Part shown: positions 1 through 64,000 of the stretch, in pieces | Numbering within the stretch: position 1 is the first letter of the stretch | Layout of the letters: each line of letters opens with the position of its first letter | Assembly: GCA_038999725.1 (NCBI GenBank) | Contig: JAWBWS010000004.1 | Span: 717-64,716 of the forward strand | DNA: 64,000 nt | Reading direction: 5' to 3' | From: Candidatus Aenigmatarchaeota archaeon | GTDB lineage: Archaea; Aenigmatarchaeota; Aenigmatarchaeia; CG10238-14; SCSR01 | The notes under the pieces: generated by a model | Seen by the model: only the letters and a program-made list of their open reading frames with translations | Told to the model about the DNA's origin: nothing | The model's database searches: none | Translations under genes and position numbers: made by a program

Positions 1-1660
1 CAGTAATGTTTAAAGTGTAGTTTCCACATTCGCTTGATTTTAATAGCCAAGATATCATCGAGCTTTCATTCTCTCCAATCTCGGCTAAAGTTTTCTGCAG
101 GCCTTCGGCTGCAAATTCTTGTGGGGCTTGCAAGCTAACAAAAACATCAGAAGAGTTTCCATTCATCGAAGTGATAAAAGCTTTAACTTCAAATTCTTCG
201 GAAACATTAACAGAAGAAGGAACTTCTATTTTTTCTATCTTAATTTCAGGTTTTAGCTGAACATTTTCTTCTGAAATTTCAGACAAAACTTCCAAGCTTC
301 CCTCTTCTGTTTCAACCCAATTTCCAGCCAAATCAGAAGCATAGAACTTGAAAGATACAATTCCAGCTGAGTTAACAGTTTTTGTTACATTGCTCCATGC
401 CTCCAAAACATTAAGGTTTGAAGACCAAACAGCCTTTCCAAACCTCTTGACCAAAATCACATGGCTAGGGACAGTTAAATCATAAATCATACCCTTATAA
501 CTTTCTAGATTTATTTGCTTGACATAAATCGGCTTGAGATTTTCATCAAGAAAAGTTATACCATAGCCAGCTTTGGCAAGCTCATAAGCTTTTTCTACTT
601 CAATGAACTTAAATTCACTTAAATCCACACCAAATAAAAAGTCTTTAATTCTTCTAACAAAATCCAAGGGATAATCTATTCTTGCAAAGACTTTGTGGTT
701 TGGCGTCACATGAATGTCAATTTCTCCGTTTATCTTGTAAATCCCGTCATCATAAGGAAGAGCAACTATTCTCAAGGGCTTCTCCCATCTTATTTCACCA
801 GCAGAAAGAACTGCAATTTCATCCTCATAGCTCAAATCTTTGAAATACTTCCACCCATGCCTAGTAAAAACTTTAGTTTCCCCATCATAACTTGAAATGA
901 AAGTATAACTTTCATTTTCCCAAGAACCAGAAGAATTCCAGCTGAAGATCCACCTATCCAAACCGAAATCATCTTGCCAAAAAGCAAAGAACTCTACTTC
1001 TTCCCCAACTTTTGCTTTTTCTCTGCTTGCCCCAAAGAAAGAATAAGAAGGGGCTTTTGAATCTTCCTGAGAGGTTGAGTTGTCGATTTCGACTGTATTA
1101 TTCCACCCTTCAACTAGAGGCATGCTAGTTGTTGTTGATGTGGTTGTTACAGGTTCGACAATTTCCTCTTCAGAAAGCAGAGAAGTAGTTGTTGTCGAAA
1201 TAGGTGTGCTTTCGTCAGTTTCTAAGCTTGAACTTTCATTGTTTTCCCCTTCTACCATCACAAACTGGCCTGAAATGTCTTGTGGATTGCTTACATTGGG
1301 AATATTTAGAAAGCCGGAGAAATTCTGGGCCACTATACCTGCTTGTAAAAGAAGGAGAAAGGCTATTGTGAGAATTACTGCAATCTTTAAACCTTTTTCT
1401 CCCTTTTTTGAAGGACAATCTCCTTCCTCTTGATTCGACACTTTCCTCAAATAGCAAAGCTTTGCCGATCCAATCCTTCTTTCAAAAACTACTTTTTTTC
1501 TAATCAATTCCTTGACATACTTTGCAGAAGTATGTCTATGCAAACCAGAGAGCTTTGCTATAGAACCAATAGTAAGGCCTTCTGGATGCTTCCTAAGCGT
1601 TTCTATAATCTTCTCTCTAGGATCTTCAGCCATCATCCCATGTACACCGGTGTACAACAT
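1..1660 (-). CDS. Membrane-anchored winged-helix regulator-like protein with an extracellular Hint (intein/hedgehog-like) domain; C-terminus runs off the window start
   Basis: The minus-strand frame is open from the window start up to a stop near 1802, with ATG at 1660 (ML YTGVHGMMAEDPREKIIETLRKHPEGLTIGSIAKLSGLHRHTSAKYVKELIRKKVVFERRIG = wHTH). A hydrophobic segment follows (LKIAVILTIAFLLLLQAGIVA), then a Thr/Ser-rich linker (TTTTSLLSEEEIVEPVTTTSTTTS). Hint blocks are present: SYDGETKVF... (N-terminal block), IHVTPNHKVF (TxxH block) and MIYDLTVPSHVILV (C-terminal block). The ORF track missed it because there is no stop inside the window. Confidence 0.6.
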   Translation of the reverse strand, partial: MLYTGVHGMMAEDPREKIIETLRKHPEGLTIGSIAKLSGLHRHTSAKYVKELIRKKVVFERRIGSAKLCYLRKVSNQEEGDCPSKKGEKGLKIAVILTIAFLLLLQAGIVAQNFSGFLNIPNVSNPQDISGQFVMVEGENNESSSLETDESTPISTTTTSLLSEEEIVEPVTTTSTTTSMPLVEGWNNTVEIDNSTSQEDSKAPSYSFFGASREKAKVGEEVEFFAFWQDDFGLDRWIFSWNSSGSWENESYTFISSYDGETKVFTRHGWKYFKDLSYEDEIAVLSAGEIRWEKPLRIVALPYDDGIYKINGEIDIHVTPNHKVFARIDYPLDFVRRIKDFLFGVDLSEFKFIEVEKAYELAKAGYGITFLDENLKPIYVKQINLESYKGMIYDLTVPSHVILVKRFGKAVWSSNLNVLEAWSNVTKTVNSAGIVSFKFYASDLAGNWVETEEGSLEVLSEISEENVQLKPEIKIEKIEVPSSVNVSEEFEVKAFITSMNGNSSDVFVSLQAPQEFAAEGLQKTLAEIGENESSMISWLLKSSECGNYTLNIT

Positions 1661-1785
1661 AGAAAATGTTTGTCGAACCCCATATTTCCTTAAAGAATCT
1701 TTAAAGACATCTTTTTCGACACTTCTTTTTCTTAACTCCAAAAAAGAAGTTAAATCTTTTATATTGTCGAAACTAAAAATTATAT

Positions 1786-2184
1786 GTGGACCTATTAATT
1801 CTCAAAAGAAAAAACAACAATGAAGCACAATTGGAAGAGCTTTTAAGGCAAATGGATACCCAAAGGGCTCAAATGGCAATTGAAATTGAAAAATTAAAGA
1901 ATTTGGGGGAGAAAATCAAAGAAATCGACACTAGATTGAAAGAAATAGAGAAAGTAATTTCTGTAGGTGGCTTTAGGCTTAGAACAAATTCAGTGAGTTC
2001 AAAAACAAAAGAGGCAATAAAAATGATTCTTCAGAAGTACGGTGAACTGACACCCTCCCAACTCAGCAGACTCATCAAACTGTCGAGAACCAGATGTAAC
2101 GAATATCTTAAAGAAATGGAGCACGAAGGTATAACAACCTCAAGAATAGAGAGTCGAAAAAAATACTATAGACTTCGACAATAA
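1786..2184 (+). CDS. Small coiled-coil plus C-terminal wHTH-like DNA-binding protein (hypothetical)
   Basis: 132-aa ORF with GTG start, transcribed divergently from the Hint-domain gene. It has an E/K-rich coiled-coil N-terminus and a C-terminal TPSQLSRLIKLSRTRCNEYLKEMEHEGI segment with a helix-turn-helix look. Confidence 0.4.
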   Translation: MDLLILKRKNNNEAQLEELLRQMDTQRAQMAIEIEKLKNLGEKIKEIDTRLKEIEKVISVGGFRLRTNSVSSKTKEAIKMILQKYGELTPSQLSRLIKLSRTRCNEYLKEMEHEGITTSRIESRKKYYRLRQ

Positions 2185-2222
2185 CCAAATTCCGTTTCGA
2201 CTTCTGTCTGTTTTCATCTCGA

Positions 2223-2774
2223 CTAAATAACCTTTCCCAACAAAATCAAAGATAAAATTCCAATTAAGTTAAGAAAATAAGAGAAATACAAGAATCTTTT
2301 TGTTTCAAATTCACTCAACCCAAATAGAGCAGAACCAATCTCATCTGGTAAGGGAGAAGCTATGATAAAACCGGCTATAACAGGAACTATTTTTCTAAAC
2401 TTTCCGGATAGCCTAATTTCTTTCAGTTTTATTCCACCTTTGCTCATAAGGTCGTCTATTTCTTTCACTAAATTAAATTTAACAAACCTGAATATGAGAT
2501 AGTCACCAAGGACTGCTCCAAAAGCCCCTAAAATTGAAGCCACAAAAGGATTGACAGTTTTAGAGAGAAGGATGAAAACACTTGCCGCCACAGGTGCAGT
2601 TAAACCATAGGTGAAAAAAATTCCAGCAACAAAAGTTCCAAAATAACCTAAACTACTTAAATAGCTTGTGAGCATTTCCCTAGCAAAAACATTCCTCAAA
2701 CTAAAAACAGCTATGAAAGTACTCAAGCCTAAGAAAAACAGATTTTTATACTTGTATCTTATTCTTCTCCTCAT
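2223..2774 (-). CDS. Polytopic membrane protein (possibly DedA/TVP38-like)
   Basis: 183 aa with multiple hydrophobic helices and Gly-rich intramembrane motifs. No closer assignment is possible by eye. Confidence 0.4.
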   Translation of the reverse strand: MRRRIRYKYKNLFFLGLSTFIAVFSLRNVFAREMLTSYLSSLGYFGTFVAGIFFTYGLTAPVAASVFILLSKTVNPFVASILGAFGAVLGDYLIFRFVKFNLVKEIDDLMSKGGIKLKEIRLSGKFRKIVPVIAGFIIASPLPDEIGSALFGLSEFETKRFLYFSYFLNLIGILSLILLGKVI

Positions 2775-2785
2775 TTTTACTTAAT

Positions 2786-4867
2786 TTATTTTTTATTATT
2801 TTTATTGTTCCAATCCTTTTTAGTTTCGCACTTTGGATCTAAACACATCCTAAAAGGTCTTTTCCCCTTTCTAAAAACTTGTATAATTGGGGTTCCACAC
2901 TTCTCACAAATTTTTCCTGTTGCTTGAATACTTGCACTATGAGGTAATGGATAGCCTGTCTCACACTTGGGATAATTGCTGCACCCAACAAAGAAAAAGC
3001 CACTTTTCTTAGACCTCAAAATCCTTAGCTCTCCTGTTTTACAGTTTGGACAATTACCAAGCTTTCTCTCGTCTTCTCTCTTTTCAATCAAAGCTTCCAA
3101 GAGCTTTTTACCAATCTTCTTTTCATTTGCTTTGAATTCTTCCAAAATTTCTTCCAAAGTTTTCTTTGCTTCTTCAACCACTTTTTCCCTTTTCTTCTTG
3201 CCTTGATAAACAAGCTCCATCTCCTCTTCAAATTTTCTAGTAAGCTCTTCAGACAAAATTTTTGGACAAAATTCTTTCAAAGCTTTGACAACAGCTTCTC
3301 CAAGCTTTGTAACTTGAATGCTTTTTCCGCTTATGTAGCCTCTGTCGTAAAGAGTTTGCAAAATTTCCGACCTGGTCGCCCTAGTTCCCAGATTTCTAGC
3401 CTCCATCTCTTTTATTATACTTCCTTGAGAATAGCGAGCAGGAGGTTGAGTTTCTTTTGCTAGCTCTTCTAGCTTTATGACTTTAATAATCTGGCCAACC
3501 TTAAGTTCAGGCAAAATCACCTCTTCCCTCTTCAAGTAAGGCTCATAAATTTTAGTCCATCCTGGCTCTAAAGTTCTTTTGCCAACAAGCAAGAAAGTAT
3601 GGCCAGCAACATCTAAGCTAACAGTGTTAGTTTCTCTTAAAGCCTCATCTCCAAAAGCAGCTAGAGTGCGCCTTGCTATCAAATCATAAATTTTTCTTTG
3701 TTGTGGTGTAAGTTTAGATAAATCAGGAACTTCGTGAGTAGCATACAATGCTGGATGCGCAACATCTTCCTTTTTTCCTTCCACAGGCACGAGTTTCTCT
3801 TTCTTCAAAAGCTCTTCAGCAAATTTCTTGTATTGCGGCAAAGAAGCTAAAGCTTTCAAAATTTTCTCATAATTTATACTCGGAGGCAATTTTTGGCTTG
3901 CTGTCCTGGGGTAGCTCACAAACCCCTGTTGATACAAGCTTTCAGCTATATTCATGGTTTGTTGAGGGGAGAATTTAAACTGCTGGTAAGCTTCAGCTTG
4001 CAAGTCTGTAGTGTTGAATGGAACAGGTGGCGCCTGTTTGTACTTTTTCTTTTTTATATCTTTTACTTTTGCATCTTTACCCTTGCATTCTTGCAATATC
4101 TTGTCAGCATCTTCCTTCTTCCAAATCCTTCCTTTTTCATAGCTAGCAACAGCTTCAGTCCCGTTTATCTTGACGTGAAGCTCAAGCTCCCAGAAAGGCT
4201 TAGGCTTGAATTTCCTGATTTCAAGTTCTCTTTCAAACAGAATTGCTAAAGTTGGCGACTGTACTCTTCCAGAAGACAAAATTGCAAATCCTTTTTCAGC
4301 TGCACTCTTTAAGGCAAGAGTTAAGGCTCTTGTGGTATTAATACCCCAGAGCCAATCAAGTTCATGCCTAGTCAAGCCAGCTTCAAGCTGACCGAAATCT
4401 ATATGGGGCAAAATCTTTTCATAAGCTTCTATCAATTCATCTTTAGTTAAGGTTGAGAACTTCATCCTTTTTGCATCATTTCTGTTAGCTAAAAATCTTA
4501 GCACATTATATCCAATCAATTCACCTTCAGTATCATAATCTGTTGCAACTATGAAATCAGAACCTCTCGATACTATTTTTTTCATAACATCGAAATATTT
4601 CTTGGAAAAGGCAGATTCTTTGCTCACTTCAAAACTTGGCTTCCAAACATAACTAAAAACAGGATACTTCCACGCTTTTTCAACAGGAGCAAGGCTGAAC
4701 AAATGTCCGACAGCACATGCCACTATATATTTTTTCCCTTCTCTTTCAAACTCATAATAAGTTACCTTATTCTCGTCTGTATAGGGCTTGAGACTCTTGT
4801 TTTCTGCTAAAGCTTCTGCTATCCTTCTGGCAGCATCCGGTTTTTCAGCTATTATTACTACAGGCAT
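2786..4867 (-). CDS. topA: DNA topoisomerase I (type IA) with C-terminal zinc ribbons
   Basis: Toprim N-terminus (VVIIAEKPDAARRIAEAL, TDYDTEGELIGYNVL), GRVQSPTL, and the active-site tyrosine context GFVSYPRTASQKL. The C-terminus carries CPNCKTGEL...CSNYPKCETGY and CEKCGTPI...CLDPKC zinc ribbons. Confidence 0.9.
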   Translation of the reverse strand: MPVVIIAEKPDAARRIAEALAENKSLKPYTDENKVTYYEFEREGKKYIVACAVGHLFSLAPVEKAWKYPVFSYVWKPSFEVSKESAFSKKYFDVMKKIVSRGSDFIVATDYDTEGELIGYNVLRFLANRNDAKRMKFSTLTKDELIEAYEKILPHIDFGQLEAGLTRHELDWLWGINTTRALTLALKSAAEKGFAILSSGRVQSPTLAILFERELEIRKFKPKPFWELELHVKINGTEAVASYEKGRIWKKEDADKILQECKGKDAKVKDIKKKKYKQAPPVPFNTTDLQAEAYQQFKFSPQQTMNIAESLYQQGFVSYPRTASQKLPPSINYEKILKALASLPQYKKFAEELLKKEKLVPVEGKKEDVAHPALYATHEVPDLSKLTPQQRKIYDLIARRTLAAFGDEALRETNTVSLDVAGHTFLLVGKRTLEPGWTKIYEPYLKREEVILPELKVGQIIKVIKLEELAKETQPPARYSQGSIIKEMEARNLGTRATRSEILQTLYDRGYISGKSIQVTKLGEAVVKALKEFCPKILSEELTRKFEEEMELVYQGKKKREKVVEEAKKTLEEILEEFKANEKKIGKKLLEALIEKREDERKLGNCPNCKTGELRILRSKKSGFFFVGCSNYPKCETGYPLPHSASIQATGKICEKCGTPIIQVFRKGKRPFRMCLDPKCETKKDWNNKNNKK

Positions 4868-4898
4868 TAAATCAAATTCTACTTGAAAATTTAAAAAC

Positions 4899-6497
4899 CT
4901 ACTTCATCAGAATATTTCTTCTGTCTTCTTCAAGTGATATAAGTTTACTTTCCAAATCAGATATCTTTTTAATCAATTTTTCTATCTCAACATTAATCTC
5001 AGAGCTCTTTAAATCTCGGAAGGTTTCTTTAGGTTCAGGTAACTTAGAAAAGCTCTCTCTAATACTGGCAAAAATTTCATTTGGCATGGCTTCCACCTTC
5101 TTTTCCAATTTTTCCAATTTCTCCTCAACTGAAGAAGATAATTCAGACCTGCTTGCCAATTCTTCCATCCTTTCAGCTAATTTAGCCAGAGCCTTTTGAA
5201 GGCTCTCCATTCTTAAATCAAATTCGGCTTTTCTATTCAAAAGATAGTCTACACTTTCTTTCAAAGAGTTGAGCCTAGAAGAGAGGAATTTTATATCTAT
5301 TTCCGATTTGGTCGATATAATTCCACTAATCTTATCTTTTATTTCTTTTATTTCTTTGCTTGTTTCTGTTCTTAGCTCAGATACCTCAGAAACAACCCTT
5401 TGAATAATTTGGGTTTCAAGTGGTTTTATTCTTTCTTCCAGTCTTTTGATTTCATTTTCTAGACTACCTATCTTTTCTGACTTCACATCAAAATTGGTAA
5501 TTTCATCCTTAAGTTTAGAGACTTCTTCTACAAGAGTTAAAACTTGCTCTGATAGCAATGGCAACACAGATATTTTTTCATCAACTTTTTTCATCATAGA
5601 GGCTTCAATCAATCTTGCTTTTTCTTTCGTTTCATAAATCTTTTCCTCAAGAGAACTTAGACTCTTTTTTATCTCTTCTATAGATTTTGACCTTTCTTCA
5701 GAAAATTCTACCATTGAAGATAGCTCTTCGATTTTCAAGGCAAGCTGAGATAATTTTTCTTTCATAGCATGAAATTCTTCCTCAATTTCCCCTATTTTCT
5801 CGGTTTGTAAAGAACTCTCAAGAAACTTGAGCCTCTCTCTCATCTTGATTATCTCAGTTTTAATTGGGCTCATGTCTTCTCTAGCTCTTTCGATAAGTTT
5901 GAATTTTTCTTCCAGAGCCAAAATTCTATCGCCGAGTTCAATTATCTGTTCGGTTGGCATCAAAATTGAAGATATTTTTTCATTTATTTTTTCAATACTT
6001 TTCTCAAGTCTATTGACGTCGTCTTTCAAAGCAGATTGAAGACTTTTATCTTTCAATTCAGAAATTTCCTCCTCAATTTTCTTGATGACAGAGCTTTCTA
6101 TGGGCTCAATTTTACTTGCTAAGGCTTTTATTTCATCTTCTAGTTTTTTTATCCCCTCTATTTTTGGTACAAAATTCTCAAAATTTTTCATTTTTTCTGA
6201 GATGGCTATAACTTGTTGTGAATTTTCCGTTGCTTTTGAGTTAAGATCTTCCAGGAGTTTTTTGAGTTCAAACCCACCCAAATTTTCAACCATTATCAAA
6301 TCTTCTAACTCATCCAACCTTTCTTTAATTGAGTTGACCGTTTCAACATCAATTGTTTGAAGCAGTTTGAGTTTCTCGTTTATTTCTCCTATGGCTACTT
6401 CTAAGTTAACAAGTCTCTTATCGACTTGAAGAAGAGCAAATTTAAATTTCTCTTCAACTTCTTTTTCCCCCTTTTCTATCCCTTCTGTAGAATCCAA
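4899..6497 (-). CDS. Long E/K-rich coiled-coil protein (structural; function unknown)
   Basis: 532 aa that is almost entirely heptad-like EK-rich sequence (LEEKIYETKEKARLIEASM..., IEELSSMVEFSEERSKSIEEIKK). No ATPase or other catalytic motifs are visible. Confidence 0.6.
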   Translation of the reverse strand: MDSTEGIEKGEKEVEEKFKFALLQVDKRLVNLEVAIGEINEKLKLLQTIDVETVNSIKERLDELEDLIMVENLGGFELKKLLEDLNSKATENSQQVIAISEKMKNFENFVPKIEGIKKLEDEIKALASKIEPIESSVIKKIEEEISELKDKSLQSALKDDVNRLEKSIEKINEKISSILMPTEQIIELGDRILALEEKFKLIERAREDMSPIKTEIIKMRERLKFLESSLQTEKIGEIEEEFHAMKEKLSQLALKIEELSSMVEFSEERSKSIEEIKKSLSSLEEKIYETKEKARLIEASMMKKVDEKISVLPLLSEQVLTLVEEVSKLKDEITNFDVKSEKIGSLENEIKRLEERIKPLETQIIQRVVSEVSELRTETSKEIKEIKDKISGIISTKSEIDIKFLSSRLNSLKESVDYLLNRKAEFDLRMESLQKALAKLAERMEELASRSELSSSVEEKLEKLEKKVEAMPNEIFASIRESFSKLPEPKETFRDLKSSEINVEIEKLIKKISDLESKLISLEEDRRNILMK

Positions 6498-6532
6498 TGT
6501 ATCTCACCTATTTATAATTTTAATTTTTCAAG

Positions 6533-7042
6533 TTATATTCTTTTTTCATACTTGAGCCAAAGAATCCAAGAAGCTAAGATTGCAAAGATTAGGCCAAACT
6601 TCCATAAAAAATCATGGATAAACTCAAAAAGGCTAGATTCAACTAAATAAATATAAGCAGTTAGAGCAATCCTTACTATGTTAAAAAAGAAAATTGAAGG
6701 TAGAGCTACAAGAAGAAAAAATAACTTTTTCTTGAGTTTAATAAAAGGAGTTGCCATTGTTAGAGAAAAAAGAGCATAAAGTGATTTCCAGCCTGTACAA
6801 TCCATGTCTATCTCAACAAAAAATATGGTGAAGTTATTCACTACTTTTAAACTTGAGCCATCTAGGCTTGCTTTTGTTCCAAGAGCCAACAAAAGTTTGT
6901 AAGAAAGAAAAGCCACAAGATTCTGCAAAGGTTTATAGGAGAAATTCAAGTACAGTAAGAGGTAGAGTGGTATTGCAAGCAAATTGAATTTGACCAAAAA
7001 CCAAAAAACTTGTAAAAGTTGTTTTCTAGTTTTCCTTCTCAT
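6533..7042 (-). CDS. Small exosortase/archaeosortase-family-like membrane protein
   Basis: 169-aa polytopic membrane protein with an EIDMDCTGWKSL segment (resembling the Cys-containing CSG-x-x-S signature) and FFFNIVRIALTAY (resembling the N-x-x-R-I/V signature) of the exosortase/archaeosortase family. It is shorter than the ~300 aa of ArtA. Confidence 0.45.
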   Translation of the reverse strand: MRRKTRKQLLQVFWFLVKFNLLAIPLYLLLYLNFSYKPLQNLVAFLSYKLLLALGTKASLDGSSLKVVNNFTIFFVEIDMDCTGWKSLYALFSLTMATPFIKLKKKLFFLLVALPSIFFFNIVRIALTAYIYLVESSLFEFIHDFLWKFGLIFAILASWILWLKYEKRI

Positions 7043-7491
7043 TTTTTCTTCCTCATTATCGCCTTCACAGCATCAACTATACTTTCGCTCTTTCTTTCAA
7101 AAACCCTTTTTACAACATCTTCAAATATTTCCTCCCTTCCAAATTTTCTTAAAACTTCTTCAACCTTTATGAAGATGTTATGGTAATTTCTGAAAGCCCT
7201 CAATGCTGCAGCCAATGCATCTTTTTGGTGAGAATCTTTTACCAACCGTTTGAAATCATTTAAAAGCTTGGCTTTTTCCTTATAACTCATAGATACCTGA
7301 GGATAAAAGGTATCACACCCCAAAACACTTGCAAGCTTCTCCACACCTTTTGGCAAAGGGTTTACATCAGTAGCTATTACCAAAACTTCACCAAATTTCA
7401 AAATATGCTTGATGATTTCTGCACGAGTTGCTTCTTTCTTGCTTGAAAGGTCTAGGATGTTACCTTTCGTGTCCAAAATGGCTATCCCCAC
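7039..7491 (-). CDS. RNase H-fold protein (YqgF/RuvC-like, DUF460-like) putative nuclease
   Basis: MGIAILDTKGNIL...VLVIATDVNP resembles the N-terminal strand–acidic motif of RuvC/YqgF-like resolvases. It overlaps the upstream gene by 4 nt and lies in an operon with the XPF nuclease and Hef helicase. Confidence 0.4.
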   Translation of the reverse strand: MGIAILDTKGNILDLSSKKEATRAEIIKHILKFGEVLVIATDVNPLPKGVEKLASVLGCDTFYPQVSMSYKEKAKLLNDFKRLVKDSHQKDALAAALRAFRNYHNIFIKVEEVLRKFGREEIFEDVVKRVFERKSESIVDAVKAIMRKKK

Positions 7492-7529
7492 AGTTGTACC
7501 TAAGTCAATCCCAACTATTAAATTCCTCT

Positions 7530-8198
7530 TCAGGATTTCACCTCATATTTTTCAGTTAAAATCTTCCTAATTTTTTTGGCAAGCTTTTCTCCAATTCCTT
7601 TCACAGACCTTAACTCATCTTCACCAGCAGAAAAAACTTTTTCCACAGAGCCAAATTTCTCCAGTAGCCTTTTTGACAGAACTGTAGAAATGCCTGGAAT
7701 GCTTGAAACAATAAATTCTTTAATCTTCTCTTTGTCTTCAGGTTTTTTCCCAACTTTAAATGCTAAAGCAAATTTTTTTTCTTCTTGCTCTTTCTTTGCT
7801 ATCCAGTATATTATCTTTGCTGTATCTAGCTCATTCCTCGTGCTTATCAAGCTAATCCCAAAATCTATTACTAAGCTTGCTATTGCTGCCTTCAAAGAAT
7901 TTTCATTTATTTTTCTTGTCGAATAACCTTCCATTAAGATTATTGGCTTTTCAAAATTTTTCTTAAGCTCACTAGCTTGCTCGAAAATTCTACCATCAAT
8001 TATGGAAGAAATGAAATCATCATAAGATTTTCTTTCAATTACAACTCTCTTGCTACAAACAAAATCGCCACACTCGAGGTCCATTTCATTCACTGTAGCT
8101 CCAATTTTCTTCAGGATTTCACCAACCTCACTTTCCCTGTAATCACAAATAACCATAACTTTATCTCTTGAGCTCAAAACCATTTGTTTTTCACCCAC
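7530..8198 (-). CDS. xpf: XPF/ERCC4-family nuclease with C-terminal HhH2 (stand-alone Hef nuclease module)
   Basis: ERCC4 motif ECGDFVCSKRVVIERKSYDDFISS (GDxn-ERKx3-D). C-terminal helix-hairpin-helix: SIPGISTVLSKRLLEKFGSVEKVFSAGEDELRSVKGIGEKLAKKI. Confidence 0.8.
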   Translation of the reverse strand: MGEKQMVLSSRDKVMVICDYRESEVGEILKKIGATVNEMDLECGDFVCSKRVVIERKSYDDFISSIIDGRIFEQASELKKNFEKPIILMEGYSTRKINENSLKAAIASLVIDFGISLISTRNELDTAKIIYWIAKKEQEEKKFALAFKVGKKPEDKEKIKEFIVSSIPGISTVLSKRLLEKFGSVEKVFSAGEDELRSVKGIGEKLAKKIRKILTEKYEVKS

Positions 8199-8255
8199 AT
8201 CATCACTTTCTTCAAATTTCGAATTATTAATTTATAACTCCTAAAGTGGTTAAAT

Positions 8256-9797
8256 TCATGTCAACCAATCTTTTAAACTCACTTTCTTTTTGCTCCTTTT
8301 CTTCATATCATACAAAATTCCCTTCATCTTCTTTTCTTTCTGGAAAGCAGCCCAGTAATATGATTCATCTCTTGTGTCCTTTGTCAAGAGAAAAATTACT
8401 TTCCCCTCACTTTGTCTTCCAACTCTTCCTTTTCTTTGTATATTTCTAATTTCACTTGGCACACTCTCGTAAAAAATGGCATAATCAGTAGCGACTATAT
8501 CCAAACCTTCCTCTCCTATGCTTGTTGTGACCAAAACATTAAATTCACCATCTCTAAACCTTCTTAAGACTTCAATTTGTTCTTGCTGCGTCATCCCTTT
8601 CTCTTCTTTGTTTGCCTGTCCTATTAATATCTCGGATTTTATTCCCTCCTTCTTCAGAGTTTCATTTATTTTTTCCACAGTAGCTCTGTAATTTGCGAAA
8701 ACTATAATTTTCGCCTTGGAATTTTCCCTCAATAAATCATTAATCAAAAATCTGAGTTTTGTAAGTTTAGGATGTTCTACTCCATTTTTTCTTATTTTTT
8801 CTATAAGTCTCAAAACCTCTTTCATTCTCACATCATTTGCAATCTTCTTGTCAACCCTTTTTTTACTTTTCATAAACTTTTGTAGGTAATCATAAAGAGA
8901 TGAAATTTCCTGTGTTTCAAGAAGTTCCATAGCATGCTCAATTTTTATCGCTTCAGCTAGCTTCATCATCGCCCAAGCAAGCGTGTAATTTTTCGAGCCT
9001 TGCATGTATTTAGCCGCAATAACATTCTGTAAATTGAGCAAGAGCTTTTTTGGTGGCCTGCTCGTGTTGAGGAAGCCGTGATCTTTAAGCCAAGCTATTG
9101 GCTCTTTCAGCATTTGCTCAAGCAAACCTTTAATCATTTTCATCTCTTCTGGCAAATCAACATAAATCCAGTCTTTGAATATAGGTTTCACATACACCTT
9201 AACATCTTCATCAGCTTCTGTTCTTATTTCAACAGCTTCTATGAAAAGATTTTCTTTTATTTCTTCAATTCTTTCAAAGCTACCGCCAGGAGAGGCTGTC
9301 AAGCCAAGAATTAAAGGGCGCTTTGCCTGTTCTTTATATTTCTTTGCAACAAAAGTGTAAGAATACTCTTTCACACAACGGTGGCATTCGTCGAAAACTG
9401 CCAAAGAAAAATTTTCCAAATTAATTCTTCCAGCCTCCAAATCATTCTCAATTGTTTGTGGTGTTGCAATTATCACCTTGCTTTTTTGGTAAATTTCACT
9501 CCTCTTTTCAGGTTTTATTTTTCCTGTAACGAGGGCAATTTCCTCTTCTTTCAAATCTGTAAACTTTTCAAAGCTTTTTTTATGTTGAGCATTTAAAGGT
9601 CTAGTTGGTGCCATCACCAATACCTTGCTTTCAGGAAAATCGTTAAGCCTTTTTATTGCAACAATCATAGCTATTAGAGTTTTCCCCATCCCAGTTGGTA
9701 ACACAACTAAAGTGTTTTTCTTACTTGCAGTTTCTGCTATATTTTTTTGATATTCTCTTGGTTCGATATCCTTTAAGCTTGTCATACTATTCTCCAA
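8256..9797 (-). CDS. hef: Hef/FANCM-family DEAH-box helicase (helicase module only)
   Basis: Walker A PTGMGKT, DECH box (AVFDECHRC), TASPG motif, inserted helical domain, and helicase C motifs (VTTSIGEEGLDI, QRKGRVGR). It lies immediately upstream of the separate ERCC4 nuclease gene. Confidence 0.8.
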   Translation of the reverse strand: MENSMTSLKDIEPREYQKNIAETASKKNTLVVLPTGMGKTLIAMIVAIKRLNDFPESKVLVMAPTRPLNAQHKKSFEKFTDLKEEEIALVTGKIKPEKRSEIYQKSKVIIATPQTIENDLEAGRINLENFSLAVFDECHRCVKEYSYTFVAKKYKEQAKRPLILGLTASPGGSFERIEEIKENLFIEAVEIRTEADEDVKVYVKPIFKDWIYVDLPEEMKMIKGLLEQMLKEPIAWLKDHGFLNTSRPPKKLLLNLQNVIAAKYMQGSKNYTLAWAMMKLAEAIKIEHAMELLETQEISSLYDYLQKFMKSKKRVDKKIANDVRMKEVLRLIEKIRKNGVEHPKLTKLRFLINDLLRENSKAKIIVFANYRATVEKINETLKKEGIKSEILIGQANKEEKGMTQQEQIEVLRRFRDGEFNVLVTTSIGEEGLDIVATDYAIFYESVPSEIRNIQRKGRVGRQSEGKVIFLLTKDTRDESYYWAAFQKEKKMKGILYDMKKRSKKKVSLKDWLT

Positions 9798-10200
9798 TTA
9801 CAGTTACAGAAACTTCTCTTTCTCTCGCTTCAAACATTTCAACAAAAAAAATGTTTTGCCAAGTGCCGAGCAAAAGCTTCCCATCTTTTAATGGAATGGT
9901 TAAGAAAGTTTTTAATAAATTTGATTTAATGTGAGCGGTTGCATTTATATTGCCTTCATAATCGTGAAAATACTTCTCTCTCAAAGGTAATATTTTCTCT
10001 AAAAATTTTATCAAGTCTTTTTGGATGGATTTATCATGCTCTTGAATTATAAGCGCTGCTGTATTGTGTAAAGCGTTGAGAAAAACCATACCATTTTTAA
10101 TTTTCGATTCCTTAACCGCTTTTTCAACTTCATCTGTTATCTTCACGAACTCATTTGTCCCTCTAGTTTTGATCTTTATATTCTTTTGGAAAATTTTCAT
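9787..10200 (-). CDS. YjbQ/UPF0047 family protein (secondary thiamine-phosphate synthase-like)
   Basis: 137 aa with the characteristic FLNALHNTAALIIQEHDKSIQKDL...HIKSNLL...LLLGTWQNIFFVEM pattern of the YjbQ family. Confidence 0.7.
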   Translation of the reverse strand: MKIFQKNIKIKTRGTNEFVKITDEVEKAVKESKIKNGMVFLNALHNTAALIIQEHDKSIQKDLIKFLEKILPLREKYFHDYEGNINATAHIKSNLLKTFLTIPLKDGKLLLGTWQNIFFVEMFEAREREVSVTVIGE

Positions 10201-10238
10201 AGTTAAATTTTAATTAGATTTAAATATAAGCAGTTACC

Positions 10239-10919
10239 ATGAGAGTTGCTGTGTTGTTCAGTGGAGGGAAAGACTCAACTTATGCTACTTACCTTGCTAA
10301 AAAACAGGGCTATGAAATCAAGTATTTGGTCACAATAATTCCTCAAAGAGAAGACTCTTGGATGTTTCATTATCCTTGCATAAATTTAACAAAATTGCAA
10401 GCCAAGGCCCTTGGTATTAGGCAAATAACACAAAAAACAAAGGGTGAAAGGGGAAAAGAGCTTGAAGATTTAAAGAGAATTTTGGAAAAAATAAAAAATG
10501 ATATTGATGCTGTAATCTCTGGTGCTATTGCTAGCAACTATCAAAAATCAAGAATCGATGAAGTTTGCAAGGAGTTGGACATTAAGCATTTAACTCCACT
10601 TTGGCAGAAAGATCAAGAAGAAGTTTTGAAGGAAGAGTTGAATGCCGGTTTTGAAATTATGATAACAGGAGTTTTCTCAGAAGGTTTTGACGAAAGTTGG
10701 TTGGGAAGAAGAATTGATGAAGAAGTAGTAAAAGAGCTCTTGAAGCTCAAGAGGAGATTTGGAATTTATGTTAGTGGCGAGGGCGGTGAATATGAGACTA
10801 TTGTTTTAAATTGCCCTTTGTTCAAGAAGAGAATTGAAATTTCTAGCTTCAAGAAAATTTGGGACGAGAAGACAAAAAGTGGATACATTGTTGTTAAAAG
10901 GGTTAAACTTAAGAGTTGA
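10239..10919 (+). CDS. Diphthine–ammonia ligase-like PP-loop ATPase (Dph6/MJ0570 family)
   Basis: N-terminal PP-loop VAVLFSGGKDSTYA; ~225 aa, as in archaeal Dph6 homologs. Confidence 0.7.
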   Translation: MRVAVLFSGGKDSTYATYLAKKQGYEIKYLVTIIPQREDSWMFHYPCINLTKLQAKALGIRQITQKTKGERGKELEDLKRILEKIKNDIDAVISGAIASNYQKSRIDEVCKELDIKHLTPLWQKDQEEVLKEELNAGFEIMITGVFSEGFDESWLGRRIDEEVVKELLKLKRRFGIYVSGEGGEYETIVLNCPLFKKRIEISSFKKIWDEKTKSGYIVVKRVKLKS

Positions 10920-10956
10920 TTCAACTTTTTATTCTTCTTCACCATATCTTTATTTG

Positions 10957-12372
10957 ATGGTTAAACTCGTTTTTTATGGTGGGGTTAATGAAATAGGCGG
11001 AAACAAAATTTTGATTGAAGATGAAGAAACGAGAATATTTCTCGATTTTGGCATGAGTTTTGCTCAATCTTCCAAATATTTTTCAGAATTTTTACAACCT
11101 AGAGTTTGTTCTGGCTTGAGCGACTTGATAGAACTTGGGATAATTCCAGACTTGAAAGGAATTTACAGGAATGATTTACTTGCTCACGAAGGCAAACCTT
11201 TGACAGAAAAGCCAATGATAGATGCGGTTTTTCTCTCACACGCTCATGCTGATCATAGCTGGAATATATCTTTACTTCATCCAGAAATTCCAATTTTTTG
11301 CGGCGAAACCACAAAGCTCATGCTCAAAGCAGCTCAAGAAACTTCTCGAGGTTTATATTATGAAGATTTTTACATTTATCGGGAATGTTTTGTGGATAGA
11401 AGGAAAAAACCTGAAAAAGAGAGAAATTTCAAGACTTTTAGAACTGGAGACAAGATAAAAATTAAAGACATAGAAGTTGAGCCTATTCATGTCGATCACA
11501 GCATTCCTGGAGCTTACGGGTTTTTAGTCCACACATCATCTGGAACAATAGCTTATTCTGGTGACATAAGAATGCATGGCCCAAAGAAAGAGATGAGTGA
11601 AGATTTCATACAAGCAGCAAGAAAAGAAAGATCAGAAGCCCTCATCTTGGAAGGCACAAACATAGATAATCGAATGGTAAGTTTAACCGAGAATCAAGTC
11701 TTTAAAACTGTTACCAAACTAATTTCACAAACTAAGAAGCTTGTGCTTTGTGATTTTCCAATAAGGGATGTAGATAGACTCAAAACTTTTTTTGAAGCTG
11801 GAAGGAAAAATGGTAGAAAATTTGTTACAAACATGAAGCAAGCTTATTTGATAGAGCTTCTGAATAAAGAAGATAAAAAACTAGAGCTTCCTAGTTTGGA
11901 TGAATTCCAAATATTCCTTCATAAGAGCAGTTGGGGAAATTACGAAAAGCAAGACTACTACAAATGGCAGCAAAAATTTTTAGATTACCCAAATGTGATA
12001 AAAGCCGAAGATTTAGCAAAACAACAGGAAAAATTTGTCCTCTACATGGAGTTTTTTGATTTGACCGAACTTCTGGATATAAAACCATCAAATGGAAGCT
12101 TGTTTATTCATTCTTTAACAGAGCCTTTCAATGAAGAAATGGCTTTAGATTTCAATAAGATGTTGAACTGGTTGAACAAGTTTAAAATCCCATTTAAACA
12201 CGTCCACGCTTCCGGACATGCGGACATATCTCAACTCAAAAAAATTGCTGAAGGAATATCTCCAAAGAAAATTTTTCCAATTCACACGGAGAGGCCAGAT
12301 CTTTTCATCAACCTCACTAAAAAGGCTAAGGTTATTATACCAGAAGTTGGAAGGGGTATTGAGGTTTTTTAA
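10957..12372 (+). CDS. rnj: Beta-CASP metallo-beta-lactamase ribonuclease (archaeal RNase J-like)
   Basis: MVKLVFYGGVNEIGGNKILIE...DFGMSF N-terminus and the HAHADHS zinc-binding motif, with a beta-CASP region. The ORF-track start at 10834 is a spurious upstream extension; the conserved N-terminus begins at ATG 10957. Confidence 0.8.
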   Translation: MVKLVFYGGVNEIGGNKILIEDEETRIFLDFGMSFAQSSKYFSEFLQPRVCSGLSDLIELGIIPDLKGIYRNDLLAHEGKPLTEKPMIDAVFLSHAHADHSWNISLLHPEIPIFCGETTKLMLKAAQETSRGLYYEDFYIYRECFVDRRKKPEKERNFKTFRTGDKIKIKDIEVEPIHVDHSIPGAYGFLVHTSSGTIAYSGDIRMHGPKKEMSEDFIQAARKERSEALILEGTNIDNRMVSLTENQVFKTVTKLISQTKKLVLCDFPIRDVDRLKTFFEAGRKNGRKFVTNMKQAYLIELLNKEDKKLELPSLDEFQIFLHKSSWGNYEKQDYYKWQQKFLDYPNVIKAEDLAKQQEKFVLYMEFFDLTELLDIKPSNGSLFIHSLTEPFNEEMALDFNKMLNWLNKFKIPFKHVHASGHADISQLKKIAEGISPKKIFPIHTERPDLFINLTKKAKVIIPEVGRGIEVF

Positions 12373-12752
12373 TGTCAAAAGGAGTTTATTCTTTGTTAAT
12401 AGAACTCGAGAAAGATCAAGAAATAAGAATAGGTAAGCTTGGCAAGTTCAAATTTCCAAAAGGCTTTTACATCTATACAGGCTCGGCTTTAAACAACCTA
12501 GAATCAAGATTGAATAGGCATTTCAGAAAACAAAAGAAAAAATTTTGGCACATTGATTATTTCCTTGCAAACAAATATGCTAAGATAGTAAGTGTATTAA
12601 AAATTAAAACAGGCTTAAGGCTGGAGTGTAAGCTCAACCAAACAATACAAAAGAATTTGAAAGCTTCAATTCTTGTGAAAAAATTTGGCTCTTCTGATTG
12701 TGATTGTGAAAGCCATTTTCTTTACTTACAGAATAATTATTCAAAAAGCTAA
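12372..12752 (+). CDS. GIY-YIG-like (DUF123/Slx1-like) small nuclease-domain protein
   Basis: GVYSLLIEL...IGKLGKFKFPKGFYIYTGSA...LESRLNRHF pattern typical of DUF123 GIY-YIG-fold proteins. Its start codon overlaps the RNase J stop (TAATG). Confidence 0.5.
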   Translation: MSKGVYSLLIELEKDQEIRIGKLGKFKFPKGFYIYTGSALNNLESRLNRHFRKQKKKFWHIDYFLANKYAKIVSVLKIKTGLRLECKLNQTIQKNLKASILVKKFGSSDCDCESHFLYLQNNYSKS

Positions 12753-12761
12753 ATTTTTGTT

Positions 12762-13136
12762 ATGGGGTTGATCAAAAATTTGGTAGGTTTTGGTTTAATT
12801 TTCTTGGCATGGTTTAATCCATTTGAGTTATTTTTCCCATTCAGGTTAACTTTTTTCATCATTGGCTTTGATTTAACTAGCTGGCAGGCAAAGCTCATCT
12901 TATTCCTAATTAATTTTTTCTTCCCCTTATTTGGTGAAGAAGGTTTGTTTTTGGTTTGGGTTCTTCTCTTCTTGCTGATTGTGGAATTCATTTTTTCTCA
13001 CTTCAAAATTTTAAAAATTTTGATCATAATTTCCAAGCCATTGATAATTTTCTTCTCCCTTTTATCGGCTTTGAGCGATTTTCAGCTAGCTTTGATAATA
13101 GCTGGAATAGATTTAATTTTAAATTTGAAACACTAG
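12762..13136 (+). CDS. Small hydrophobic membrane protein (hypothetical)
   Basis: 124-aa ORF with three or four hydrophobic helices. Weak support: the region also carries overlapping K-rich antisense ORFs. Confidence 0.3.
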   Translation: MGLIKNLVGFGLIFLAWFNPFELFFPFRLTFFIIGFDLTSWQAKLILFLINFFFPLFGEEGLFLVWVLLFLLIVEFIFSHFKILKILIIISKPLIIFFSLLSALSDFQLALIIAGIDLILNLKH

Positions 13137-13147
13137 CTTTTAATTAA

Positions 13148-13242
13148 GCCGAGGTCGCCTAACTGGTAGGGCACCGGTCTCGAAAACCGGCGGGCGCAAA
13201 ATTTTGCGTAAGCCCATGTGGGTTCAAATCCCACCCTCGGCG
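13148..13242 (+). tRNA. tRNA-Ser (anticodon CGA) with an unusually long (~27 nt) variable arm
   Basis: Acceptor GCCGAGG/CCTCGGC, 3-bp D-stem GCC/GGC, anticodon stem CCGGT/ACCGG, loop CTCGAAA, and T-arm GTGGG-TTCAAAT-CCCAC. The variable region CGGGCGCAAAATTTTGCGTAAGCCCAT forms a long hairpin. Confidence 0.8.
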
Positions 13243-13532
13243 CAATCAAATCTTTATATGCTTTTCGCTTTTTCTCCTTCTGACACCTTTTGGGATAAAG
13301 TTCAAAAAATAAGGAAGTTTTGTGAAAAGGAAAAATTGAATCAATACTGGCAAAAACTGAATGAAATTGCAGAAAAAGATAGGTTTTGTTGTTGATACAG
13401 CTAAAAACATCTTTGAACCCCAGAGATCTTACCATTTAATTTGTTGCCACAGCTTCTATTTCTACACCAGATTTAGTGGGATATGCAAAATCAAAGATAG
13501 AAGCATTGTATCAAATTAGTAAACGAAGCAAT

Positions 13533-14237
13533 TCAAACTACTTTCATCGCTTTATATAACATCTTTTCTAATTTCATTAAATTTTTTTGGTAAGGAGTGG
13601 TAGCAAGGTTGATGCTACTTTCTAGAACTTCTCTTGGAGTACAAGGTATGAGGTTAAATAAATCAGTACTCACAAAAAATAGATCTTTGTTAAACTCTTC
13701 CCCATATCCCAAATTAAGCAATATTCTATCTGAGATGGACTTAACCTTTTCCCATCTCTTATCCCTTTTAACTTCTTCTTCATTTCTAGGATCGTCTGCC
13801 GACAAGCATTCTATTCGATACTCTTCTCCCAAAATTTTTCTAGCATCATAACTTAACCTTGGAATGTGCCAATAGTTTGAAATAGGATATACTTTATCTA
13901 TGTGTTCTAGACGATTAAGAAGAGAAAGTAACATCTTGCAATAATATAAGTTAGATAATGTACTATAAGAAAATGGCTCTACCATAATTTTTTTTCTATC
14001 GACGCCTTTATTTGATATGTAAGAAGTAATTGGATCCGCCTCATTTTTTCCACAAACTATGAGCATATCTACTGTAGAATTGTCATATGCTTTAATTGCT
14101 ATGTCAGCTCTTGCCTTTGTATGAAGTTGTAAACTCCCGTCTGGATTAACACCAGCTCCATGAACTATTCCTACTTTCATGATATTGTATAAAATCATAA
14201 AAGATTTAAATCTTTCATCTACATTTCCAGTACACAA
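13533..14237 (-). CDS. DUF218 (YdcF/ElyC/SanA-like) domain protein
   Basis: MKVGIVHGAGVNPDGSLQLHTKARADIAIKAY...MLIVCGK is the typical DUF218 core. Confidence 0.55.
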   Translation of the reverse strand: MCTGNVDERFKSFMILYNIMKVGIVHGAGVNPDGSLQLHTKARADIAIKAYDNSTVDMLIVCGKNEADPITSYISNKGVDRKKIMVEPFSYSTLSNLYYCKMLLSLLNRLEHIDKVYPISNYWHIPRLSYDARKILGEEYRIECLSADDPRNEEEVKRDKRWEKVKSISDRILLNLGYGEEFNKDLFFVSTDLFNLIPCTPREVLESSINLATTPYQKNLMKLEKMLYKAMKVV

Positions 14238-14460
14238 TCACAAAGAAAAAGATTATAACGATAAAGGAAAATAATATTATCCAAACAGAAAATTCTGTAA
14301 CCGCTACTTGATATCCTGTGCTTGATGGCTGTGAAATCCAGATGAATTTACCTTGTAAAGAAGAAAAAAATATTAAAACAATAACTGATAATATGACTAA
14401 GATTGAAACTATTGTACTTCTCTTATGAAACTTCCATACTTCTTTTAATATCTCTTCCAT
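14215..14460 (-). CDS. Small two-helix membrane protein (hypothetical)
   Basis: 81 aa with two long hydrophobic helices. It overlaps the neighbouring gene ends. Confidence 0.35.
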   Translation of the reverse strand: MEEILKEVWKFHKRSTIVSILVILSVIVLIFFSSLQGKFIWISQPSSTGYQVAVTEFSVWIILFSFIVIIFFFVIVYWKCR

Positions 14461-14858
14461 TTAAACCATCTTAAATCTATATCACATATTTGGTGTGCTA
14501 ATAGATTAATTCCAACGATTAAAGAATATTGAGGAAAAAGATTTAAAGTTAACGAATACAATAGAAGTGAGATTATAGCATGGAAAATTGTTCTACTTCG
14601 AGATGGATAATGTAATTTCCCTCCTTCATAAAATTCGGCGAATAATTTGCTGGGCATATATTTTTCTCTTAAAATGATTTTCATTGCACTTTTCCCCTTT
14701 ACCATAACAGAATATAAAAGATGATCCAAGTCTATTAAAGTACCGAAAATCACACCCAAAAAAATCCAAAACATACCAGTTTGGATATCTAAACCAAGAT
14801 ATGCAACTACTACGTAAGAAATTACTAAACTTACGGCAGCATGTTGCCAAAGATACAT
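14445..14858 (-). CDS. YdjM/DUF457-like membrane-bound metal-dependent hydrolase
   Basis: Polytopic 137-aa protein with a DLDHLLYS motif, as in the YdjM family. Confidence 0.45.
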   Translation of the reverse strand: MYLWQHAAVSLVISYVVVAYLGLDIQTGMFWIFLGVIFGTLIDLDHLLYSVMVKGKSAMKIILREKYMPSKLFAEFYEGGKLHYPSRSRTIFHAIISLLLYSLTLNLFPQYSLIVGINLLAHQICDIDLRWFKWKRY

Positions 14859-14980
14859 TATTAGAAATTGAGAGTTATAGAATAAAATTTTTTAACTGTT
14901 GAATTTTTCGCTAGAATTTTTGTTATTTTGTGTGCTTTCTTATATTTTGCTTAGATTTTTTATTAAGGCTTTGTGGATGA

Positions 14981-15147
14981 TTTCTGTTATTCAGCTCAAA
15001 AGATCTAGAAGGTTTAGAAGAAGTAGCTGCTAAGAAAATGAATATATCTCAACCAACCTTTAACAGGCTAGTTACTTCCGCAAGAAAAAAATTGCTGATG
15101 CTATAGTTAATGGAAAAGCAATTAAAATTGAAGGGGGAATTTTGTAG
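14981..15147 (+). pseudogene. Decayed DUF134/UPF0251-family gene remnant (C-terminal HTH part only) with a frameshift in an A7 run
   Basis: Frame 1 reads ...SKDLEGLEEVAAKKMNISQPTFNRLVTSARKK and hits a stop. After the A7 run at 15085–15091 the next frame reads KKIADAIVNGKAIKIEGGIL*. Together these reproduce the conserved C-terminus of DUF134 proteins (EEAAxxMxVSRxTFxRxLxxARKKVAxAxVNGKAIxIEGG). The N-terminal half is missing and a TGA lies immediately upstream. Confidence 0.6.
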
Positions 15148-15398
15148 TAGCTAGGAGATTTAGAAGATGTGGAAAATGATGTAAAAAAGATAAAAGTTTG
15201 GATAAATATTTTAAGCGGAACACCAAGAGGAACATAAATAACATAAGCAACAAAGACACATAACATTCAATAAAATGTCAGGAAATGCTAATTCCAACAA
15301 AACAGTTCAAACTAGAGTTCATTCCCTATCCTAGGCGTCCTTGTGGCCAGAAAAAGATTTAAAACTCTAGCATCAGAGTTTAAAAAGTAGAAGTTATT

Positions 15399-15899
15399 CT
15401 AAATTTTTTTTAAAATATTCTTTTCTCGATTATAAATTTCTTCTAATTCTTCATCTGTCAAAACTTTTATACTTTCCCTTTTTAGCAGGGCTGTTGTTAC
15501 ACCATCGCCAGATATATATTTCTTGTAGTATTGGTTGCCACCAAGGGTTTTTCCACGACCACAAGAAGGGCTGTATTGATTTAGATAAGCCATTTTTATG
15601 TTATGTTTCTTAGCTATTTCCAAGACCTTATAGGCACCTTTAATAAAATTTTCTGTGACATCTTTTCCTTCTTCGTCTATAACTATAGTTTTTCCATCAA
15701 GGACAGCATTTCCATCAAATTCTTCATCTTTAGACAGAATTCTCGCCGCACTTCTGGGTGTTGGAAGACCACCCAAAACTTCTGGGCATATAGGATAGGC
15801 AATACCTTTCTTAACTAATTCCAATATTTTTTGATTAGTTCTGCTCCTTCCTCTATAATTACATTTGATGCCAGTCAAGCAGGCACTCACCAAAATCAT
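15399..15899 (-). CDS. DUF523 family protein (TudS-like Fe-S thiouracil desulfidase family)
   Basis: MILVSACLTGIKCNYRGRS... N-terminus and Cys residues characteristic of DUF523/YbbK. Confidence 0.65.
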   Translation of the reverse strand: MILVSACLTGIKCNYRGRSRTNQKILELVKKGIAYPICPEVLGGLPTPRSAARILSKDEEFDGNAVLDGKTIVIDEEGKDVTENFIKGAYKVLEIAKKHNIKMAYLNQYSPSCGRGKTLGGNQYYKKYISGDGVTTALLKRESIKVLTDEELEEIYNREKNILKKI

Positions 15900-16012
15900 C
15901 TCACACCAACTTTTCTCATAAATACTTTAAATCCAGGGTATAAAAATCCCGAAGAAAGCTTTGGTAAATTCCACAATAATTATAAATTTAGTTAAAGGCT
16001 GAATTATTTTTT

Positions 16013-16690
16013 ATGAAGCCTGTGATAGAATTAAGACAAGTTAGTAAAGTTTACAAAATGGACGAAGTTGAAGTAATAGCCTTAAAAGAAATAAATCTCA
16101 AAATAATGGAAAAAGAATTTGTAGCTATAATTGGGCCTTCTGGTTCTGGAAAATCCACACTTTTACATTTGATGGGCTTGCTTGATAAGCCAACAACAGG
16201 AAAAATTTTTTTGGATGGCATAGATGTTTCAAAACTAAATGACAAACAGCTTGCAAAGTTAAGAGGAGAAAAAATAGGTTTTGTATTTCAATTTTTTAAC
16301 CTATATCCAACTTTAACTGCCTTGGAAAATGTTAAGCTACCAATGACGATCGCTAAAAAAGATAAGAAGGAAAGTGAGAAACGTGCAATCGAGCTTTTGA
16401 AAAAAGTTGGTTTGGAAAAGAGAGCCAATCACCTACCTTCTCAATTGTCGGGAGGGGAAAGGCAAAGGGTAGCAATAGCAAGAGCTTTGGCAAATAACCC
16501 TTCTCTAATTTTAGCCGACGAACCTACAGGAAACCTTGATTCAAAAACTGGGGAAGAGATAATGAAAATATTCGATAAGCTACAGGAAGAGGGTAAAACT
16601 GTTGTGGTGGTAACACATGAAATTAATATAGCAAAATATGCTGAAAGACTAATTTATTTAAAAGATGGGAGAATAATTAAAGAGGGATGA
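16013..16690 (+). CDS. ABC transporter ATP-binding protein (MacB/LolD/FtsE-like)
   Basis: Walker A GPSGSGKST, Q-loop, signature LSGGERQRVAIARAL, and Walker B ILADEPTGNLD. Confidence 0.9.
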   Translation: MKPVIELRQVSKVYKMDEVEVIALKEINLKIMEKEFVAIIGPSGSGKSTLLHLMGLLDKPTTGKIFLDGIDVSKLNDKQLAKLRGEKIGFVFQFFNLYPTLTALENVKLPMTIAKKDKKESEKRAIELLKKVGLEKRANHLPSQLSGGERQRVAIARALANNPSLILADEPTGNLDSKTGEEIMKIFDKLQEEGKTVVVVTHEINIAKYAERLIYLKDGRIIKEG

Positions 16691-17916
16691 AAATGAAAAA
16701 GAAAATTTTCCTTATATTTTTGGTTTTAATTTGTATAATAAGCTTTGACAATGCTCAAGCTGATCCAATAATTCAGGCTACTTTTTCAGTTTACCCCCTT
16801 ACCATTTATCCAGGAAGTGATGGCTACATTCAAATGGTTTTGAAGAACACTGGAAATGCCATTGCCACCCAAGTTAAAATTTCAAGAGTTTCTTCTGATG
16901 CACCAATAAAAATTTCTGGAGATTGGATCTCTGGGTTAGGTGGTTTAGGCATAGGTGATACCGCCACACTACTTTTTAAATTTTCAGTTTTGAACACGGC
17001 TTCTCCAGGTTTGTACAATGTGAAATTTGATATAGATTACTGCCAAGATTCTGGTTGTAAAACAATAACACCAAATGCTATAATTAACATTCAATCTCCA
17101 CCAAATGTTCAATTAGTTTCCATCTCACCATCTTATCTTAAACCCAGAGAAAGAACAAATATAACTTTCACCATAGCAAACAAGGGTAATGTACCAATAA
17201 ACAATTTGATTTTCAGTTGGTCTGCATCCAGCTATATATTGCCAATTGGTTATGACAATAGGGTAATAATTCCATATTTGCCGCCAAATTCCATTCATGA
17301 GATTGAAAGAGAGGTTGCCGTCAGCTCAAGTGCAACTCCTGGTGTTTATCCTGTAACTATAATCTTCCAATACACAGACAAGTCTGGAACAAATCAAACA
17401 ATAACTTCAATAGCAGGGATTGAAATAACTGGTGAAACTGATTTTGAAGTAAGTGTTCAAGAAGCTTCTTCTTCATCTTTAACTTTAACTATAGCAAACA
17501 CGGGAATGAACCCAGCCTATTCAGTCCTCGTGAGAATTCCTAAACAAGAAAGTCTTTTCGTCATTGGTAGTTCTTCAAATATTATCGGCAATTTAAATCC
17601 AGGCGATTACACTTTCACAACTTTTCAGCTTATTAGCTTACCAAATGCTACAGATAAAAGGCATCTTTTGATTGAAATTCATTACACTGATGTTTTGGGT
17701 TTAAGAAGAATCCTGGAAAAAGAAATAAATACTTTCGAGCTAAGAACATTTTCCAATAGAACCATTCCAACCATCTCAAGATCTAGAACCATGAGCTCCC
17801 CTTTAACAAGCAACAGCACATTTTACATAATAATTGGAGTTGTGGGGATAATCCTAATCATAATTGTACTGAATTTTTTTGTTTTCAAAAGATTCAAAAC
17901 TTTTAAAAGGAAATGA
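16687..17916 (+). CDS. Secreted beta-rich cell-surface protein with C-terminal TM anchor and basic tail
   Basis: N-terminal signal peptide (KKKIFLIFLVLICIISF). Repeated beta-strand-like segments rich in T/S/N/V. C-terminal IIIGVVGIILIIIVLNFFVFKRFKTFKRK (TM plus Lys/Arg tail). The gene is embedded between the ABC ATPase and permease genes. Confidence 0.6.
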   Translation: MKMKKKIFLIFLVLICIISFDNAQADPIIQATFSVYPLTIYPGSDGYIQMVLKNTGNAIATQVKISRVSSDAPIKISGDWISGLGGLGIGDTATLLFKFSVLNTASPGLYNVKFDIDYCQDSGCKTITPNAIINIQSPPNVQLVSISPSYLKPRERTNITFTIANKGNVPINNLIFSWSASSYILPIGYDNRVIIPYLPPNSIHEIEREVAVSSSATPGVYPVTIIFQYTDKSGTNQTITSIAGIEITGETDFEVSVQEASSSSLTLTIANTGMNPAYSVLVRIPKQESLFVIGSSSNIIGNLNPGDYTFTTFQLISLPNATDKRHLLIEIHYTDVLGLRRILEKEINTFELRTFSNRTIPTISRSRTMSSPLTSNSTFYIIIGVVGIILIIIVLNFFVFKRFKTFKRK

Positions 17917-19181
17917 GGATGAGGATAAGTGACGCCATAAGCCTTTCTCTGAGAAATCTTTCTCAAAGAGGTTTGAGGAGTTGGCTCACTATTTTAGGGA
18001 TAGTTATAGGAATAGCTGCAGTTGTAAGCATACTTTCTGTTGGTGAGGGCATGAAGGAAAGCATCTCTTCTCAACTCAGTAGTTTGGGTGGAGATTTGGT
18101 AACAATTTCACCTGGTGCAACAAGGGCAAGAGGAGAATTTGCTGATGTGAGAACATTTTTTCAAGCAAGATTTGGAAGGGTTGATGTGAAGCTTAATGAT
18201 AAAGATATTCAAGTAATCAAATCAATCCCTGAAGTGAAATATGTTTCTGGAGTAGTTTCTGGAAGAGCTGAATTGAGCTACTTGGGAGAAAAAGTTTATG
18301 TTATGGTTCAGGCTGTGGATGAAAAAGTTTGGAAAGATATGATTAATCTTGAGGTTGAAGATGGAAGAAATTTGATGTCAGGGGATGTTGATGTTGTTGT
18401 GATTGGAAATTATGTTGCCAATAGAATGTTTAAAAATCCAATTTCACTAAACTCTCAAATAAATGTTGCAGGAAAATCTTTCAGAGTTGTTGGAATTTTG
18501 AAAGCTTCTAGTGGTGTTGGTGGGATGATAGGAATCGATAATTCAATTTACATACCTTTGGCTTCAGCAAAAACTGTTTTAAATGTAACCTCAAGTGAGT
18601 ACAATTCAATTCTTGTTAAGGTCAGTAATGTTGAAATTGTGGATGAAATTGTAGAAAGAATTGACAAGCTTTTAATGCTTTCAAGGAAAGTCACAGAAGA
18701 TACAAAAGATTACACCATAACTTCAGTTAAAAGCATCCAAGAAAGAGTCTTGAGTGTGACAGGAACTTTGAATTTCTTCCTAGCTGGAATAGCGGCAATT
18801 TCCTTGATAGTTGGGGCTGTTGGTATTGCTAACACGATGTTTATGTCAGTGATGGAGAGAACAAGGCAAATTGGTACTCTAAAAGCTTTGGGGGCAACAG
18901 ATTATGAAGTTATGTTACTATTCTTGATAGAATCAGGATTTATAGGCTTGGTTGGGGGTTTGATAGGAATTTCTTCAGGCTTCATAGTTTCTGGAATAAT
19001 TTCTGAAATTGGAATTAGGATGCTGGGGATGGGTGGCATGGCTCAAACAGTTGTTTATATTTCACCTCAACTTATCCTCTTCACAATCAGCTTCTCAGTT
19101 TTGATAGGGGTTATTTCTGGTTTGTTGCCTGCAAGAAGGGCAGCAAAGCTACAGCCAGTTGAAGCTTTGAGATATGAGTAA
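17913..19181 (+). CDS. ABC transporter permease (MacB/FtsX-like, with large extracytoplasmic domain)
   Basis: N-terminal TM helix, a ~220-aa periplasmic-type domain, then three or four TM helices (FtsX-like C-terminus ...LPARRAAKLQPVEALRYE). Confidence 0.85.
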   Translation: MRMRISDAISLSLRNLSQRGLRSWLTILGIVIGIAAVVSILSVGEGMKESISSQLSSLGGDLVTISPGATRARGEFADVRTFFQARFGRVDVKLNDKDIQVIKSIPEVKYVSGVVSGRAELSYLGEKVYVMVQAVDEKVWKDMINLEVEDGRNLMSGDVDVVVIGNYVANRMFKNPISLNSQINVAGKSFRVVGILKASSGVGGMIGIDNSIYIPLASAKTVLNVTSSEYNSILVKVSNVEIVDEIVERIDKLLMLSRKVTEDTKDYTITSVKSIQERVLSVTGTLNFFLAGIAAISLIVGAVGIANTMFMSVMERTRQIGTLKALGATDYEVMLLFLIESGFIGLVGGLIGISSGFIVSGIISEIGIRMLGMGGMAQTVVYISPQLILFTISFSVLIGVISGLLPARRAAKLQPVEALRYE

Positions 19182-19212
19182 AATTATTCTTATCTTATGA
19201 GAAAAATTAATT

Positions 19213-19836
19213 ATGGCGTTTGAAGGTATTTTTGAAGCAATTTCCAGACTACCTTACTATTCTCAAATTTCTTCAATAATTGGAGAACCATTTTTTAAAA
19301 TTTTCACATTCACCTTTATTCTTTTCATTTTTGGTATGATAATGTGGGAATTTTATTCCACGCTAGGTGAAAGAGACTTGTTCAAGATAAAAATAGAGCC
19401 TCAAGCAGGCAAGTGGAAAAAGATTAAAGAAATCCTATTCTTCATCTTCAAATACACTATTGCCTTCCCATTTTACACCTTCTTCTGGTTTATTATATTT
19501 TCCATCTTCCTCATATTTCTCGCCAAATCAGTGAACGTGCAAGAAATTTTCTTAATTTCAATTGCCATGATATCCTTTGTTAGAATAACAGCTTATTACA
19601 AAGAAGAGCTTGCCGTATTTGTGGCCCAAGTGATACCTGCTACCTTTCTTGTTATTTTCTTGACAGATCCTACATTCTTTTCAATCGACCTTATACTTGC
19701 TAGATGGGAAGAGTTTCTCTCTTCCTTCCCAGGATTTTTGTACTATCTTCTTTTCACAATATGCCTTGAATGGTTGTTGAGAATTTTTTATTTGCTCAAA
19801 CTTGCAATTCTTAAAAAAATAAGGGAAAATTGGTAA
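19213..19836 (+). CDS. Polytopic membrane protein (hypothetical)
   Basis: 207 aa with five or six hydrophobic helices and no recognisable motif. Confidence 0.4.
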   Translation: MAFEGIFEAISRLPYYSQISSIIGEPFFKIFTFTFILFIFGMIMWEFYSTLGERDLFKIKIEPQAGKWKKIKEILFFIFKYTIAFPFYTFFWFIIFSIFLIFLAKSVNVQEIFLISIAMISFVRITAYYKEELAVFVAQVIPATFLVIFLTDPTFFSIDLILARWEEFLSSFPGFLYYLLFTICLEWLLRIFYLLKLAILKKIRENW

Positions 19837-19915
19837 AGGAAAATGATTTAACCACATCAGTGGCAATTTGTTATTCTGTTGGTGTGAATTAGCTACAAGA
19901 ACCATAGATTAAAAT

Positions 19916-20431
19916 TTAACCTTTCTCCAAGAGCTTTCTTTCCATTTCCACAAATTCTTTATGCTTGCCTTCAATTTCACTTAAAGTTTTCTTAATCCTC
20001 TCATGCTCTTTTTTCAGCTCTTCAGGAATTGGCAACTTCTTTTTTAAGTAATAGTTATAGAGAGCTTCATGCAAAGCATCTATAGCTAGAATTGAGCAAT
20101 GAATCTTGAAGGGTGGTAAAGGTTTGCCAAGTTTTTTTATCAAATCTTCTTTTTTGATTTTCATCACTTCTTCTAAAGTTTTTCCCTTCACCATTGTTGT
20201 AAGCATGCTACTGTTGGCAATGGCAACAATGCATCCAAAAGTCTCAAATTTTATATCTTTGATTATTTTTTTCCCTCTTTTTTCTTCAATTTTCAAATAG
20301 AGTCTCATCACATCCCCACAAACAAGATTCCCAGCCTCACCAATTGCATCAGGATTTTTAATTTTACCCATGTTTCTTGGTTCTTTGAAATGTCGGATTA
20401 TTTGCTTAGAGTAGGGGAAAAACTGTTTCAC
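19916..20431 (-). CDS. iscU: IscU/NifU-type Fe-S cluster scaffold with extended charged C-terminus
   Basis: GNLVCGDVMRLYLKI...FETFGCIVAIANSSMLTTMVKGKTLEE carries the conserved Cys residues of IscU. It is followed by a ~45-aa K/E-rich coiled extension not typical of IscU. Confidence 0.8.
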   Translation of the reverse strand: MKQFFPYSKQIIRHFKEPRNMGKIKNPDAIGEAGNLVCGDVMRLYLKIEEKRGKKIIKDIKFETFGCIVAIANSSMLTTMVKGKTLEEVMKIKKEDLIKKLGKPLPPFKIHCSILAIDALHEALYNYYLKKKLPIPEELKKEHERIKKTLSEIEGKHKEFVEMERKLLEKG

Positions 20432-20432
20432 A

Positions 20433-21596
20433 TCACCACTTTTTCTTGTAGGGGGAAATTTCCCTTAACTTTGCCACAATTCCTGGTAGAACTTTTAAAA
20501 CATAATCAACTTCCCTTTCACTAGACCATCTTCCCAAACTAAGCCTTAGGCTTCCATGGGCTTCATGAGGCTTCAATCCAATGGCAAGCAATACATGACT
20601 TGGTTCAAGAGATTCGGAAGAACAAGCAGAACCTGTTGAAGCTGCTATCCCTTTCATGTCCAAATAAGTTACTAAACTTTCACCTTCTATGAAATCAAAT
20701 CTAAAGTTAGCATTGTTTGGTAATCTTTTTTTCGGGTGACCGTTCAAGTAAGATTTTTCTATTTTTAATACCCCTTTTATCAACTTATCCCTAAGCTTGG
20801 TAAGCCTCTTGGCTTCAGACTTCATCTCTTTCCTTGCAATTTCGGCCGCAACACCAAAACCAACTATACCAGCAACATTAACTGTGCTGGAGCGCAACCC
20901 AAACTCATGGCCCCCACCATGAAGCAGTGGCTCAATTTTTACCCCATCGTTAAGATACAATGCCCCAACACCTTTCGGCCCATACATCTTGTGAGCACTA
21001 ACTGTTAACAAATCGACTTTCATCTTCTCTACATCAACTGGAATTTTTCCATAGCTTTGGGCAGCATCTGTGTGGAAGTAAACCCCTTTTCTTCTGCAAA
21101 TTTTTCCTATTTCTTCTATTGGCTCTATCGTTCCAATTTCATTGTTTGCATGCATGATTGAAACCAAAATTGTGTCTTTCCTTATAGCATTTTCCACATC
21201 TTCAGGATTCACAAGACCATATTTATCCACAGGTAGATAAGTGACTTGAAAACCCTGAGTTTCAAGCCAACGAGCAGCTTCTAGTATACAGTGATGCTCT
21301 ATTGCTGAAACTATTATGTGGTTTCCCTTGTCACGATTGGCAAAAGCTATTCCCTTCAAAGCAAAGTTGTTTGCTTCGGTTGCACTGCTGGTAAAAACTA
21401 CTTTACCGTTTTTAGCATTCATCAACTTCGCAACTTTTTCTCTGGAATCTTCTAAAGCTCTCTTGGCTTCTTGGCCGAAAGAGTGTAAACTCATGCTATT
21501 TCCAAATTTCTTTGAAAAGTATGGTAGCATAGCCTTCAAAACTCTTGGATCTACAGGCGTGGTTGCTGCATAGTCCATATAAACTCTCATTTTCAC
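20433..21596 (-). CDS. iscS: Cysteine desulfurase (IscS/NifS, class V aminotransferase)
   Basis: Lys-PLP motif SAHKMYGPKGVGALY, and HGGGHE...RSST with the active-site Cys region GSACSSES. Confidence 0.9.
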   Translation of the reverse strand: MKMRVYMDYAATTPVDPRVLKAMLPYFSKKFGNSMSLHSFGQEAKRALEDSREKVAKLMNAKNGKVVFTSSATEANNFALKGIAFANRDKGNHIIVSAIEHHCILEAARWLETQGFQVTYLPVDKYGLVNPEDVENAIRKDTILVSIMHANNEIGTIEPIEEIGKICRRKGVYFHTDAAQSYGKIPVDVEKMKVDLLTVSAHKMYGPKGVGALYLNDGVKIEPLLHGGGHEFGLRSSTVNVAGIVGFGVAAEIARKEMKSEAKRLTKLRDKLIKGVLKIEKSYLNGHPKKRLPNNANFRFDFIEGESLVTYLDMKGIAASTGSACSSESLEPSHVLLAIGLKPHEAHGSLRLSLGRWSSEREVDYVLKVLPGIVAKLREISPYKKKW

Positions 21597-21698
21597 AACC
21601 TCAAAACACTTTTTCTCCTAAAACCTTTCTTGTAAATTCTTTTATACCTCTTCTTTTTTTCAGGGAATTCTATTTTATCAACATCAAAGCCCATCAAA

Positions 21699-21995
21699 TC
21701 ATCCTTTCCTACAATATTCACAAACTATTTTCTGAAAGCTTGATCTCTTGAAAGTTTTGCTCTCAATTGCTTTAACGATTTCTTCAGAAATTTTTCTTGC
21801 AGCCTTACTTTTTTCCAGCTTTTTTATTTCCTTCGTGTATTTTCCAGACAAATACTTGCTTATTGCTGCTTGAGTTAAGCCAAGCTTTTTTGCTATTTCT
21901 TCCTGCTTTAGGCCTTTAGCATAGAGTAACTTTGCTGTTCTCACTCTAACAGCTGGAATTATTTGTCTTACCATGACTTCACAAAGCACAGACAT
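21699..21995 (-). CDS. Small HTH transcriptional regulator with C-terminal CxxC, upstream of iscS-iscU
   Basis: HTH segment QEEIAKKLGLTQAAISKYLSGK and a C-terminal ...IVCEYCRKG. It is co-directional with iscSU and lies immediately upstream. Confidence 0.5.
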   Translation of the reverse strand: MSVLCEVMVRQIIPAVRVRTAKLLYAKGLKQEEIAKKLGLTQAAISKYLSGKYTKEIKKLEKSKAARKISEEIVKAIESKTFKRSSFQKIVCEYCRKG

Positions 21996-22107
21996 GATAA
22001 TTTTTTACAACTTGGTTATATTTATGCTTTAAAGTCAGCTTTAAATCTTCTAGAAAAAAGATTTTTAAATGAAGTATTTAAGATTAATTTAAGGAGTTTG
22101 AAAGTGT

Positions 22108-22310
22108 GCGCCAGTAGTCTAGTCTGGTAGGACACGAGAAGTTTTTCGTGAACTTCCCAAGTTTGGAGAGAGCTTGGGACCCGGGTTCAAATTTGAGTGA
22201 GGATATGTTTAAAGTTTTGATAAGAATAGGTTTAAAATACAAATAGGTTTTACATCTTGAGAAAATGCTAAAATTGCTGTCCTCACTCAATGAAAATCCC
22301 GGCTGGCGCA
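22108..22310 (+). tRNA. Intron-containing tRNA (identity unresolved) with a ~110-nt insertion at the T-loop
   Basis: Acceptor GCGCCAG (22108–22114) pairs with CTGGCGC (22303–22309), followed by discriminator A. D-arm GTCT-AGTCTGGTA-GGAC. T-stem CCGGG plus loop TTCAAAT (22181–22192) is separated from its partner CCCGG (22298–22302) by an insertion bounded by the inverted repeats TTGAGTGAGGA ... TCCTCACTCAA. The anticodon region contains hairpins with 8–9-nt loops, so the anticodon cannot be assigned by eye. Confidence 0.6.
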
Positions 22311-22565
22311 CTTAATCCATGCTTCAATTCTCTTTTTCCTAAGACTAAGTCAAACCAAAAACTCTTCCCATAAATTCTCAAATTTTCTAAACATTTTATC
22401 TCTAAGTTTTTCGAATTCAGACTTAAACTACTTGATTCTGTTGAAAGACTCTATCTTTAGAAAATGGAAGATTAGAATAAATAAAATTAAGTTGAGTATA
22501 ATAATAATTATGAAAAAGAAGGAGGTTGACAAAATTGAAATTTTGTCCAAATTCCTGAAAAAGAG

Positions 22566-22955
22566 TTGAAAAGAGAGTTAAGAAAACTGATTAAAAATAT
22601 GAAATGGAGATATGCTAGTTTTTTCCATAGATATACTGTATTGCTTAGAAAAAAAGGCTTGAAGATAGATTTAAGGCACGAGTATGTTGCAAAAGACAAT
22701 CCTGAAAAATTCCATGCTACAAAAAGAGATTTGTCTAGACTTTACGATTTGATGAAGGAGTACATTAGGAGGCATGGTAAAGTAGAACTTTTCAGCCAAC
22801 AATTAAAGTTGACTCCATATGCTATTCTGGATGGATATAAATATTGGTTTCATCCAAGCAGCGGTACAGAATGTGACGACATATCTCCAGTTTTAAACAG
22901 AAAACCATTGAAGGGATATGGAAAAATCACAATTCGCAAGTCAAAAAAAGTTTAA
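22566..22955 (+). CDS. Hypothetical basic protein
   Basis: 129-aa ORF between the tRNA and rpl18e with no recognisable motifs. Coding potential seems reasonable. Confidence 0.4.
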   Translation: MKRELRKLIKNMKWRYASFFHRYTVLLRKKGLKIDLRHEYVAKDNPEKFHATKRDLSRLYDLMKEYIRRHGKVELFSQQLKLTPYAILDGYKYWFHPSSGTECDDISPVLNRKPLKGYGKITIRKSKKV

Positions 22956-22989
22956 AAACTATTAACCAAAAAATTAAGAGAGTGGTGAA

Positions 22990-23352
22990 ATGAAGCCAAC
23001 AGGACCAACAAACCCTTACTTGAAGCAGCTTGTAGAAGAGTTGAAGCAGAAATCTAGAGAGTTAAAAGCTCCAATTTGGAAAGCTGTGGCCAAAAATCTA
23101 GAGAGGCCTAGAAGAAGAAAGGTCGAAGTAAATGTTTACAAGATAGAGAGAAATGCAAAAGAAAATGAAACTGTAATTGTGCCAGGAGTAGTTTTAGGTA
23201 GTGGTGAGATAAAAAAACCAGTTAGAGTGGCAGCTTGGAGATTCTCACCGCAGGCAGAAGAAAAGATAAGAAAAGCTGGTGGCACCGTGATGAAAATTGA
23301 AGATGTTTTGAAAGAAAATCCTAAAGGTAGTAATGTGAAAATTTTGGTGTGA
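22990..23352 (+). CDS. rpl18e: 50S ribosomal protein L18e
   Basis: MKPTGPTNPYLKQLVEELKQKSRE...PIWKAVAKNLERPRRRKVEVNV is the characteristic L18e N-terminus; 120 aa. Confidence 0.85.
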   Translation: MKPTGPTNPYLKQLVEELKQKSRELKAPIWKAVAKNLERPRRRKVEVNVYKIERNAKENETVIVPGVVLGSGEIKKPVRVAAWRFSPQAEEKIRKAGGTVMKIEDVLKENPKGSNVKILV

Positions 23353-23355
23353 GTC

Positions 23356-23778
23356 ATGATAATCTATGATGCAGAGAATCAGATTCTGGGAAGAATTTGC
23401 TCAAAGATAGCAAAAGATTTGCTGAATGGAGAGAAGGTTTTTGTTGTGAATTGTGAAAAAGCTGTTGTTTCTGGAAACCCAAAGCACATTCAAAAAAGAT
23501 ACTTGGAGAAGATTTGGCGAGGAGATGTGAAGCATGGCCCCTTCTTTCCGAGAACTCCAGATGGAATTTTCAGGAGAACAGTTCGGGGCATGTTGCCATG
23601 GCATAAAGCCAAAGGCAGGAAAGCTTACAAGAACCTAAAGGTTTTTATTGGTCTTCCGGAAGAATTTAAGGGCAAGGAGCTGAAGAAAGTGAAAGAAGCG
23701 GATGCCTCCAAGCTTAAGACTAAATTCATGAGTTTGGGAGAGATATCCTTAGCTATAGGTGCGAAAAAGAGATGGTAA
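23356..23778 (+). CDS. rpl13: 50S ribosomal protein L13
   Basis: MIIYDAENQILGRICSKIAKDLLNGEKVFVVNCEKAVVSG... is the archaeal L13 pattern; 140 aa, directly after L18e as in the conserved cluster. Confidence 0.9.
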   Translation: MIIYDAENQILGRICSKIAKDLLNGEKVFVVNCEKAVVSGNPKHIQKRYLEKIWRGDVKHGPFFPRTPDGIFRRTVRGMLPWHKAKGRKAYKNLKVFIGLPEEFKGKELKKVKEADASKLKTKFMSLGEISLAIGAKKRW

Positions 23779-23811
23779 AAAGTTTTTCTTAGTATTTCTC
23801 AAAATAGAATT

Positions 23812-24492
23812 ATGAAGCTACCCTTGATTCTAATAAATTTCAAGTGTTATGTTTCTGGTAGGAAAGCTTACAGGCTTGCAAAAATTTGTGAAGAGGTAGT
23901 TGAAAAATTTGATGTTAACATAGCAGTTGCTCCCCAGTTCACGGACATAGCGACAATAACAAAAAATTTGAAAATAAGTGTTTTCGCTCAACACATGGAT
24001 GCAATAGAGGAAGGAGCTTTCACAGGCCACATAAGCGGGAAAGCTTTGAAGGAAGCTAAGGTAAATGGGGTTATCCTAAACCATTCTGAGAAAAAAATGG
24101 GCTTGGATGAAATTGAGAAATGTGTGAAAATTGCAAAAAGGTTAAGACTAATCACAGTTTGTTGCGCTAGCAACTTAGAAGAAGGAAAAGAAATAGCAAA
24201 TTTTAAGCCAGATTTCTTGGCTTATGAAGATCCTTTTTTGATTGGGACAGGAAGAGCAATTTCTAGAGTCAAGCCGGATAGTGTGAGAGAATTTGTTGAG
24301 GTTATGGGGAAAATTGAACCTGAAGTAAAGGTTTTGTGTGGAGCTGGAATTTCTTCTGGTGAAGATGTAAAAAAAGCTTTAGAGCTTGGTACTGTAGGCG
24401 TGCTTGTTTCTTCAGCTGTGGTTAAATCAAAAAACCCTAGAAAAGTGTTGGAAGAATTTTGTAAAATTTATAGAATAGAAAATAAAATCTAA
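23812..24492 (+). CDS. tpiA: Triosephosphate isomerase (archaeal short type)
   Basis: ~225 aa with LILINFKCY, the catalytic region GVILNHSEKK (His–Ser–Glu), and a GAGISSGEDV phosphate-binding loop. Confidence 0.85.
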   Translation: MKLPLILINFKCYVSGRKAYRLAKICEEVVEKFDVNIAVAPQFTDIATITKNLKISVFAQHMDAIEEGAFTGHISGKALKEAKVNGVILNHSEKKMGLDEIEKCVKIAKRLRLITVCCASNLEEGKEIANFKPDFLAYEDPFLIGTGRAISRVKPDSVREFVEVMGKIEPEVKVLCGAGISSGEDVKKALELGTVGVLVSSAVVKSKNPRKVLEEFCKIYRIENKI

Positions 24493-24497
24493 TAATT

Positions 24498-25241
24498 ATG
24501 AAGCTGAAAGACAAAGTTGCTGTTGTAACTGGTGCTGGTCAGGGTATAGGAAGAGAAATTGCTCTAGCTTTTGCTAGGGAAGGGGCAAAAGTTGTTGTCA
24601 CAGATATAAGTGGAAAGGAAGAAGAAGTGGCAAGAGAAATAGAAAGTCTGGGAAGGGAGGCTTTAGCTCTAAAGCTTGATGTTTCCAGCAATGAAGATGC
24701 AAAAAAAATGGCAGAAGAAGTCTTGAAGAAATTTGGAAGAATTGACATTCTTGTGAACAATGCTGGAATATTCCCATTCAAGCCTTTTCTCGAGATGGAG
24801 GAAAAAGATTGGGAAAAGGTTTTAAATGTAAACTTGAAGGGGACTTACAATTGCACTAAAGCTGTTGTTGGTGCAATGATTCAGCAAAGGTATGGTAAGA
24901 TAATCAACATTTCTTCAATAGCTGGTTCTGTTGTTGGCTTTCAGCATCTTGTCCACTATTCGGCAAGCAAAGCTGGCATAGTAGGTTTCACAAGAGCTTT
25001 GGCTTTAGAGCTAGCTCCCTTTGGAATAAACGTGAATGCCATAGCTCCTGGTCCAATAGAGACTCCCGGAACAAAAGCTTTAGGTACAGAGATGTACGAG
25101 CAGATAAAGAAAGCTATACCAATAGGAAGATGGGGGAAACCTGAGGATATAGCAAACTTAGCAGTTTTTCTTGCAAGCGATGAATCAAGCCTCATAACAG
25201 GGCAGTGTATAGTTGCAGATGGTGGCTACACACTTCAGTGA
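24498..25241 (+). CDS. Short-chain dehydrogenase/reductase (FabG/glucose dehydrogenase-like)
   Basis: TGAGQGIGREIA Rossmann motif, NNAG, and catalytic S...YSASKAG tetrad. Confidence 0.85.
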   Translation: MKLKDKVAVVTGAGQGIGREIALAFAREGAKVVVTDISGKEEEVAREIESLGREALALKLDVSSNEDAKKMAEEVLKKFGRIDILVNNAGIFPFKPFLEMEEKDWEKVLNVNLKGTYNCTKAVVGAMIQQRYGKIINISSIAGSVVGFQHLVHYSASKAGIVGFTRALALELAPFGINVNAIAPGPIETPGTKALGTEMYEQIKKAIPIGRWGKPEDIANLAVFLASDESSLITGQCIVADGGYTLQ

Positions 25242-25737
25242 TATTTTATAAGAAACTTGCGCTGAAGGTATTCGTAAGCTGAAAGAACAGCTTTGGCTCC
25301 TTCGCCAGCCACAATTATCTACTTCCATTTCACATCAGTCACATCACCAGCAGCAAACAAACCAGCTATGTTGGTCTTACAGTTTTGGTCTATATCTATT
25401 TCTCCCTTTTTGCTTAGCTTGGCTTAAGACAGATCATGATTATAACACCTTCTACATTCAATTTCAAAACTTCTTTTGTTTCAAATTCTAGGGTTGTTGA
25501 AGATTTTAACAAAACTAAGTTTTTTCACACTATCCCTTAAGATTTCCTCACTCTTAGGTCTTGGACCAATATGTTTTTCTTTTTGTTGAGATCTTGAAAA
25601 GTTCCTTCTCTTTACTCACTTCTTTCAACATCTGTAGACAAACTGACTTGGCCACCAACATCGAGAGTTACAAGCAGTTATTCCAGCAAGGCTAGCACCA
25701 ACTATGATGCAATCATAAGGCACGATGCTTTTTTTCC
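25234..25737 (-). pseudogene. Decayed thioredoxin-reductase-like flavoprotein gene (pyridine nucleotide-disulfide oxidoreductase remnant)
   Basis: Minus-strand fragments in different frames: an N-terminal FAD fold (ME)KKSIVPYDCIIVGASLAGITACNS with a frameshift inside an A7 run at the start codon; DVGGQVSLSTDVE (GGQ motif); a C-terminal GEIDIDQNCKTNIAGLFAAGDVTDVKW; then IVAGEGAKAVLSAYEYLQ. Stops lie between the fragments and the total length is about half that of an intact trxB. Its 3' end overlaps the SDR gene stop. Confidence 0.6.
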
Positions 25738-25780
25738 ATAAAATATATTTAGCCAATTAAACAAAATAATTAAGGATACT

Positions 25781-26818
25781 ATGCCGATAAAAGTTGTTGT
25801 CAATGGTGTTGGCACAATTGGAAAAAGAGTTGCCCAAGCAATTAAGCTTCAGGATGATATGAAGCTTGTTGGCATATCAGATGTTGCACCCACAAGCTGG
25901 CTGAGAACTGTACTTGAACCAAAAGGCCCTTTGTACAAAACTGACCTCTACGCTTCCAATCAAGATGGAATGAAGGCTTTGACTGAAGGTGGAATGTATG
26001 TCAAAGGTTTTCTCGAAGACTTGCTAGCCTCTGGTGAAGTTGATGTTGTATGTGATTGCACACCTGCAAAGATTGGAGAGAAGAACAAACCCTTGTACCA
26101 AAAATACAAGGTGAAAATGGTCTTCCAAGGTGGGGAAAAACCTGAGGTTGCTGATTTAAGTTTTGTGGCAATAGCAAATTACGAGAAGGCTTTGAACAAA
26201 GATTCTGTTAGGGTTGTAAGTTGCAACACAACCTCACTTGTAAGGACAATCTTCACCATAGATCAAAAATTTGGAGTAGAAGAGGTTTTTGCTGCTTTGG
26301 TGAGAAGGGCAACAGACCCTTGGGATGAAAGGTCTGGCCCAATAAATGCAATTGTTCCCGAGACTCACGTTCCCTCCCATCAAGGTCCTGATTTACAAAC
26401 AGTGTTGCCTCATATAAACATAAAAACTATGGCAGTGAAAGTTCCTTCAACTTTGGCTCATTTACACATGGTCATAGGCAAAATCAAGAAGCAAGCAAGC
26501 AAGGAAGAGTTCAAAAAAGCTTTTGAAGAGGGTTCAAGGATGATATTGCTCAAGGCTTCTCACGGCTATACTGCAACTTCTGAAATAATAGAGAGATATA
26601 GAGATCTTTGCAGGCCAAGGTATGACATGTATGAAGTTGCGATTTGGGACGAATCTGTAACAGTAGAAAAAAATAGATTCTACTGGATGCACGCCGTACA
26701 TTCAGAAGCCATAGTTATCCCTGAAACTATAGATGCGATAAGAGCAATAACAGGAATTGAAACCGATAAGTTTAAGTCGATAGAAAAAACAAACAAGAGC
26801 TTGGGAATTGAGAAGTGA
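25781..26818 (+). CDS. gap: Glyceraldehyde-3-phosphate dehydrogenase (archaeal type)
   Basis: VVNGVGTIGKRVAQAI N-terminus, catalytic region VSCNTTSL, ~345 aa. Confidence 0.9.
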   Translation: MPIKVVVNGVGTIGKRVAQAIKLQDDMKLVGISDVAPTSWLRTVLEPKGPLYKTDLYASNQDGMKALTEGGMYVKGFLEDLLASGEVDVVCDCTPAKIGEKNKPLYQKYKVKMVFQGGEKPEVADLSFVAIANYEKALNKDSVRVVSCNTTSLVRTIFTIDQKFGVEEVFAALVRRATDPWDERSGPINAIVPETHVPSHQGPDLQTVLPHINIKTMAVKVPSTLAHLHMVIGKIKKQASKEEFKKAFEEGSRMILLKASHGYTATSEIIERYRDLCRPRYDMYEVAIWDESVTVEKNRFYWMHAVHSEAIVIPETIDAIRAITGIETDKFKSIEKTNKSLGIEK

Positions 26819-28058
26819 ACTCATGAAAGAATATTTTACCTTAGAAGATTTTGAGTTAGAGGGAAAAACTGTTCTGTTGAGAGCAGATTTGAATGCACCT
26901 TACAACAAAAAAGAGAAAAGAATAGAAGATTGTGATAGGATAAGGGAGCATGCAAAGACCATAAAATTTTTAATTGAGAAAGGAGCAAAAGTTGTTGTTA
27001 TTGCTCACCAAGGAAGGAAAGGGGAGGAGGATTTCACAAGCTTAGAGCAACATGCGAAACTTTTGAGCAAACATTTGGGAAGAGAAGTAAAATTTGTTAA
27101 TGATGTTATTGGAGAAAAAGCTTTAAATGAAATAAAGAATTTAAAAGAGGGTGAAGTCCTGCTTCTGGAGAATGTAAGGTTTTTGGAAGAGGAAACTCAA
27201 GAGAAAAGTCCTGAGGAACATTCTAAGAGCAAGCTTGTACAAACTTTAGCTCCACTTGCTGATCTTTTCGTTCAAGATGCTTTTTCTGCATCTCACAGGT
27301 CTCATGCTTCTATTGTTGGTTTTGCACCCCTTTTGCCAACAGTTGCTGGTAAAATCATGGAAAAAGAAATAAGCTCAGTGGAAAAGGTTTTGCAGCCTGA
27401 AGCAAATGTTTTCATCCTAGGGGGAGCAAAACCTGATGATTGCTTGAATATAATGGAGCACTTTCTTGAGAAAAAGCTGGAATGTGTGGAAAAAGTTTTG
27501 ACTTGTGGCACTGTTGGTGAAGTCTTCTTGATGGCAAGGGGCTACAAGTTAGGTAAAGCTACAGAAAAATTTTTTGAAGAAAAAGGATTTTTAGACTTAA
27601 TACCTCAGGCAAAAAGGCTTTTGGATGAACATCAAGAAAAAATAGAAATTCCGAAAGATGTTGCTGTGGAAGAGGGAGGGAGAAGAAAAGAGGTTGATAT
27701 AGAAGAACTACCTTCAAGTTCAATGATTCTTGACATAGGAAGGAAAACCATTGAAAATTACGTTAAAATCATAAATAGGGCTAAAACAATAGTTGTGAAA
27801 GGTCCAGCAGGAGTTTATGAAAAAGAGGGGTTTGAAGTTGGAACCAGGGAAATTCTTGAAGCTATAGCCAATTCAAAAGCTTTCAGTTTGATTGGTGGTG
27901 GAGATACCGGGCTAGCAATAGAAAAGCTTGGTATAGGGGGAGAAAAATTCTCTTACATAAGCTTGGGTGGCGGAGCCTTGATAACCTACCTTTCAGGAAA
28001 GCCTATGCCTGGAATAGAAGCCTTGAAACTATCTTACCAGAAATTTAAGGAAAAATAA
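26808..28058 (+). CDS. pgk: Phosphoglycerate kinase
   Basis: GKTVLLRADLNAP, VIAHQGR, and C-terminal GGGDTG...SLGGGA motifs. Confidence 0.9.
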   Translation: MRSELMKEYFTLEDFELEGKTVLLRADLNAPYNKKEKRIEDCDRIREHAKTIKFLIEKGAKVVVIAHQGRKGEEDFTSLEQHAKLLSKHLGREVKFVNDVIGEKALNEIKNLKEGEVLLLENVRFLEEETQEKSPEEHSKSKLVQTLAPLADLFVQDAFSASHRSHASIVGFAPLLPTVAGKIMEKEISSVEKVLQPEANVFILGGAKPDDCLNIMEHFLEKKLECVEKVLTCGTVGEVFLMARGYKLGKATEKFFEEKGFLDLIPQAKRLLDEHQEKIEIPKDVAVEEGGRRKEVDIEELPSSSMILDIGRKTIENYVKIINRAKTIVVKGPAGVYEKEGFEVGTREILEAIANSKAFSLIGGGDTGLAIEKLGIGGEKFSYISLGGGALITYLSGKPMPGIEALKLSYQKFKEK

Positions 28059-28083
28059 AAAGGAAGAACTTCAAATAATTATT

Positions 28084-29028
28084 ATGTTTGATGTCGTTTG
28101 TATTGGCCATGTTCTTTATGATACAAGGTCTTTTGTTGAAGAATTCCCGAAGCCTGACAAAATGACATTCGTCAAGGGCACAATCACCCATAGCATAGGC
28201 GGTTCTGCCACAAATGTTGCTTGTAATCTTTCCAAGCTTGGGATGAAAACTGCCCTGATTGGGAAAATAGGATATGATGATCATGGCCAATACTTGCTCA
28301 GTCAATTGAAATTCTATGGCGTTGAATCAAAATACATTAAAATAACAACTGAAAAACCTACAGGAGTTTCGATGATAGTTATAGATAAAAGTGGAGAGCC
28401 TCTCTTATTTGAGATGGTTGGTGCAAATGAACCCCTACACAAAAGTGATATATCAAAGGAGGCTATAGAAAATTCTTCTCATGTACACATGAGTGGTACA
28501 ACCCTGGAAGCTTTGGCTCACGCTGCTAAACTTGCAAAAAAATTGAATAAAACTGTTTCTTTTGACCCAGGGAGAAGCAAATCTCAAGAAGGATTCAAGA
28601 AGCTTTACAAGATTTTAAAAAATGTAGACATTTTGATAACAACCAAAGTTGAAGCAATAAGGATTGTTGGCAACCCAAGTTACGACTTTCAAAAAGCCGT
28701 AGAATTTTTGAGGGAGAAAATGAAAGGAAAGATGATTATAGTTAAGAGTGGGAAGGATAAGACCCTTGTCTATTTAGATAAGAAGGCTTTTTCAGTTTCT
28801 ACCATTCCAGTAAAAGTTGTGGACACCATAGGAGCTGGTGATGCTTTTACTGCTGGCTTCTTGCATAAGTTTTTGCAAAAAGAAAAAATTGAAGAGTGTG
28901 TAAAGTTTGCAAATGCTTGTGGTGCTTTGAAAGTTACAAAAGAGGGGGCTGTTGGCTTGCCTTTCAAGGATGAAGTTTATGCTTTTTATAAAAAGGTTGA
29001 GAAAAAAATTGAAGTAGAGGGAATTTGA
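28084..29028 (+). CDS. PfkB-family carbohydrate kinase (candidate sugar-phosphate/6-phosphofructo- or tagatose-6-P kinase)
   Basis: Ribokinase-like fold with an N-terminal GG (IGGSATNVA) and a C-terminal anion hole DTIGAGDAFTAGF. Confidence 0.8.
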   Translation: MFDVVCIGHVLYDTRSFVEEFPKPDKMTFVKGTITHSIGGSATNVACNLSKLGMKTALIGKIGYDDHGQYLLSQLKFYGVESKYIKITTEKPTGVSMIVIDKSGEPLLFEMVGANEPLHKSDISKEAIENSSHVHMSGTTLEALAHAAKLAKKLNKTVSFDPGRSKSQEGFKKLYKILKNVDILITTKVEAIRIVGNPSYDFQKAVEFLREKMKGKMIIVKSGKDKTLVYLDKKAFSVSTIPVKVVDTIGAGDAFTAGFLHKFLQKEKIEECVKFANACGALKVTKEGAVGLPFKDEVYAFYKKVEKKIEVEGI

Positions 29029-29871
29029 TTGAGTTTGGAGAAAATTTCTTCCAAAGGTTTTTTCCACATCGTCGCTTTAGATCACAGACAATCTCTCAAA
29101 AAAATGATAAACCCAAGAAATCCTGAGTCTGTATCAAGAAAAATTTTGGAACAAGTGAAGCTTAAACTCTCTAAAGCTTTTTCTCCCCAAGCTTCTGGAA
29201 TTTTGCTAGACCCTATATACGGGATGACAGCTATTAAAGCGATAAGAGATAAGTGTGGCTTGATAGTCTCTCTTGAAGAGTCTGGCTACAAAGAAACTAG
29301 GGAAGGAAGAACAACATCTTTAATCAAAAATTTTGGGCCAGAAAAAGTTAAGAGGATTGGTGGGGATGCCGCCAAGCTTTTGATATATTTCAACCCAAAG
29401 GCAAAAAAAGCCAAACAGCAAAAAAAGCTTGTAGAATATGTTGCTACAAGATGTAAAGAAATAGAATTACCATTTGTTTGTGAGTTTCTCATTTACCCAT
29501 ACAAGGAAAGGGACTTTGAAAGGGAGAGGAGCAAACTGATAATTCAATCTGTAAAAGAGATTTCAAGGCTTGGCATAGATTTACTTAAAACAGAATTTCC
29601 GGGCAAGCTTGATGAAAAAGCAGAAGTTAACTGTAAAAAACTTGCAAAAGCTAGCAAAGTCCCTTGGGTCTTGTTGAGCAAAGGAATAAGCTTTGAAGAA
29701 TTCAAGGAACAATTGAAATTTTCCATGAAATTTGGATGCTCAGGTTTTGCTGTTGGTAGAGCATTGTGGCAAGAGTATTTTCAAGTAAAAAATAAAGAAG
29801 AATTTTTGAGAGAAGTTTGTTTGAAGAGATTGAAAGAATTGAAAGAAATAGTAAGCGAAAAATTCATTTGA
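29029..29871 (+). CDS. Class I aldolase of the LacD/DeoC-like family (tagatose/fructose-bisphosphate aldolase-like)
   Basis: GFFHIVALDHRQSLKKMI resembles the LacD AIDQRGSLRKML substrate-binding N-terminus. TIM-barrel length; alternative TTG start. Confidence 0.55.
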   Translation: MSLEKISSKGFFHIVALDHRQSLKKMINPRNPESVSRKILEQVKLKLSKAFSPQASGILLDPIYGMTAIKAIRDKCGLIVSLEESGYKETREGRTTSLIKNFGPEKVKRIGGDAAKLLIYFNPKAKKAKQQKKLVEYVATRCKEIELPFVCEFLIYPYKERDFERERSKLIIQSVKEISRLGIDLLKTEFPGKLDEKAEVNCKKLAKASKVPWVLLSKGISFEEFKEQLKFSMKFGCSGFAVGRALWQEYFQVKNKEEFLREVCLKRLKELKEIVSEKFI

Positions 29872-31111
29872 TTTTATCTTGAGAAAACAGGGAAGTGAAT
29901 ATCTTAGTCTTCAAATCGGCCACAATTCTCATGAAATTTGCAAAACTTTCCTCTGGGCTTGAGAAGCAGCTGAAATATTTGTGGACATCACCATCAGCCC
30001 ACATCTTGTTACACATGTAGTAATAATGATCGCTTGTTAGCAAGTACTTCCAAACCTTTTTCATCTCCCCATCGTTTACTTCCCTCAAAAGCTTTCCCAA
30101 ATTCTTTACTTCTTCAAAACAAGTTTGTTGCATCTTATTGCCTAGCCAAGCAGAAACATCCCTCTCCATGTCGGCCCAGGAGACTGTTGAAAACTCAAAA
30201 ACATCTATTTCACCTATGGGCTTAATTTTTTCCACAATTTCACTTGGTGTTGCAAACTCCAAATTCTCATATTTCAAAACTTCATAGGGCAAAGCTTTCA
30301 AGAACCAGAAAATTCCAGATTCTGCCCATTGATGCTCACCGAAAGTTTCAAAATCCATGAAAATATTTATGCATTCACCCGGAGTTGCATTAAGCCAGGC
30401 TGCAAATTTATCAGCGGTTAAAGGCCACTGGTCCCAATTCATTGCTGAAAATCTATAACCAATGTCGTCGCTAAGCCTATAATTCCTTAAGAGAATTCTT
30501 ATCCTTTTATCCCAATCTCTATCATCCGGAAAGCAAAACTTCCTCACATAAATGTAATTTGGTGATCTCCATCCAAGAATTCTTTCAGCACCTTCTGTGA
30601 AAATTGCCTTGAATCCCAAATCTTCAACTATTCTACCAATAACATTGTTATATATCATTTCAGTATTCACGAAGACCCTCGGCTTAACACCGAATAAATC
30701 TTTCATTGTTTGGGAGTGAAGATTTACCTCTTCCACAAATTCTTCTTTTGTATCAAAAAGGCTTGACAAAGAATGATGATAAGTTTCACCAATTATTTCA
30801 ACCTTCTTTGTTTTCACAAGTTGTTTGAAATTCTCGAGAACATCTTTGCCATATTTTTCACAAAGTTCGAGAAAAACCCCACTGATTGCAAAATTCACCT
30901 TGAACTGCTTCTTTTCATGCTTAAACTTATCTATCAGCTCAAGCAAGATGTTTGTTGTTGGTAGATAGCACCTATCTCTGACTTTTTCAAAGATCATTTT
31001 ATTCAAGCCTGAATTGAAATAGCTATTCATATCTTTAGAAATTCCATCTGTTTGAAAATTGGCCAATCTTATGGGCTGATGTACTTGGAAGCTTAAGGTA
31101 ATCAGAACCAT
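29864..31111 (-). CDS. Glycoside hydrolase family 57 protein (alpha-glucan acting)
   Basis: N-terminal LSFQVHQPIR (HQP signature of GH57); ~415 aa. Confidence 0.7.
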   Translation of the reverse strand: MVLITLSFQVHQPIRLANFQTDGISKDMNSYFNSGLNKMIFEKVRDRCYLPTTNILLELIDKFKHEKKQFKVNFAISGVFLELCEKYGKDVLENFKQLVKTKKVEIIGETYHHSLSSLFDTKEEFVEEVNLHSQTMKDLFGVKPRVFVNTEMIYNNVIGRIVEDLGFKAIFTEGAERILGWRSPNYIYVRKFCFPDDRDWDKRIRILLRNYRLSDDIGYRFSAMNWDQWPLTADKFAAWLNATPGECINIFMDFETFGEHQWAESGIFWFLKALPYEVLKYENLEFATPSEIVEKIKPIGEIDVFEFSTVSWADMERDVSAWLGNKMQQTCFEEVKNLGKLLREVNDGEMKKVWKYLLTSDHYYYMCNKMWADGDVHKYFSCFSSPEESFANFMRIVADLKTKIFTSLFSQDKIK

Positions 31112-31159
31112 AGTTATAATTATTTCTTATACCCCTTATAAATTTAACATTAGGGCAAC

Positions 31160-33130
31160 ATGAAAATTGAGGAAGTTAAGAACAAATGCTATTTGCTTTC
31201 CGGCAAAAAGGCTTTCTTCCACAGGTTTTGTGACTCAGGCTTTAAAACAAAATGGACAGGTTTTTGGTCTGAGTCAAGGAAATTTTTTGATTATTTTGCC
31301 TTTAGGGTGAATGAAAGTTGGTTGTCTCCAGAGAATTGTGTCGAGGTTGTTTTTGATGACTCAAGTTTCACACACATCTATTCTCTAGATGGAATAAAAG
31401 TAGTGGAAAAGCTATTTGTGCCGGAAGAAAGGAGGGCATTAGTTTGCAATCTGAGGATTGAAAGCAAAGAAATAAGGAGACTGAAAGTTTTCATGGAAGT
31501 TGGTGTAAACATAAGAGATAGGGAAGAAAATTGGCATGATAGAAAATATGTCGTGAAGAGGGAAGCTAACATGCTTATGGTGAATTCAGAGAAAGGTTGC
31601 CTTGCCATTGGATTTTCCAAACCTTTCGAAATTTCAGGAAAAGAAATTTACAAAGATCATTTCCCAGGTGAACTTGAAAGATGTTTCATTCCAGGTGCAA
31701 TTTCATTTGAAATTGAATGTGGAGATTCAAAAGAAGAGATCTCGATAATTTTTTCTTCTGGGAAAAACGAGACTGAAGCTATGGTTAATTTAGTTTCAAC
31801 TAAAAATTCTTTAGGCGAGGTTGAAATAGAAGAGTCAAAACCTTTCTTGGCTCTGGAATTTAAAACTGGTATTAAAGAACTAGACGATCTTTTCAGAAAG
31901 AGTGTTATTGGTTTAGAAAAACTTAAGGTGGAAGCCGAAGCCGGTTTTGGCTACATCGCAGGCTATCCCTGGTTCACACAATTTTGGGGGAGAGATTTGG
32001 GTTGGATGATCCCAGCTATTGTGGATTATGGGAATTTTGAAGATGCTAAAAAAGCTTTGATGACTTTGATGAAATTTCAGTCAAGGGAGGGGGAAATCCC
32101 AAACTTCATTTATTTGGATGGAAAACCTATTTATGGTTCAATAGATGCTACCCCACTTTGGATTATTGCCCTAAATCACTACATCCAAAACTCTGGAGAT
32201 TTGGAATTTTTGAAAGAAAGTAAGAAAAACATCATTAGAGCTTTTGGTTGGTGCATTAGCAAGAGTGATGACAAGCTAATGGAAGCTGAAAAAAGAGCAA
32301 CATGGATGGATAGTTTGGATAGAGATGGTAAACCGATTGAAGTTCAAGCAATTTGGTACGAATGTTTGCTTTCTCTCAAAAAACTTTCTGAGATTTTGGG
32401 AGAAAATTTGGTAGATTTTTCTTATGTGAAAGAGGTGGAGAGAAAAATAGAAGAAGATTTTTGGAATCCCTCCTCAAATTTTTACTTTGATAGGATTAAG
32501 TGGAAGTTTAAAGATGAAAAGAAAACCATAAACTCAATTTTCCCCCTTCTTTTTAAAATTTCAAAAAATCCGGTAGAAATTTTAAGAAGAATCGAGAGTG
32601 AAGAATTCACCTCGCCTTTTGGTGTGAGGAGCGTCTCGAAGAATGATCCAACATTCAATCCAATTGGTTATCATACCGGAAGCGTTTGGAGTTGGATAAC
32701 GGGTTTAGTGGCTTGTGTGGAATTTGGAGAAGATAGGGCAGAAAAAGGTCTTGAATACTTGAAGATATTATGGAAAATGTTTGACAGGAACTGTCTGGGA
32801 TCTTTAGATGAAGCTTGGAATTCGGAAAATGGTGATGCTGTGTTGCTGAAAGAAATTGGGTATGAACCTTCAGGCTTCTTCCAAGGTTGGGGGTTTGCCT
32901 CTGTGGTAAGGTGTTTAGATGAATTTATGCTTGGTCTTAAAGTTGATGCTCTCAACAAAACAATATTTGCTTCTCCTTCTCTAATAGATGGGATGAAAGT
33001 TTTGAGGGAAAAAAGGATTGGAAATGATATCGTCAAGATTTCAATGGAAAGAATAGGAGATGAATTAAAAGTGGTTCTTAAAAGTGGGAGAAAAAAAGGA
33101 TACAGGCTCATTAAAGTACCAAAGGCTTAA
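31160..33130 (+). CDS. Glycogen debranching enzyme (amylo-alpha-1,6-glucosidase, GDE C-terminal domain family)
   Basis: GYPWFTQFWGRDLGW motif plus an (alpha/alpha)6-barrel-like C-terminal half. Confidence 0.75.
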   Translation: MKIEEVKNKCYLLSGKKAFFHRFCDSGFKTKWTGFWSESRKFFDYFAFRVNESWLSPENCVEVVFDDSSFTHIYSLDGIKVVEKLFVPEERRALVCNLRIESKEIRRLKVFMEVGVNIRDREENWHDRKYVVKREANMLMVNSEKGCLAIGFSKPFEISGKEIYKDHFPGELERCFIPGAISFEIECGDSKEEISIIFSSGKNETEAMVNLVSTKNSLGEVEIEESKPFLALEFKTGIKELDDLFRKSVIGLEKLKVEAEAGFGYIAGYPWFTQFWGRDLGWMIPAIVDYGNFEDAKKALMTLMKFQSREGEIPNFIYLDGKPIYGSIDATPLWIIALNHYIQNSGDLEFLKESKKNIIRAFGWCISKSDDKLMEAEKRATWMDSLDRDGKPIEVQAIWYECLLSLKKLSEILGENLVDFSYVKEVERKIEEDFWNPSSNFYFDRIKWKFKDEKKTINSIFPLLFKISKNPVEILRRIESEEFTSPFGVRSVSKNDPTFNPIGYHTGSVWSWITGLVACVEFGEDRAEKGLEYLKILWKMFDRNCLGSLDEAWNSENGDAVLLKEIGYEPSGFFQGWGFASVVRCLDEFMLGLKVDALNKTIFASPSLIDGMKVLREKRIGNDIVKISMERIGDELKVVLKSGRKKGYRLIKVPKA

Positions 33131-33885
33131 TCAAACTCGTGGAAAATTTCGTCAAAAACTTCAGACTCTTTCCACGAGCTCAATATTTCTTTCAATTTTT
33201 CAGGTTCTTTTTTAGCAAGTTTTAAAACATCAAACTTTTTGATGTTTTTTATGAAAACAAGACCCACCTCTGGATATTTCTTGTTTTCTCTAAATTCTAG
33301 ATTTTTATTTTTATCGTAAAAAATGTGGAAGGGAAACCCTTTATTCTTCACCACGCTATAATCATGGCCAGCTATTTCATGAACAAAATTCAAGACCACA
33401 CAATCTTTTTTTCCTGAAATGAGCCTGTGTATGAAAAATGGGGGAATGAAAAAAGAATAACCTTCCTTAATTTCAATTAAGTAGCTGTTGAAGGTTTTTC
33501 TGTGGGAAAGAAGAAGATAGCAACCATTCTTCAGAGCCACATAAACTTCACCTAAATTCTCTTTATGGATATGACCATAAGTACAGAAGGCTTCACCTTC
33601 CTTTTTTAAAGAAAAAATTCCTTGCCTAAGTAGAGTTATGTCAACCATGACTCCAAAATTTTCGAGAAAATCTCTTGCAACATCTTGAAATTTCCATAAA
33701 TTGTAAACTTCATAAATTGTTAAATCTCCTTTTCTTTCCAAAAGTTCTTTTGCACTTTCCAAATCAAGTATAACCCTATCTTTCAAAAGTTCGGAAAGGT
33801 ATCTTTTCCGACACTCAACTTTCTTCCCGAAGTTCAAGCTCAATTTTTTTCCTTGTTTTTTTATTGAAAATCCAAAATCCATCAA
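33127..33885 (-). CDS. pgiA: Cupin-type glucose-6-phosphate isomerase (cPGI)
   Basis: Metal-binding cupin motif TYGHIHKENLGEVYVALKNG (TxGHxHxxxxxxExY), as in Thermococcales cPGI. It carries an N-terminal ~60-aa extension. Confidence 0.65.
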   Translation of the reverse strand: MMDFGFSIKKQGKKLSLNFGKKVECRKRYLSELLKDRVILDLESAKELLERKGDLTIYEVYNLWKFQDVARDFLENFGVMVDITLLRQGIFSLKKEGEAFCTYGHIHKENLGEVYVALKNGCYLLLSHRKTFNSYLIEIKEGYSFFIPPFFIHRLISGKKDCVVLNFVHEIAGHDYSVVKNKGFPFHIFYDKNKNLEFRENKKYPEVGLVFIKNIKKFDVLKLAKKEPEKLKEILSSWKESEVFDEIFHEFD

Positions 33886-33913
33886 AATAAATTTACCTTC
33901 TCAAATTAAAATT

Positions 33914-35146
33914 ATGGATGTTTGCTATATTCCTTGGCTTCATATGCATCAACCCCTCGTTTGGTTGAACAGCAAGATAGTCTCAAATTTGGAAAAAATG
34001 CTGAATTCAAAAAATGATAGGGAAAGTTGGGATGGTAAGTTGATTTTGAGAGCTTACAAGAATCCCGCCAAGTATGTGACAATGCTTGCCGAGGAAGGTT
34101 TTAAACCTAAAATAATGCTAGATTTTTCAGGAGTTCTTTTAGAGTCTCTTTTGGATTTGGATGAGAGGAAAATTTCTTCAGAAATTGAGGTTCATGGAGA
34201 GAAAATAGGCCCAATTTTAACCGCTTACAAAAAAGTTTTGAGGAAATTTCCAGAAAGCTTGGAATTTGTGGGCACAGCTTATTCCCACTGCTACTTCCCA
34301 GCAACTCCGGAAGAAGATTGGAAATTGCAAATAGAGAAATGGAGAGAAATTTTCAAAAAAATTTTCGGTTCAAGTGAATTGAAAAGGGTCGAAGGGTTTT
34401 GGCTCCCTGAGATGGGTGTACCAGGAAGAGAAGAAGTTTTAAGCAAGCTGATAAAATGTATGAGAGAATATTACGAGTGGATGATATTGCCTGTGCAGAG
34501 CATTCAAGGATATGAGAACTTGAGTTATGAAAAAATTGTGGAAATTTTTTGCAAACCTCATTTGTTGCAAGCTGGGAATGAGGAGATTGTAGTAGTATTT
34601 AGGGTACCTACTTACTTCATCGACCAACAAGCCGGATGTTCGCCAGATTTTTTGTACTCAAAGTGTTTAGAAGCTGAAAGGATATTTTCTAGGCTTAGCG
34701 GTAAGCCCGCATTACTTATTACTGCAAGTGATGGTGAGAATGGAAATGTGATGATGAATGAATTTTTCCCCCAAACCTTTGTTCCATTTTTTAGAGAGAA
34801 AATTGGAAAAAATGTTTTTTCCCTAACTGTGAGTGAATTTTTGGAAAAATTTTATGAAGAGGGAATAAAGGAGAAGATAAAGCTAAAAGATGTAGGTGCT
34901 TCGTGGGTAAATGGCCATGAAGCATGGATTGGAGGTGGGAGAAGAATTGAAGCGATTAAAAGAATATTTCAATTAAGCAAAAAATTTCATGAACTTAAAC
35001 CAGAACAAAAATCAAAGGTGGAAAAGTTGCTTTTGATTGCAGAGACAAGTTGCTATGTCTATTGGGGGATTGATTATTGGTTTGAACAAGGAAGAAAGTT
35101 TGCCTCTTATGCTGAAAGCATGATTAAAAGGTTAAAACCTGTCTAA
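33914..35146 (+). CDS. GH57-like alpha-glucan enzyme (second paralog)
   Basis: IPWLHMHQPLVW N-terminal HQP signature; ~410 aa. Confidence 0.6.
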   Translation: MDVCYIPWLHMHQPLVWLNSKIVSNLEKMLNSKNDRESWDGKLILRAYKNPAKYVTMLAEEGFKPKIMLDFSGVLLESLLDLDERKISSEIEVHGEKIGPILTAYKKVLRKFPESLEFVGTAYSHCYFPATPEEDWKLQIEKWREIFKKIFGSSELKRVEGFWLPEMGVPGREEVLSKLIKCMREYYEWMILPVQSIQGYENLSYEKIVEIFCKPHLLQAGNEEIVVVFRVPTYFIDQQAGCSPDFLYSKCLEAERIFSRLSGKPALLITASDGENGNVMMNEFFPQTFVPFFREKIGKNVFSLTVSEFLEKFYEEGIKEKIKLKDVGASWVNGHEAWIGGGRRIEAIKRIFQLSKKFHELKPEQKSKVEKLLLIAETSCYVYWGIDYWFEQGRKFASYAESMIKRLKPV

Positions 35147-35228
35147 ATTTATGTAGAAAAATTTTTTCTAAAGAATGATAAATTTATAAACAAGCGCCAC
35201 AAACAATTTAATAAGTGTTGGTGTAGTT

Positions 35229-36401
35229 ATGAGGATAGGCTTCTTTTGTTGGGAATCTCTCCACTCGATACCAGTAGGTGGGATGGGTGTTGCTGTAACC
35301 GAGCTTGCTGCTGCTCTTGAAAGAAAAGGAAATGAAGTTCATGTTTTCACAAGAATAGGACAAAATCAAAAGGTTTATGAAGTTGTCGATGGAGTACATT
35401 ATCACAGATGTCCATTTAACTTTTCTCCAAATTTTTTTTATGAGATGACAAATAACATGTGCAAGTCCATGGCTTACCATTTCTTTGAAACAGAAAATGT
35501 CTCTGGGGCCTTTGATATAATTCATGGACACGACTGGCATGTTGTGAATGCTCTGGATGAAATAAAAAAAGCAAGAAACAAAAGGGTTGTTTTCACTCTC
35601 CACTCAACCCAATTTGGGAGGGATGGAAATCATTTTCACGATGGTGTGGCAAAGGATATAACAAATCTTGAATGGTATGGAGCTTACATAGCTGAAAGAG
35701 TTGTAGTCTGTTCAAATACGATGAAGGAAGAAGTGCAAAGAATTTACAGAGTGCCTGAAGATAAAATTAGAATTGTACCAAATGGAGTATGGGCAAGAAA
35801 TTTTGATGGTTTTGTTGATGCATGGAAAGACGTGAAATCACATCTTGGAATTGGTGTTTATGATCCAATGATAACTTTTGTTGGAAGGATGACTATTCAG
35901 AAGGGTCCAGACTTGCTCGTTGAAGCCATTCCAGATGTTTTGAAAGATTTTCCAAATGTTAAGTTTGTTTTTGTTGGTGATGGTTACATGAAACCTCAAT
36001 TAGAAAGGAGGGTAAAAGAACTTGGCGTACAGCATGCTGTGAGATTTACAGGTTATGTTCCAGATGAATGGAAAACTAAAATAATGAAGGCCTCTGAGTG
36101 TATAGTTGTGCCAAGCAGGAATGAACCTTTTGGAATAGTTGTTCTGGAAGCTTGGTCATGCTACAAACCAGTGTTAGCCACCCATGGCACAGGATCTGGA
36201 GAACTTGTTTGGCATGATGTCACAGGTTACAGAGTTTACCAAGCTCCAAACTCTATAGCCTGGGGAATAAAAGAAATTTTGAGAAATCCTGAGCATGCGA
36301 GATGGATGGGAAAGAATGGAAGGTATGCTGCTGAAAACACCTTCACTTGGGACAAAGCTGCTGAAAAGCTTTTGTCTATTTATCAAGAAATAGTGAGGTG
36401 A
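35229..36401 (+). CDS. GT4-family glycosyltransferase (glycogen-synthase-like)
   Basis: N-terminal ESLHSIPVGGMGVAVTELAAALERKGNEVHV and a C-terminal E-x7-E-like region (PSRNEPFGIVVLEAWSC). Confidence 0.75.
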   Translation: MRIGFFCWESLHSIPVGGMGVAVTELAAALERKGNEVHVFTRIGQNQKVYEVVDGVHYHRCPFNFSPNFFYEMTNNMCKSMAYHFFETENVSGAFDIIHGHDWHVVNALDEIKKARNKRVVFTLHSTQFGRDGNHFHDGVAKDITNLEWYGAYIAERVVVCSNTMKEEVQRIYRVPEDKIRIVPNGVWARNFDGFVDAWKDVKSHLGIGVYDPMITFVGRMTIQKGPDLLVEAIPDVLKDFPNVKFVFVGDGYMKPQLERRVKELGVQHAVRFTGYVPDEWKTKIMKASECIVVPSRNEPFGIVVLEAWSCYKPVLATHGTGSGELVWHDVTGYRVYQAPNSIAWGIKEILRNPEHARWMGKNGRYAAENTFTWDKAAEKLLSIYQEIVR

Positions 36402-36405
36402 GAAG

Positions 36406-36627
36406 ATGAAGTGTTGGTTTTGTGAAAAGGAGGCTCGGGGCGTTTGCATAGTTTGCGGGAGAGCAGTTTGTCATGAGCATGCAGACAAACTCGATCAATT
36501 CACCCATGCAAAATCAGATACTTGCAGCGGTTTCGCAAGTTATGAAAAGGGATTTAATGTGTTGAAATGTAGAGAATGTAAGCTTGAGTGGGAGAGCTGG
36601 GAGCAGGGGAAGAGAGTAATCAGGTGA
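36406..36627 (+). CDS. Small Cys-rich zinc-ribbon protein
   Basis: CWFCEKEARGVCIVCGRAVCHEH...CRECK gives four CxxC pairs in 73 aa. Confidence 0.5.
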   Translation: MKCWFCEKEARGVCIVCGRAVCHEHADKLDQFTHAKSDTCSGFASYEKGFNVLKCRECKLEWESWEQGKRVIR

Positions 36628-37543
36628 TCTTGAGTAGTTTTTCAATTTCTTCCTTTTTTACAAATCTCTCTCTTCCAATTCTTGTTGTGTATAGAGCTCC
36701 ACACGCGTTTGCAAATTCAGCACACTTTTTCAGACTTAGATTTAGCAAAAAAGCTTTGATGAAGCCTGCATCAAAAGCGTCTCCCGCTCCCGTTGTTTGG
36801 ATAGGATCAACTTTAAACCCTTTCACATGAATTACCTCCCCACCTTCTCCAACATAGCTTCCATTTTCCCCATGTTTGAGGGCAACAATCTTTGGCCCAA
36901 ATTCAAGGAGCCTCTCAACAATCCTTTCTGGATCTTCAATCTTTGTTATAGCCTTACCCTCTTCATAATCGGGAAAGAAAAAATCTGTTGTTTTCAAGAT
37001 TTTAAGCAAGTCCCTTAGTCTTTTGTTTGTCCAACCTTTTGGATCCCAGTTTGGGTCTAAGCTAGTTTTCATTCCCTTCCTTCTAGCATAATTGAAAATC
37101 TCATAAACATCTTTTCTCAAACTATCGAGCAGATTAAAACCACCCACATGTAAAATTTTACCTTCTATCTCTTTCAAAGAAAAATCTTTTTTGGATAAAT
37201 TGGAATTGCTTCCTCTGAAGGATACCATAGCCCTTTTCATGTCTTCAAAAGTTAGAGAAATTGTTATTCCTGCTGTTTCTCCTTTAACTCTCCTTATTTT
37301 GGTCTTTACCCCAGCTTTTTGAATTTCTTCTATTAAAAAATCAGAAATGAAATCAAAGCCTAAGCGCCCTATGAATTTTGTTTTAAGACCGAGAGAAGAA
37401 CAGAAAGAAGCAAATATTGCAGAAGATCCACCAAGCTGAACTATAAATTTCGGCAAAATTGTTTGCCTATCTTTTTCAGGATAGTTTTTCAATGGCGAAG
37501 AAATTAAGTCAAGATTTATGTCACCTACCACACTTACATCCAT
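36620..37543 (-). CDS. PfkB-family carbohydrate kinase (second paralog)
   Basis: Ribokinase fold with IQTTGAGDAFDAGFI anion hole and an N-terminal GG motif. Confidence 0.8.
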   Translation of the reverse strand: MDVSVVGDINLDLISSPLKNYPEKDRQTILPKFIVQLGGSSAIFASFCSSLGLKTKFIGRLGFDFISDFLIEEIQKAGVKTKIRRVKGETAGITISLTFEDMKRAMVSFRGSNSNLSKKDFSLKEIEGKILHVGGFNLLDSLRKDVYEIFNYARRKGMKTSLDPNWDPKGWTNKRLRDLLKILKTTDFFFPDYEEGKAITKIEDPERIVERLLEFGPKIVALKHGENGSYVGEGGEVIHVKGFKVDPIQTTGAGDAFDAGFIKAFLLNLSLKKCAEFANACGALYTTRIGRERFVKKEEIEKLLKIT

Positions 37544-37579
37544 ATAATTTAATAGGGAATCAAAACTAAATTTAGTTTT

Positions 37580-39082
37580 ATGAATGAAGTTTTAAAGCCG
37601 AATGTTTTAATGGTTTCAGCTGAGCTTAAAAGTTTTAAATCAAGAGCTGGCGGTCTTGGTCCTGCTGTTGAAGAGCTTGCCTATTCTTTGGCAAAGCTAG
37701 GTTGCAAGGTTAGTGTGGTTAGCTTGCTATACAAGTACGGAAGAGACGAGAAAGATGAAATTAAAGAAATAGATTACAGTGATATAAAGCTTGAAGATTT
37801 TGCAGTTGTAAGCTTCTGGATTGCAAATGAAAAAGTAAGTGCCCAAATTAAAAAAGTTGAAAAAAATGGTGTAACATTTTATTTTTTAGAAAATGAAAAA
37901 TTTGCAAATCTTTTGTACGAAGGTGATGGTCTTCAAAGAGCAATTTTTTTGGCTAGAGGAACTTTAGAGTTGGCTAAGCTTTTGGACAAAGTTGATATAA
38001 TCCACTTGAATGATGCTCACACAGGCTTGATACCACTTTTCTTTAAAGCAGAATACAAATACCATAGCGATACAAAACTCAAAAACTTAAAATTTGCTTA
38101 CACTATTCACAATGCAGGAAAAGCTTACCAACAGATATTTGAAGGAGAAAGATTTTGGGAGCTTAGCATAGGAGAAGAATGGAGAGAAAAGGTTATATGG
38201 GAAGGTAAAATCAATCTAACTTATACTGCCACAATTCTTTCTGATATTTGTAACACAGTTAGCCCAGATTACGCGAAAACCTTAGAGGAAAATGGTGAAG
38301 GCTTGAGAGAAATTTTCAGGATAAAAAAAATTTTTGGAATTACCAATGGTATAGATATTGATTATTGGAGAATGCCTGAACTTAAAAGTGTGAAATCTGT
38401 AAAGGATTTGAAAGAAAAAAAGAAGATGGCAAAGATCGAGCTCTTGAAAGAAATAGAAAAGATAAAGGGGGACAAGCTTTCCGAAGAAAGGCTAACGATA
38501 GTAATTCCTAGGAGATTTGCAGATCAAAAGGGTTTTGAAATCTTCTTACCTCACTCTGGAATAATAGTGAAGAGTAGGGAAGAAGGTGGTTTGGGTGCAC
38601 AAATCATCATCCTTGGAAGAGCCGCCCTTGGAGATCCTGTTGGAAGGAAGTGGATAGAAATGTGTAAAAGGCTTGATGAAGAATTGGGGAACTACTTTGT
38701 TTTCATTCAAGGGTTTAATGAAGAACTTGCAAAGAAAATGTATTGGGGAGGAGATTTGCTCCTCTATCCTTCTCTACCAGGAAAAGAACCCTGTGGTACA
38801 GGCTACATGATGGCTGCAGTTAATGGTACTGTAACCTTGGGAACAGATACAGGAGGGATGAGTGATAAAATAATCGACTTCAAGAATGGATTTAAAATCA
38901 AAAAAGAGGAATATGGGTGGGAGGCCTTTTTAGAAAAATTAAAAATCATCTCAAACCTTTTCTATGAGGAAAGAGAGAAGTGGGATGAAATAATGTGGAA
39001 TGCCTTCAAAATGAAAGTTGACATGGATGAAACAGCAAAAGAATACCTAACAAAATTATACTTTCCAATCCTAAAAAAATAA
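37580..39082 (+). CDS. glgA: Glycogen/starch synthase-like glycosyltransferase (GlgA-like, GT5-type N-terminus)
   Basis: LMVSAELKSFKSRAGGLGPAVEELAYSLAKLGCKVSVV matches the K-x-GG-L ADP-glucose-binding N-terminus of GlgA; 500 aa. Confidence 0.7.
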   Translation: MNEVLKPNVLMVSAELKSFKSRAGGLGPAVEELAYSLAKLGCKVSVVSLLYKYGRDEKDEIKEIDYSDIKLEDFAVVSFWIANEKVSAQIKKVEKNGVTFYFLENEKFANLLYEGDGLQRAIFLARGTLELAKLLDKVDIIHLNDAHTGLIPLFFKAEYKYHSDTKLKNLKFAYTIHNAGKAYQQIFEGERFWELSIGEEWREKVIWEGKINLTYTATILSDICNTVSPDYAKTLEENGEGLREIFRIKKIFGITNGIDIDYWRMPELKSVKSVKDLKEKKKMAKIELLKEIEKIKGDKLSEERLTIVIPRRFADQKGFEIFLPHSGIIVKSREEGGLGAQIIILGRAALGDPVGRKWIEMCKRLDEELGNYFVFIQGFNEELAKKMYWGGDLLLYPSLPGKEPCGTGYMMAAVNGTVTLGTDTGGMSDKIIDFKNGFKIKKEEYGWEAFLEKLKIISNLFYEEREKWDEIMWNAFKMKVDMDETAKEYLTKLYFPILKK

Positions 39083-39083
39083 T

Positions 39084-40304
39084 ATGAAGATTGCTTTCAT
39101 CTCTTGGGAGTATACTCCTTTCTTGGTAGGTGGTCTTGGGATTTATTCTTTGAACATGACAAGAAAGTTTGTTGAGAAGGGAAATGAAGTTTCAGTTTTC
39201 ACCATGAATCCAAAAAATTCAAAGGAGTTTGAGGAAAAAAATGGGATAAAAATTTACAGGTTCTCTTTTCTTGACAGCTCAAAGACAATTTCAATTTTTG
39301 CAAATAGTGATATTTTAAGTTGGGGGAAAGGTCTAAAGCTTTTTTCTGACATTTTTAATTACAATTTCCTCTTGACAAAAAAGTTTACTGAGCTACAAAA
39401 AAGGGAAAAGTTTGATATCATAGCCGTTCATGATTGGATTTCTGCTTTTTCTGGTTTGATGCTCAAGCAAACAAAAGTTCCAATAGTTTTTCACTTACAT
39501 TCTGTTGAAGAAATTAGAAATTTCCCAGGATCGGAGACTTTGAAAAGATTGGAGAGAGAAATGGCAAAAGAAGCTAATAAAGTGATAACGGTCTCCGAAT
39601 CCATGAGAGATTTTGTTGGATCAATAGGTTATGATAAAGAAAAAATTTCTGTATGCTGGAATGGAACAGATCCTGAAGCTTTTGATCCCAAAAAAGTTGA
39701 TCTTGAACTTGTGGAAAAATTGAAAGAAAGATATAAAATAAGAGAAGAGAAAATTGTTTTTTTCATTGGCAGGCTTGTGTGGTTCAAGGGAATTTACAAT
39801 TTGGTTAAAGCCATGAGTTTTGTTTTAAAAGAATTTCCAAACACGAAGCTTATTATGGTGGGGATTGGTGAAAGTGAAAATCTTATGCAAGAGGTAAAAG
39901 CCTTAGGTTTAGAAAAAAATATCGTTTTGGTAAATAAGTGGTTAAGTGATGAAGAAAAGCTTGCCCACTTTTATTTGGCTGATGTTTGTGTTTTCCCAAG
40001 CATAAACGAGCCCTTTGGTATAGTTGCTTCTGAAGCTATGGCAATGGAAAAGCCTGTTGTTGTTGGTGCTTCCGGTGTTTCTGGCTTTAAAGAACAGGTT
40101 GTTCCTTCTGGTGAAAAAAGGACAGGAGTTCATGTGGATGGAAATAGCCCTCAAGATGTAGCCTGGGGAATAAAAGAGGTTTTGGGGAATTTAGAAGAAG
40201 CTAAGAAATGGGGGAAAAATGGGAGGGAGCTTGTGCTTGAAAAATTCAACTTTGAGTTAACTGCAACTAAGACATTATCAATTTATGAAAGCTTGCTGAA
40301 ATAA
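39084..40304 (+). CDS. GT4-family glycosyltransferase (paralog of 35229–36401)
   Basis: MKIAFISWEYTPFLVGGLGIYSLNMTRKFVEKGNEVSVFT and a C-terminal PSINEPFGIVASEAMAM. Confidence 0.75.
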   Translation: MKIAFISWEYTPFLVGGLGIYSLNMTRKFVEKGNEVSVFTMNPKNSKEFEEKNGIKIYRFSFLDSSKTISIFANSDILSWGKGLKLFSDIFNYNFLLTKKFTELQKREKFDIIAVHDWISAFSGLMLKQTKVPIVFHLHSVEEIRNFPGSETLKRLEREMAKEANKVITVSESMRDFVGSIGYDKEKISVCWNGTDPEAFDPKKVDLELVEKLKERYKIREEKIVFFIGRLVWFKGIYNLVKAMSFVLKEFPNTKLIMVGIGESENLMQEVKALGLEKNIVLVNKWLSDEEKLAHFYLADVCVFPSINEPFGIVASEAMAMEKPVVVGASGVSGFKEQVVPSGEKRTGVHVDGNSPQDVAWGIKEVLGNLEEAKKWGKNGRELVLEKFNFELTATKTLSIYESLLK

Positions 40305-40308
40305 TTAA

Positions 40309-41118
40309 TTGATGGTAAGGATAATAGGAATAGTTTCTGGTAAAGGGGGTGTGGGTAAAACAACAGTCACAGCTAATCTTGCTCTTGCTTTGGCTAAACT
40401 TGGAAAAGAGGTTAGGGTTATTGATTGTAACATCACAACTTCCCATTTAGGCTTTCTCTTTGATTTTCATTTTTACCCTAAGAGCTTGAATGATGTGTTA
40501 GCTGGAAGAACTTCAATAGAGGAAGTCACTTTCTTCAAAGAGGGAATAGGGATAATTCCCGCAAGCCTAAAAGTTGAAGATTTGGCTGGAGTTAATATTG
40601 AGAATCTGAAAGAGGTGATCAAAGGGATAGAAGCTGATTTTGTTTTACTCGATTCTGCCCCTGGTCTTGGTAAAGAAGCTTTAAGCGTTTTAACAGCAGC
40701 ACGAGAAGTTCTTTTTGTCACTGTTCCTTATTTAAACTCTGTTATTGATGTTGTTAAATGTGAAAAGGTGGCAAAAAGTCTTGGCTTAGCTCCTTTGGGA
40801 ATAGTTTTGAACATGGTTAAGGGCTATCCTCATGAGATGAGCAAAAAAGAAATAGAAGAAATCACAAATCTTCCAACCTTAGCAGAAATTCCATATGACG
40901 AGAACGTTAGCATAGCACTATCTTTTGGTAAGTCCGTCCTCCATTTCAACCCATACTCACCAGCAAGCTTAGAATTTAAAAAGCTTGCTGGCAAAATTTC
41001 AGGGATTGAAGTCGAGGAGAAAAAACCCAATGTTTTTTCTAGGCTTGTGTTGAACTTAAGGAACAAGCTTTTGCTAAGGAGACCCCTCAAGCCTGAGCTT
41101 CTGATAGAAAAGATTTAA
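40309..41118 (+). CDS. MinD/ParA-family P-loop ATPase
   Basis: Deviant Walker A GIVSGKGGVGKTT; ~270 aa. Confidence 0.85.
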   Translation: MMVRIIGIVSGKGGVGKTTVTANLALALAKLGKEVRVIDCNITTSHLGFLFDFHFYPKSLNDVLAGRTSIEEVTFFKEGIGIIPASLKVEDLAGVNIENLKEVIKGIEADFVLLDSAPGLGKEALSVLTAAREVLFVTVPYLNSVIDVVKCEKVAKSLGLAPLGIVLNMVKGYPHEMSKKEIEEITNLPTLAEIPYDENVSIALSFGKSVLHFNPYSPASLEFKKLAGKISGIEVEEKKPNVFSRLVLNLRNKLLLRRPLKPELLIEKI

Positions 41119-41150
41119 AAATGGAAAAGACAAATTGAGATTCTGAGAAG

Positions 41151-41579
41151 ATGAAAAGAGAAAAGGCAAAAGTTGTGTTCACCGTGGGAAAAAGAAAGAG
41201 GGCAATAGCTAGAGCAAAAGTTGTCCCTGGTACAGGAAGAGTTATAATTAACTCTAAACCTTTGGAAATTTGGGGGAATGAATACATGAGGCTTCGTGTC
41301 AAAGAACCTTTGCTTTTATCAGAAGATTTGGGTGGAAAGCTTGATTTTTATGTGAATGTTAAAGGTGGTGGTACAACAGGTCAGACAGAGGCTATAAGAA
41401 CAGCTATTGCAAGAGGTTTGGTAGAGTTTTCAAAAGACAAGAAGCTTGAAGAAAAGCTCTTGAATTATGATAGGAATCTGCTCGTCTTTGACTTCAGAAG
41501 AACAGAGCCTCACCATGGTAGCGGAAGGGGAGCAAGCAAGCGTGGCTCAAGACGTCATAAACAGAGGAGTAAGAGATAA
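41151..41579 (+). CDS. rps9: 30S ribosomal protein S9
   Basis: GGGTTGQTEAIRTAIARGL and a C-terminal RSKR tail. Confidence 0.9.
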   Translation: MKREKAKVVFTVGKRKRAIARAKVVPGTGRVIINSKPLEIWGNEYMRLRVKEPLLLSEDLGGKLDFYVNVKGGGTTGQTEAIRTAIARGLVEFSKDKKLEEKLLNYDRNLLVFDFRRTEPHHGSGRGASKRGSRRHKQRSKR

Positions 41580-41582
41580 AAG

Positions 41583-41855
41583 TTAGCTTTTAAGATAGAG
41601 TTCTAGCAATCTTTTTATGTCAGATATTGGAAGTTTTATTTCAGATTTGGGTAAGAAGAAAGTTAAGTATTTGTTCTCATCTATTTTTGTCAGGTTATCG
41701 ATTGGGATTTTTTCTATTTTATAAATCAGTTTTAGCTCATCTTTGGTCAGAATATGTAAATCAACAAAAAGGTAAGAAGATTTGCTAGATGGGAAAATCG
41801 TGACACAAAATTTCTCATACTCTAAATAAGGTAAAATGGCATCTCTCTTTAACAT
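41583..41855 (-). CDS. Hypothetical small protein
   Basis: 90-aa ORF on the opposite strand between rps9 and the PGM/PMM gene. No motifs; low-complexity K/L-rich. Confidence 0.3.
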   Translation of the reverse strand: MLKRDAILPYLEYEKFCVTIFPSSKSSYLFVDLHILTKDELKLIYKIEKIPIDNLTKIDENKYLTFFLPKSEIKLPISDIKRLLELYLKS

Positions 41856-41997
41856 TTTCTCAATTTTCCCTTAAACTTTAATCTATTTAATTCTTTCTAT
41901 TTCTCATGAAAACTGTAAAAAAGTAATATATTAATGTGCAAATTTTTCCTTTTAAACTATCAATCTTTTAGTTAAAATTCCAAATAATTTATTTTAG

Positions 41998-43374
41998 ATG
42001 GGATCTAAAAACAGTGAAAACATCTTCAGGCCAAATGACATCAGAGGTATATATGGTAGAGATTTAACGGAAGATGTAGCAGAAAAAATTGGCAAAGCTT
42101 TTGGAACTCTTTTGGGAGAGGGGAAAGTTGTGGCTGTGGGGAGAGATGTAAGACTAAGCAGTAAGAGCTTAAGAGATTCTCTAGTCAAGGGTTTAATTTC
42201 TACAGGCTGCAATGTTGTAGATATCGGTGTAGTAACCACACCCGCCTTTTACTTTTCCCTTTTTTTCTACAAGTTCGATGGTGGTATAATGATAACAGCT
42301 TCACACAATCCTCCAGAATGGAATGGTTTTCACATATACAGAGGAATAAACTCTTTGATTGTCGAAGAAGAAATCAACAAACTGAAAGAAATTATAGAGA
42401 AAGAAGAATTCAGAAAAGCCAAAAAGAAAGGTAAGGTTAGAAAGCATTATATTCTAAAAGATTACATAAGCTTCCTTTCTTCAAAAGTAAAGATTAAGAA
42501 AAAATTGAAGGTAGTTGTGGATTGCTCGAATGGTTGTGCAGCTTTGGTTATACCAAAGCTTCTCAAGAAGCTTGACCAAGAAGTTGTTGTGCTTAATGCT
42601 AAAATGGATGGTAAATTTCCTGCTCATGGACCAGATGTAAAGGAAGAAAACTTGAAAGAATTGAAAAAAATGGTTAAAGAAATTAAAGCAGATTTAGGGG
42701 TTTGTTATGATGGGGATGCTGATAGAGCAGCTTTTGTTGATGAAAGGGGTAGAGTTATACAAGGTGATAAGGCAGCTTTGATTATTTTGGAAGATGTGTT
42801 CAGGAGAAAGAAATCTCCAAGAATTTTAGATGATGTGAGTTGCTCTTCTGCTATAGAAGAATATATAAGAAGTAAAGGTGGTATCCTAAAAACAAGCAGG
42901 AGGGGTCACGCTTTTCTTCAACAAATAATGAGAAAAGAAAAAATTGATTTTGGTTTTGAAAAAAGTTCTCATTTTTATTTTTCAGAGCTAAGAGGTTTTG
43001 ACGACGCTGCTCTAGCAACTCTGAAAGTAGCCGAAGTCCTCTCAAGAAGCAAAAGAAGTTTTTCTCAAATCGTTAATTCTATTAACTGGCCTCCAAGCAA
43101 AGAAGAAACTTTGTATTGTGATGATGAAATTAAGCTTAAGGTCATTCAAAATGTGAAAAAAGAAATTCGCATACTTGGATTTAAAACTATTGAGCTAGAT
43201 GGGGTAAAAGCCTTCATGCAAGAAGGATGGTTTTTAGTAAGAGCTTCGATAACAGAGCCTGCCATAAGAATTACTGTTGAGGCAAAAGAAGAAAAAGCAT
43301 TAAAGGAAATTTTAAGCTTCACAAAGAAGCTTGTGAAGAAAGAAATAAATATATGTTCAGCTAAGGTAAAATGA
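41998..43374 (+). CDS. Phosphoglucomutase/phosphomannomutase (archaeal PGM/PMM family)
   Basis: Active-site Ser loop [12 protein letters not shown], metal-binding DGDADR, and sugar-binding GFEKSSH motifs. Confidence 0.85.
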
Positions 43375-43384
43375 AGGGAAGTTT

Positions 43385-43579
43385 ATGATAATCCCTGTTA
43401 GGTGCTTTACCTGTGGCAAGCCTATTGGACACTTATGGGAAGAATATAAAAAAAGGGTAGGGATGGGAGAGGATTCAGGAAAAGTATTGGATAGCCTAGG
43501 GTTAAAGCGTTACTGCTGCAGGCAGGTATTTTTGGGTACAGTAGAGCTACTTAGAGAGGTGGAGGAATTCAAACCATAA
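43385..43579 (+). CDS. rpoN: DNA-directed RNA polymerase subunit N (Rpb10)
   Basis: [15 protein letters not shown]...YCCRQ zinc bundle; 64 aa. Confidence 0.9.
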
Positions 43580-43630
43580 TATTTTTAACACTAAATTCAA
43601 AAAATATTTACATACTGGTGGTAAAAAATT

Positions 43631-43909
43631 TTGAAAGATGATGGGATGATATGGCCTGCTGACAGGTTGACGAGATTCGAGTTTGCAAGGATACTTGGCG
43701 CCAGAGCTTTGCAAATTTCTCTAGGTGCACCAATTTTGGTTAAAACTGATGCAACTGATCCAATTGAAATAGCAAAAATAGAATTTAAAGAAAAAATGAT
43801 TCCAATAACTGTGAAAAGAAGGTTGCCCAATGGGGAAGAAATGGTAATAAACATCAAAAAAGCAATGGAAAACTGGATTGCGGAGCATGGGGAAGAAGAT
43901 TTAATTTAG
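43631..43909 (+). CDS. rpoK: DNA-directed RNA polymerase subunit K (Rpb6)
   Basis: [25 protein letters not shown] is the conserved Rpb6/omega core. Confidence 0.85.
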
Positions 43910-45406
43910 ATACATCTTGTAAATTTTTTCTACCTGATTGTCTGAAATGAAAAAAGAAAAATCTTGTGAAAGGTTTGGGTCTTTTTTGCTAATATGAAGG
44001 AGAAGTACAATCTCCTTCTTCAAATCTTCTGACATTTTCTCAAATTTCTCTCTTTCTACAGGAGGTACAACCTCAGAGTAAATGTGGGGATACTTTTCAG
44101 CATGAATTGAGGCAAAATCTGGATCACACCATTTTTTGTAATTATCGTATTTCTTAAAGTAAGGGCTCAAGCCCCTAACAGAAGGTCTCATATATGATGA
44201 ACCTGAAGATGCGTGTAAGCTCAATGGACAACCAACAGCACATTTTTTGGAACTTAAAACATCAACCAATATTTTGTAATTCCTTCCCCACTCATTTTCT
44301 CTTTCAATTGAGAACCTTTTCCTAATTTTTTCTTCCATTTCTCTTACAACATGCACAACTATAGCTTTTCCCAATATTCTGAGATTTCCATAAGCATTTA
44401 TTAGCTTTTCATCTTCTATATCCATCGAATTCAAGATTTTTTCATAAGTTTCTGTTGGCTTTTTTAAACCACCTGTCCATATGTGAAGGCTTCTGTTTCC
44501 AGAAAAATGAACATAACCTTTTATCCCATAGCTATTTAAGAAATTTAAAATTTGAGAAATTACTTCAAAAGAAAGAGCATATGCCTTTTGTAGGTCTATT
44601 ATTTTTAACATATCTCCAATATCAGTCTCTATAACAAAAATTGAAGGAAAATCGTCTTCCTTCTTGTCAACTGAAGTATAAATTTGTATCATGTTATATT
44701 CTCTCACATATTTTTCAAAATCTTCAGGGCTTTCTGGCGGTGGCAAAAGTTCCTTTCTATATTTAAGCCACATCCTCATTTTTGGCTTTTCACATCCTTT
44801 GGCCCATTTTATCCTCACATATCTATCCCTACAAAAATTTTTTATGACTTCTTGGACTATGGGCTTAGAGTAATATTTCAATAACTTTTCTTTGTCGACC
44901 CTCATGTCAAAAGCTGAAAATCTTTCAGTTTCTGGTAGTGGTGAATCGTAAACCACTTTTCTTGTACCATCTGTATCAAAAACAATTCTCAATCTATTCT
45001 CAACATTCCAGCCCCAGTCTTCTGGAAGTAAAATAGCGAAAATTTCAGTCATTATGTTTTTCTTGAATCTATCTAAACCTCCTCTGTAAGAACTTGTGAA
45101 AGAAACTGGTAAAAATGAATAGTTCTCATCTGCTTCGAATGAAACTTTCAGTGGAATCTCTTGTCTTCCAGGCTTGTTTTTTCTACCAAAGAAATAAGGT
45201 ATAAAAATTTTATACAAGCTCTCCCTTATTTTGTTCATATTCTCTATATTTTTTCTCTCAAAAGCTGCACAAAATTCAATCGTGTAATTAACTTTATTCC
45301 TGAATTTTTTCTCCTGCCAAAACTCGTCAATTTTGTTGTAGAGGAGAGAAGTTAATTCTTGTAAGTTAAAACATTTTCCAGGCTCTTTTTTAAACCTTGG
45401 TCTCAA
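43901..45406 (-). CDS. Divergent archaeo-eukaryotic primase (AEP) superfamily protein (PrimPol/PriS-like) with long N-terminal extension
   Basis: Motif I hhhDhD: [11 protein letters not shown]. Motif II: [13 protein letters not shown] (S-G-x-R-x-x-H). Candidate motif III: [18 protein letters not shown] (compare R-h-P-G-S-x-H-x-K-S-G). 501 aa, with the first ~250 aa unassignable. Confidence 0.55.
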
Positions 45407-45420
45407 CCTTGTCTTCCCCT

Positions 45421-47712
45421 TTATTTTTGCATGTATTTAGTCAGTTTGTTATCTTTGGATGAATACTCTAACCTTAAGAGAGGTGAGAGAGGTTTAAGCC
45501 TCTCCATCAAATATTCTATGTAAACGTTTATATCAATTTTACCTTTAGGTTTTTCTGAGAAATCTATTCCACTGGTAGTTACAAAAAATTCAATGAAATT
45601 GCCTGGCTTCTTACCCGATTCCTCATATGCCCTTCTCAACAAATCTAGTCTGAAACTTCTTTTTTCATACTTATCTAAACTTTTGCTCAACCTTCCCACT
45701 ATTTTGTAGTCCTCCAGGTTTTCTAAACTTTCTATTCTTTTTAGCTGTTTTTGTAACTCTCTTCTTGCTTCATTCAAACCATATTTCACAAACTTTTCTA
45801 CAATTTCATTTACCGCCTCTCTTACAATTTTTGGATCCATCCTGCTTGTTCCTCTCCATCCTATTTTAACTATTTTTCCACTTTCTGTTGCTATAGCTTG
45901 TTTTTTATTCAAAGGAATGAAAACATCTTCGTGCTTATTATAATCTGTTATTAAGAAAGGATATTCCCTCTTTAACTTTTCAATAGCATTTATTGTTTTT
46001 TCAGCTTCACCTGAAATAAAACCCCTACATCTTAATGGAGACAAATAAACAATTTCACATTCTCCCAGCTTCTTTGTTTCAGTAAGCCTCTTGTAAATTT
46101 CAGAAAATTTTTTATAAATTTTTTCTGAAATTTCTTCATTTGTGAAAATTTTTCTCCCAAAAAGTAAGTGTGAGCTTATAGAGTTTATCGCAAAAGAATA
46201 AACATCAAAAACTCTGTTCCTACCTTTTTCATCAACACCAAAAGCATCTGGGCCTCCCTTTATCCTAAAAATTTTTTCAAATAAATTTAAGTAAGGTCTA
46301 AACTCTTCTTCATCCTCTACTATCTGTGGTACAAAAGCAAAAGAAGGATAAATCCACCTTCCTTTAATTCTTTGGCCATATTTTTCTGTTAAAATTCTAT
46401 CATACTTATCAACAATTCTCTCTTTCTTTCTTGCTAATTTTGTGGACTCATTTCTCATTTTTGGAAAAATTTTACCTTGAACAAATTCTGAAGTTAAAAT
46501 AGCTTCACCTATTTCTTCCATAGTTTTTTTGAAAACAGTCTCAATATCGATTGAAAAAAACATGGGTAAAACCAATAGTTCTTGGTCAAACAATAGAAAC
46601 TCGGCAAGCTTCAAATGAGCGACAGCATCTTGAAAATTATGAGTTACTGTTTCTTCTACTTCTTTTTTGAGTTTATACAAATCTTCTGCATTTTTTATCT
46701 TGAGATAAATTTTAAACTTCCTGTAGTCAGTTTTCTTAAGTGTCTCTTTATCATTAAGAAAATGCCCTAAGAAATCTTCAAGACTTCTTATCGTGGGGCG
46801 CTCATGTTTAGAGATGTATAAAGAATCGGTAGAAGGTGTTATGCCTTCTGATGTTACAACTTGAATTGCTTGAACTGGTTTAAAATAAATTGGAATGTCA
46901 AATTTGTCCTCAGGCCTTTCTTTTGTTGAAGGAAACTCTTCATAATCTTTCTGTTTTTCAAGAAGAGAAGAGCCATGAACCATTTCTATATCTGCTCCTC
47001 TCCTGTACTCGTAAATTTTTTTTATCAAACTTTTTTCATCTGGCACAAGTTCAATCTCATATCCCCCCAAGATTTTCTTGAACTCTTCTAGAAGCCCAGA
47101 ATTTTCGTTAACTATCAAGACTTTTGAGAGCCCATCACTCCTCATTAAAGTAGCTAAAACTATTTGGTCGCCATAAGTTTCGTAATCAACTGTAAATAAA
47201 ACCAATTTCTTTCTCAATTTTTCAATTTGGTTTGTTGCTTCTTTTCTGGTTTTTGGTTTCTCTTGTTGAATAATTAATTTTCCTTCTTCCCCAACAAGCA
47301 CTCTTGTGTCCAAAAAATATCCAAACTCTGTAGAAAAGTTACTCTCTTCCAATTTAGAAAGCCAATACTCTTGTTTCCTTGAATTTGAAATATTTTCTTC
47401 AACCCCAATAACACCGTCTATTACTTTAAGCTTTAATTTTATCTCTTCATTTTCAGAAGGTAGAGAAATGAGGGAAGCTTTATAAACCTTGTCTCCAATG
47501 TATGTAACATCGTCTACAATATTAAATTGATTAACACCAAGCTTCCTTATTTCCTTCAGCACTTTCTCCTTTTTTTCAGGTCTTATAAAAACTCTTGTTC
47601 TTTTTTTCAGTTTTTCTTCTACCAAAACATCTTGCCCGTTTTTGTAATATTGGTAAACATTTCCCCCTCTTATTACAAGGCCAACCGGTCCAACAAGTTC
47701 TGAAATTTTCAT
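45421..47712 (-). CDS. Family-B DNA polymerase homolog with degenerate exonuclease and polymerase motifs (likely inactivated PolB paralog)
   Basis: PolB-like N-terminal region VIRGGNVYQYYKNGQDVLVEE...RVFI. Exo I: LVLFTVDYETYG (DxE kept). Exo II-like: KVLIVNENSGL. Motif A-like: RVFDVYSFAINSIS (D kept, SLYPS lost). Motif C region FLITDYNKHEDVF instead of YxDTDS. KxY/RRDW region KKQAIATESGKIVKIGWRGTS (compare [26 protein letters not shown]). 763 aa. Confidence 0.5.
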   Translation of the reverse strand: MKISELVGPVGLVIRGGNVYQYYKNGQDVLVEEKLKKRTRVFIRPEKKEKVLKEIRKLGVNQFNIVDDVTYIGDKVYKASLISLPSENEEIKLKLKVIDGVIGVEENISNSRKQEYWLSKLEESNFSTEFGYFLDTRVLVGEEGKLIIQQEKPKTRKEATNQIEKLRKKLVLFTVDYETYGDQIVLATLMRSDGLSKVLIVNENSGLLEEFKKILGGYEIELVPDEKSLIKKIYEYRRGADIEMVHGSSLLEKQKDYEEFPSTKERPEDKFDIPIYFKPVQAIQVVTSEGITPSTDSLYISKHERPTIRSLEDFLGHFLNDKETLKKTDYRKFKIYLKIKNAEDLYKLKKEVEETVTHNFQDAVAHLKLAEFLLFDQELLVLPMFFSIDIETVFKKTMEEIGEAILTSEFVQGKIFPKMRNESTKLARKKERIVDKYDRILTEKYGQRIKGRWIYPSFAFVPQIVEDEEEFRPYLNLFEKIFRIKGGPDAFGVDEKGRNRVFDVYSFAINSISSHLLFGRKIFTNEEISEKIYKKFSEIYKRLTETKKLGECEIVYLSPLRCRGFISGEAEKTINAIEKLKREYPFLITDYNKHEDVFIPLNKKQAIATESGKIVKIGWRGTSRMDPKIVREAVNEIVEKFVKYGLNEARRELQKQLKRIESLENLEDYKIVGRLSKSLDKYEKRSFRLDLLRRAYEESGKKPGNFIEFFVTTSGIDFSEKPKGKIDINVYIEYLMERLKPLSPLLRLEYSSKDNKLTKYMQK

Positions 47713-47758
47713 AAATTTATGAAAAAAGCTTAAATATTTAAGTTCTATCTGATTCTTT

Positions 47759-49771
47759 ATGTTTGTTCATAACTTCTTATCAAGCACAAGAGTTGTAAGA
47801 ACACTTCAAGAAATAGACCCAGAGTATGTGGAAATTATTCCATATGAAATTTTTAAAGAAGGTTATGAAAGAGAGTTAAGTTTAAGAATTTTAAGTTTTC
47901 TGAAAGAAAATCTTCAAGTGAGAAGCACAAAAGCCAATTTTCTTCGTAATTTAAGAGAAAATATGGTTGAATTTAAAGACGATGGTTCGAAATATTTTTT
48001 GTATGTGGAAAACTCTTTTCCTCAATCTTTATATTACGAAGAAATTAATGGTAGAGTTCAACCCAGAAAAAATATAGCTGGGTTTATCCCTAAAACAAAT
48101 AGGGATTTTGGCTCCTCTATTAACCCCGCCTTGAGTATTTTCCCAAAAATTCTGAATTCTTATAATGTGAATTGTTTATTGATTTCTGTTACCCCTCTCG
48201 GTCTAATACCATATGAAATTAAAACCTTAGAACCACTTGTAAAAGTAGAGCCTTTTTCCATACCAAATATATTTGATTACTCAGAAGTGGAAAGAAGCCT
48301 AAGGTATTCGAAACTCCGTGCAGAATTAATGGGTAAAACTCCACCTAAAGATTTTAACTTAGATGCCTTAGCCTTTTCTTTTCATTATAATAAAAAACTG
48401 AAACCAATATACTGGAGGGACATCGAGAAAAAATGTAGCAAAATTATGTTAAAAGATTTCACATATATTTCAAATGAATTTATAAAGAATAACACAAACC
48501 ACAAAGCAATACTTTGTTTGTCACAAAAACCTCACTTGAAAAACTTGAGAGAAATTCTCAAACGATTTGGGTTGTATGATGAAGAATTTGACTTGACAAA
48601 AAAACTCTTGGAAAGAAAGCCTGGTGATGAAGAGTATATGATGTGGGGGATATCATCACCTTATTTTACAGGCCAATATTCTCTGGACATCAACAATGTA
48701 AGAAGGTACCACATGGGAATGTTAGAAAGAATAATCAGGAAAAAAATAAACAGCGAGAAAATTGAAGTGGTTTATGGTACCACATTAACAGGTGAGAGGT
48801 TAAAAGACAAAAAGCTACTCAAATTCTTCGAAAATTGGCTTGACACGGATATAGACTCTATAACTACAGTTTATGCTACTCCAGTCCCATGTAAAAAAGG
48901 TAGCATCGTTCGAGAATATAATGACGAAGAGTTTTGCAGCAAGGAAGAATATATTAAATGGAGAGAAAGACAGAAAGAATCGGATATTTGGAGATTAGAA
49001 GAATATGTGGATGAAAGTGGAATACAGCCTTGGACTGGTATAATTCAATTAATTCAATCGAAAATTGAAGAAGAACTCTATCCACCCAAATTGATGATAA
49101 GAGAAATAAATTTAGAAAGTTCGGATTATCATTTTAGCTATTTAACCAGAACCCCCGTGGAAAATATTTTAAAAGATGATATAGATGAAGAAATAAAAAA
49201 TAAGAGAATAATCACAAAATCTGGAAAGGGGGGAACAATAGAAGAGTTTGGAAAAATTGGCAGCCTTATTCACGATTGTAGAAGATATTGTTCCATAAGC
49301 TGTCATGATTTTACAAAATTCACCGAAGTTCCTCTGGAGTTAAATGTCTCCTATGGGGGGTATAAATACAAAATTTCTGGAATAAGTGACATAATCCTGG
49401 AGACAGGAAAAGGCAAACTCCATGTATGTAACACAAAGTTAGAGGCAAGCTATTTCCCACCACGAGGCCAAAGAATGCAAGTTCTTGCAGAAGCTCTTGC
49501 CGCTATGCAATTGTTTAAAAAAGAGTTAGATAGTGTAAGTTTGTACTATCACACAAGTGTTTTAAGGGAGGGCATTCTTTTTGTGTTTTTCCCAACCCAA
49601 GAACAACAGCAAAAAATTCTCAATGAAATTGGAAAAGAGGTGTACGATTACTTTCAGATGAAGGAAAATCCCAAACTGATACCAGAATATTTTTCAAAAT
49701 ATAAAAGATGGATGAAAGATCCTGAGCTTGTTAAAAAAATTATAGAAAAAAGATTAAATATAACCTTTTAA
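47759..49771 (+). CDS. Large (670 aa) protein of unknown function, divergently transcribed from the PolB-like/AEP operon
   Basis: Clean 670-aa ORF with a Cys/His cluster (HDCRRYCSISCHDF...HVCNTK) and a Gly-rich KSGKGGTIEEFGKIG segment. No family recognisable by eye. Confidence 0.5.
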   Translation: MFVHNFLSSTRVVRTLQEIDPEYVEIIPYEIFKEGYERELSLRILSFLKENLQVRSTKANFLRNLRENMVEFKDDGSKYFLYVENSFPQSLYYEEINGRVQPRKNIAGFIPKTNRDFGSSINPALSIFPKILNSYNVNCLLISVTPLGLIPYEIKTLEPLVKVEPFSIPNIFDYSEVERSLRYSKLRAELMGKTPPKDFNLDALAFSFHYNKKLKPIYWRDIEKKCSKIMLKDFTYISNEFIKNNTNHKAILCLSQKPHLKNLREILKRFGLYDEEFDLTKKLLERKPGDEEYMMWGISSPYFTGQYSLDINNVRRYHMGMLERIIRKKINSEKIEVVYGTTLTGERLKDKKLLKFFENWLDTDIDSITTVYATPVPCKKGSIVREYNDEEFCSKEEYIKWRERQKESDIWRLEEYVDESGIQPWTGIIQLIQSKIEEELYPPKLMIREINLESSDYHFSYLTRTPVENILKDDIDEEIKNKRIITKSGKGGTIEEFGKIGSLIHDCRRYCSISCHDFTKFTEVPLELNVSYGGYKYKISGISDIILETGKGKLHVCNTKLEASYFPPRGQRMQVLAEALAAMQLFKKELDSVSLYYHTSVLREGILFVFFPTQEQQQKILNEIGKEVYDYFQMKENPKLIPEYFSKYKRWMKDPELVKKIIEKRLNITF

Positions 49772-51445
49772 TCACATTTTTTCCAAAGCTTTTATTCCAA
49801 GAAGTTCAAGGACCTTATTCAAAACAATTTTTGTTGCCTTCACAAGAGTAAGCCTGAAGTTCCTCTTCTCTTTCGTCTCAGCCTTGAGAACAGGATTTGT
49901 CTCATAAAATCTTCCAAAAATCGTGGCAAGTTCGTAAGCGTAGTTGCAAATGTAGTGTGGTTTTAAATCTCTTCCAGCTTCTTCCACAACCTTCTTAAAT
50001 CTTGCTAATGTTCTTATCAGTTCTTTTTCTCCTTCTGTTAGTTCTTTTGTTTTGAACAGTAACTTAAACTTTCCAGCTCTTCTCAATATTCCCACACATC
50101 TTGTATGAGCATATTGCAAGTATGGTCCTGTATCGCCTTCTAGCCTAAGCATTTGGTTCCAATCAAAAGTTATGGTCTTTTCAGGCTCAATTCTTACAAT
50201 AGCATACTTCAAAGCTCCTATTCCCACAGCCTCGGCAATTTCCTTCTTTTCTTTTTCGGAGAGGTTGGTCCTCCTCTTCTCAATTTCCTTCAAGGCGGTT
50301 TCCACAAGCTTGTCTACAACTTCATCAAGCATTAAAGCTTTACCCTCTCTGGATGACATTTTTCCTTCAGGTAAGTGAACAAGCTCAAAAGCAAAATGTT
50401 TGCAACCACTAACCCACTTGTAGCCAAATAACTCCAAGAGCTTGAAAAGTTGTTTAAAATGAAGGTTTTGCTCGGTTGCAACAACCCATATGTGACTGTC
50501 AAGCTTGTACTTTTCAAACCTTTTAACAGTCATACCCAAATCACTTGTTATGTACAAGCCGGTGCCATCCGACCTTAACAAAACTGTATCAGGTAAGCCA
50601 AACTTCTCTAGCCTAGACAAGACTGCACCATCTTCCATTTTAGTCATAATTCCTCTCTTCAACCCTTCTTCAATTAGTTTCTTTCCAAGCTCTCTGAACT
50701 CACTCTCATAAAAATAAACGTCAAAGTTTATTCCCAACCGATGATAGGTTTCTTCAAACCCCTTAACACACCACCCAACTATTTTCTTCCATATTCTTCT
50801 TATCTTTTTGTCTTTTTCCAATTCAAACTTCCTCAAAATTTCTCTTGCCTTTTCTTCTAGACTGGGATTAGTTTTGGCTTCTTCATGAAACTTAACATAA
50901 AGTTTCCAAAGCCAAGCATCAGGCTTTCCTTCTGGTTCCTTTCCTTCTGCCCAAAGCAAGTAGGCTGTGACGAGTTTAGCAACTTGAAGGCCAATATCAT
51001 TCATCAAGTTAGCTCTTATCACTTTATACCCCAAAAACTCCAAAATCCTTGCAAGTGAATCACCAAGGAAAGTGCCTCTTGCATGCCCTATGTGCATGGA
51101 ATGCACAGGATTTGGCTGAGAAAACTCAATCATCACTTTCTTCCTTTTCCTTGAAATTCCTTTTTTCATCACTTCCTTCAAGACAAGTTCTGAAACTTTC
51201 TGGTAATCCAGAAAGAAATTTAAGTAGCCCGATCTTGCCTCAACCTTTGAAATTAAAGACCCTTTTGGGATTTTTATCTTTTTTACCAGATTTTCAGCTA
51301 TTTCATTTGGGTTTCTTTTTTCTTTTTTAGCTAGATCGAAACAAGGAAAAGCTATATCACCGAATTCTTTTACCTTTGGGACTTCCAGTTTTAATTCTTC
51401 TATTCCTGCTTTTTTCAAAATTGCTTCTATTTCTCTTTCAATCAT
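49772..51445 (-). CDS. argS: Arginyl-tRNA synthetase
   Basis: Class I HIGH motif (PNPVHSMHIGHARGTFLGD), a C-terminal DALR-like anticodon-binding domain, ~557 aa. Confidence 0.85.
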   Translation of the reverse strand: MIEREIEAILKKAGIEELKLEVPKVKEFGDIAFPCFDLAKKEKRNPNEIAENLVKKIKIPKGSLISKVEARSGYLNFFLDYQKVSELVLKEVMKKGISRKRKKVMIEFSQPNPVHSMHIGHARGTFLGDSLARILEFLGYKVIRANLMNDIGLQVAKLVTAYLLWAEGKEPEGKPDAWLWKLYVKFHEEAKTNPSLEEKAREILRKFELEKDKKIRRIWKKIVGWCVKGFEETYHRLGINFDVYFYESEFRELGKKLIEEGLKRGIMTKMEDGAVLSRLEKFGLPDTVLLRSDGTGLYITSDLGMTVKRFEKYKLDSHIWVVATEQNLHFKQLFKLLELFGYKWVSGCKHFAFELVHLPEGKMSSREGKALMLDEVVDKLVETALKEIEKRRTNLSEKEKKEIAEAVGIGALKYAIVRIEPEKTITFDWNQMLRLEGDTGPYLQYAHTRCVGILRRAGKFKLLFKTKELTEGEKELIRTLARFKKVVEEAGRDLKPHYICNYAYELATIFGRFYETNPVLKAETKEKRNFRLTLVKATKIVLNKVLELLGIKALEKM

Positions 51446-51700
51446 ATAATCAAATTGTTCAAATAAAAATAAAATTCTTCAAAAGGTTTAAAGCTCTGTC
51501 ATTCTGATATTTTACCCTGGTTTTATAAATCCGGTTTTTGTGCAAAAAAATATTTTTTAATGGTTAAGCCAATTCTCGCCATATTTTTTTCTTTCCTTTT
51601 TTACCAATAAAGTAGCTTTTTTAGATGGGCTTTTTAGGAGATTGTAAGAAAAATTTAAAAGAGAAGAAATGAACAATTGCAGTAAAACAGGAGTCAAAGT

Positions 51701-53476
51701 ATGTGTGGTATAATAGGCTACATAGGAAGAGAAAATGCACCACCAGCGATTTTAGATGGACTAAGACATTTGGAGTACAGAGGGTACGACTCTGTTGGAG
51801 TTGCTTTTGTTTCTCCCAAAGAAGTCATCATAAAAAAAGATAAAGGTATGGTGGAAGAAGTTCATAAGAAACTAAATTTTTTGGATCCAGCTGTAAATTT
51901 GGCTGTTGCACATACAAGATGGGCTACACATGGAAAAATTTCAAAAGAAAATGCTCACCCTCACACAGATTGCAAATCAAACATAGCAATAGTTCACAAT
52001 GGCATAATAGAGAATTATAAAGAGTTGAGAGAAAGATTGATACTTTCTGGTCATGTCTTCAAGAGTGAAACTGATAGTGAAGTTATAGCCCATTTAATAG
52101 AGGAAGAATTGAAAAATCGTGAAAATTTTGAAGAGGCTTGTTGTGCTGCATTCAACAAATTAGAAGGAAGCTTTGCGGTTTTAGTTGTTAAAAAAGGGGA
52201 GAATAAAATTGTTGCTATTAAGAAAGGTTCACCTTTAGTTATTGGAATTGCTGATCATGGTTATTTTGCTGCAAGTGATATACCAGCTTTTATCGAACAC
52301 ACTAACCAAGTTGTTTATCTTTCAGATTGGGATATGGCTGTTCTAGATTCTACTCCAATTTTCTTTAACATCAAAGATGGGATGCTAACAAGAGTTGAAA
52401 AACCCATACATATAATTGACTGGAATGCAGAGAAAACCAAAAAAGGTGGGTTTGAGCATTTCATGCTTAAAGAAATTTGTGAGCAAGCTGAAACTATAGA
52501 AAGAGTTGTTGCTCAAGAGAAAGAGGTTGTTAAAAAAATTGTGGATGAAATTGAAAAAGCATATGGTGTATTTTTTATTGGGTGTGGCTCAAGTTATCAT
52601 GCTTGTCTGGTAGCAAGTTATATATTCTCAAAAATTGCTAAAAAGCATGTGAATGTAGTTCTTGCATCAGAATTTCCAAATTATGAGCATTTTTTAACAA
52701 AAGATACTCTTGTCATTGCAGTTTCCCAATCTGGCGAAACTTACGATGTTCTAGAAGCTGTTAGAGCTGCTAAAAGGAAGGGAAGTAAAATAATTTCAAT
52801 AGTTAATGTGATGGGATCGAGTTTGACAAGGGAGTCTGACTCCTTCTTACTCATGCATGCTGGTCCTGAGATTGGTGTTGCGTCAACGAAAACTTATACT
52901 TCAGAAATAGCACTTTTAACACTTCTAGCTTACTCTTTGATTGGAAAATTTGAAGAAGGTAAGGAAAGGGTGAAAAGTCTTAGGAATGTTATCTCTTATT
53001 TCACTTCAGAAACTTCAAGAAATAAAATAAAAGAGTTAGCAGAAAAATTGAAAGATAAAGAACATATCTTTTGTATCGGGAGGGGAACACAATATGCCAC
53101 TGCTTTGGAAGCTGCATTGAAAATAAAGGAAGTTTCTTATATTCATGCTGAGGCCTTGGCCGGTGGAGAGTTGAAGCATGGAACTATTGCCCTAATTGAA
53201 AATAATACTCCATGTATAGTTTTTATTTCGGAAGAAAATGAAAAAGAGATTCTTTCAAATGCTATGGAAATAAAGTCTAGGGGTGGGTATATAATTGGCG
53301 TGTCTCCAAAAAATAATGAAATATTCGATTATTGGATAAAAGTTCCTGAAGCAAATACAGAAAATCCGATTGTTCAAATCATCCCAATGCAAATTTTGGC
53401 TTATTACTTGGCTGTTTTGAGAGGACACAACCCAGACCGTCCTAGAAATCTTGCGAAAAGTGTGACAGTAAAATGA
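51701..53476 (+). CDS. glmS: Glutamine–fructose-6-phosphate aminotransferase (isomerising)
   Basis: N-terminal nucleophile MCGIIGYIG and two SIS domains (SQSGETYD, C-terminal ...VSPKNN). Confidence 0.9.
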   Translation: MCGIIGYIGRENAPPAILDGLRHLEYRGYDSVGVAFVSPKEVIIKKDKGMVEEVHKKLNFLDPAVNLAVAHTRWATHGKISKENAHPHTDCKSNIAIVHNGIIENYKELRERLILSGHVFKSETDSEVIAHLIEEELKNRENFEEACCAAFNKLEGSFAVLVVKKGENKIVAIKKGSPLVIGIADHGYFAASDIPAFIEHTNQVVYLSDWDMAVLDSTPIFFNIKDGMLTRVEKPIHIIDWNAEKTKKGGFEHFMLKEICEQAETIERVVAQEKEVVKKIVDEIEKAYGVFFIGCGSSYHACLVASYIFSKIAKKHVNVVLASEFPNYEHFLTKDTLVIAVSQSGETYDVLEAVRAAKRKGSKIISIVNVMGSSLTRESDSFLLMHAGPEIGVASTKTYTSEIALLTLLAYSLIGKFEEGKERVKSLRNVISYFTSETSRNKIKELAEKLKDKEHIFCIGRGTQYATALEAALKIKEVSYIHAEALAGGELKHGTIALIENNTPCIVFISEENEKEILSNAMEIKSRGGYIIGVSPKNNEIFDYWIKVPEANTENPIVQIIPMQILAYYLAVLRGHNPDRPRNLAKSVTVK

Positions 53477-53525
53477 AGATTAATTCTTTTTCAATCTCCC
53501 TGCGAAATTAATAAGTTAATTTGAG

Positions 53526-54026
53526 GTGAGTGAGTTGAAGGAAATTTTGATAAAGCGAATGAAAGAGAAGCAAATAGAAGAAGTAGCAAAAGTTGCCTCA
53601 AAATGTTTTAGTGGCCTAAAAGACATAAAAAAAGCGAGAAGGTGGATAAAGTGCAATTTTAACGCTTTTCCAAGGATGCAATATTTTGTGGCTCAAAAAG
53701 GAAAAAAAGTTTTGGGATACATACTTTGGGTGGAAAAAGGGGGATTTAGAGAAGAAGCCGTGTTCGAATTAGAGCAAATTGGAGTTCACCCAAACTACAG
53801 AGGAATGGGGATTGGCACAAGACTTATTAAAGAGTCTTTGAGAGAATTAAAAAATTCTCTCAAAAAACGTGGCTCAAGGTTAAAGCTTGTTGAAGTCACA
53901 ACTGGAGTGAGCAATGAAGCACAAAAATTGTACAAAAAAACTCTAGGTGCAAAGCCAGAGTGTGTGATAAAAGATTTGTTTAGAGAAGATGAAGTGATAA
54001 TGATTGCAAGATTCAACAAAAAGTGA
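53526..54026 (+). CDS. GNAT-family N-acetyltransferase
   Basis: Acetyl-CoA binding motif QIGVHPNYRGMGIGTRLI. Confidence 0.75.
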   Translation: MSELKEILIKRMKEKQIEEVAKVASKCFSGLKDIKKARRWIKCNFNAFPRMQYFVAQKGKKVLGYILWVEKGGFREEAVFELEQIGVHPNYRGMGIGTRLIKESLRELKNSLKKRGSRLKLVEVTTGVSNEAQKLYKKTLGAKPECVIKDLFREDEVIMIARFNKK

Positions 54027-54028
54027 AA

Positions 54029-54937
54029 TCATTCAAGGAATTCCACATCGTCTATTATTCCATCAGCATCTCTATCTATGCCTTTAACAACTCTCGCGAA
54101 CCCTCCATTGAACTTATTCCCTTCTGCAACTTTTTTTGGATATTTCACAAGAGCAACTATAGCTGCCCTTGTTCCCTTAAACCTTTTTCCTGACAAAACT
54201 AAAATTTCCTTCCCTCTTGCAAATGGGTTTGAAGTTTTAACCACTATACCAATCTCATCTTCCACATAAACAGTTTTTGATAAAGATGAGACTATGTTGA
54301 AATCATGCTTGGTGTCAAAATAGATGGGAAGCCTATCATTTATCTTATCTATCAAAATATTTGCTTTTGGCCCTCCTATCAAGATTAGATTTTTCTGGAG
54401 ATCTTCTTCTCTAATTTGAGTGTCGAGTTTGTAATTTAAATTTGAGGATTCGAGGAATGTGCCTAAGAAAAGGGCCAAATCAATTGCAGCACTTCCATCA
54501 GAAGCCTGTGCCCCATATCTTCCATGTGGATCTGGAGAACCAACAACAATAATAGCATTTAGTTTACCTTTTTGAATGAAGGAACCCAAAAACTCCGATT
54601 CTTTAATTCTTGCCTTTATCTCGAGAGGTTTGGCATCAAAAAGTTTAACTGCAATGTAAGGAGAAGATACAGAATAAATTTTAGCCACGGCTCCGACCCT
54701 CTCAACCTTTTTCTCCAGTCTAATTATTCCTGCTTCTTCCAACCTTCTCAAGTGGTAATAGATTTTTTGCTCATGCTGCTTGAGCTTTCTGGCTATGTCC
54801 ATGGCACAGCTTGGCTGCTTTGAAAGTTCTTCCAAAATTCTCAAGGAAAGCTCACTGCTCAAGACTTTCAAATTCCTTGGTTCAATCACCAAACACTTAA
54901 AAGCTTTTTCTTCTCCATCTTCCACAAAATATGGCAT
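54029..54937 (-). CDS. ArsR/winged-helix HTH transcriptional regulator with large C-terminal (ligand-binding-like) domain
   Basis: N-terminal LSSELSLRILEELSKQPSCAMDIARKLKQHEQKIYYHLRRLEEAGII (HTH_20-like) plus a ~220-aa C-terminal alpha/beta domain. Confidence 0.55.
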   Translation of the reverse strand: MPYFVEDGEEKAFKCLVIEPRNLKVLSSELSLRILEELSKQPSCAMDIARKLKQHEQKIYYHLRRLEEAGIIRLEKKVERVGAVAKIYSVSSPYIAVKLFDAKPLEIKARIKESEFLGSFIQKGKLNAIIVVGSPDPHGRYGAQASDGSAAIDLALFLGTFLESSNLNYKLDTQIREEDLQKNLILIGGPKANILIDKINDRLPIYFDTKHDFNIVSSLSKTVYVEDEIGIVVKTSNPFARGKEILVLSGKRFKGTRAAIVALVKYPKKVAEGNKFNGGFARVVKGIDRDADGIIDDVEFLE

Positions 54938-55079
54938 AATTTTTAGAATAATTTTTGGATGTTATAAAGTTTTTTATAATGGTGAAGAAAAGAAGATTTT
55001 TCTTTTCTCTTTTGCAACCTAAACCTTCAATCAAACATTTTAGGTTTATTTTTTATACATTTGTTTTCAATTAATTTTT

Positions 55080-56438
55080 ATGGCATTTAATGAAAAAGGG
55101 ATACAGGAAATTTTTAAAAAATACGATATAAGAGGTTTGGTCCCCCGAGAAATCAACTCGAGAATTGCTTTCAAGCTTGGGGAAGCTTTCGGTATTTTTC
55201 TTGGAGGTGGAAAAAGAATTGTTGTTGGTAGAGATAACAGGAAGAGTAGCACATCACTGAAAAATTCTCTTGTTCGTGGCTTAATTTCAAGTGGTTGTGA
55301 TGTTATGGATGTGGGTTTCTCAACATCAGACATGGTCGCTTGGGCTGTAAAATATTTGAATATGGATGCTGGAGTTATGGTGACAGCTTCTCACTTGCCG
55401 GCAGAATGGAATGGAATCAAATTCTTTAACCGAGAGGGAAGAATTTACGGAATTGAGGAGCTAAAAAAGGCGCTACTCCCTCTTATTGATAAAAAATGTG
55501 AAAGTGGGAAGGAAGGTAAAATTGAAAGAATTGAAATCTTGGAAGAGTATATTAAAGCTGTGATTTCAAGTGCTAAAAAAATTACAAGGAATGATTCTTT
55601 AGAAAACATGAAAATAGTGTTTGACGGTATGAATGGTATGGCTTCTTTGGTTTTGCCAAAAATCTTGAAAGAGTTAAATGCCAACTTGATTGAAATAAAC
55701 ACGAACTTTGAAGAGGGTTTTAAAAAACCTCCTGAACCAACAGAAGAAACAGTAAAAGAGCTTTGTCAAAAAGTCTTGGAAACTAAAGCTGATTTGGGGA
55801 TAATTTGCGATGGAGATGCTGACAGAGTTTTGTTTGTTGATGACAGAGGGAATTTTGTTCCTGGTGACGAGTCTTTAATTCTCATAGCTATGGAATATTC
55901 TAAACCAGAAGAGCCAATTGTATTCTCTTTGGATACCTCCCAAATCCTCATCGACCATCTTAAGAATCAAAAGAAGTGTAAAGTGGTCTATTCAAAAATT
56001 GGAGACTTTTTTGTTACTGAAAAAATAATTGAGCATAAGGCAAATTTTGGTGGTCAGCCAAATGGACACATGAAAGATCCTTCTTTCATTCTCTATGATT
56101 CTGGCCCATTCTTCGCCACACTTTTTTCTTCCCTGTTGGCAAAAAATGGAAAAAACTTAAGCTCTACAAGGGAGGAATTACCAATCTATCACAAAATTAA
56201 CATTTCTATTCCTCATGAAAATCCATCAAATTTGATCCAAAACTTGATCAAGCAAATTGAAAAAAAAGAATGCGATATAATTTCTGATTTGGATGGTCTA
56301 AAATTCTCTTACAAAAATTCAGTTGTTCTTGTGAGACCATCTGGTTCAGAAAAAAAGCTGAGAATAAATGTTGAAAGTAACAATAAAACTGAAGCTTTGG
56401 CTTCTTTAGAAGAGGTGAAAATGTGGTTGAAATTATAG
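55080..56438 (+). CDS. Phosphohexomutase (GlmM/PMM-like second paralog)
   Basis: TASHLPAEWNGIKFF active-site loop, DGDADR metal site, and GGQPNGH sugar-binding loop. Confidence 0.8.
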   Translation: MAFNEKGIQEIFKKYDIRGLVPREINSRIAFKLGEAFGIFLGGGKRIVVGRDNRKSSTSLKNSLVRGLISSGCDVMDVGFSTSDMVAWAVKYLNMDAGVMVTASHLPAEWNGIKFFNREGRIYGIEELKKALLPLIDKKCESGKEGKIERIEILEEYIKAVISSAKKITRNDSLENMKIVFDGMNGMASLVLPKILKELNANLIEINTNFEEGFKKPPEPTEETVKELCQKVLETKADLGIICDGDADRVLFVDDRGNFVPGDESLILIAMEYSKPEEPIVFSLDTSQILIDHLKNQKKCKVVYSKIGDFFVTEKIIEHKANFGGQPNGHMKDPSFILYDSGPFFATLFSSLLAKNGKNLSSTREELPIYHKINISIPHENPSNLIQNLIKQIEKKECDIISDLDGLKFSYKNSVVLVRPSGSEKKLRINVESNNKTEALASLEEVKMWLKL

Positions 56439-57439
56439 ATACTGCAATCATTCTTGCTGCTGGGGAAGGCAAGAGAATGGCACCCCTCAGCAGGAAAATT
56501 CCAAAAGAGATGCTACCTGTTCTTGATAGACCCTTCATAAACTACAACTTAAACTATCTGGAAGAAGCTGGGATTAAAAATGTCGGGTTTGTGATTTCAC
56601 CAAAAAAAGAAATCATCAAAAGATTTTATGGAAGGAGGTATGGAAGCATGAGGCTCCTTTACTTTATCCAAAAAGAGCAACTTGGCCCAGCACATGCCAT
56701 CCTCTCGGCAGAAAATTTGGTAAAGAAGAAAAATTTTTTCTTGGTGCAATATGGTGACAGCCTAACTGAAATCAACCTAGCAAGAGAAACTATAAGCAGA
56801 TTTATGAGAGAAAAAGAGGTAGACGCTTTTCTGTCTCTTAGACCAGTTGAAGACCCTTCTAGGTATGGTGTTGTTAAGTTTGATGCAAAGGGGAAGATAG
56901 TTGATATAGTTGAGAAGCCAAGACCAGAAGAAGCTCCAAGTAAGATTGCAACTGTCGGCACATTCATTTTGAGAACAGAAGCCTATTTTGATTCTGTGAA
57001 AGAAGTTGATTTTAGTAAAGGGGAAGAATTTCCCGCCCGCTATGTTTTGAAGAATGGAACGGTAAAAGGCTGGGTTTTTCATGGTGAAAGAGTTGACCTT
57101 GGGTTTCCCAAAGATTTGATACAAGCTTCCAAACTTATAGTGAATTCTCATGGCGGTATTTTAATAAAAGAGAGTGCAATAATTGATAAAAGTGTAAAAA
57201 TAAGACCACCAATATATGTAGGTGAAATGTGTAGGATAGAAAGAAACTGTGTGATTGGGCCAAATGCTTTCATAGGAAGAAACAGTTTTGTTGGCGAGGA
57301 TTCCGAAATTCAAGAAAGTTATTTGATGAAAAATTGCAAGGTTGGGAAAGCGTGCTCAATAAATAGTTCTGTGATTGGAGAAAAATGCAAGATCCCAAAT
57401 TTTAGCAGAGTTAGGGATGAAGTTTTAACAAGATGGTGA
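56423..57439 (+). CDS. Sugar-1-phosphate nucleotidylyltransferase with C-terminal left-handed beta-helix (GlmU/RmlA-like)
   Basis: N-terminal AIILAAGEGKRMAPLSRKIPKEMLPV (G-x-G-T/K-R-x-x-P-L signature) and C-terminal hexapeptide repeats (IGPNAFIGRNSFVGEDSEI...). Confidence 0.8.
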   Translation: MVEIIDTAIILAAGEGKRMAPLSRKIPKEMLPVLDRPFINYNLNYLEEAGIKNVGFVISPKKEIIKRFYGRRYGSMRLLYFIQKEQLGPAHAILSAENLVKKKNFFLVQYGDSLTEINLARETISRFMREKEVDAFLSLRPVEDPSRYGVVKFDAKGKIVDIVEKPRPEEAPSKIATVGTFILRTEAYFDSVKEVDFSKGEEFPARYVLKNGTVKGWVFHGERVDLGFPKDLIQASKLIVNSHGGILIKESAIIDKSVKIRPPIYVGEMCRIERNCVIGPNAFIGRNSFVGEDSEIQESYLMKNCKVGKACSINSSVIGEKCKIPNFSRVRDEVLTRW

Positions 57440-58125
57440 ACATGATAAAGTGTTTGCTGTTTGATGCCGATAACACTTTGTATGAAAGTAGTAGTGCAGC
57501 AAAAGCTTCTGATCTTGAAGCAATGAAATTCCTCTCCAAGCTTTGTGGAAAGGATCCAGAAGAACTTTTGGAAGAATGGAAATCTATAGTTAATAAACTG
57601 AAAGAAAGTAGGGAACCTAAGCTTAGACATAGAAAGTACTCTTACTCCCTGCTCTTGAAGCAAAACGGATTTGAAGAAAAACTTGCGGAAAAAATCTATG
57701 AAATTTTCTTGGAAAATTTTTTAAATAAAATAAAACTTTTTGATGGTGTGAGAGAAACTCTAGAAGAACTAAAGGAAATGGGGATAAAACTTGTAATTGT
57801 GAGCGAGGATTTCAAAGAACAACTTGAAAAAAAGATCGAGAAATTAAACTTGAAAAAGTTTTTTGATTTCATCCTTACTTGTGATGATGTTGGTGTTATG
57901 AAACCAGAAAGAAAATATTATGAAATTGTGAAAGAGAAGTTGGGAATCCCTTATGAAGAGATGATGGCAATTGGTGACTCCTTTGAAAAAGACTTAGAAA
58001 TTCCAAAACTTTTGGGAATGAAATGTGTATTGGTTTATGGTGAAGATGGAAGAGCAAATTTTTCTACAAATGATTTTCGAGAGATTTTAAATCTATTAAA
58101 ATCGCTCAATAGAAAAAATAATTAA
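57433..58125 (+). CDS. HAD-superfamily hydrolase (phosphatase)
   Basis: Motif I LFDADNTLY (DxDxT), and motif III/IV ...KPE...IGDS. Confidence 0.75.
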   Translation: MVNMIKCLLFDADNTLYESSSAAKASDLEAMKFLSKLCGKDPEELLEEWKSIVNKLKESREPKLRHRKYSYSLLLKQNGFEEKLAEKIYEIFLENFLNKIKLFDGVRETLEELKEMGIKLVIVSEDFKEQLEKKIEKLNLKKFFDFILTCDDVGVMKPERKYYEIVKEKLGIPYEEMMAIGDSFEKDLEIPKLLGMKCVLVYGEDGRANFSTNDFREILNLLKSLNRKNN

Positions 58126-59061
58126 GTGGTGCAAATGAGGATTGTGAAAGATTTTTCACTTGATGAAAAATCTTCAGCAAATGAATTGATTAAACAAATG
58201 GGGAGTGCCGGTGGCTTTACTGCTAAAAATCTTGCAATTTCTGTTGAAATATTGGAAGAAATGATAAAAGAAAAAAAATGCCTAAAATTTCTCTCCTTTC
58301 CTGCTTGTATAGTAGCAACTGGCACAAGAGGTATAATAAGAGATTTTGTTAAGAGGAAATGGTTTGATGTTATAATAACAACTTGTGGGACTTTGGATCA
58401 CGATTTGGCGAGAAGTTTCAAAAACTATTACCATGGGACTTTTTTTGTTGATGATGCAGAACTCCATAAAAGAGGAGTTCATAGACTTGGGAACGTCTTT
58501 GTTCCTAAAGAATCTTATGGGATGATAATTGAAAAAAAGATGAAAGAATTCTTAAGAGAAATTTATTCCGAGAAAAAAGAACTCTCAACTCATGAACTGG
58601 TTTGGGAATTAGGTAAAAGGGTGAAAAATAAGGATTCTATTCTTTTCTGGTCCTGGAAAAACAGAATACCCATGATCGTGCCAGGAATAACAGATGGTGC
58701 AGTCGGCTATCAAATATGGCAATTTTGGCAAGACCACAAAGATTTAAAGATAAATGAACTCCAAGATGAACAACTTCTAAGCGATTTGGTTTGGAAGGCA
58801 GAAAAATCAGGGGCTTTGATTATCGGTGGAGGCGTCTCAAAGCATCATGTGATTTGGTGGAATCAATTCAAAGAAGGTTTGGATTATGCTGTTTACATAA
58901 CAACAGCAGTTGAGTGGGACGGGAGCTTAAGTGGAGCAAGAACAAGAGAAGCGATTTCTTGGGGGAAAATCAAGGAAAAAGCCAGACATGTTACTGTGGA
59001 TGGAGATGCAACAGTTTATTTGCCTTTGATTTATTCTGCCCTTTTGGAAAGAATAAAATGA
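58126..59061 (+). CDS. dys: Deoxyhypusine synthase
   Basis: GGFTAKNL, ITDGAVG, GGGVSKHHV and ISWGKI motifs characteristic of DHS. Confidence 0.85.
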   Translation: MVQMRIVKDFSLDEKSSANELIKQMGSAGGFTAKNLAISVEILEEMIKEKKCLKFLSFPACIVATGTRGIIRDFVKRKWFDVIITTCGTLDHDLARSFKNYYHGTFFVDDAELHKRGVHRLGNVFVPKESYGMIIEKKMKEFLREIYSEKKELSTHELVWELGKRVKNKDSILFWSWKNRIPMIVPGITDGAVGYQIWQFWQDHKDLKINELQDEQLLSDLVWKAEKSGALIIGGGVSKHHVIWWNQFKEGLDYAVYITTAVEWDGSLSGARTREAISWGKIKEKARHVTVDGDATVYLPLIYSALLERIK

Positions 59062-59161
59062 AGAAAAAATCTTCTAATAATTTTCTCAGGAACTTAGATT
59101 GTTTCAAACTTCAAGAGTGATTCTTATATTTCTCCATTGAAGCATCTTAAATACAAAACAA

Positions 59162-59845
59162 TCAAAGAAGACTCAACTTTTTCAAACCATCAACAATACT
59201 CTCCACAACTTTTTCAGGCGGCTTGTTCATCCAAACTTCAATGAAGGGAGTTTTCTTCTCTCTATAAAACTGAATCAAAGGCATGGTTTGTTTTTTATAA
59301 ATTTCAATCCTTTCTCTAACAATTTCAGGTTTGTCGTCAACCCTTTGAATTAAAGGTGAACCACATTTGTCACATATCATGTCTTTTTTCGGAAGAAGTG
59401 GTGGAAGCTCATACTCTATTCCTTCTATCACTCTTTTTATCTCGGCTATGTTATAATTTCCATCACATTTTGGATTAGAACAAATCCTTCTTGCACAAAC
59501 TTTCTCGATTAAAATTACATCATGGGCCTTTACCAATATTATAGCATCAATTTTAGCAATTTCCTCCAAAGCTTTAGCTTGTTCTATTGTTCTTGGAAAA
59601 CCATCAAGGATGAAATTCTCTTTTCCTTTCAATTCTTGTCTCACAACTTCTATCACAATATTGTCAGGAACCAATTCTCCTTTAGAGATATAACCTTCAA
59701 CCATTTTCCCCAATAAATTTCCCTCTTTCACAGCAGCTCTGAAAATATCACCAGTAGCTATTTTTTCGATTCCCAAAATTTCTTTGAGTCTAGAAGAGTA
59801 AGTTCCTTTGCCTGAGCCAGGAGGGCCAAAAATTATTAGCTTCAT
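59162..59845 (-). CDS. adk: Adenylate kinase, bacterial/long type with Cys4 zinc LID
   Basis: P-loop IIFGPPGSGKGT, NMP-binding GDIFR, and LID CSNPKCDGNY...CDKCGSPLIQR. Confidence 0.8.
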   Translation of the reverse strand: MKLIIFGPPGSGKGTYSSRLKEILGIEKIATGDIFRAAVKEGNLLGKMVEGYISKGELVPDNIVIEVVRQELKGKENFILDGFPRTIEQAKALEEIAKIDAIILVKAHDVILIEKVCARRICSNPKCDGNYNIAEIKRVIEGIEYELPPLLPKKDMICDKCGSPLIQRVDDKPEIVRERIEIYKKQTMPLIQFYREKKTPFIEVWMNKPPEKVVESIVDGLKKLSLL

Positions 59846-60426
59846 TTCATCATCTCTATTAATTTAATTATTTCTTCAGCCCCTCTTTTAGCTTGCTCAA
59901 AAGGTTCCTTTTCCCCGAACCTTAAATTTATTATTTTAACTGGGCACTCAAATTCACTTGCAACATCAATAGCCACTTGTCTATTCACAGTTTGATGCTC
60001 TTCAATTTCCTCCAAACTTTCTATATCTCTTTTCCTCGTTTTATCATCAATTCTTCTTTTCAAAACATCTTCGGGGTTAAACTCCAAAAGAACAATCAAG
60101 TCAGGCTTCATTATTCTCATCGTTTTTTCAGAAAGAGCATGAAAATAGCCATATGGTGTTTTGATTGTAACATGAGTGTTAATGAGCAAAATTTTATCCT
60201 TCATGTTTGAAATCTTTTTTGCCACAATTTCTTGAATCTCTCTTTGTTGTTTAAGGGTCAATTTTTTTCTCAATTCATCTCTGTCTTCAATTCCATATTT
60301 TTCTGAAGCAATTTCAAGGAATAAATCTCCCACTGTCACAACTTTGGCTTCGGGTAATTTTTCTTTCACAAATTGTAAAACTGTACTTTTCCCCCCACCA
60401 GGAACAGAAACCACAAGAATTTTCAT
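59842..60426 (-). CDS. adkA: Archaeal-type adenylate kinase (AdkA family)
   Basis: ILVVSVPGGGKSTV P-loop, THVTIKTPYGY, KPDLIVLLEFNPEDVLKRR and EEHQTVNRQVA follow the AdkA pattern (compare Methanococcus AdkA). Confidence 0.7.
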   Translation of the reverse strand: MKILVVSVPGGGKSTVLQFVKEKLPEAKVVTVGDLFLEIASEKYGIEDRDELRKKLTLKQQREIQEIVAKKISNMKDKILLINTHVTIKTPYGYFHALSEKTMRIMKPDLIVLLEFNPEDVLKRRIDDKTRKRDIESLEEIEEHQTVNRQVAIDVASEFECPVKIINLRFGEKEPFEQAKRGAEEIIKLIEMMK

Positions 60427-60469
60427 TTTCTCTTAAATATTTATTAAATAGGTTTAAATTAAAATTCAA

Positions 60470-60575
60470 GCTGGTGTAGATTAGTGGTTAAATCGCGGCG
60501 CTCATAGCATCTGTGAGCTTTGATAGAAAGATGAAAGAAACGCCGAGATCGCGGGTTCAAATCCCGCCACCAGCA
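60470..60575 (+). tRNA. tRNA-Met or tRNA-Ile2 (anticodon CAT) with a canonical 37/38 intron (~32 nt)
   Basis: Acceptor GCTGGTG/CACCAGC, D-arm GATT-AGTGGTTAA-AATC, anticodon stem CGGCG with CTCATA followed by the intron GCATCTGTGAGCTTTGATAGAAAGATGAAAGA, then A-CGCCG, and T-arm GCGGG-TTCAAAT-CCCGC. Confidence 0.8.
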
Positions 60576-60668
60576 TTTTTGAATTATTCCTAAAAGAATT
60601 ATGAAAATGGCCTTTCACCTTTAGGATTTAAAAGTTTTAAAACAAAAATAAATTAAACCGGTGTTGAT

Positions 60669-60884
60669 ATGGAATTGACGCCAGAAGAAGCAAAGGTTGT
60701 TGAGGCAATGAAATCTTTAAAAGCAGTGTCAGAAGATAAGATAAAAGATGCTGACCAAATCGCGAAAGCTGCCATGATGCCAAAGGGTAAAGTGGCTAAC
60801 CTTCTATTAAGTTTGATGAACAAGAAAGTTGTGAAAAGGGTTGCCAGAGAAAAAGCCGCAGGCTACTATTTACTCCAAGCTTAA
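60669..60884 (+). CDS. Small basic protein (hypothetical; possibly DNA-binding)
   Basis: 71-aa lysine- and alanine-rich ORF downstream of the tRNA, with no motif. Confidence 0.35.
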   Translation: MELTPEEAKVVEAMKSLKAVSEDKIKDADQIAKAAMMPKGKVANLLLSLMNKKVVKRVAREKAAGYYLLQA

Positions 60885-60995
60885 CAGAACCTGATTTTCA
60901 ATTGAATTTTGTTTACTGCTATTTATAACCAACTTTTAAAAGTTGAATAAAGTTAATTTTACTCTTTCCCTTCCTTAACCCAATAGCTTTCCAAC

Positions 60996-62231
60996 TTATA
61001 TCCTCAACTTTTGATTTTTTTCCCATTCCTCAACTCTTCTTCTGTATTCGCCCAACTCTTTTTCATAAATTTCTTGAGCGCGTTTTTCTTCTTCACCCAA
61101 CCTTTTCTTCTCAACCTCCCAGTCTTTTATACTATACACACCAATTTTTTTTACAACATCCTCAAAAGGTCTACCTAAAACTGCGGCTATGTGCTTCAAA
61201 GTTAGATCAATTTTTTCACCTTTTCTAGGAAGATAAATGGGATAGCTAGAGGTCATCTTTTGGATTCTCCAGTATATTACACACTCGTCTTCATTTGTTA
61301 GATTGTATTTCTTCTTAATATTTAACCAACTTTCATAATCTAAACAACCCTTGGCGATAGCAACAACAAAAAGCTCTTTTACAGGTTCCCTACACCCAGG
61401 CTTGTCAGAAAATACATTCTCAACCCTATTCTTTATCGCTACCGTAATTTCTTCCTTGATTGAATCCAAACTTTCTATTTTTTCTTTCATTTCCTTTTTC
61501 ACTCTCTCTTTAATTTCTTCAAAAGATGGTGGTGTGAATGGAGGTGGTAAAGGACTTTCAACATCTATCTCATCCTCTTTTTTGATTTCTTGTAACAAAT
61601 CTTCAATTTTTAAATTCAACTTTTTTGCCAATTTAACTGCAGGATCAATCACCTTATCTTTCAAGTAGGATTTTATCACCCATTTTTCTATAGGAAAACT
61701 TCTATCTTCGACTTTTTCTCCAATTAAAACATAAAATTTCTTCCTTCTTTTATCTTCTTCAAACTTAACAACCTGGCTTCTCCTCTGGATAAAATAGCCC
61801 ATGCTCCCCAAAAATTGCTCGATTTCTTTCACATCTTTCCCCCTTGATTCCGGTTCCACCACCACAATTTTACCACCAACCTTTAAGCTGTAATCTAAAC
61901 CAAGAAGGGTAGCGCCCTTTGCTTGTCGATGAAGGTTATGAAGAGTTAAGTTACAAAATATGTAGTCAAAAGCCTCCTTTCTCCATGGAATCGAGTAAGG
62001 GTAAACGCATACAACAAAATCGGTATTGTAAGTTTTCTTGGCCAATGAGCGAGCTTTAGCATAAGAATCTGTTGTGAGAACATGGGAAGAAATTTGCCTA
62101 TCTTCAATCATCTCCAAGAGAGCAGAACACTCTTCACATCCAACTTCCAATAACTTTTTTTCTTCCAATTCCATCTCTTCTATCAAGTTTGCCAATATCT
62201 GATGGGAAGCCACTTGAGAGGAAGAGCTCAT
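60996..62231 (-). CDS. Class I SAM-dependent methyltransferase fused to a C-terminal uncharacterised domain
   Basis: N-terminal motif I-like LEVGCEECSALLEM and post-I acidic VLTTD. A proline-rich linker PLPPPFTPPSF follows, then a ~170-aa C-terminal domain. Confidence 0.55.
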   Translation of the reverse strand: MSSSSQVASHQILANLIEEMELEEKKLLEVGCEECSALLEMIEDRQISSHVLTTDSYAKARSLAKKTYNTDFVVCVYPYSIPWRKEAFDYIFCNLTLHNLHRQAKGATLLGLDYSLKVGGKIVVVEPESRGKDVKEIEQFLGSMGYFIQRRSQVVKFEEDKRRKKFYVLIGEKVEDRSFPIEKWVIKSYLKDKVIDPAVKLAKKLNLKIEDLLQEIKKEDEIDVESPLPPPFTPPSFEEIKERVKKEMKEKIESLDSIKEEITVAIKNRVENVFSDKPGCREPVKELFVVAIAKGCLDYESWLNIKKKYNLTNEDECVIYWRIQKMTSSYPIYLPRKGEKIDLTLKHIAAVLGRPFEDVVKKIGVYSIKDWEVEKKRLGEEEKRAQEIYEKELGEYRRRVEEWEKNQKLRI

Positions 62232-62361
62232 AGTAGAAAAAGTTAACTTCCAACTTTTTAAACTTTTCTTCTCCTAAAATTAACATTTTTACAGAAGTGT
62301 AGAATGAATAAAATTAAAGAAAACTTATCACCATACATTAGAGTATGAAAAGAGACAATAT

Positions 62362-62487
62362 GGCCTAGCTGGCGTAGCCTGGTTAGCGCACAGGCCAAGT
62401 GAATTCCTGAATGTGGACTAACCGGGCAGCAAGCCTGAAAGTGTGAAAACACTGGGTAAGGGCGGGGTTCGAATCCCCGGCTAGGCC
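62362..62487 (+). tRNA. Probable tRNA-His (G-1 / C73 acceptor) with extra inserted segments; candidate anticodon loop ATGTGGA
   Basis: 8-bp acceptor G-GCCTAGC/GCTAGGC-C (extra 5' G pairing with discriminator C, as in tRNA-His). D-arm GCGT-AGCCTGGTTA-GCGC closely resembles archaeal tRNA-His. T-arm CGGGG-TTCGAAT-CCCCG. About 73 nt lie between the D-arm and T-arm where ~23 are expected. A GTG-centred loop ATGTGGA sits at 62411–62417, flanked by two ~15-nt segments, between CAGGC (62391) and GCCTG (62433). A further ~20-nt hairpin AAAGTGTGAAAACACT lies in the variable region. Confidence 0.55.
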
Positions 62488-62488
62488 A

Positions 62489-63637
62489 TCAATAGGATTT
62501 TATCTCAACATTTTCCAATACCTCTTCTATCATTTTCTCGATGTTTAATCTCTTCTCAAAACTTCTCACCAATTCTAAATTTCCGGCAGCACTTGCATGC
62601 TTTGGTGTGAAGAGTGTGCAACAATCTTCTTGCGGCTTTATCGAAATTTCAAAAGTTCCAATTTTTTTCGCCAGTTCAATTATCTCTTGCTTATCTAAAC
62701 CCACTAAAGGCCTCAGGATTGGTAATTTGGTTACTTCTTCTATTATTCTCAAATTTTTCAAAGTTTGTGAGCTAACTTGAGCTAAACTTTCCCCTGTAAC
62801 AATTCCATCACAACCTTCTTTTTCTGCAACTTTTTCAGCAATTCTAAGCATCATTCTTCTGTACAACAATATTCTGTACCTTGGCTCAACACAAGCTTTA
62901 ATCTTCATTTGAATTTTGTGAAAGGGGATGAAATAGACTTTGAGCTTTGGTTGATACCTTAAGAAAACTTGAGCAAGTTCTTTGACTTTTTGTATACTTG
63001 AATTTGAAACTAAGGGGAAGCTGTGAAAATGAACCCAAACATTTTCACTACCACGCTTAGCAATCAAGTAGCTTGCAACTGGTGAATCAATTCCACCAGA
63101 GATTAAGGCCAGTGCTTTGCCCCCACTTCCAACAGGCAAGCCCCCCTTACCTTCCTTTTTCTTGAAATAAATAAACCATCCATCTTTCCTTGCCTCTAAA
63201 AACAATTCAACATTTGGTTTTTCTAAATCAACCTTTCTTTCTATTTTACTTGCAACTTTCCTTATTATTTCTTCACTACTTTCTTTCAAGTTACCTTTCT
63301 TGAGCCTTATGGCAAAAGTTTGCCTTTTCTTCACCCACTTTTCATGATTTTCTTCTATAAACTTCAAAAGCTCTTCTAGATTACCTTCTAAAAAAATGAC
63401 ATCAGCAAACCAGGAAATTCCAAAAACATTTTTTATGATTTTCTCTGCTTTTTTTATTTCACCCGTTTCAATAAAAATTCTCTCTCTTGATGGGAATATT
63501 TTAAAGTTCACTCCAGCCTTTTTGAGAAAAACGGAAATATTACTGGTGAGTTTTTGTAAAAAAAGATTTCTAACTCTCTCAGACTTAAGAAAGAGTTCAC
63601 CAAAAGCTATCAAAATACCTCTCTTGATTTTCTCCAT
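62489..63637 (-). CDS. thiI: tRNA 4-thiouridine synthase ThiI (THUMP + PP-loop)
   Basis: N-terminal THUMP region and PP-loop LISGGIDSPVASYL. Confidence 0.85.
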   Translation of the reverse strand: MEKIKRGILIAFGELFLKSERVRNLFLQKLTSNISVFLKKAGVNFKIFPSRERIFIETGEIKKAEKIIKNVFGISWFADVIFLEGNLEELLKFIEENHEKWVKKRQTFAIRLKKGNLKESSEEIIRKVASKIERKVDLEKPNVELFLEARKDGWFIYFKKKEGKGGLPVGSGGKALALISGGIDSPVASYLIAKRGSENVWVHFHSFPLVSNSSIQKVKELAQVFLRYQPKLKVYFIPFHKIQMKIKACVEPRYRILLYRRMMLRIAEKVAEKEGCDGIVTGESLAQVSSQTLKNLRIIEEVTKLPILRPLVGLDKQEIIELAKKIGTFEISIKPQEDCCTLFTPKHASAAGNLELVRSFEKRLNIEKMIEEVLENVEIKSY

Positions 63638-63834
63638 ATTTTCACTTTAAAAAACAAAAACACTTAAATATACTTATTTCCATTAATTTATTTGACTCAT
63701 GAGCTTGGCGTTTAGGCTTTGATAACGTCAAGAGACAAAAGATGAAATGTCCTATTCTGGCTCATGAGAAATTGTCCTGAAGTGAAAGAGCTTCAGGTAG
63801 GTTGATTGGTGAAACCTAGAGGTAGGGCCCGCCA

Positions 63835-64000
63835 ATTCTGGTTGATCCCGCCAGAGGCCACTGCTATCCGGCTTCTACTAAGCCATGCGAGTCGAGAGGG
63901 GAAAGCCCTCGGCGCACTGCTCCGTAATATGCAGTCAACCTACCCTTAGCTGGGGGATAATCTCGGGAAACTGAGGCTAATACCCCATAGGTGCTTGGTA
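63835..64000 (+). rRNA. rrs: 16S rRNA, 5' end (partial; continues beyond window)
   Basis: ATTCTGGTTGATCCCGCCAGAGGCCACTGCTATCCGGCTTCTACTAAGCCATGCGAGTCGAGAGGG matches the universal archaeal 16S 5' terminus. Downstream, ...CTCCGTAATATGCAG... diverges from the usual CTCAGTAACACGTGG. Confidence 0.9.

Follow-up and report, generated by a model that had tools for sequence, protein, structure and literature searches.

Casposons and pipolins carry an active family-B DNA polymerase (PolB), Cas1 or an integrase, and terminal repeats or target-site duplications; their insertion sites are variable. The canonical primase PriS/PriL is universal in archaea. The PolB2/Dpo2 group, treated by Rogozin et al. 2008 (PMC2527604) and Makarova et al. 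2014 (PMC4104785), comprises widespread archaeal family-B polymerases termed 'inactivated', which lack Exo I and Exo III, retain the distal Asp of motif C and are partnered by arCOG07300 and an inactivated RadA. For Aenigmatarchaeota, a B6 PolB that bears a Zn C-terminal domain has been reported, along with the absence of DP2 (PMC7544198). Here, we describe the homologies, motif states, co-location, co-regulation signal and distribution of a module at positions 43901-49771 of a 64,000-nt window (the whole stretch of DNA that was analyzed) on contig JAWBWS010000004.1 of a Candidatus Aenigmatarchaeota archaeon. The reading that we favor, and to which we assign about an even chance, is that the module constitutes a vertically inherited, lineage-specific DNA-processing (end-processing or repair) set, and neither a mobile element nor a replicative polymerase or primase.

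The three open reading frames lie where the original prediction had placed them, and encode a 501-aa AEP protein (43901..45406, minus strand), a 763-aa PolB-derived protein (45421..47712, minus strand) and a 670-aa partner protein (47759..49771, plus strand). The rpoN and rpoK genes are directly upstream of the module, and the last 9 nt of rpoK are shared with the 501-aa gene, confirming the proposed position immediately after rpoK. Both of the intergenic spacers that had been described were recovered as well. A 14-nt spacer, read directly from the sequence (45407..45420, minus strand; AGGGGAAGACAAGG on the coding strand), lies between the stop codon of the PolB-like gene and the TTG start codon of the AEP gene, so the two genes are probably co-transcribed; the same PolB-like to AEP order with short spacers is also found in loci L006-L008 and L022. 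The PolB-like and 670-aa genes flank a 46-bp divergent promoter region (47713..47758, to which no strand is assigned) that contains the palindrome TTAAATATTTAA (47730-47741), the center of which lies exactly 23.5 nt from each of the two start codons. We read this palindrome as a putative single TATA box shared by two leaderless transcripts. Across 5 loci whose proteins share only 42-60% identity, neither the spacer length of 46 bp nor the 12-bp palindrome varies. The GC content of the module is the lowest in the window (0.324, versus a window mean of 0.352). The module has neither an integrase nor a tRNA gene beside it, and searches for terminal inverted repeats and direct repeats were negative, in line with the earlier statement that no integrase or terminal repeats are visible; the single tRNA of the window is located at 13148-13243. 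A repeat search of 42500-52000 returned no array, no cas genes were found within 10 kb, and no Ku, ligase or other repair genes were identified within 10 kb on each side or among the other large window ORFs that were scanned.

The PolB layout ascribed to the 763-aa protein proved to be genuine. Aligned with hhalign against 5 canonical PolBs, the family yields a Prob of 95.6 (P 1.3e-8) over 602 columns, with residues 77-742 of the 763-aa protein matching residues 87-772 of canonical PolB collinearly and the similarity spanning the N-terminal, exonuclease, palm, fingers and thumb regions. The family profile matched Thermococcales PolB in the PDB (E 8.4e-6) and a genuine intein-bearing PolB (P0022) in a library of 1.84 billion proteins (E 4.5e-4); Pfam DNA_pol_B and DNA_pol_B_exo1 gave no match at E <= 1. 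Similarity to real PolBs peaks in the KxY/thumb region, and the thumb/primer-template binding region is kept. The profile alignments bear out the reported losses of SLYPS, KxxxNSxYG and DTD. In motif A (DxxSLYPS), the SLYPS segment is deleted and the catalytic Asp aligns with the variable position 444 (K, E, D, N, R or G), so the motif-A aspartate named in the original prediction was a misassignment; the conserved 'DSLY' (D296) belongs to the exonuclease-domain 'GRxxxDLYP' motif and not to motif A. Motif B (KxxxNSxYG) aligns with F507-A-I-N-S/C, its Lys replaced by an invariant Phe. In place of the YGDTDS of motif C, HMMER and hhalign identify Y556-L-S558-P559-L-R-C562 (46027..46047, minus strand), with either S or N at position 558 and any of C, S, R or G at position 562; the motif C Asp is missing from every family member. 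Since motifs A, B and C are all lost, the protein is predicted to be unable to polymerise and, on these alignments, it is a true full-length but polymerase-dead PolB homologue. At its extreme C-terminus, D754-N-K-L-T-K-Y-M761 (45430..45453, minus strand) follows the family pattern [ND]xx[LI]TxY[MF], which is conserved in the close clade. The canonical PolBs that were fetched end in the clamp-binding motifs 'QLGLF', 'QKSLF' and 'QSGLGRF', and by analogy D754-M761 is possibly a PCNA-interacting (PIP-like) motif.

The exonuclease site tells a different story. Exo I, D176-Y-E178 ('TVDYET'; 47179..47187, minus strand), is matched by 'SIDIET' and 'FDLEV' in canonical PolBs, and the D176 and E178 of its DxE motif are invariant in 11/11 sequences. 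In the Exo II region, E252-K-Q-K-D256 (46945..46959, minus strand), the Exo II Asp falls on Q254 in both the MAFFT and the hhalign alignment, with the acidic residues E252 and D256 each 2 residues away, leaving the register ambiguous by 2 residues; D256 is invariant (10/10) and reads 'FKFDYL' in the distant clade, suggesting a 2-residue shift, and position 252 is E or D. Exo III, H358-N-F-Q-D362 (46627..46641, minus strand), aligns with the 'YNLKD' and 'YALKD' of canonical PolBs and reads Hx3D, with His substituting for Tyr and both H358 and D362 invariant (10/10). His is an unusual residue for an Exo III motif of the Yx3D type. All five residues (D176, E178, D256, H358 and D362) are invariant in 10/10 full-length members, and the exonuclease residues are 100% conserved over two clades that are ~28% identical, whereas the polymerase-site positions drift. 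The earlier claim that the acidic residues of Exo II and Exo III had been lost does not stand, since D362 aligns with the Exo III Asp and the Exo II position has E252 on one side and D256 on the other. Judged by its residues, the 763-aa protein keeps a predicted DEDD-type 3'-5' exonuclease site in which the Exo II register is ambiguous; the label 'degenerate PolB' hence suits its polymerase motifs but not its exonuclease site, and the conservation of the latter makes a purely structural PolB not the best reading.

The 501-aa protein comprises an N-terminal domain (~1-170), a LigD/NHEJ-PolDom-like AEP core (~171-414) and a helical C-terminal tail, the hhalign comparison with PolDoms setting the N-terminal region at ~170 aa and not at the 250 aa originally proposed. 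The AEP motifs themselves are real. The catalytic core (44165..44896, minus strand) harbors motif I E260-T-D262, motif II S302-G-N-R-S-L-H308 and motif III D382, the last followed by 'PLSLHASSG', all in register with 5dmu, 2fao, 2iru and Sso PriS 1zt2; E260/D262 and D382 are conserved in 6/6 aligned sequences and H308 in 5/6. Against 5 bona fide LigD PolDoms, hhalign returned P 2.1e-7 (Prob 93.6) for the AEP family and P 4.2e-5 for the window clade alone. Pfam LigD_Prim-Pol (PF21686) matched the best AEP family member at E 3.6e-6 and the window protein at E 0.0062, below the gathering score (16.6 bits versus a cut-off of 27.4). The PDB matches aligning over the motifs are AEPs, which account for 4 of the 5 matches at E <= 10 in one search and for all 3 in another, and Sso PriS surfaces only at E 0.42 in the PDB search with the 501-aa protein. 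The AF2 model of the protein is poor (pLDDT 50). By its motifs and profile matches the protein is a divergent AEP, closest to LigD/NHEJ PolDom, in agreement with its description as a divergent primase-polymerase-type AEP. Canonical PriS was rejected as its identity: PriS profiles (Pfam DNA_primase_S at E <= 1 and NCBIfam) gave no match, and the gene is missing in sister species.

The 670-aa partner protein consists of a helical N-terminus, an alpha/beta domain (~120-330), a Cys-containing linker (333-393), a helical region and a C-terminal PD-(D/E)xK domain; its AF2 model has a mean pLDDT of 69.6, with the linker poorly modelled. Sequence and fold comparisons identify the C-terminal domain (49205..49771, plus strand) as a Cas4/RecB/EXO5-type nuclease fold, which presents the E, D, (D/E)xK and QxxxY motifs as E523, D544, N558-T-K560, Q574 and Y597. 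PADLOC Cas4_II matched the protein at E 1.6e-4 and TIGR00372 at E 0.0057 (16.5 bits versus a cut-off of 65). Its matches in BFVD are overwhelmingly PD-(D/E)xK nucleases, none of the viral proteins in that set matching it over the full length, and the homologues in the distant clade are recovered at E 1e-80 and 1e-49. Position 558 is N in the window protein, as confirmed in two independent assemblies, and D in all 9 other members covering the site; because N558 replaces the Asp of (D/E)xK, the window's own nuclease may be inactive in this organism. The Cys/His cluster noted earlier lies in and beside the nuclease domain and is not a Cas4-type 4-Cys Fe-S cluster, given that no C-terminal CxxC...C is present and only C511 and C557 are conserved.

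The 763-aa family is tiny, with six matches among 1.84 billion representative proteins and a range of five GTDB species, and its carriers are a few hot-spring Aenigmatarchaeota. The module is always chromosomal and located between ArgRS and rpoK, at the same site in all loci; the distant clade, only ~28% identical, keeps it beside rpoK-rpoN-S9. The divergent PolB-like/670-aa pair is present in every locus spanning the site and is never absent in the loci recovered, and it is the constant core of the module. The AEP gene is present in about half of the lineages and missing in loci L001-L005 and L018-L021, so that, of the conserved trio expected in relatives, the pair is found at the same site everywhere and the AEP is not. 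Since it is missing in several species, the AEP cannot be indispensable for the core function and an obligatory PolB/PrimPol complex is unlikely. Of the 'structural-PolB/PrimPol complex' originally put forward, a polymerase-dead PolB and a real AEP survive; the frequent absence of the AEP and the conserved exonuclease residues speak against the rest. Module proteins are 49-57% and 43-55% identical, compared to 83-85% for rpoK (close clade) and 73-82% for ArgRS, and all module ORFs are intact despite this faster divergence, which suggests purifying selection on a non-core function. Low GC content and fast evolution also fit a defence or mobile-element-derived system.

The Cas4/RecB-like nuclease partner tips the interpretation in favor of DNA end processing or repair. 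In the mechanism that we propose, the PolB-like protein would bind 3' primer ends, probably on PCNA, and trim them, the Cas4-like protein would resect or cut 5' strands or flaps, and the AEP, where present, would fill the resulting gaps or extend ends. The PolB-like and 670-aa genes are putatively co-regulated from one shared palindromic TATA box, and the two proteins, with or without the AEP, would jointly make up a machine that processes ends or repairs gaps. We infer from the features described above that the proteins are enzymatically active, form a complex, bind PCNA and serve in repair. A bolder version, which we hold to be doubtful, is that the three proteins are parts of a single composite enzyme: the AEP would carry out synthesis, the PolB shell would provide end binding, PCNA tethering and proofreading in trans, and the Cas4-like protein would process 5' ends. 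If true, this would be a previously unknown kind of repair/replication polymerase, in which a PolB has ceded polymerisation to an unrelated polymerase, with the inactivated PolB module of Pol epsilon as a conceptual parallel.

Other explanations account for part of these observations. The PolB-like protein might be a non-catalytic replisome scaffold or regulator, akin to PolB2/Dpo2 or to the C-terminal half of Pol epsilon, that bridges PCNA or helicase with other factors, its conserved exonuclease residues serving metal or DNA binding only. Conserved inactivated PolBs have precedents in archaea and eukaryotes (PMC2527604, PMC4104785, PMC2669801), the Aenigmatarchaeota replicase set is reported to be unusual (PMC7544198), every polymerase motif of the 763-aa protein is lost, and the window's partner nuclease carries D558N. 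We nevertheless deem a scaffold unlikely: over deep divergence, none of the five exonuclease-site residues varies while polymerase-site positions drift, the opposite of PolB2, in which Exo I is lost; the nuclease motif is complete in the partner of the 9 other members covering the site; and the module evolves much faster than its core replication/transcription neighbours. That same fast evolution, the lowest GC in the window, the Cas4-like nuclease, a component (the AEP) present or absent by species and the narrow taxonomic range would suit an anti-virus or anti-plasmid defence system, in which the nuclease pair, with or without the AEP, recognises, degrades or abortively copies invading DNA. 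Yet the module occupies a fixed syntenic place among housekeeping genes and not a variable defence island, the core pair is never absent at the site in the recovered loci, no PADLOC family matched besides the generic Cas4 domain, and neither cas genes within 10 kb nor a repeat array in 42500-52000 were found, making defence quite improbable.

Intact ORFs across clades that are ~28% identical, with invariant catalytic-type residues and promoter palindrome, are hard to reconcile with a decaying or domesticated remnant of a self-replicating (casposon-, pipolin- or virus-like) element without present cellular function. PolB, AEP and nuclease do form a typical replication gene set for mobile elements, and the GC content of 0.324 against 0.352 and the fast divergence of the genes agree with such a source; the insertion site is, however, the same everywhere, with no terminal inverted or direct repeats, integrase, Cas1 or tRNA target, and the viral structure set gave no relatives beyond the generic nuclease fold. 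We thus give a functionless remnant very little probability. The domesticated self-replicating element of the original prediction is possible as the ancient origin of the module, but no evidence of mobility remains. That the 763-aa and 501-aa proteins are simply the canonical active PolB and PriS of the organism, with motifs overlooked by eye, draws on overall PolB and AEP homology and nothing further. The profile alignments lack motifs A, B and C, Pfam DNA_pol_B, DNA_pol_B_exo1 and DNA_primase_S do not match at E <= 1, the family occurs in a handful of genomes only, and the AEP is closest to LigD PolDom and missing in sister species, so this last explanation is effectively refuted. 

Compared with described systems, the 763-aa protein resembles PolB2/Dpo2 in being a full-length PolB homologue with a disrupted YGDTD, conserved in archaeal chromosomes with conserved partner genes and suspected of a role in repair or replication regulation. 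It differs in keeping Exo I, Exo III and D256, in having no motif-C or motif-A Asp, in its partners (a Cas4-like nuclease protein and an AEP) and, unlike the widespread PolB2, in being confined to a few Aenigmatarchaeota and too divergent for Pfam detection; its motifs and partners do not fit PolB2/Dpo2. The best sequence matches are Thermococcales-type PolBs (PDB 4ahc, 4flt, 2jgu), which are collinear (763 versus ~775 aa) and share Exo I and Exo III motifs, a 'GFxPxxxxxLxEER'-like segment, the KKxYA...GK..rG...RRDW region and the thumb, but over the hhalign alignment they are only ~19% identical to the 763-aa protein, which is without motifs A, B and C, has Q or H for the KxY Tyr and has His for the Exo III Tyr. 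With LigD/NHEJ PolDom (5dmu, 2iru, 2fao; PF21686), the 501-aa AEP has in common motif I (D/E)xD, motif II SGxxxxH and motif III 'RFxIE...R...DxL(R/S)(N/S)S'. Unlike LigD, it is extended by an N-terminal domain of 170 aa and a C-terminal tail of 85 aa, and is linked to a PolB-derived protein instead of being fused to a ligase/phosphoesterase; with no ligase, phosphoesterase or Ku within 10 kb on each side or in the other large window ORFs scanned, a Ku-LigD NHEJ system was dismissed. The 670-aa protein departs from Cas4/RecB/EXO5/Dna2 nucleases in lacking the 4-Cys Fe-S cluster, in the fusion of its nuclease domain behind ~480 aa of uncharacterised domains and in the D558N of the window copy, and the missing cluster, the absence of cas genes within 10 kb and the low TIGR00372 score rule against a CRISPR-associated Cas4. 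Casposons and pipolins likewise combine a PolB-family gene with nuclease-type genes, but here, as the original prediction had surmised, no integrase, Cas1 or repeats accompany the module, its PolB is polymerase-dead and its chromosomal site is identical in all loci, so a casposon, pipolin or other self-synthesising element was rejected. The theme of the 'inactivated PolB' is already known; the PolB-like/nuclease/AEP gene set has not previously been described.

The module consists of three open reading frames, encoding a 501-aa primase-polymerase-type (AEP) protein (43901-45406, minus strand), a 763-aa PolB-like protein (45421-47712, minus strand) and a 670-aa partner (47759-49771, plus strand), whose coordinates match the original prediction exactly. 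The predicted 14-nt gap between the 763- and 501-aa genes and the 46-bp spacer separating the divergent 763- and 670-aa genes were likewise seen. One side of the module is occupied by rpoN and rpoK, the AEP gene sharing 9 nt with the 3' end of rpoK; ArgRS lies on the other. GenBank labels the 763- and 501-aa products as "hypothetical protein", and the window's own 670-aa sequence is absent among the named GenBank matches. Searches of the three proteins against Pfam, NCBIfam, PHROGs and PADLOC returned only sub-threshold matches. Elsewhere in the window, a topoisomerase (Topoisom_bac, Toprim and Zn ribbon; 2786-4867, minus strand), a DEAD/ResIII-type helicase (8256-9797, minus strand) and a beta-CASP/RMMBL nuclease-type protein (10834-12372, plus strand) were identified, and no canonical PolB, PolD or primase was found among the ten other large open reading frames scanned.

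A profile of the PolB-like family matched Thermococcales PolB structures (E 8e-6) in the palm/thumb region at collinear positions, and an exhaustive search of 1.84 billion representative proteins with this profile returned only six matches, one of them a genuine intein-bearing PolB (E 4.5e-4). A canonical reference set was assembled from this protein after removal of its intein, a Methanomethylovorans plasmid PolB and three Pol II enzymes (n=5); viral contigs scanned for further PolB references yielded none. Alignment of the family to these five PolBs with hhalign (Prob 95.6, P 1.3e-8, 602 columns), spanning family residues 77-742 and canonical PolB residues 87-772, likewise indicated true PolB homology. 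In this alignment motif A has lost its SLYPS segment and its Asp falls opposite the variable position 444, motif B (KxxxNSxYG) reads F507-x-I-N-(C/S).. and motif C (YGDTDS) reads Y556-x-(S/N)-P-.., and no family member keeps a polymerase catalytic Asp. The originally noted loss of the SLYPS, KxxxNSxYG and DTD motifs thus stands on alignment, and the 763-aa protein is, as judged from its sequence, a PolB homologue whose polymerase site is dead. The closest likeness to real PolBs lies in the KxY/thumb segment, NKKQAIATESGKIVKIGWRG, the part of PolB that grips the primer-template. The extreme C-terminal end of the 763-aa protein, with the pattern [ND]xx[LI]TxY[MF], may be likened to the clamp-binding tails of real PolBs.

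The exonuclease site presents a different picture from the one originally predicted, in which the acidic residues of Exo II and Exo III had been lost. Exo I of the 763-aa protein (TVD176-Y-E178-T) aligns with SIDIET and FDLEV, and H358-N-x-x-D362 aligns with the Exo III motif Y-N-x-x-D, so that D362 occupies the position of the Exo III Asp. The aligned Exo II Asp position is held by Q254, with E252 and D256 on either side; since the distant clade, represented by metagenomic loci L015 and L017, reads FKFDYL at D256, a two-residue register shift is likely. All ten full-length members keep D176, E178, D256, H358 and D362 unchanged; these members fall into two clades only about 28% identical, and among them the former polymerase-site positions drift. 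The segment DSLY (D296) was considered as a candidate motif A and rejected, as its place is between Exo II and Exo III, where its aligned counterpart is the exonuclease-domain DLYP motif (GRxxxDLYP).

Structure and sequence comparisons identify the 670-aa partner as a nuclease protein of the RecB/Cas4 type. Its matches include AdnAB nuclease domains, human EXO5, the SSO0001 Cas4, Cas4-Cas1, Dna2 and a DinG helicase-nuclease chain (9kqh) and, lower in the list, RecE (7.9), MGME1 (7.5) and lambda exonuclease (5.9). Comparison with viral models returned overwhelmingly PD-(D/E)xK or Cas4-like nucleases, each covering only part of the protein. The sequence matches to PADLOC Cas4_II (E 1.6e-4), TIGR00372 (0.0057) and PDB 9iab (0.15) agree with this identification; a Pfam scan of all members of the 670-aa family gave nothing consistent. 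The conserved nuclease motifs of the family comprise E523, D544, (D)558-T-K560, Q574 and Y597. A Cas4-type four-Cys cluster was not found in the protein, and an Fe-S or Zn cluster was discarded, as there is no C-terminal Cys and C557 is not kept in the distant clade. In the window, residue 558 is Asn (HVCNTK; codon 49430-49432), compared with Asp in all nine other members covering the site. Both the NCBI MAG and a Logan assembly independent of it have this Asn, which is therefore real, not an assembly error; the nuclease of the window species may thus be inactive or altered.

For the 501-aa protein, the AEP motifs I-III proposed originally align with PolDom structures and are accompanied by profile matches. 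Against Pfam LigD_Prim-Pol, the window protein reaches only E 0.0062 and the best family member 3.6e-6. Of the five PDB matches to the family profile at E <= 10, four are AEPs (5dmu, 1zt2, 2iru, 2fao) that align in register over motifs I and II, the window segment matching IRIPNSLHGKSG of Sso PriS. A distant-clade AEP homologue by itself matches LigD PolDoms only, and its motif III (RFTIE...R..FLDYLRNS) falls within the PolDom match; the corresponding segment is present in the window AEP. With five real LigD PolDoms from plasmids as reference set, hhalign gave P 2.1e-7 (Prob 93.6, residues 171-414) for the AEP family and P 4.2e-5 for the window-clade AEPs alone. E260/D262 and D382 are kept in 6/6 aligned sequences, and H308 in 5/6, the L017 protein having Arg there. 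These profile affinities identify the 501-aa protein as an AEP of the LigD/NHEJ PolDom type. An AF2 model built from four sequences was poor (pLDDT 50), and Foldseek searches against PDB gave no useful fold matches. The window-clade AEP profile gave no HMMER match to the distant-clade AEPs, and hhalign only P 0.007; because this direct match is weak, orthology between the two sets rests mainly on synteny and their common PolDom likeness.

The PolB-like family comprises 8 clusters among 5.8 billion proteins and occurs in only five GTDB species genomes, all of them Aenigmatarchaeota MAGs with isolate names beginning with "JZ-". Loci of the close clade (those resembling the window) that cover the whole site are arranged as ArgRS, 670-like (minus), PolB-like (plus), AEP or nothing, rpoK, rpoN, PGM, ... 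S9. The two distant-clade loci (24-29% identical) carry the same gene set, ordered as 670-like, PolB-like, a small opposite-strand ORF and a 515-522-aa AEP, with rpoK-rpoN-S9 following the AEP in L017. The small ORFs (L015 4616-4876, minus strand, 86 aa; L017 4017-4400, minus strand, 127 aa) begin with a similar LY+I..+I.Y.LG pattern, have no Pfam match and lack a counterpart in the window. The presence of the same set beside rpoK-rpoN-S9 in the distant clade argues that the module is old and vertically inherited at one site. The AEP gene is found in the window, in L006-L008 and L022 and in the distant clade, and is missing from L001-L005 and L018-L021. Hence, the proposed trio is conserved only in part, with the divergent 670-like/PolB-like pair as its constant core. 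This pair is separated by a 46-bp spacer in each of five diverged loci (the window, L001, L004, L006 and L012), whose proteins are 42-60% identical. At its center lies an invariant 12-bp palindrome, TTAAATATTTAA (47730-47741), 23.5 nt from each start codon. Given what is generally known of archaeal promoters, the simplest reading of the palindrome is a single shared bidirectional TATA box serving two leaderless transcripts, which would mean tight co-regulation of the 763- and 670-aa genes.

Two further features of these loci were noted. In relatives (L001 14422-16517, L006 8349-9385), the interval from S9 to the phosphoglucomutase gene contains a LAGLIDADG_2 plus HTH_3 gene, accompanied in L001-L003 by a gene for an MFS transporter; in the window it holds just a 90-aa ORF (41583-41855, minus strand) without family match, making this interval a variable spot adjoining an otherwise syntenic block. 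In addition, a second 670-like protein (P0016, QW040_04130; 44% identical) lies on a contig of about 5 kb in the MAG carrying the window's module (GCA_038997405.1). The identical protein occurs on the L011, L013 and L014 contigs, where it is paired with a 774-aa PolB-like gene. It was rejected as a paralogue within the MAG because the ArgRS on these contigs is only 73-75% identical to the window's, pointing to the orthologous locus of another species; its presence in the MAG probably reflects a contaminated or mixed bin.

The homologies, motif states, synteny and promoter conservation are directly observed. As to function, the PolB-derived protein and the nuclease protein, with the AEP in some lineages, may constitute an end-processing or gap-repair module, a reading to which we assign roughly even odds. 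The PolB-derived protein would be a 3'-end-binding exonuclease, perhaps PCNA-tethered, acting together with the RecB/Cas4-type protein, and the PolDom-like AEP could, where present, fill gaps or extend ends. A non-catalytic scaffold, comparable to PolB2 or to Pol epsilon in its C-terminal half, is unlikely, and a defence system is quite unlikely.

The view that the module is a functionless mobile-element remnant would have to be set beside both its composition and its boundaries. The module (43901-49771) has a GC content of 0.324, and no other 5871-nt stretch of the 64-kb window, whose mean is 0.352, is as low. Among close-clade loci carrying each gene, identity to the window is 49-57% for PolB-like, 43-55% for 670-like, 83-85% for rpoK (69% in L022) and 73-82% for ArgRS; the module proteins are diverging at roughly twice the rate of the flanking rpoK and ArgRS. 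As originally noted, no integrase, Cas1 or terminal inverted repeats flank the module, nor do direct repeats or an adjacent tRNA gene. We regard this view as very unlikely; an ancient origin from a mobile element is, for its part, compatible with the end-processing reading. The possibility that the proteins are simply the organism's canonical PolB and PriS is effectively refuted, the 501-aa protein having no PriS profile match and its gene being absent from sister species.

Aenigmatarchaeota replicases have been noted as unusual, with a B6 PolB bearing a Zn C-terminal domain and DP2 absent (PMC7544198). So far as could be found, the PolB-like family is described neither in that replicase survey nor in current PolB classifications (PMC7544198), being invisible to Pfam, unannotated in GenBank and very rare. 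In it, a probably common promoter links a PolB-like protein with a nuclease protein of the RecB/Cas4 type, and a LigD-like primase-polymerase often joins them. If the exonuclease is active, the PolB scaffold would have been repurposed into an enzyme dedicated to 3'-end processing, which would represent a new way of building a DNA end-repair machine in reduced-genome DPANN archaea and a tractable model for the exaptation of polymerase paralogues. Inactivated family-B polymerases are known, namely PolB2, the C-terminal half of Pol epsilon and poxvirus F12, which either have lost both active sites or serve a structural role. The PolB-like family presents the opposite, with polymerase motifs all erased and exonuclease residues frozen over deep divergence. 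Conceptually, it comes closest to the "inactivated PolB" PolB2/Dpo2 (PMC2527604, PMC4104785), in which Exo I is lost and one motif-C Asp is kept, and whose partners are arCOG07300 and an inactive RadA; the PolB-like family differs from it in both the pattern of inactivation and the partners.

Follow-up and report, generated by a model that had tools for sequence, protein, structure and literature searches.

A tRNA-His(GUG) gene probably split by three short BHB introns in a Candidatus Aenigmatarchaeota archaeon

Introduction

By which route could a mature tRNA-His be obtained from a gene in which extra nucleotides separate both strands of the anticodon stem from the anticodon itself? Archaeal tRNA genes may contain up to three BHB introns, a situation encountered mainly in Thermoproteales, and these introns can occupy non-canonical positions and be bordered by relaxed HBh' or hBH motifs (PMC4033280, PMC4390854, PMC4090602, PMC8450103). 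In DPANN archaea, the disruption of tRNA genes has been linked to endonucleases of broadened specificity (PMC3488258, PMC5829648), EndAs possessing an L3 loop have been associated with disrupted tRNA genes, and complete tRNA sets are reportedly difficult to obtain for DPANN genomes (PMC5829648).

In the present work, we analyze a locus located at positions 62362-62487, forward strand, of a 64-kb stretch of DNA from Candidatus Aenigmatarchaeota, referred to hereafter as the window. A sequence-only reading had described this locus as a tRNA-His-like gene with inserted segments on both sides of a GTG anticodon loop and in the variable region, and had remarked that such demanding substrates for the splicing endonuclease are known in only a few archaeal groups, which fits the literature (PMC4033280, PMC8450103, PMC5829648). 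From sequence comparison and folding, we propose that the locus very probably provides a Candidatus Aenigmatarchaeota (DPANN) archaeon with a functional tRNA-His(GUG) gene, split by three short BHB introns.

The tRNA-His framework

The locus spans 126 nt, versus 75 nt for the mature tRNA, which leaves 51 extra nucleotides and agrees with the earlier estimate of about 50 between the D-arm and the T-arm. The tRNA landmarks previously recognized were all retrieved: an 8-bp acceptor closed by G-1:C73, in which GGCCTAGC (62362-62369) pairs with GCTAGGCC (62480-62487), a D-arm reading GCGT-AGCCTGGTTA-GCGC (62372-62389) and the two halves of the anticodon stem, CAGGC (62391-62395) and GCCTG (62433-62437), lying 37 nt apart. 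A further 25 nt separate GCCTG from the T-stem, and the T-arm itself, CGGGG-TTCGAAT-CCCCG (62463-62479, forward strand), matches the T-loop motif exactly. The G-1:C73 pair corresponds to G62362:C62487 and is kept as G:C in 8/8 aligned sequences; the encoded 3' end lacks CCA, position 62487 being the discriminator C73. The locus forms one of only three G+C-rich islands in a window of 35% G+C, and three independent Logan assemblies carry it in identical form.

Standard gene finders miss this framework. Default ARAGORN makes no call at the locus and the Rfam tRNA model returns no match there, neither at the gathering threshold nor at E<=10, so that tRNA-His would probably seem absent from the annotation of the MAG, a type of gap already described in DPANN genomes (PMC5829648). 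When introns were allowed on the unspliced sequence, the sole ARAGORN solution was a 'tRNA-Ala(agc)' in which position 33 is C, the acceptor has 8 bp and the variable arm is long. The gene would then contain a single 30-nt intron and display the loop CCAGCAA. This implausible alanine gene is also the only single-intron software solution, and none leaves a standard 7-nt GTG loop after removal of one canonical intron, an outcome that would have contradicted the sequence-only reading. Although it is the only answer that ARAGORN gives for the unspliced sequence, tRNA-Ala(AGC) would have C33 where U33 is near-universal, its anticodon would start with A34, and a non-His tRNA would be given both an 8-bp acceptor and a long variable arm. 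It is without any homologue, whereas the histidine solution matches homologues exactly, and the genes flanking the locus are common to the tRNA-His loci of relatives. We give the alanine gene practically no credence. In contrast, in-silico removal of the three introns defined below generates a 75-nt RNA that ARAGORN identifies as tRNA-His(gtg) and draws as a normal cloverleaf, in which the anticodon loop reads CUGUGGA and the variable loop has 4 nt (AGGG).

Homologous genes and the exon/intron map

GTDB genomes and JGI metagenomes were scanned with the sequence of the D-arm and the 5' strand of the anticodon stem, which retrieved 14 loci, three of them titled Aenigmatarchaeota. The string CAGGC-CTGTGGA-GCCTG is unbroken and followed by a 4-nt variable loop in every one of them (14/14). 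Two intronless genes, at the related loci designated L004 and L017, have the same sequence as the spliced 75-nt product across the D-arm, the anticodon arm and the variable loop, an agreement well beyond chance. This exact match fixes the junctions of the three introns by homology, without any BHB rule, and gives the inserts of the sequence-only reading the following limits, all on the forward strand:

62362-62396, exon 1: G-1, acceptor 5' strand (62363-62369), U8/G9, D-arm (62372-62389), A26, CAGGC (62391-62395) and C32 (62396)
62397-62411, intron 1: 15 nt, AAGUGAAUUCCUGAA, non-canonical position 32/33, relaxed HBh' motif
62412-62416, exon 2: 5-nt micro-exon UGUGG, comprising U33, the anticodon G34-U35-G36 and G37
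62417-62431, intron 2: 15 nt, ACUAACCGGGCAGCA, canonical position 37/38, strict hBHBh' motif
62432-62438, exon 3: A38, anticodon-stem 3' strand GCCUG (62433-62437) and A44; AGCCTGA in all homologues
62439-62459, intron 3: 21 nt, AAGUGUGAAAACACUGGGUAA, non-canonical position 44/45, relaxed HBh' motif
62460-62487, exon 4: variable-loop GGG, T-arm (62463-62479), acceptor 3' strand (62480-62486) and C73 (62487)

From the D-arm on, exon 1 is the same as in L004 and L017, and the ARAGORN cloverleaf of the spliced product agrees with its limits. The anticodon loop is reconstituted from C32 (62396), UGUGG (62412-62416) and A38 (62432) as CUGUGGA, a 7-nt loop with a GUG anticodon, U33 and a purine at position 37. 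Exon 2 is required since it rebuilds this loop, which is invariant in 7 distinct homologues; given the loop of the homologues, the junction of intron 1 is unique.

The junctions found are 62396/62397, 62411/62412, 62416/62417 and 62431/62432, to which the third insert adds 62438/62439 and 62459/62460. Those proposed earlier (62395/62396, 62410/62411, 62417/62418 and 62432/62433) each deviate by one nucleotide and were rejected because they would produce the loop AUGUGGA and abolish the 4-bp H helix. The string ATGTGGA from which they derive does occur at 62411-62417; the true anticodon loop nevertheless reads CUGUGGA. The expectation of two or three introns at non-canonical positions was correct in that three introns are present and that introns 1 (32/33) and 3 (44/45) are non-canonical; intron 2, on the other hand, occupies the canonical position 37/38. 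The permutation envisaged as an alternative does not correspond to the organization of the gene, whose four exons are colinear within 62362-62487: no 3' half lies upstream of a 5' half, as in permuted genes, and no separate loci are involved, as in split genes.

Some resemblances between the introns may be mentioned. Introns 1 (62397-62401) and 3 (62439-62443) both start with AAGUG and both finish with AA, and the string CCUGAA(U/A)GUG occurs twice, at the boundary of intron 1 and exon 2 (62406-62415) and at that of exon 3 and intron 3 (62434-62445). These shared ends and the repeated string, in sequences that are very short, suggest that introns 1 and 3 may have a common origin. The rest of the window contains no copies of any of the three introns in excess of chance. 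The introns, which are just 15-21 nt long, do not encode a C/D box guide of the tRNA-Trp intron type, and no UGAUGA occurs within 62362-62488.

Selection on the exons

The alignment of 8 tRNA-His sequences comprises 22 stem pairs, in which 100% of the cells are paired and 7 pairs display compensatory change. This level of covariation was reached by 0/500 shuffles, and slid controls paired at 12-48%. The window possesses double changes of its own, at acceptor pairs 4:69, 5:68 and 6:67 and at T-stem pair 50:64. Such window-specific compensatory changes indicate that the exons are kept under selection for tRNA function and argue against a pseudogene.

A decaying or redundant pseudogene, in which the inserts would be junk while another gene elsewhere in the genome serves histidine decoding, would account for the lack of the inserts in all relatives. 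It would also be in line with the turnover of tRNA-His in the clade, where L018, L020-L023, L025 and L026 hold a different, intronless tRNA-His at the same spot. The exons are, however, intact and fully base-paired, with their own compensatory changes in the acceptor and T stems, and all three inserts sit at junctions of BHB geometry, a coincidence whose joint chance would be roughly 1e-7 on the assumption of independence. Moreover, the spot of the relatives' intronless gene is occupied here by the three-intron gene, and the 64-kb window contains no second tRNA-His or T-arm match. We therefore consider a pseudogene improbable and a functional tRNA-His(GUG) gene much more likely.

BHB motifs at the intron junctions

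In the BHB geometry applied here, nucleotides -5 to -2 of the 5' exon form a 4-bp H helix with nucleotides -5 to -2 from the 3' end of the intron, and cutting occurs between the second and third nucleotides of each 3-nt bulge. The resulting register agrees with the published placement of the first two anticodon nucleotides in the 4-bp helix (PMC4090602). A BHB scan revealed fitting motifs at junctions moved by 1 nt from those of the sequence-only reading, of the HBh' type for introns 1 and 3 and of the hBHBh' type for intron 2.

The H helix of intron 1 pairs CAGG (62391-62394) with CCUG (62406-62409), the bulges being C31-C32-a and a-a-U33. A short inner helix joins 62398-62399 to 62404-62405 and the outer helix is absent; the local MFE structure forms the H helix. 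For intron 2, C32-U33-G34-U35 pairs with GCAG (62426-62429), the anticodon stem serves as outer helix, the inner helix consists of C62418:G62425 and U62419:G62424, and the bulges are G36-G37-a and c-a-A38. The H helix of intron 3 associates GCCU (62433-62436) with GGGU (62454-62457), with bulges G43-A44-a and a-a-G45, an inner hairpin AGUGU-GAAA-ACACU (62440-62453) and no outer helix; the local MFE structure of 62432-62462 is exactly this HBh' structure. The inner hairpin had been noticed earlier as AGTG-TGAAAA-CACT and is better read as 5 bp closed by a GNRA tetraloop. Both strands of the anticodon stem serve as BHB partners, one with intron 1 and the other with intron 3.

As a control, shuffled introns were examined at the junction fixed by homology and counted when they gave a 4-bp H helix together with a flanking helix of 2 bp or more. 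A BHB was obtained in 133/200000 shuffled versions of intron 1 (6.7e-4) and in 562/200000 of intron 3 (2.8e-3), and with a frequency of 0.044 for intron 2 once intron 1 had been removed. Because loose BHB-like motifs are common (15 within 127 nt), the BHB evidence counts only in combination with junctions defined by homologues. No covariation could be obtained for the intron helices, as no relative found shares the three introns.

The same geometry, applied blind to relatives L013-L015, recovered a strict BHB around a 17-nt T-loop intron at position 59/60, with UUCA/UGAA as H helix, an outer helix of 7 bp and an inner helix of 3 bp capped by a UUCG loop. ARAGORN misses the gene in L014 and L015. 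The tRNA-His genes with this intron are:

L013, 1-89
L014, about 380-470, reverse strand
L015, reverse strand

Could the gene contain two introns only, with 62439-62459 retained as a long variable arm of class II type? The hairpin AGUGU-GAAA-ACACU is stable and is drawn by ARAGORN as a variable arm; the motif of intron 3 is relaxed, lacking the outer helix, and its H helix includes two G-U pairs. Yet excision of exactly 62439-62459 restores the 4-nt variable loop AGGG found in L004 and L006, and this loop measures 4 nt in every homologue found. The HBh' motif is also rare in shuffles, at the frequency given above, and coincides with the local MFE. Nothing else assigns the gene to class II or to the Sec type, since TCA is absent from the locus and GUG is the sole fitting anticodon. 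Retention of the third insert is thus very unlikely, and the three-intron structure is used in what follows.

Proposed splicing order and precursor folding

The motif of intron 2 depends on the prior removal of intron 1. In the unspliced RNA, where U33 is one of the bulged nucleotides of the intron 1 motif, the H helix of intron 2 is incomplete and this intron has no BHB; the motif is present with intron 1 spliced out. Since this strict motif forms only once intron 1 is gone, the introns are probably removed by the archaeal splicing enzyme in a fixed order, introns 1 and 3 preceding intron 2; we infer both the splicing and its order from the predicted motifs. Proximity-forced ordered BHB formation is known for closely spaced introns (PMC8450103, PMC4033280, PMC4390854).

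In the proposed pathway, the precursor of about 127 nt would first fold its acceptor, D and T arms, while each strand of the future anticodon stem would be engaged in a relaxed HBh' motif through its H helix, intron 1 providing the partner of CAGG and intron 3 that of GCCU. EndA would then cut in the 3-nt bulges and an RtcB-type ligase would join the exons, releasing introns 1 and 3. With C32 now adjoining U33 and the anticodon stem free, the strict hBHBh' around intron 2 (37/38) would be complete and intron 2 could be removed in turn. The final product would be a 75-nt tRNA with an encoded G-1:C73 pair, to which CCA would be added later. Because introns 1 and 3 have no outer helix, an endonuclease of relaxed specificity is needed, and the splicing endonuclease of this lineage is predicted to accept motifs devoid of this helix. 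A phmmer search of the ORFs of the 64-kb window with an approximate M. jannaschii EndA sequence gave no match.

The global MFE structure of the precursor (-60.4 kcal/mol) is not a cloverleaf, the cloverleaf and BHB forms lying about 20 kcal/mol higher, at about -38 to -40 kcal/mol; the conformer with the BHBs of introns 1 and 3 and the conformer with the anticodon stem differ by no more than about 1.5 kcal/mol. The dominant element of the MFE structure is a 10-bp helix in which the D-arm (62377-62386) pairs with intron 2 (62418-62427), GCCUGGUUAG with CUAACCGGGC. The complementarity extends to 62389-62392 versus 62412-62415, and 13/16 positions match when the adjacent exon is included. It is rare in shuffles, 12/5000 by helix length and 41/5000 by duplex energy. 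We read the non-cloverleaf MFE as the combination of a limit of the energy model and a real complementarity between the D-arm and intron 2, not as evidence against a tRNA.

The reverse complement of intron 2 accordingly resembles a copy of the D-arm. A bolder scenario would make the introns very recent gains in one lineage, with intron 2 an inverted D-arm copy, perhaps acting as a temporary lock that holds the D-arm and masks the site of canonical splicing as long as introns 1 and 3 persist. We consider it doubtful; if true, the intron itself would encode a device for folding and ordering, and the locus would be a rare snapshot of the birth of BHB introns. In shuffles, the resemblance between the reverse complement of intron 2 and the D-arm was equalled in 87/2000 cases against the L004 type and in 306/2000 against the L020 type. 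A derivation of the introns from remnants of the opposite-strand tRNA-His of relatives was rejected, only the reverse complement of intron 2 being weakly D-arm-like.

Host and evolutionary context

The end of the window corresponds to the 5' end of an archaeal 16S gene; over these 166 nt, identity with the 16S of the Candidatus Aenigmatarchaeota MAG L007 reaches 95.8%. The ThiI protein encoded beside tRNA-His is likewise recorded at NCBI as Aenigmatarchaeota. None of the three introns was encountered in about 20 related loci, and a metagenome scan demanding intron 1 between CAGGCC and TGTGG found no match. Their absence from every related tRNA-His gene found designates the introns as lineage-specific, and they are best read, on these comparisons, as gains in the lineage of the window.

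The flanking genes common to relatives encode deoxyhypusine synthase, two kinases and a 71-aa protein. The 71-aa neighbour is shared by L004, L006-L008 and L013-L017, where tRNA-His lies just downstream, and tRNA-His of L013 has the same orientation as in the window. By protein identity, the closest relatives are L018, L020-L023, L025 and L026 (ThiI 76-83%, DHS 82-85% where present). Their tRNA-His genes are intronless, differ in sequence (GGCCAAGGTGGTGTAGCGGTTAGCAC...), lie on the opposite strand and start 1-2 nt past the ThiI stop, that is at the same spot:

L018, 4143-4215
L020, 2916-2989
L021, 2227-2300
L022, 1824-1897
L023, 3639-3712
L025, 1292-1365
L026, 2786-2859

The occurrence of different tRNA-His genes at a fixed site suggests gene replacement or inversion. 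Relatives without intron, with a T-loop intron or with an inverted replacement gene would together constitute a compact natural series for the study of short BHB intron gain.

Two features of the neighbourhood deserve mention. In the window alone, a 411-aa ORF (60996-62231, reverse strand) with only a weak Methyltransf_11 match separates the 71-aa gene from tRNA-His; in relatives, the tRNA is directly beside the 71/72-aa gene, and L018 has another insert elsewhere, encoding a 381-aa Peptidase_M10. Among the homologues of ThiI (62489-63637, reverse strand), the best-scoring named ones outside Aenigmatarchaeota are labelled Parcubacteria, Minisyncoccales and Nealsonbacteria (CPR), with 60-67% identity. 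The presence of ThiI homologues in CPR bacteria hints at gene transfer between DPANN and CPR.

Comparison with known disrupted tRNA genes

The gene resembles the three-intron tRNA genes of Thermoproteales in several respects. Three short BHB introns in one gene represent the known maximum; one canonical intron at 37/38 is mixed with non-canonical ones bearing relaxed HBh' motifs; and the introns are so close that one excision must precede the formation of the next BHB. It differs from them by its host, a DPANN archaeon (Aenigmatarchaeota) and not a crenarchaeon, by its His isotype, by the positions 32/33 and 44/45 and by the 5-nt exon U33-G37 enclosed between two 15-nt introns. Unlike the intron families that have transposed in Thermoproteales, the introns described here have no similar copies elsewhere in the window.

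Closer in phylogeny are the disrupted tRNAs of ARMAN-2/Micrarchaeota and other DPANN, with which the gene shares the superphylum and non-canonical introns with relaxed motifs; T-loop introns, found here in relatives L013-L015, are a further common trait (PMC3488258, PMC5829648). One of these studies considers 46 species in all, and the four DPANN genomes that it newly analyzed include no Aenigmatarchaeota among those four (PMC5829648). In the literature on archaeal disrupted tRNA genes compared here, no report of a three-intron tRNA in DPANN was found.

The split tRNA-His of Nanoarchaeum equitans is likewise a DPANN tRNA-His(GUG) maturing via BHB recognition at 37/38 (PMC4090602). In that case, two separately transcribed halves are joined in trans, whereas the exons are colinear at one locus here. 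The kind of gene is thus already known; what is particular is the host phylum, the His isotype, the 5-nt anticodon micro-exon and the involvement of each strand of the anticodon stem in a BHB. Three-intron tRNAs with a forced splicing order, as deduced here, would extend past Thermoproteales to Aenigmatarchaeota.

Other disrupted RNA genes in the clade

In this clade, tRNA(CAU) possesses a conserved 33-nt intron, and neighbouring tRNA genes also bear variable short introns. The genes carrying the 33-nt intron are:

window, 60470-60575, forward strand
L004, 409-515
L007, 5024-5132
L008, 2369-2476
L013, 383-494

Within this intron, the element (A/G)UGAGC is complementary to positions G31-U36 in the anticodon arm and precedes UUUGA. 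Counting upstream from this D'-like UUGA, the 5th nucleotide is the G that faces C34, and in relatives a perfect C'-like AUGAUGA follows. By analogy with the intron of tRNA-Trp, the tRNA(CAU) intron may act in cis as a half C/D guide directing Cm34.

An extra insert of 15-25 nt, absent in the window and in L018, is found in tRNA(CAU) where the D-stem meets position 26 (near 25/26) in the following genes, all on the reverse strand:

L020, 3300-3422
L021, 3264-3386
L022, 2227-2349
L023, 4058-4189

The tRNA(CAU) genes of L020-L023 probably contain two introns, the additional one being present or absent depending on the near relative considered. The strict BHB geometry was also tried on the canonical intron of tRNA(CAU) and on these extra D-arm inserts, where it neither fits nor resolves the splice sites.

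Ribosomal RNA genes seem to be concerned as well: the 16S genes of relatives span 2.5-3.5 kb versus 1.48 kb for the model (L009 3986-6533, L010 9124-11791, L012 837-4390), which implies rRNA introns. A LAGLIDADG-family ORF is present near ThiI in L026 (14-937). In the window, tRNA-Ser(CGA) (13148-13243, forward strand; 96 nt) is drawn by ARAGORN with a variable arm of unusual length. Finally, over-long tRNA genes of 97-124 nt, scoring 39-48 bits with Rfam, occur in L009 (2734-2857), L010 (14144-14267) and L006 (2269-2365 and 3562-3661); these genes of related Aenigmatarchaeota contigs are probably further multi-intron or non-canonical-intron genes.
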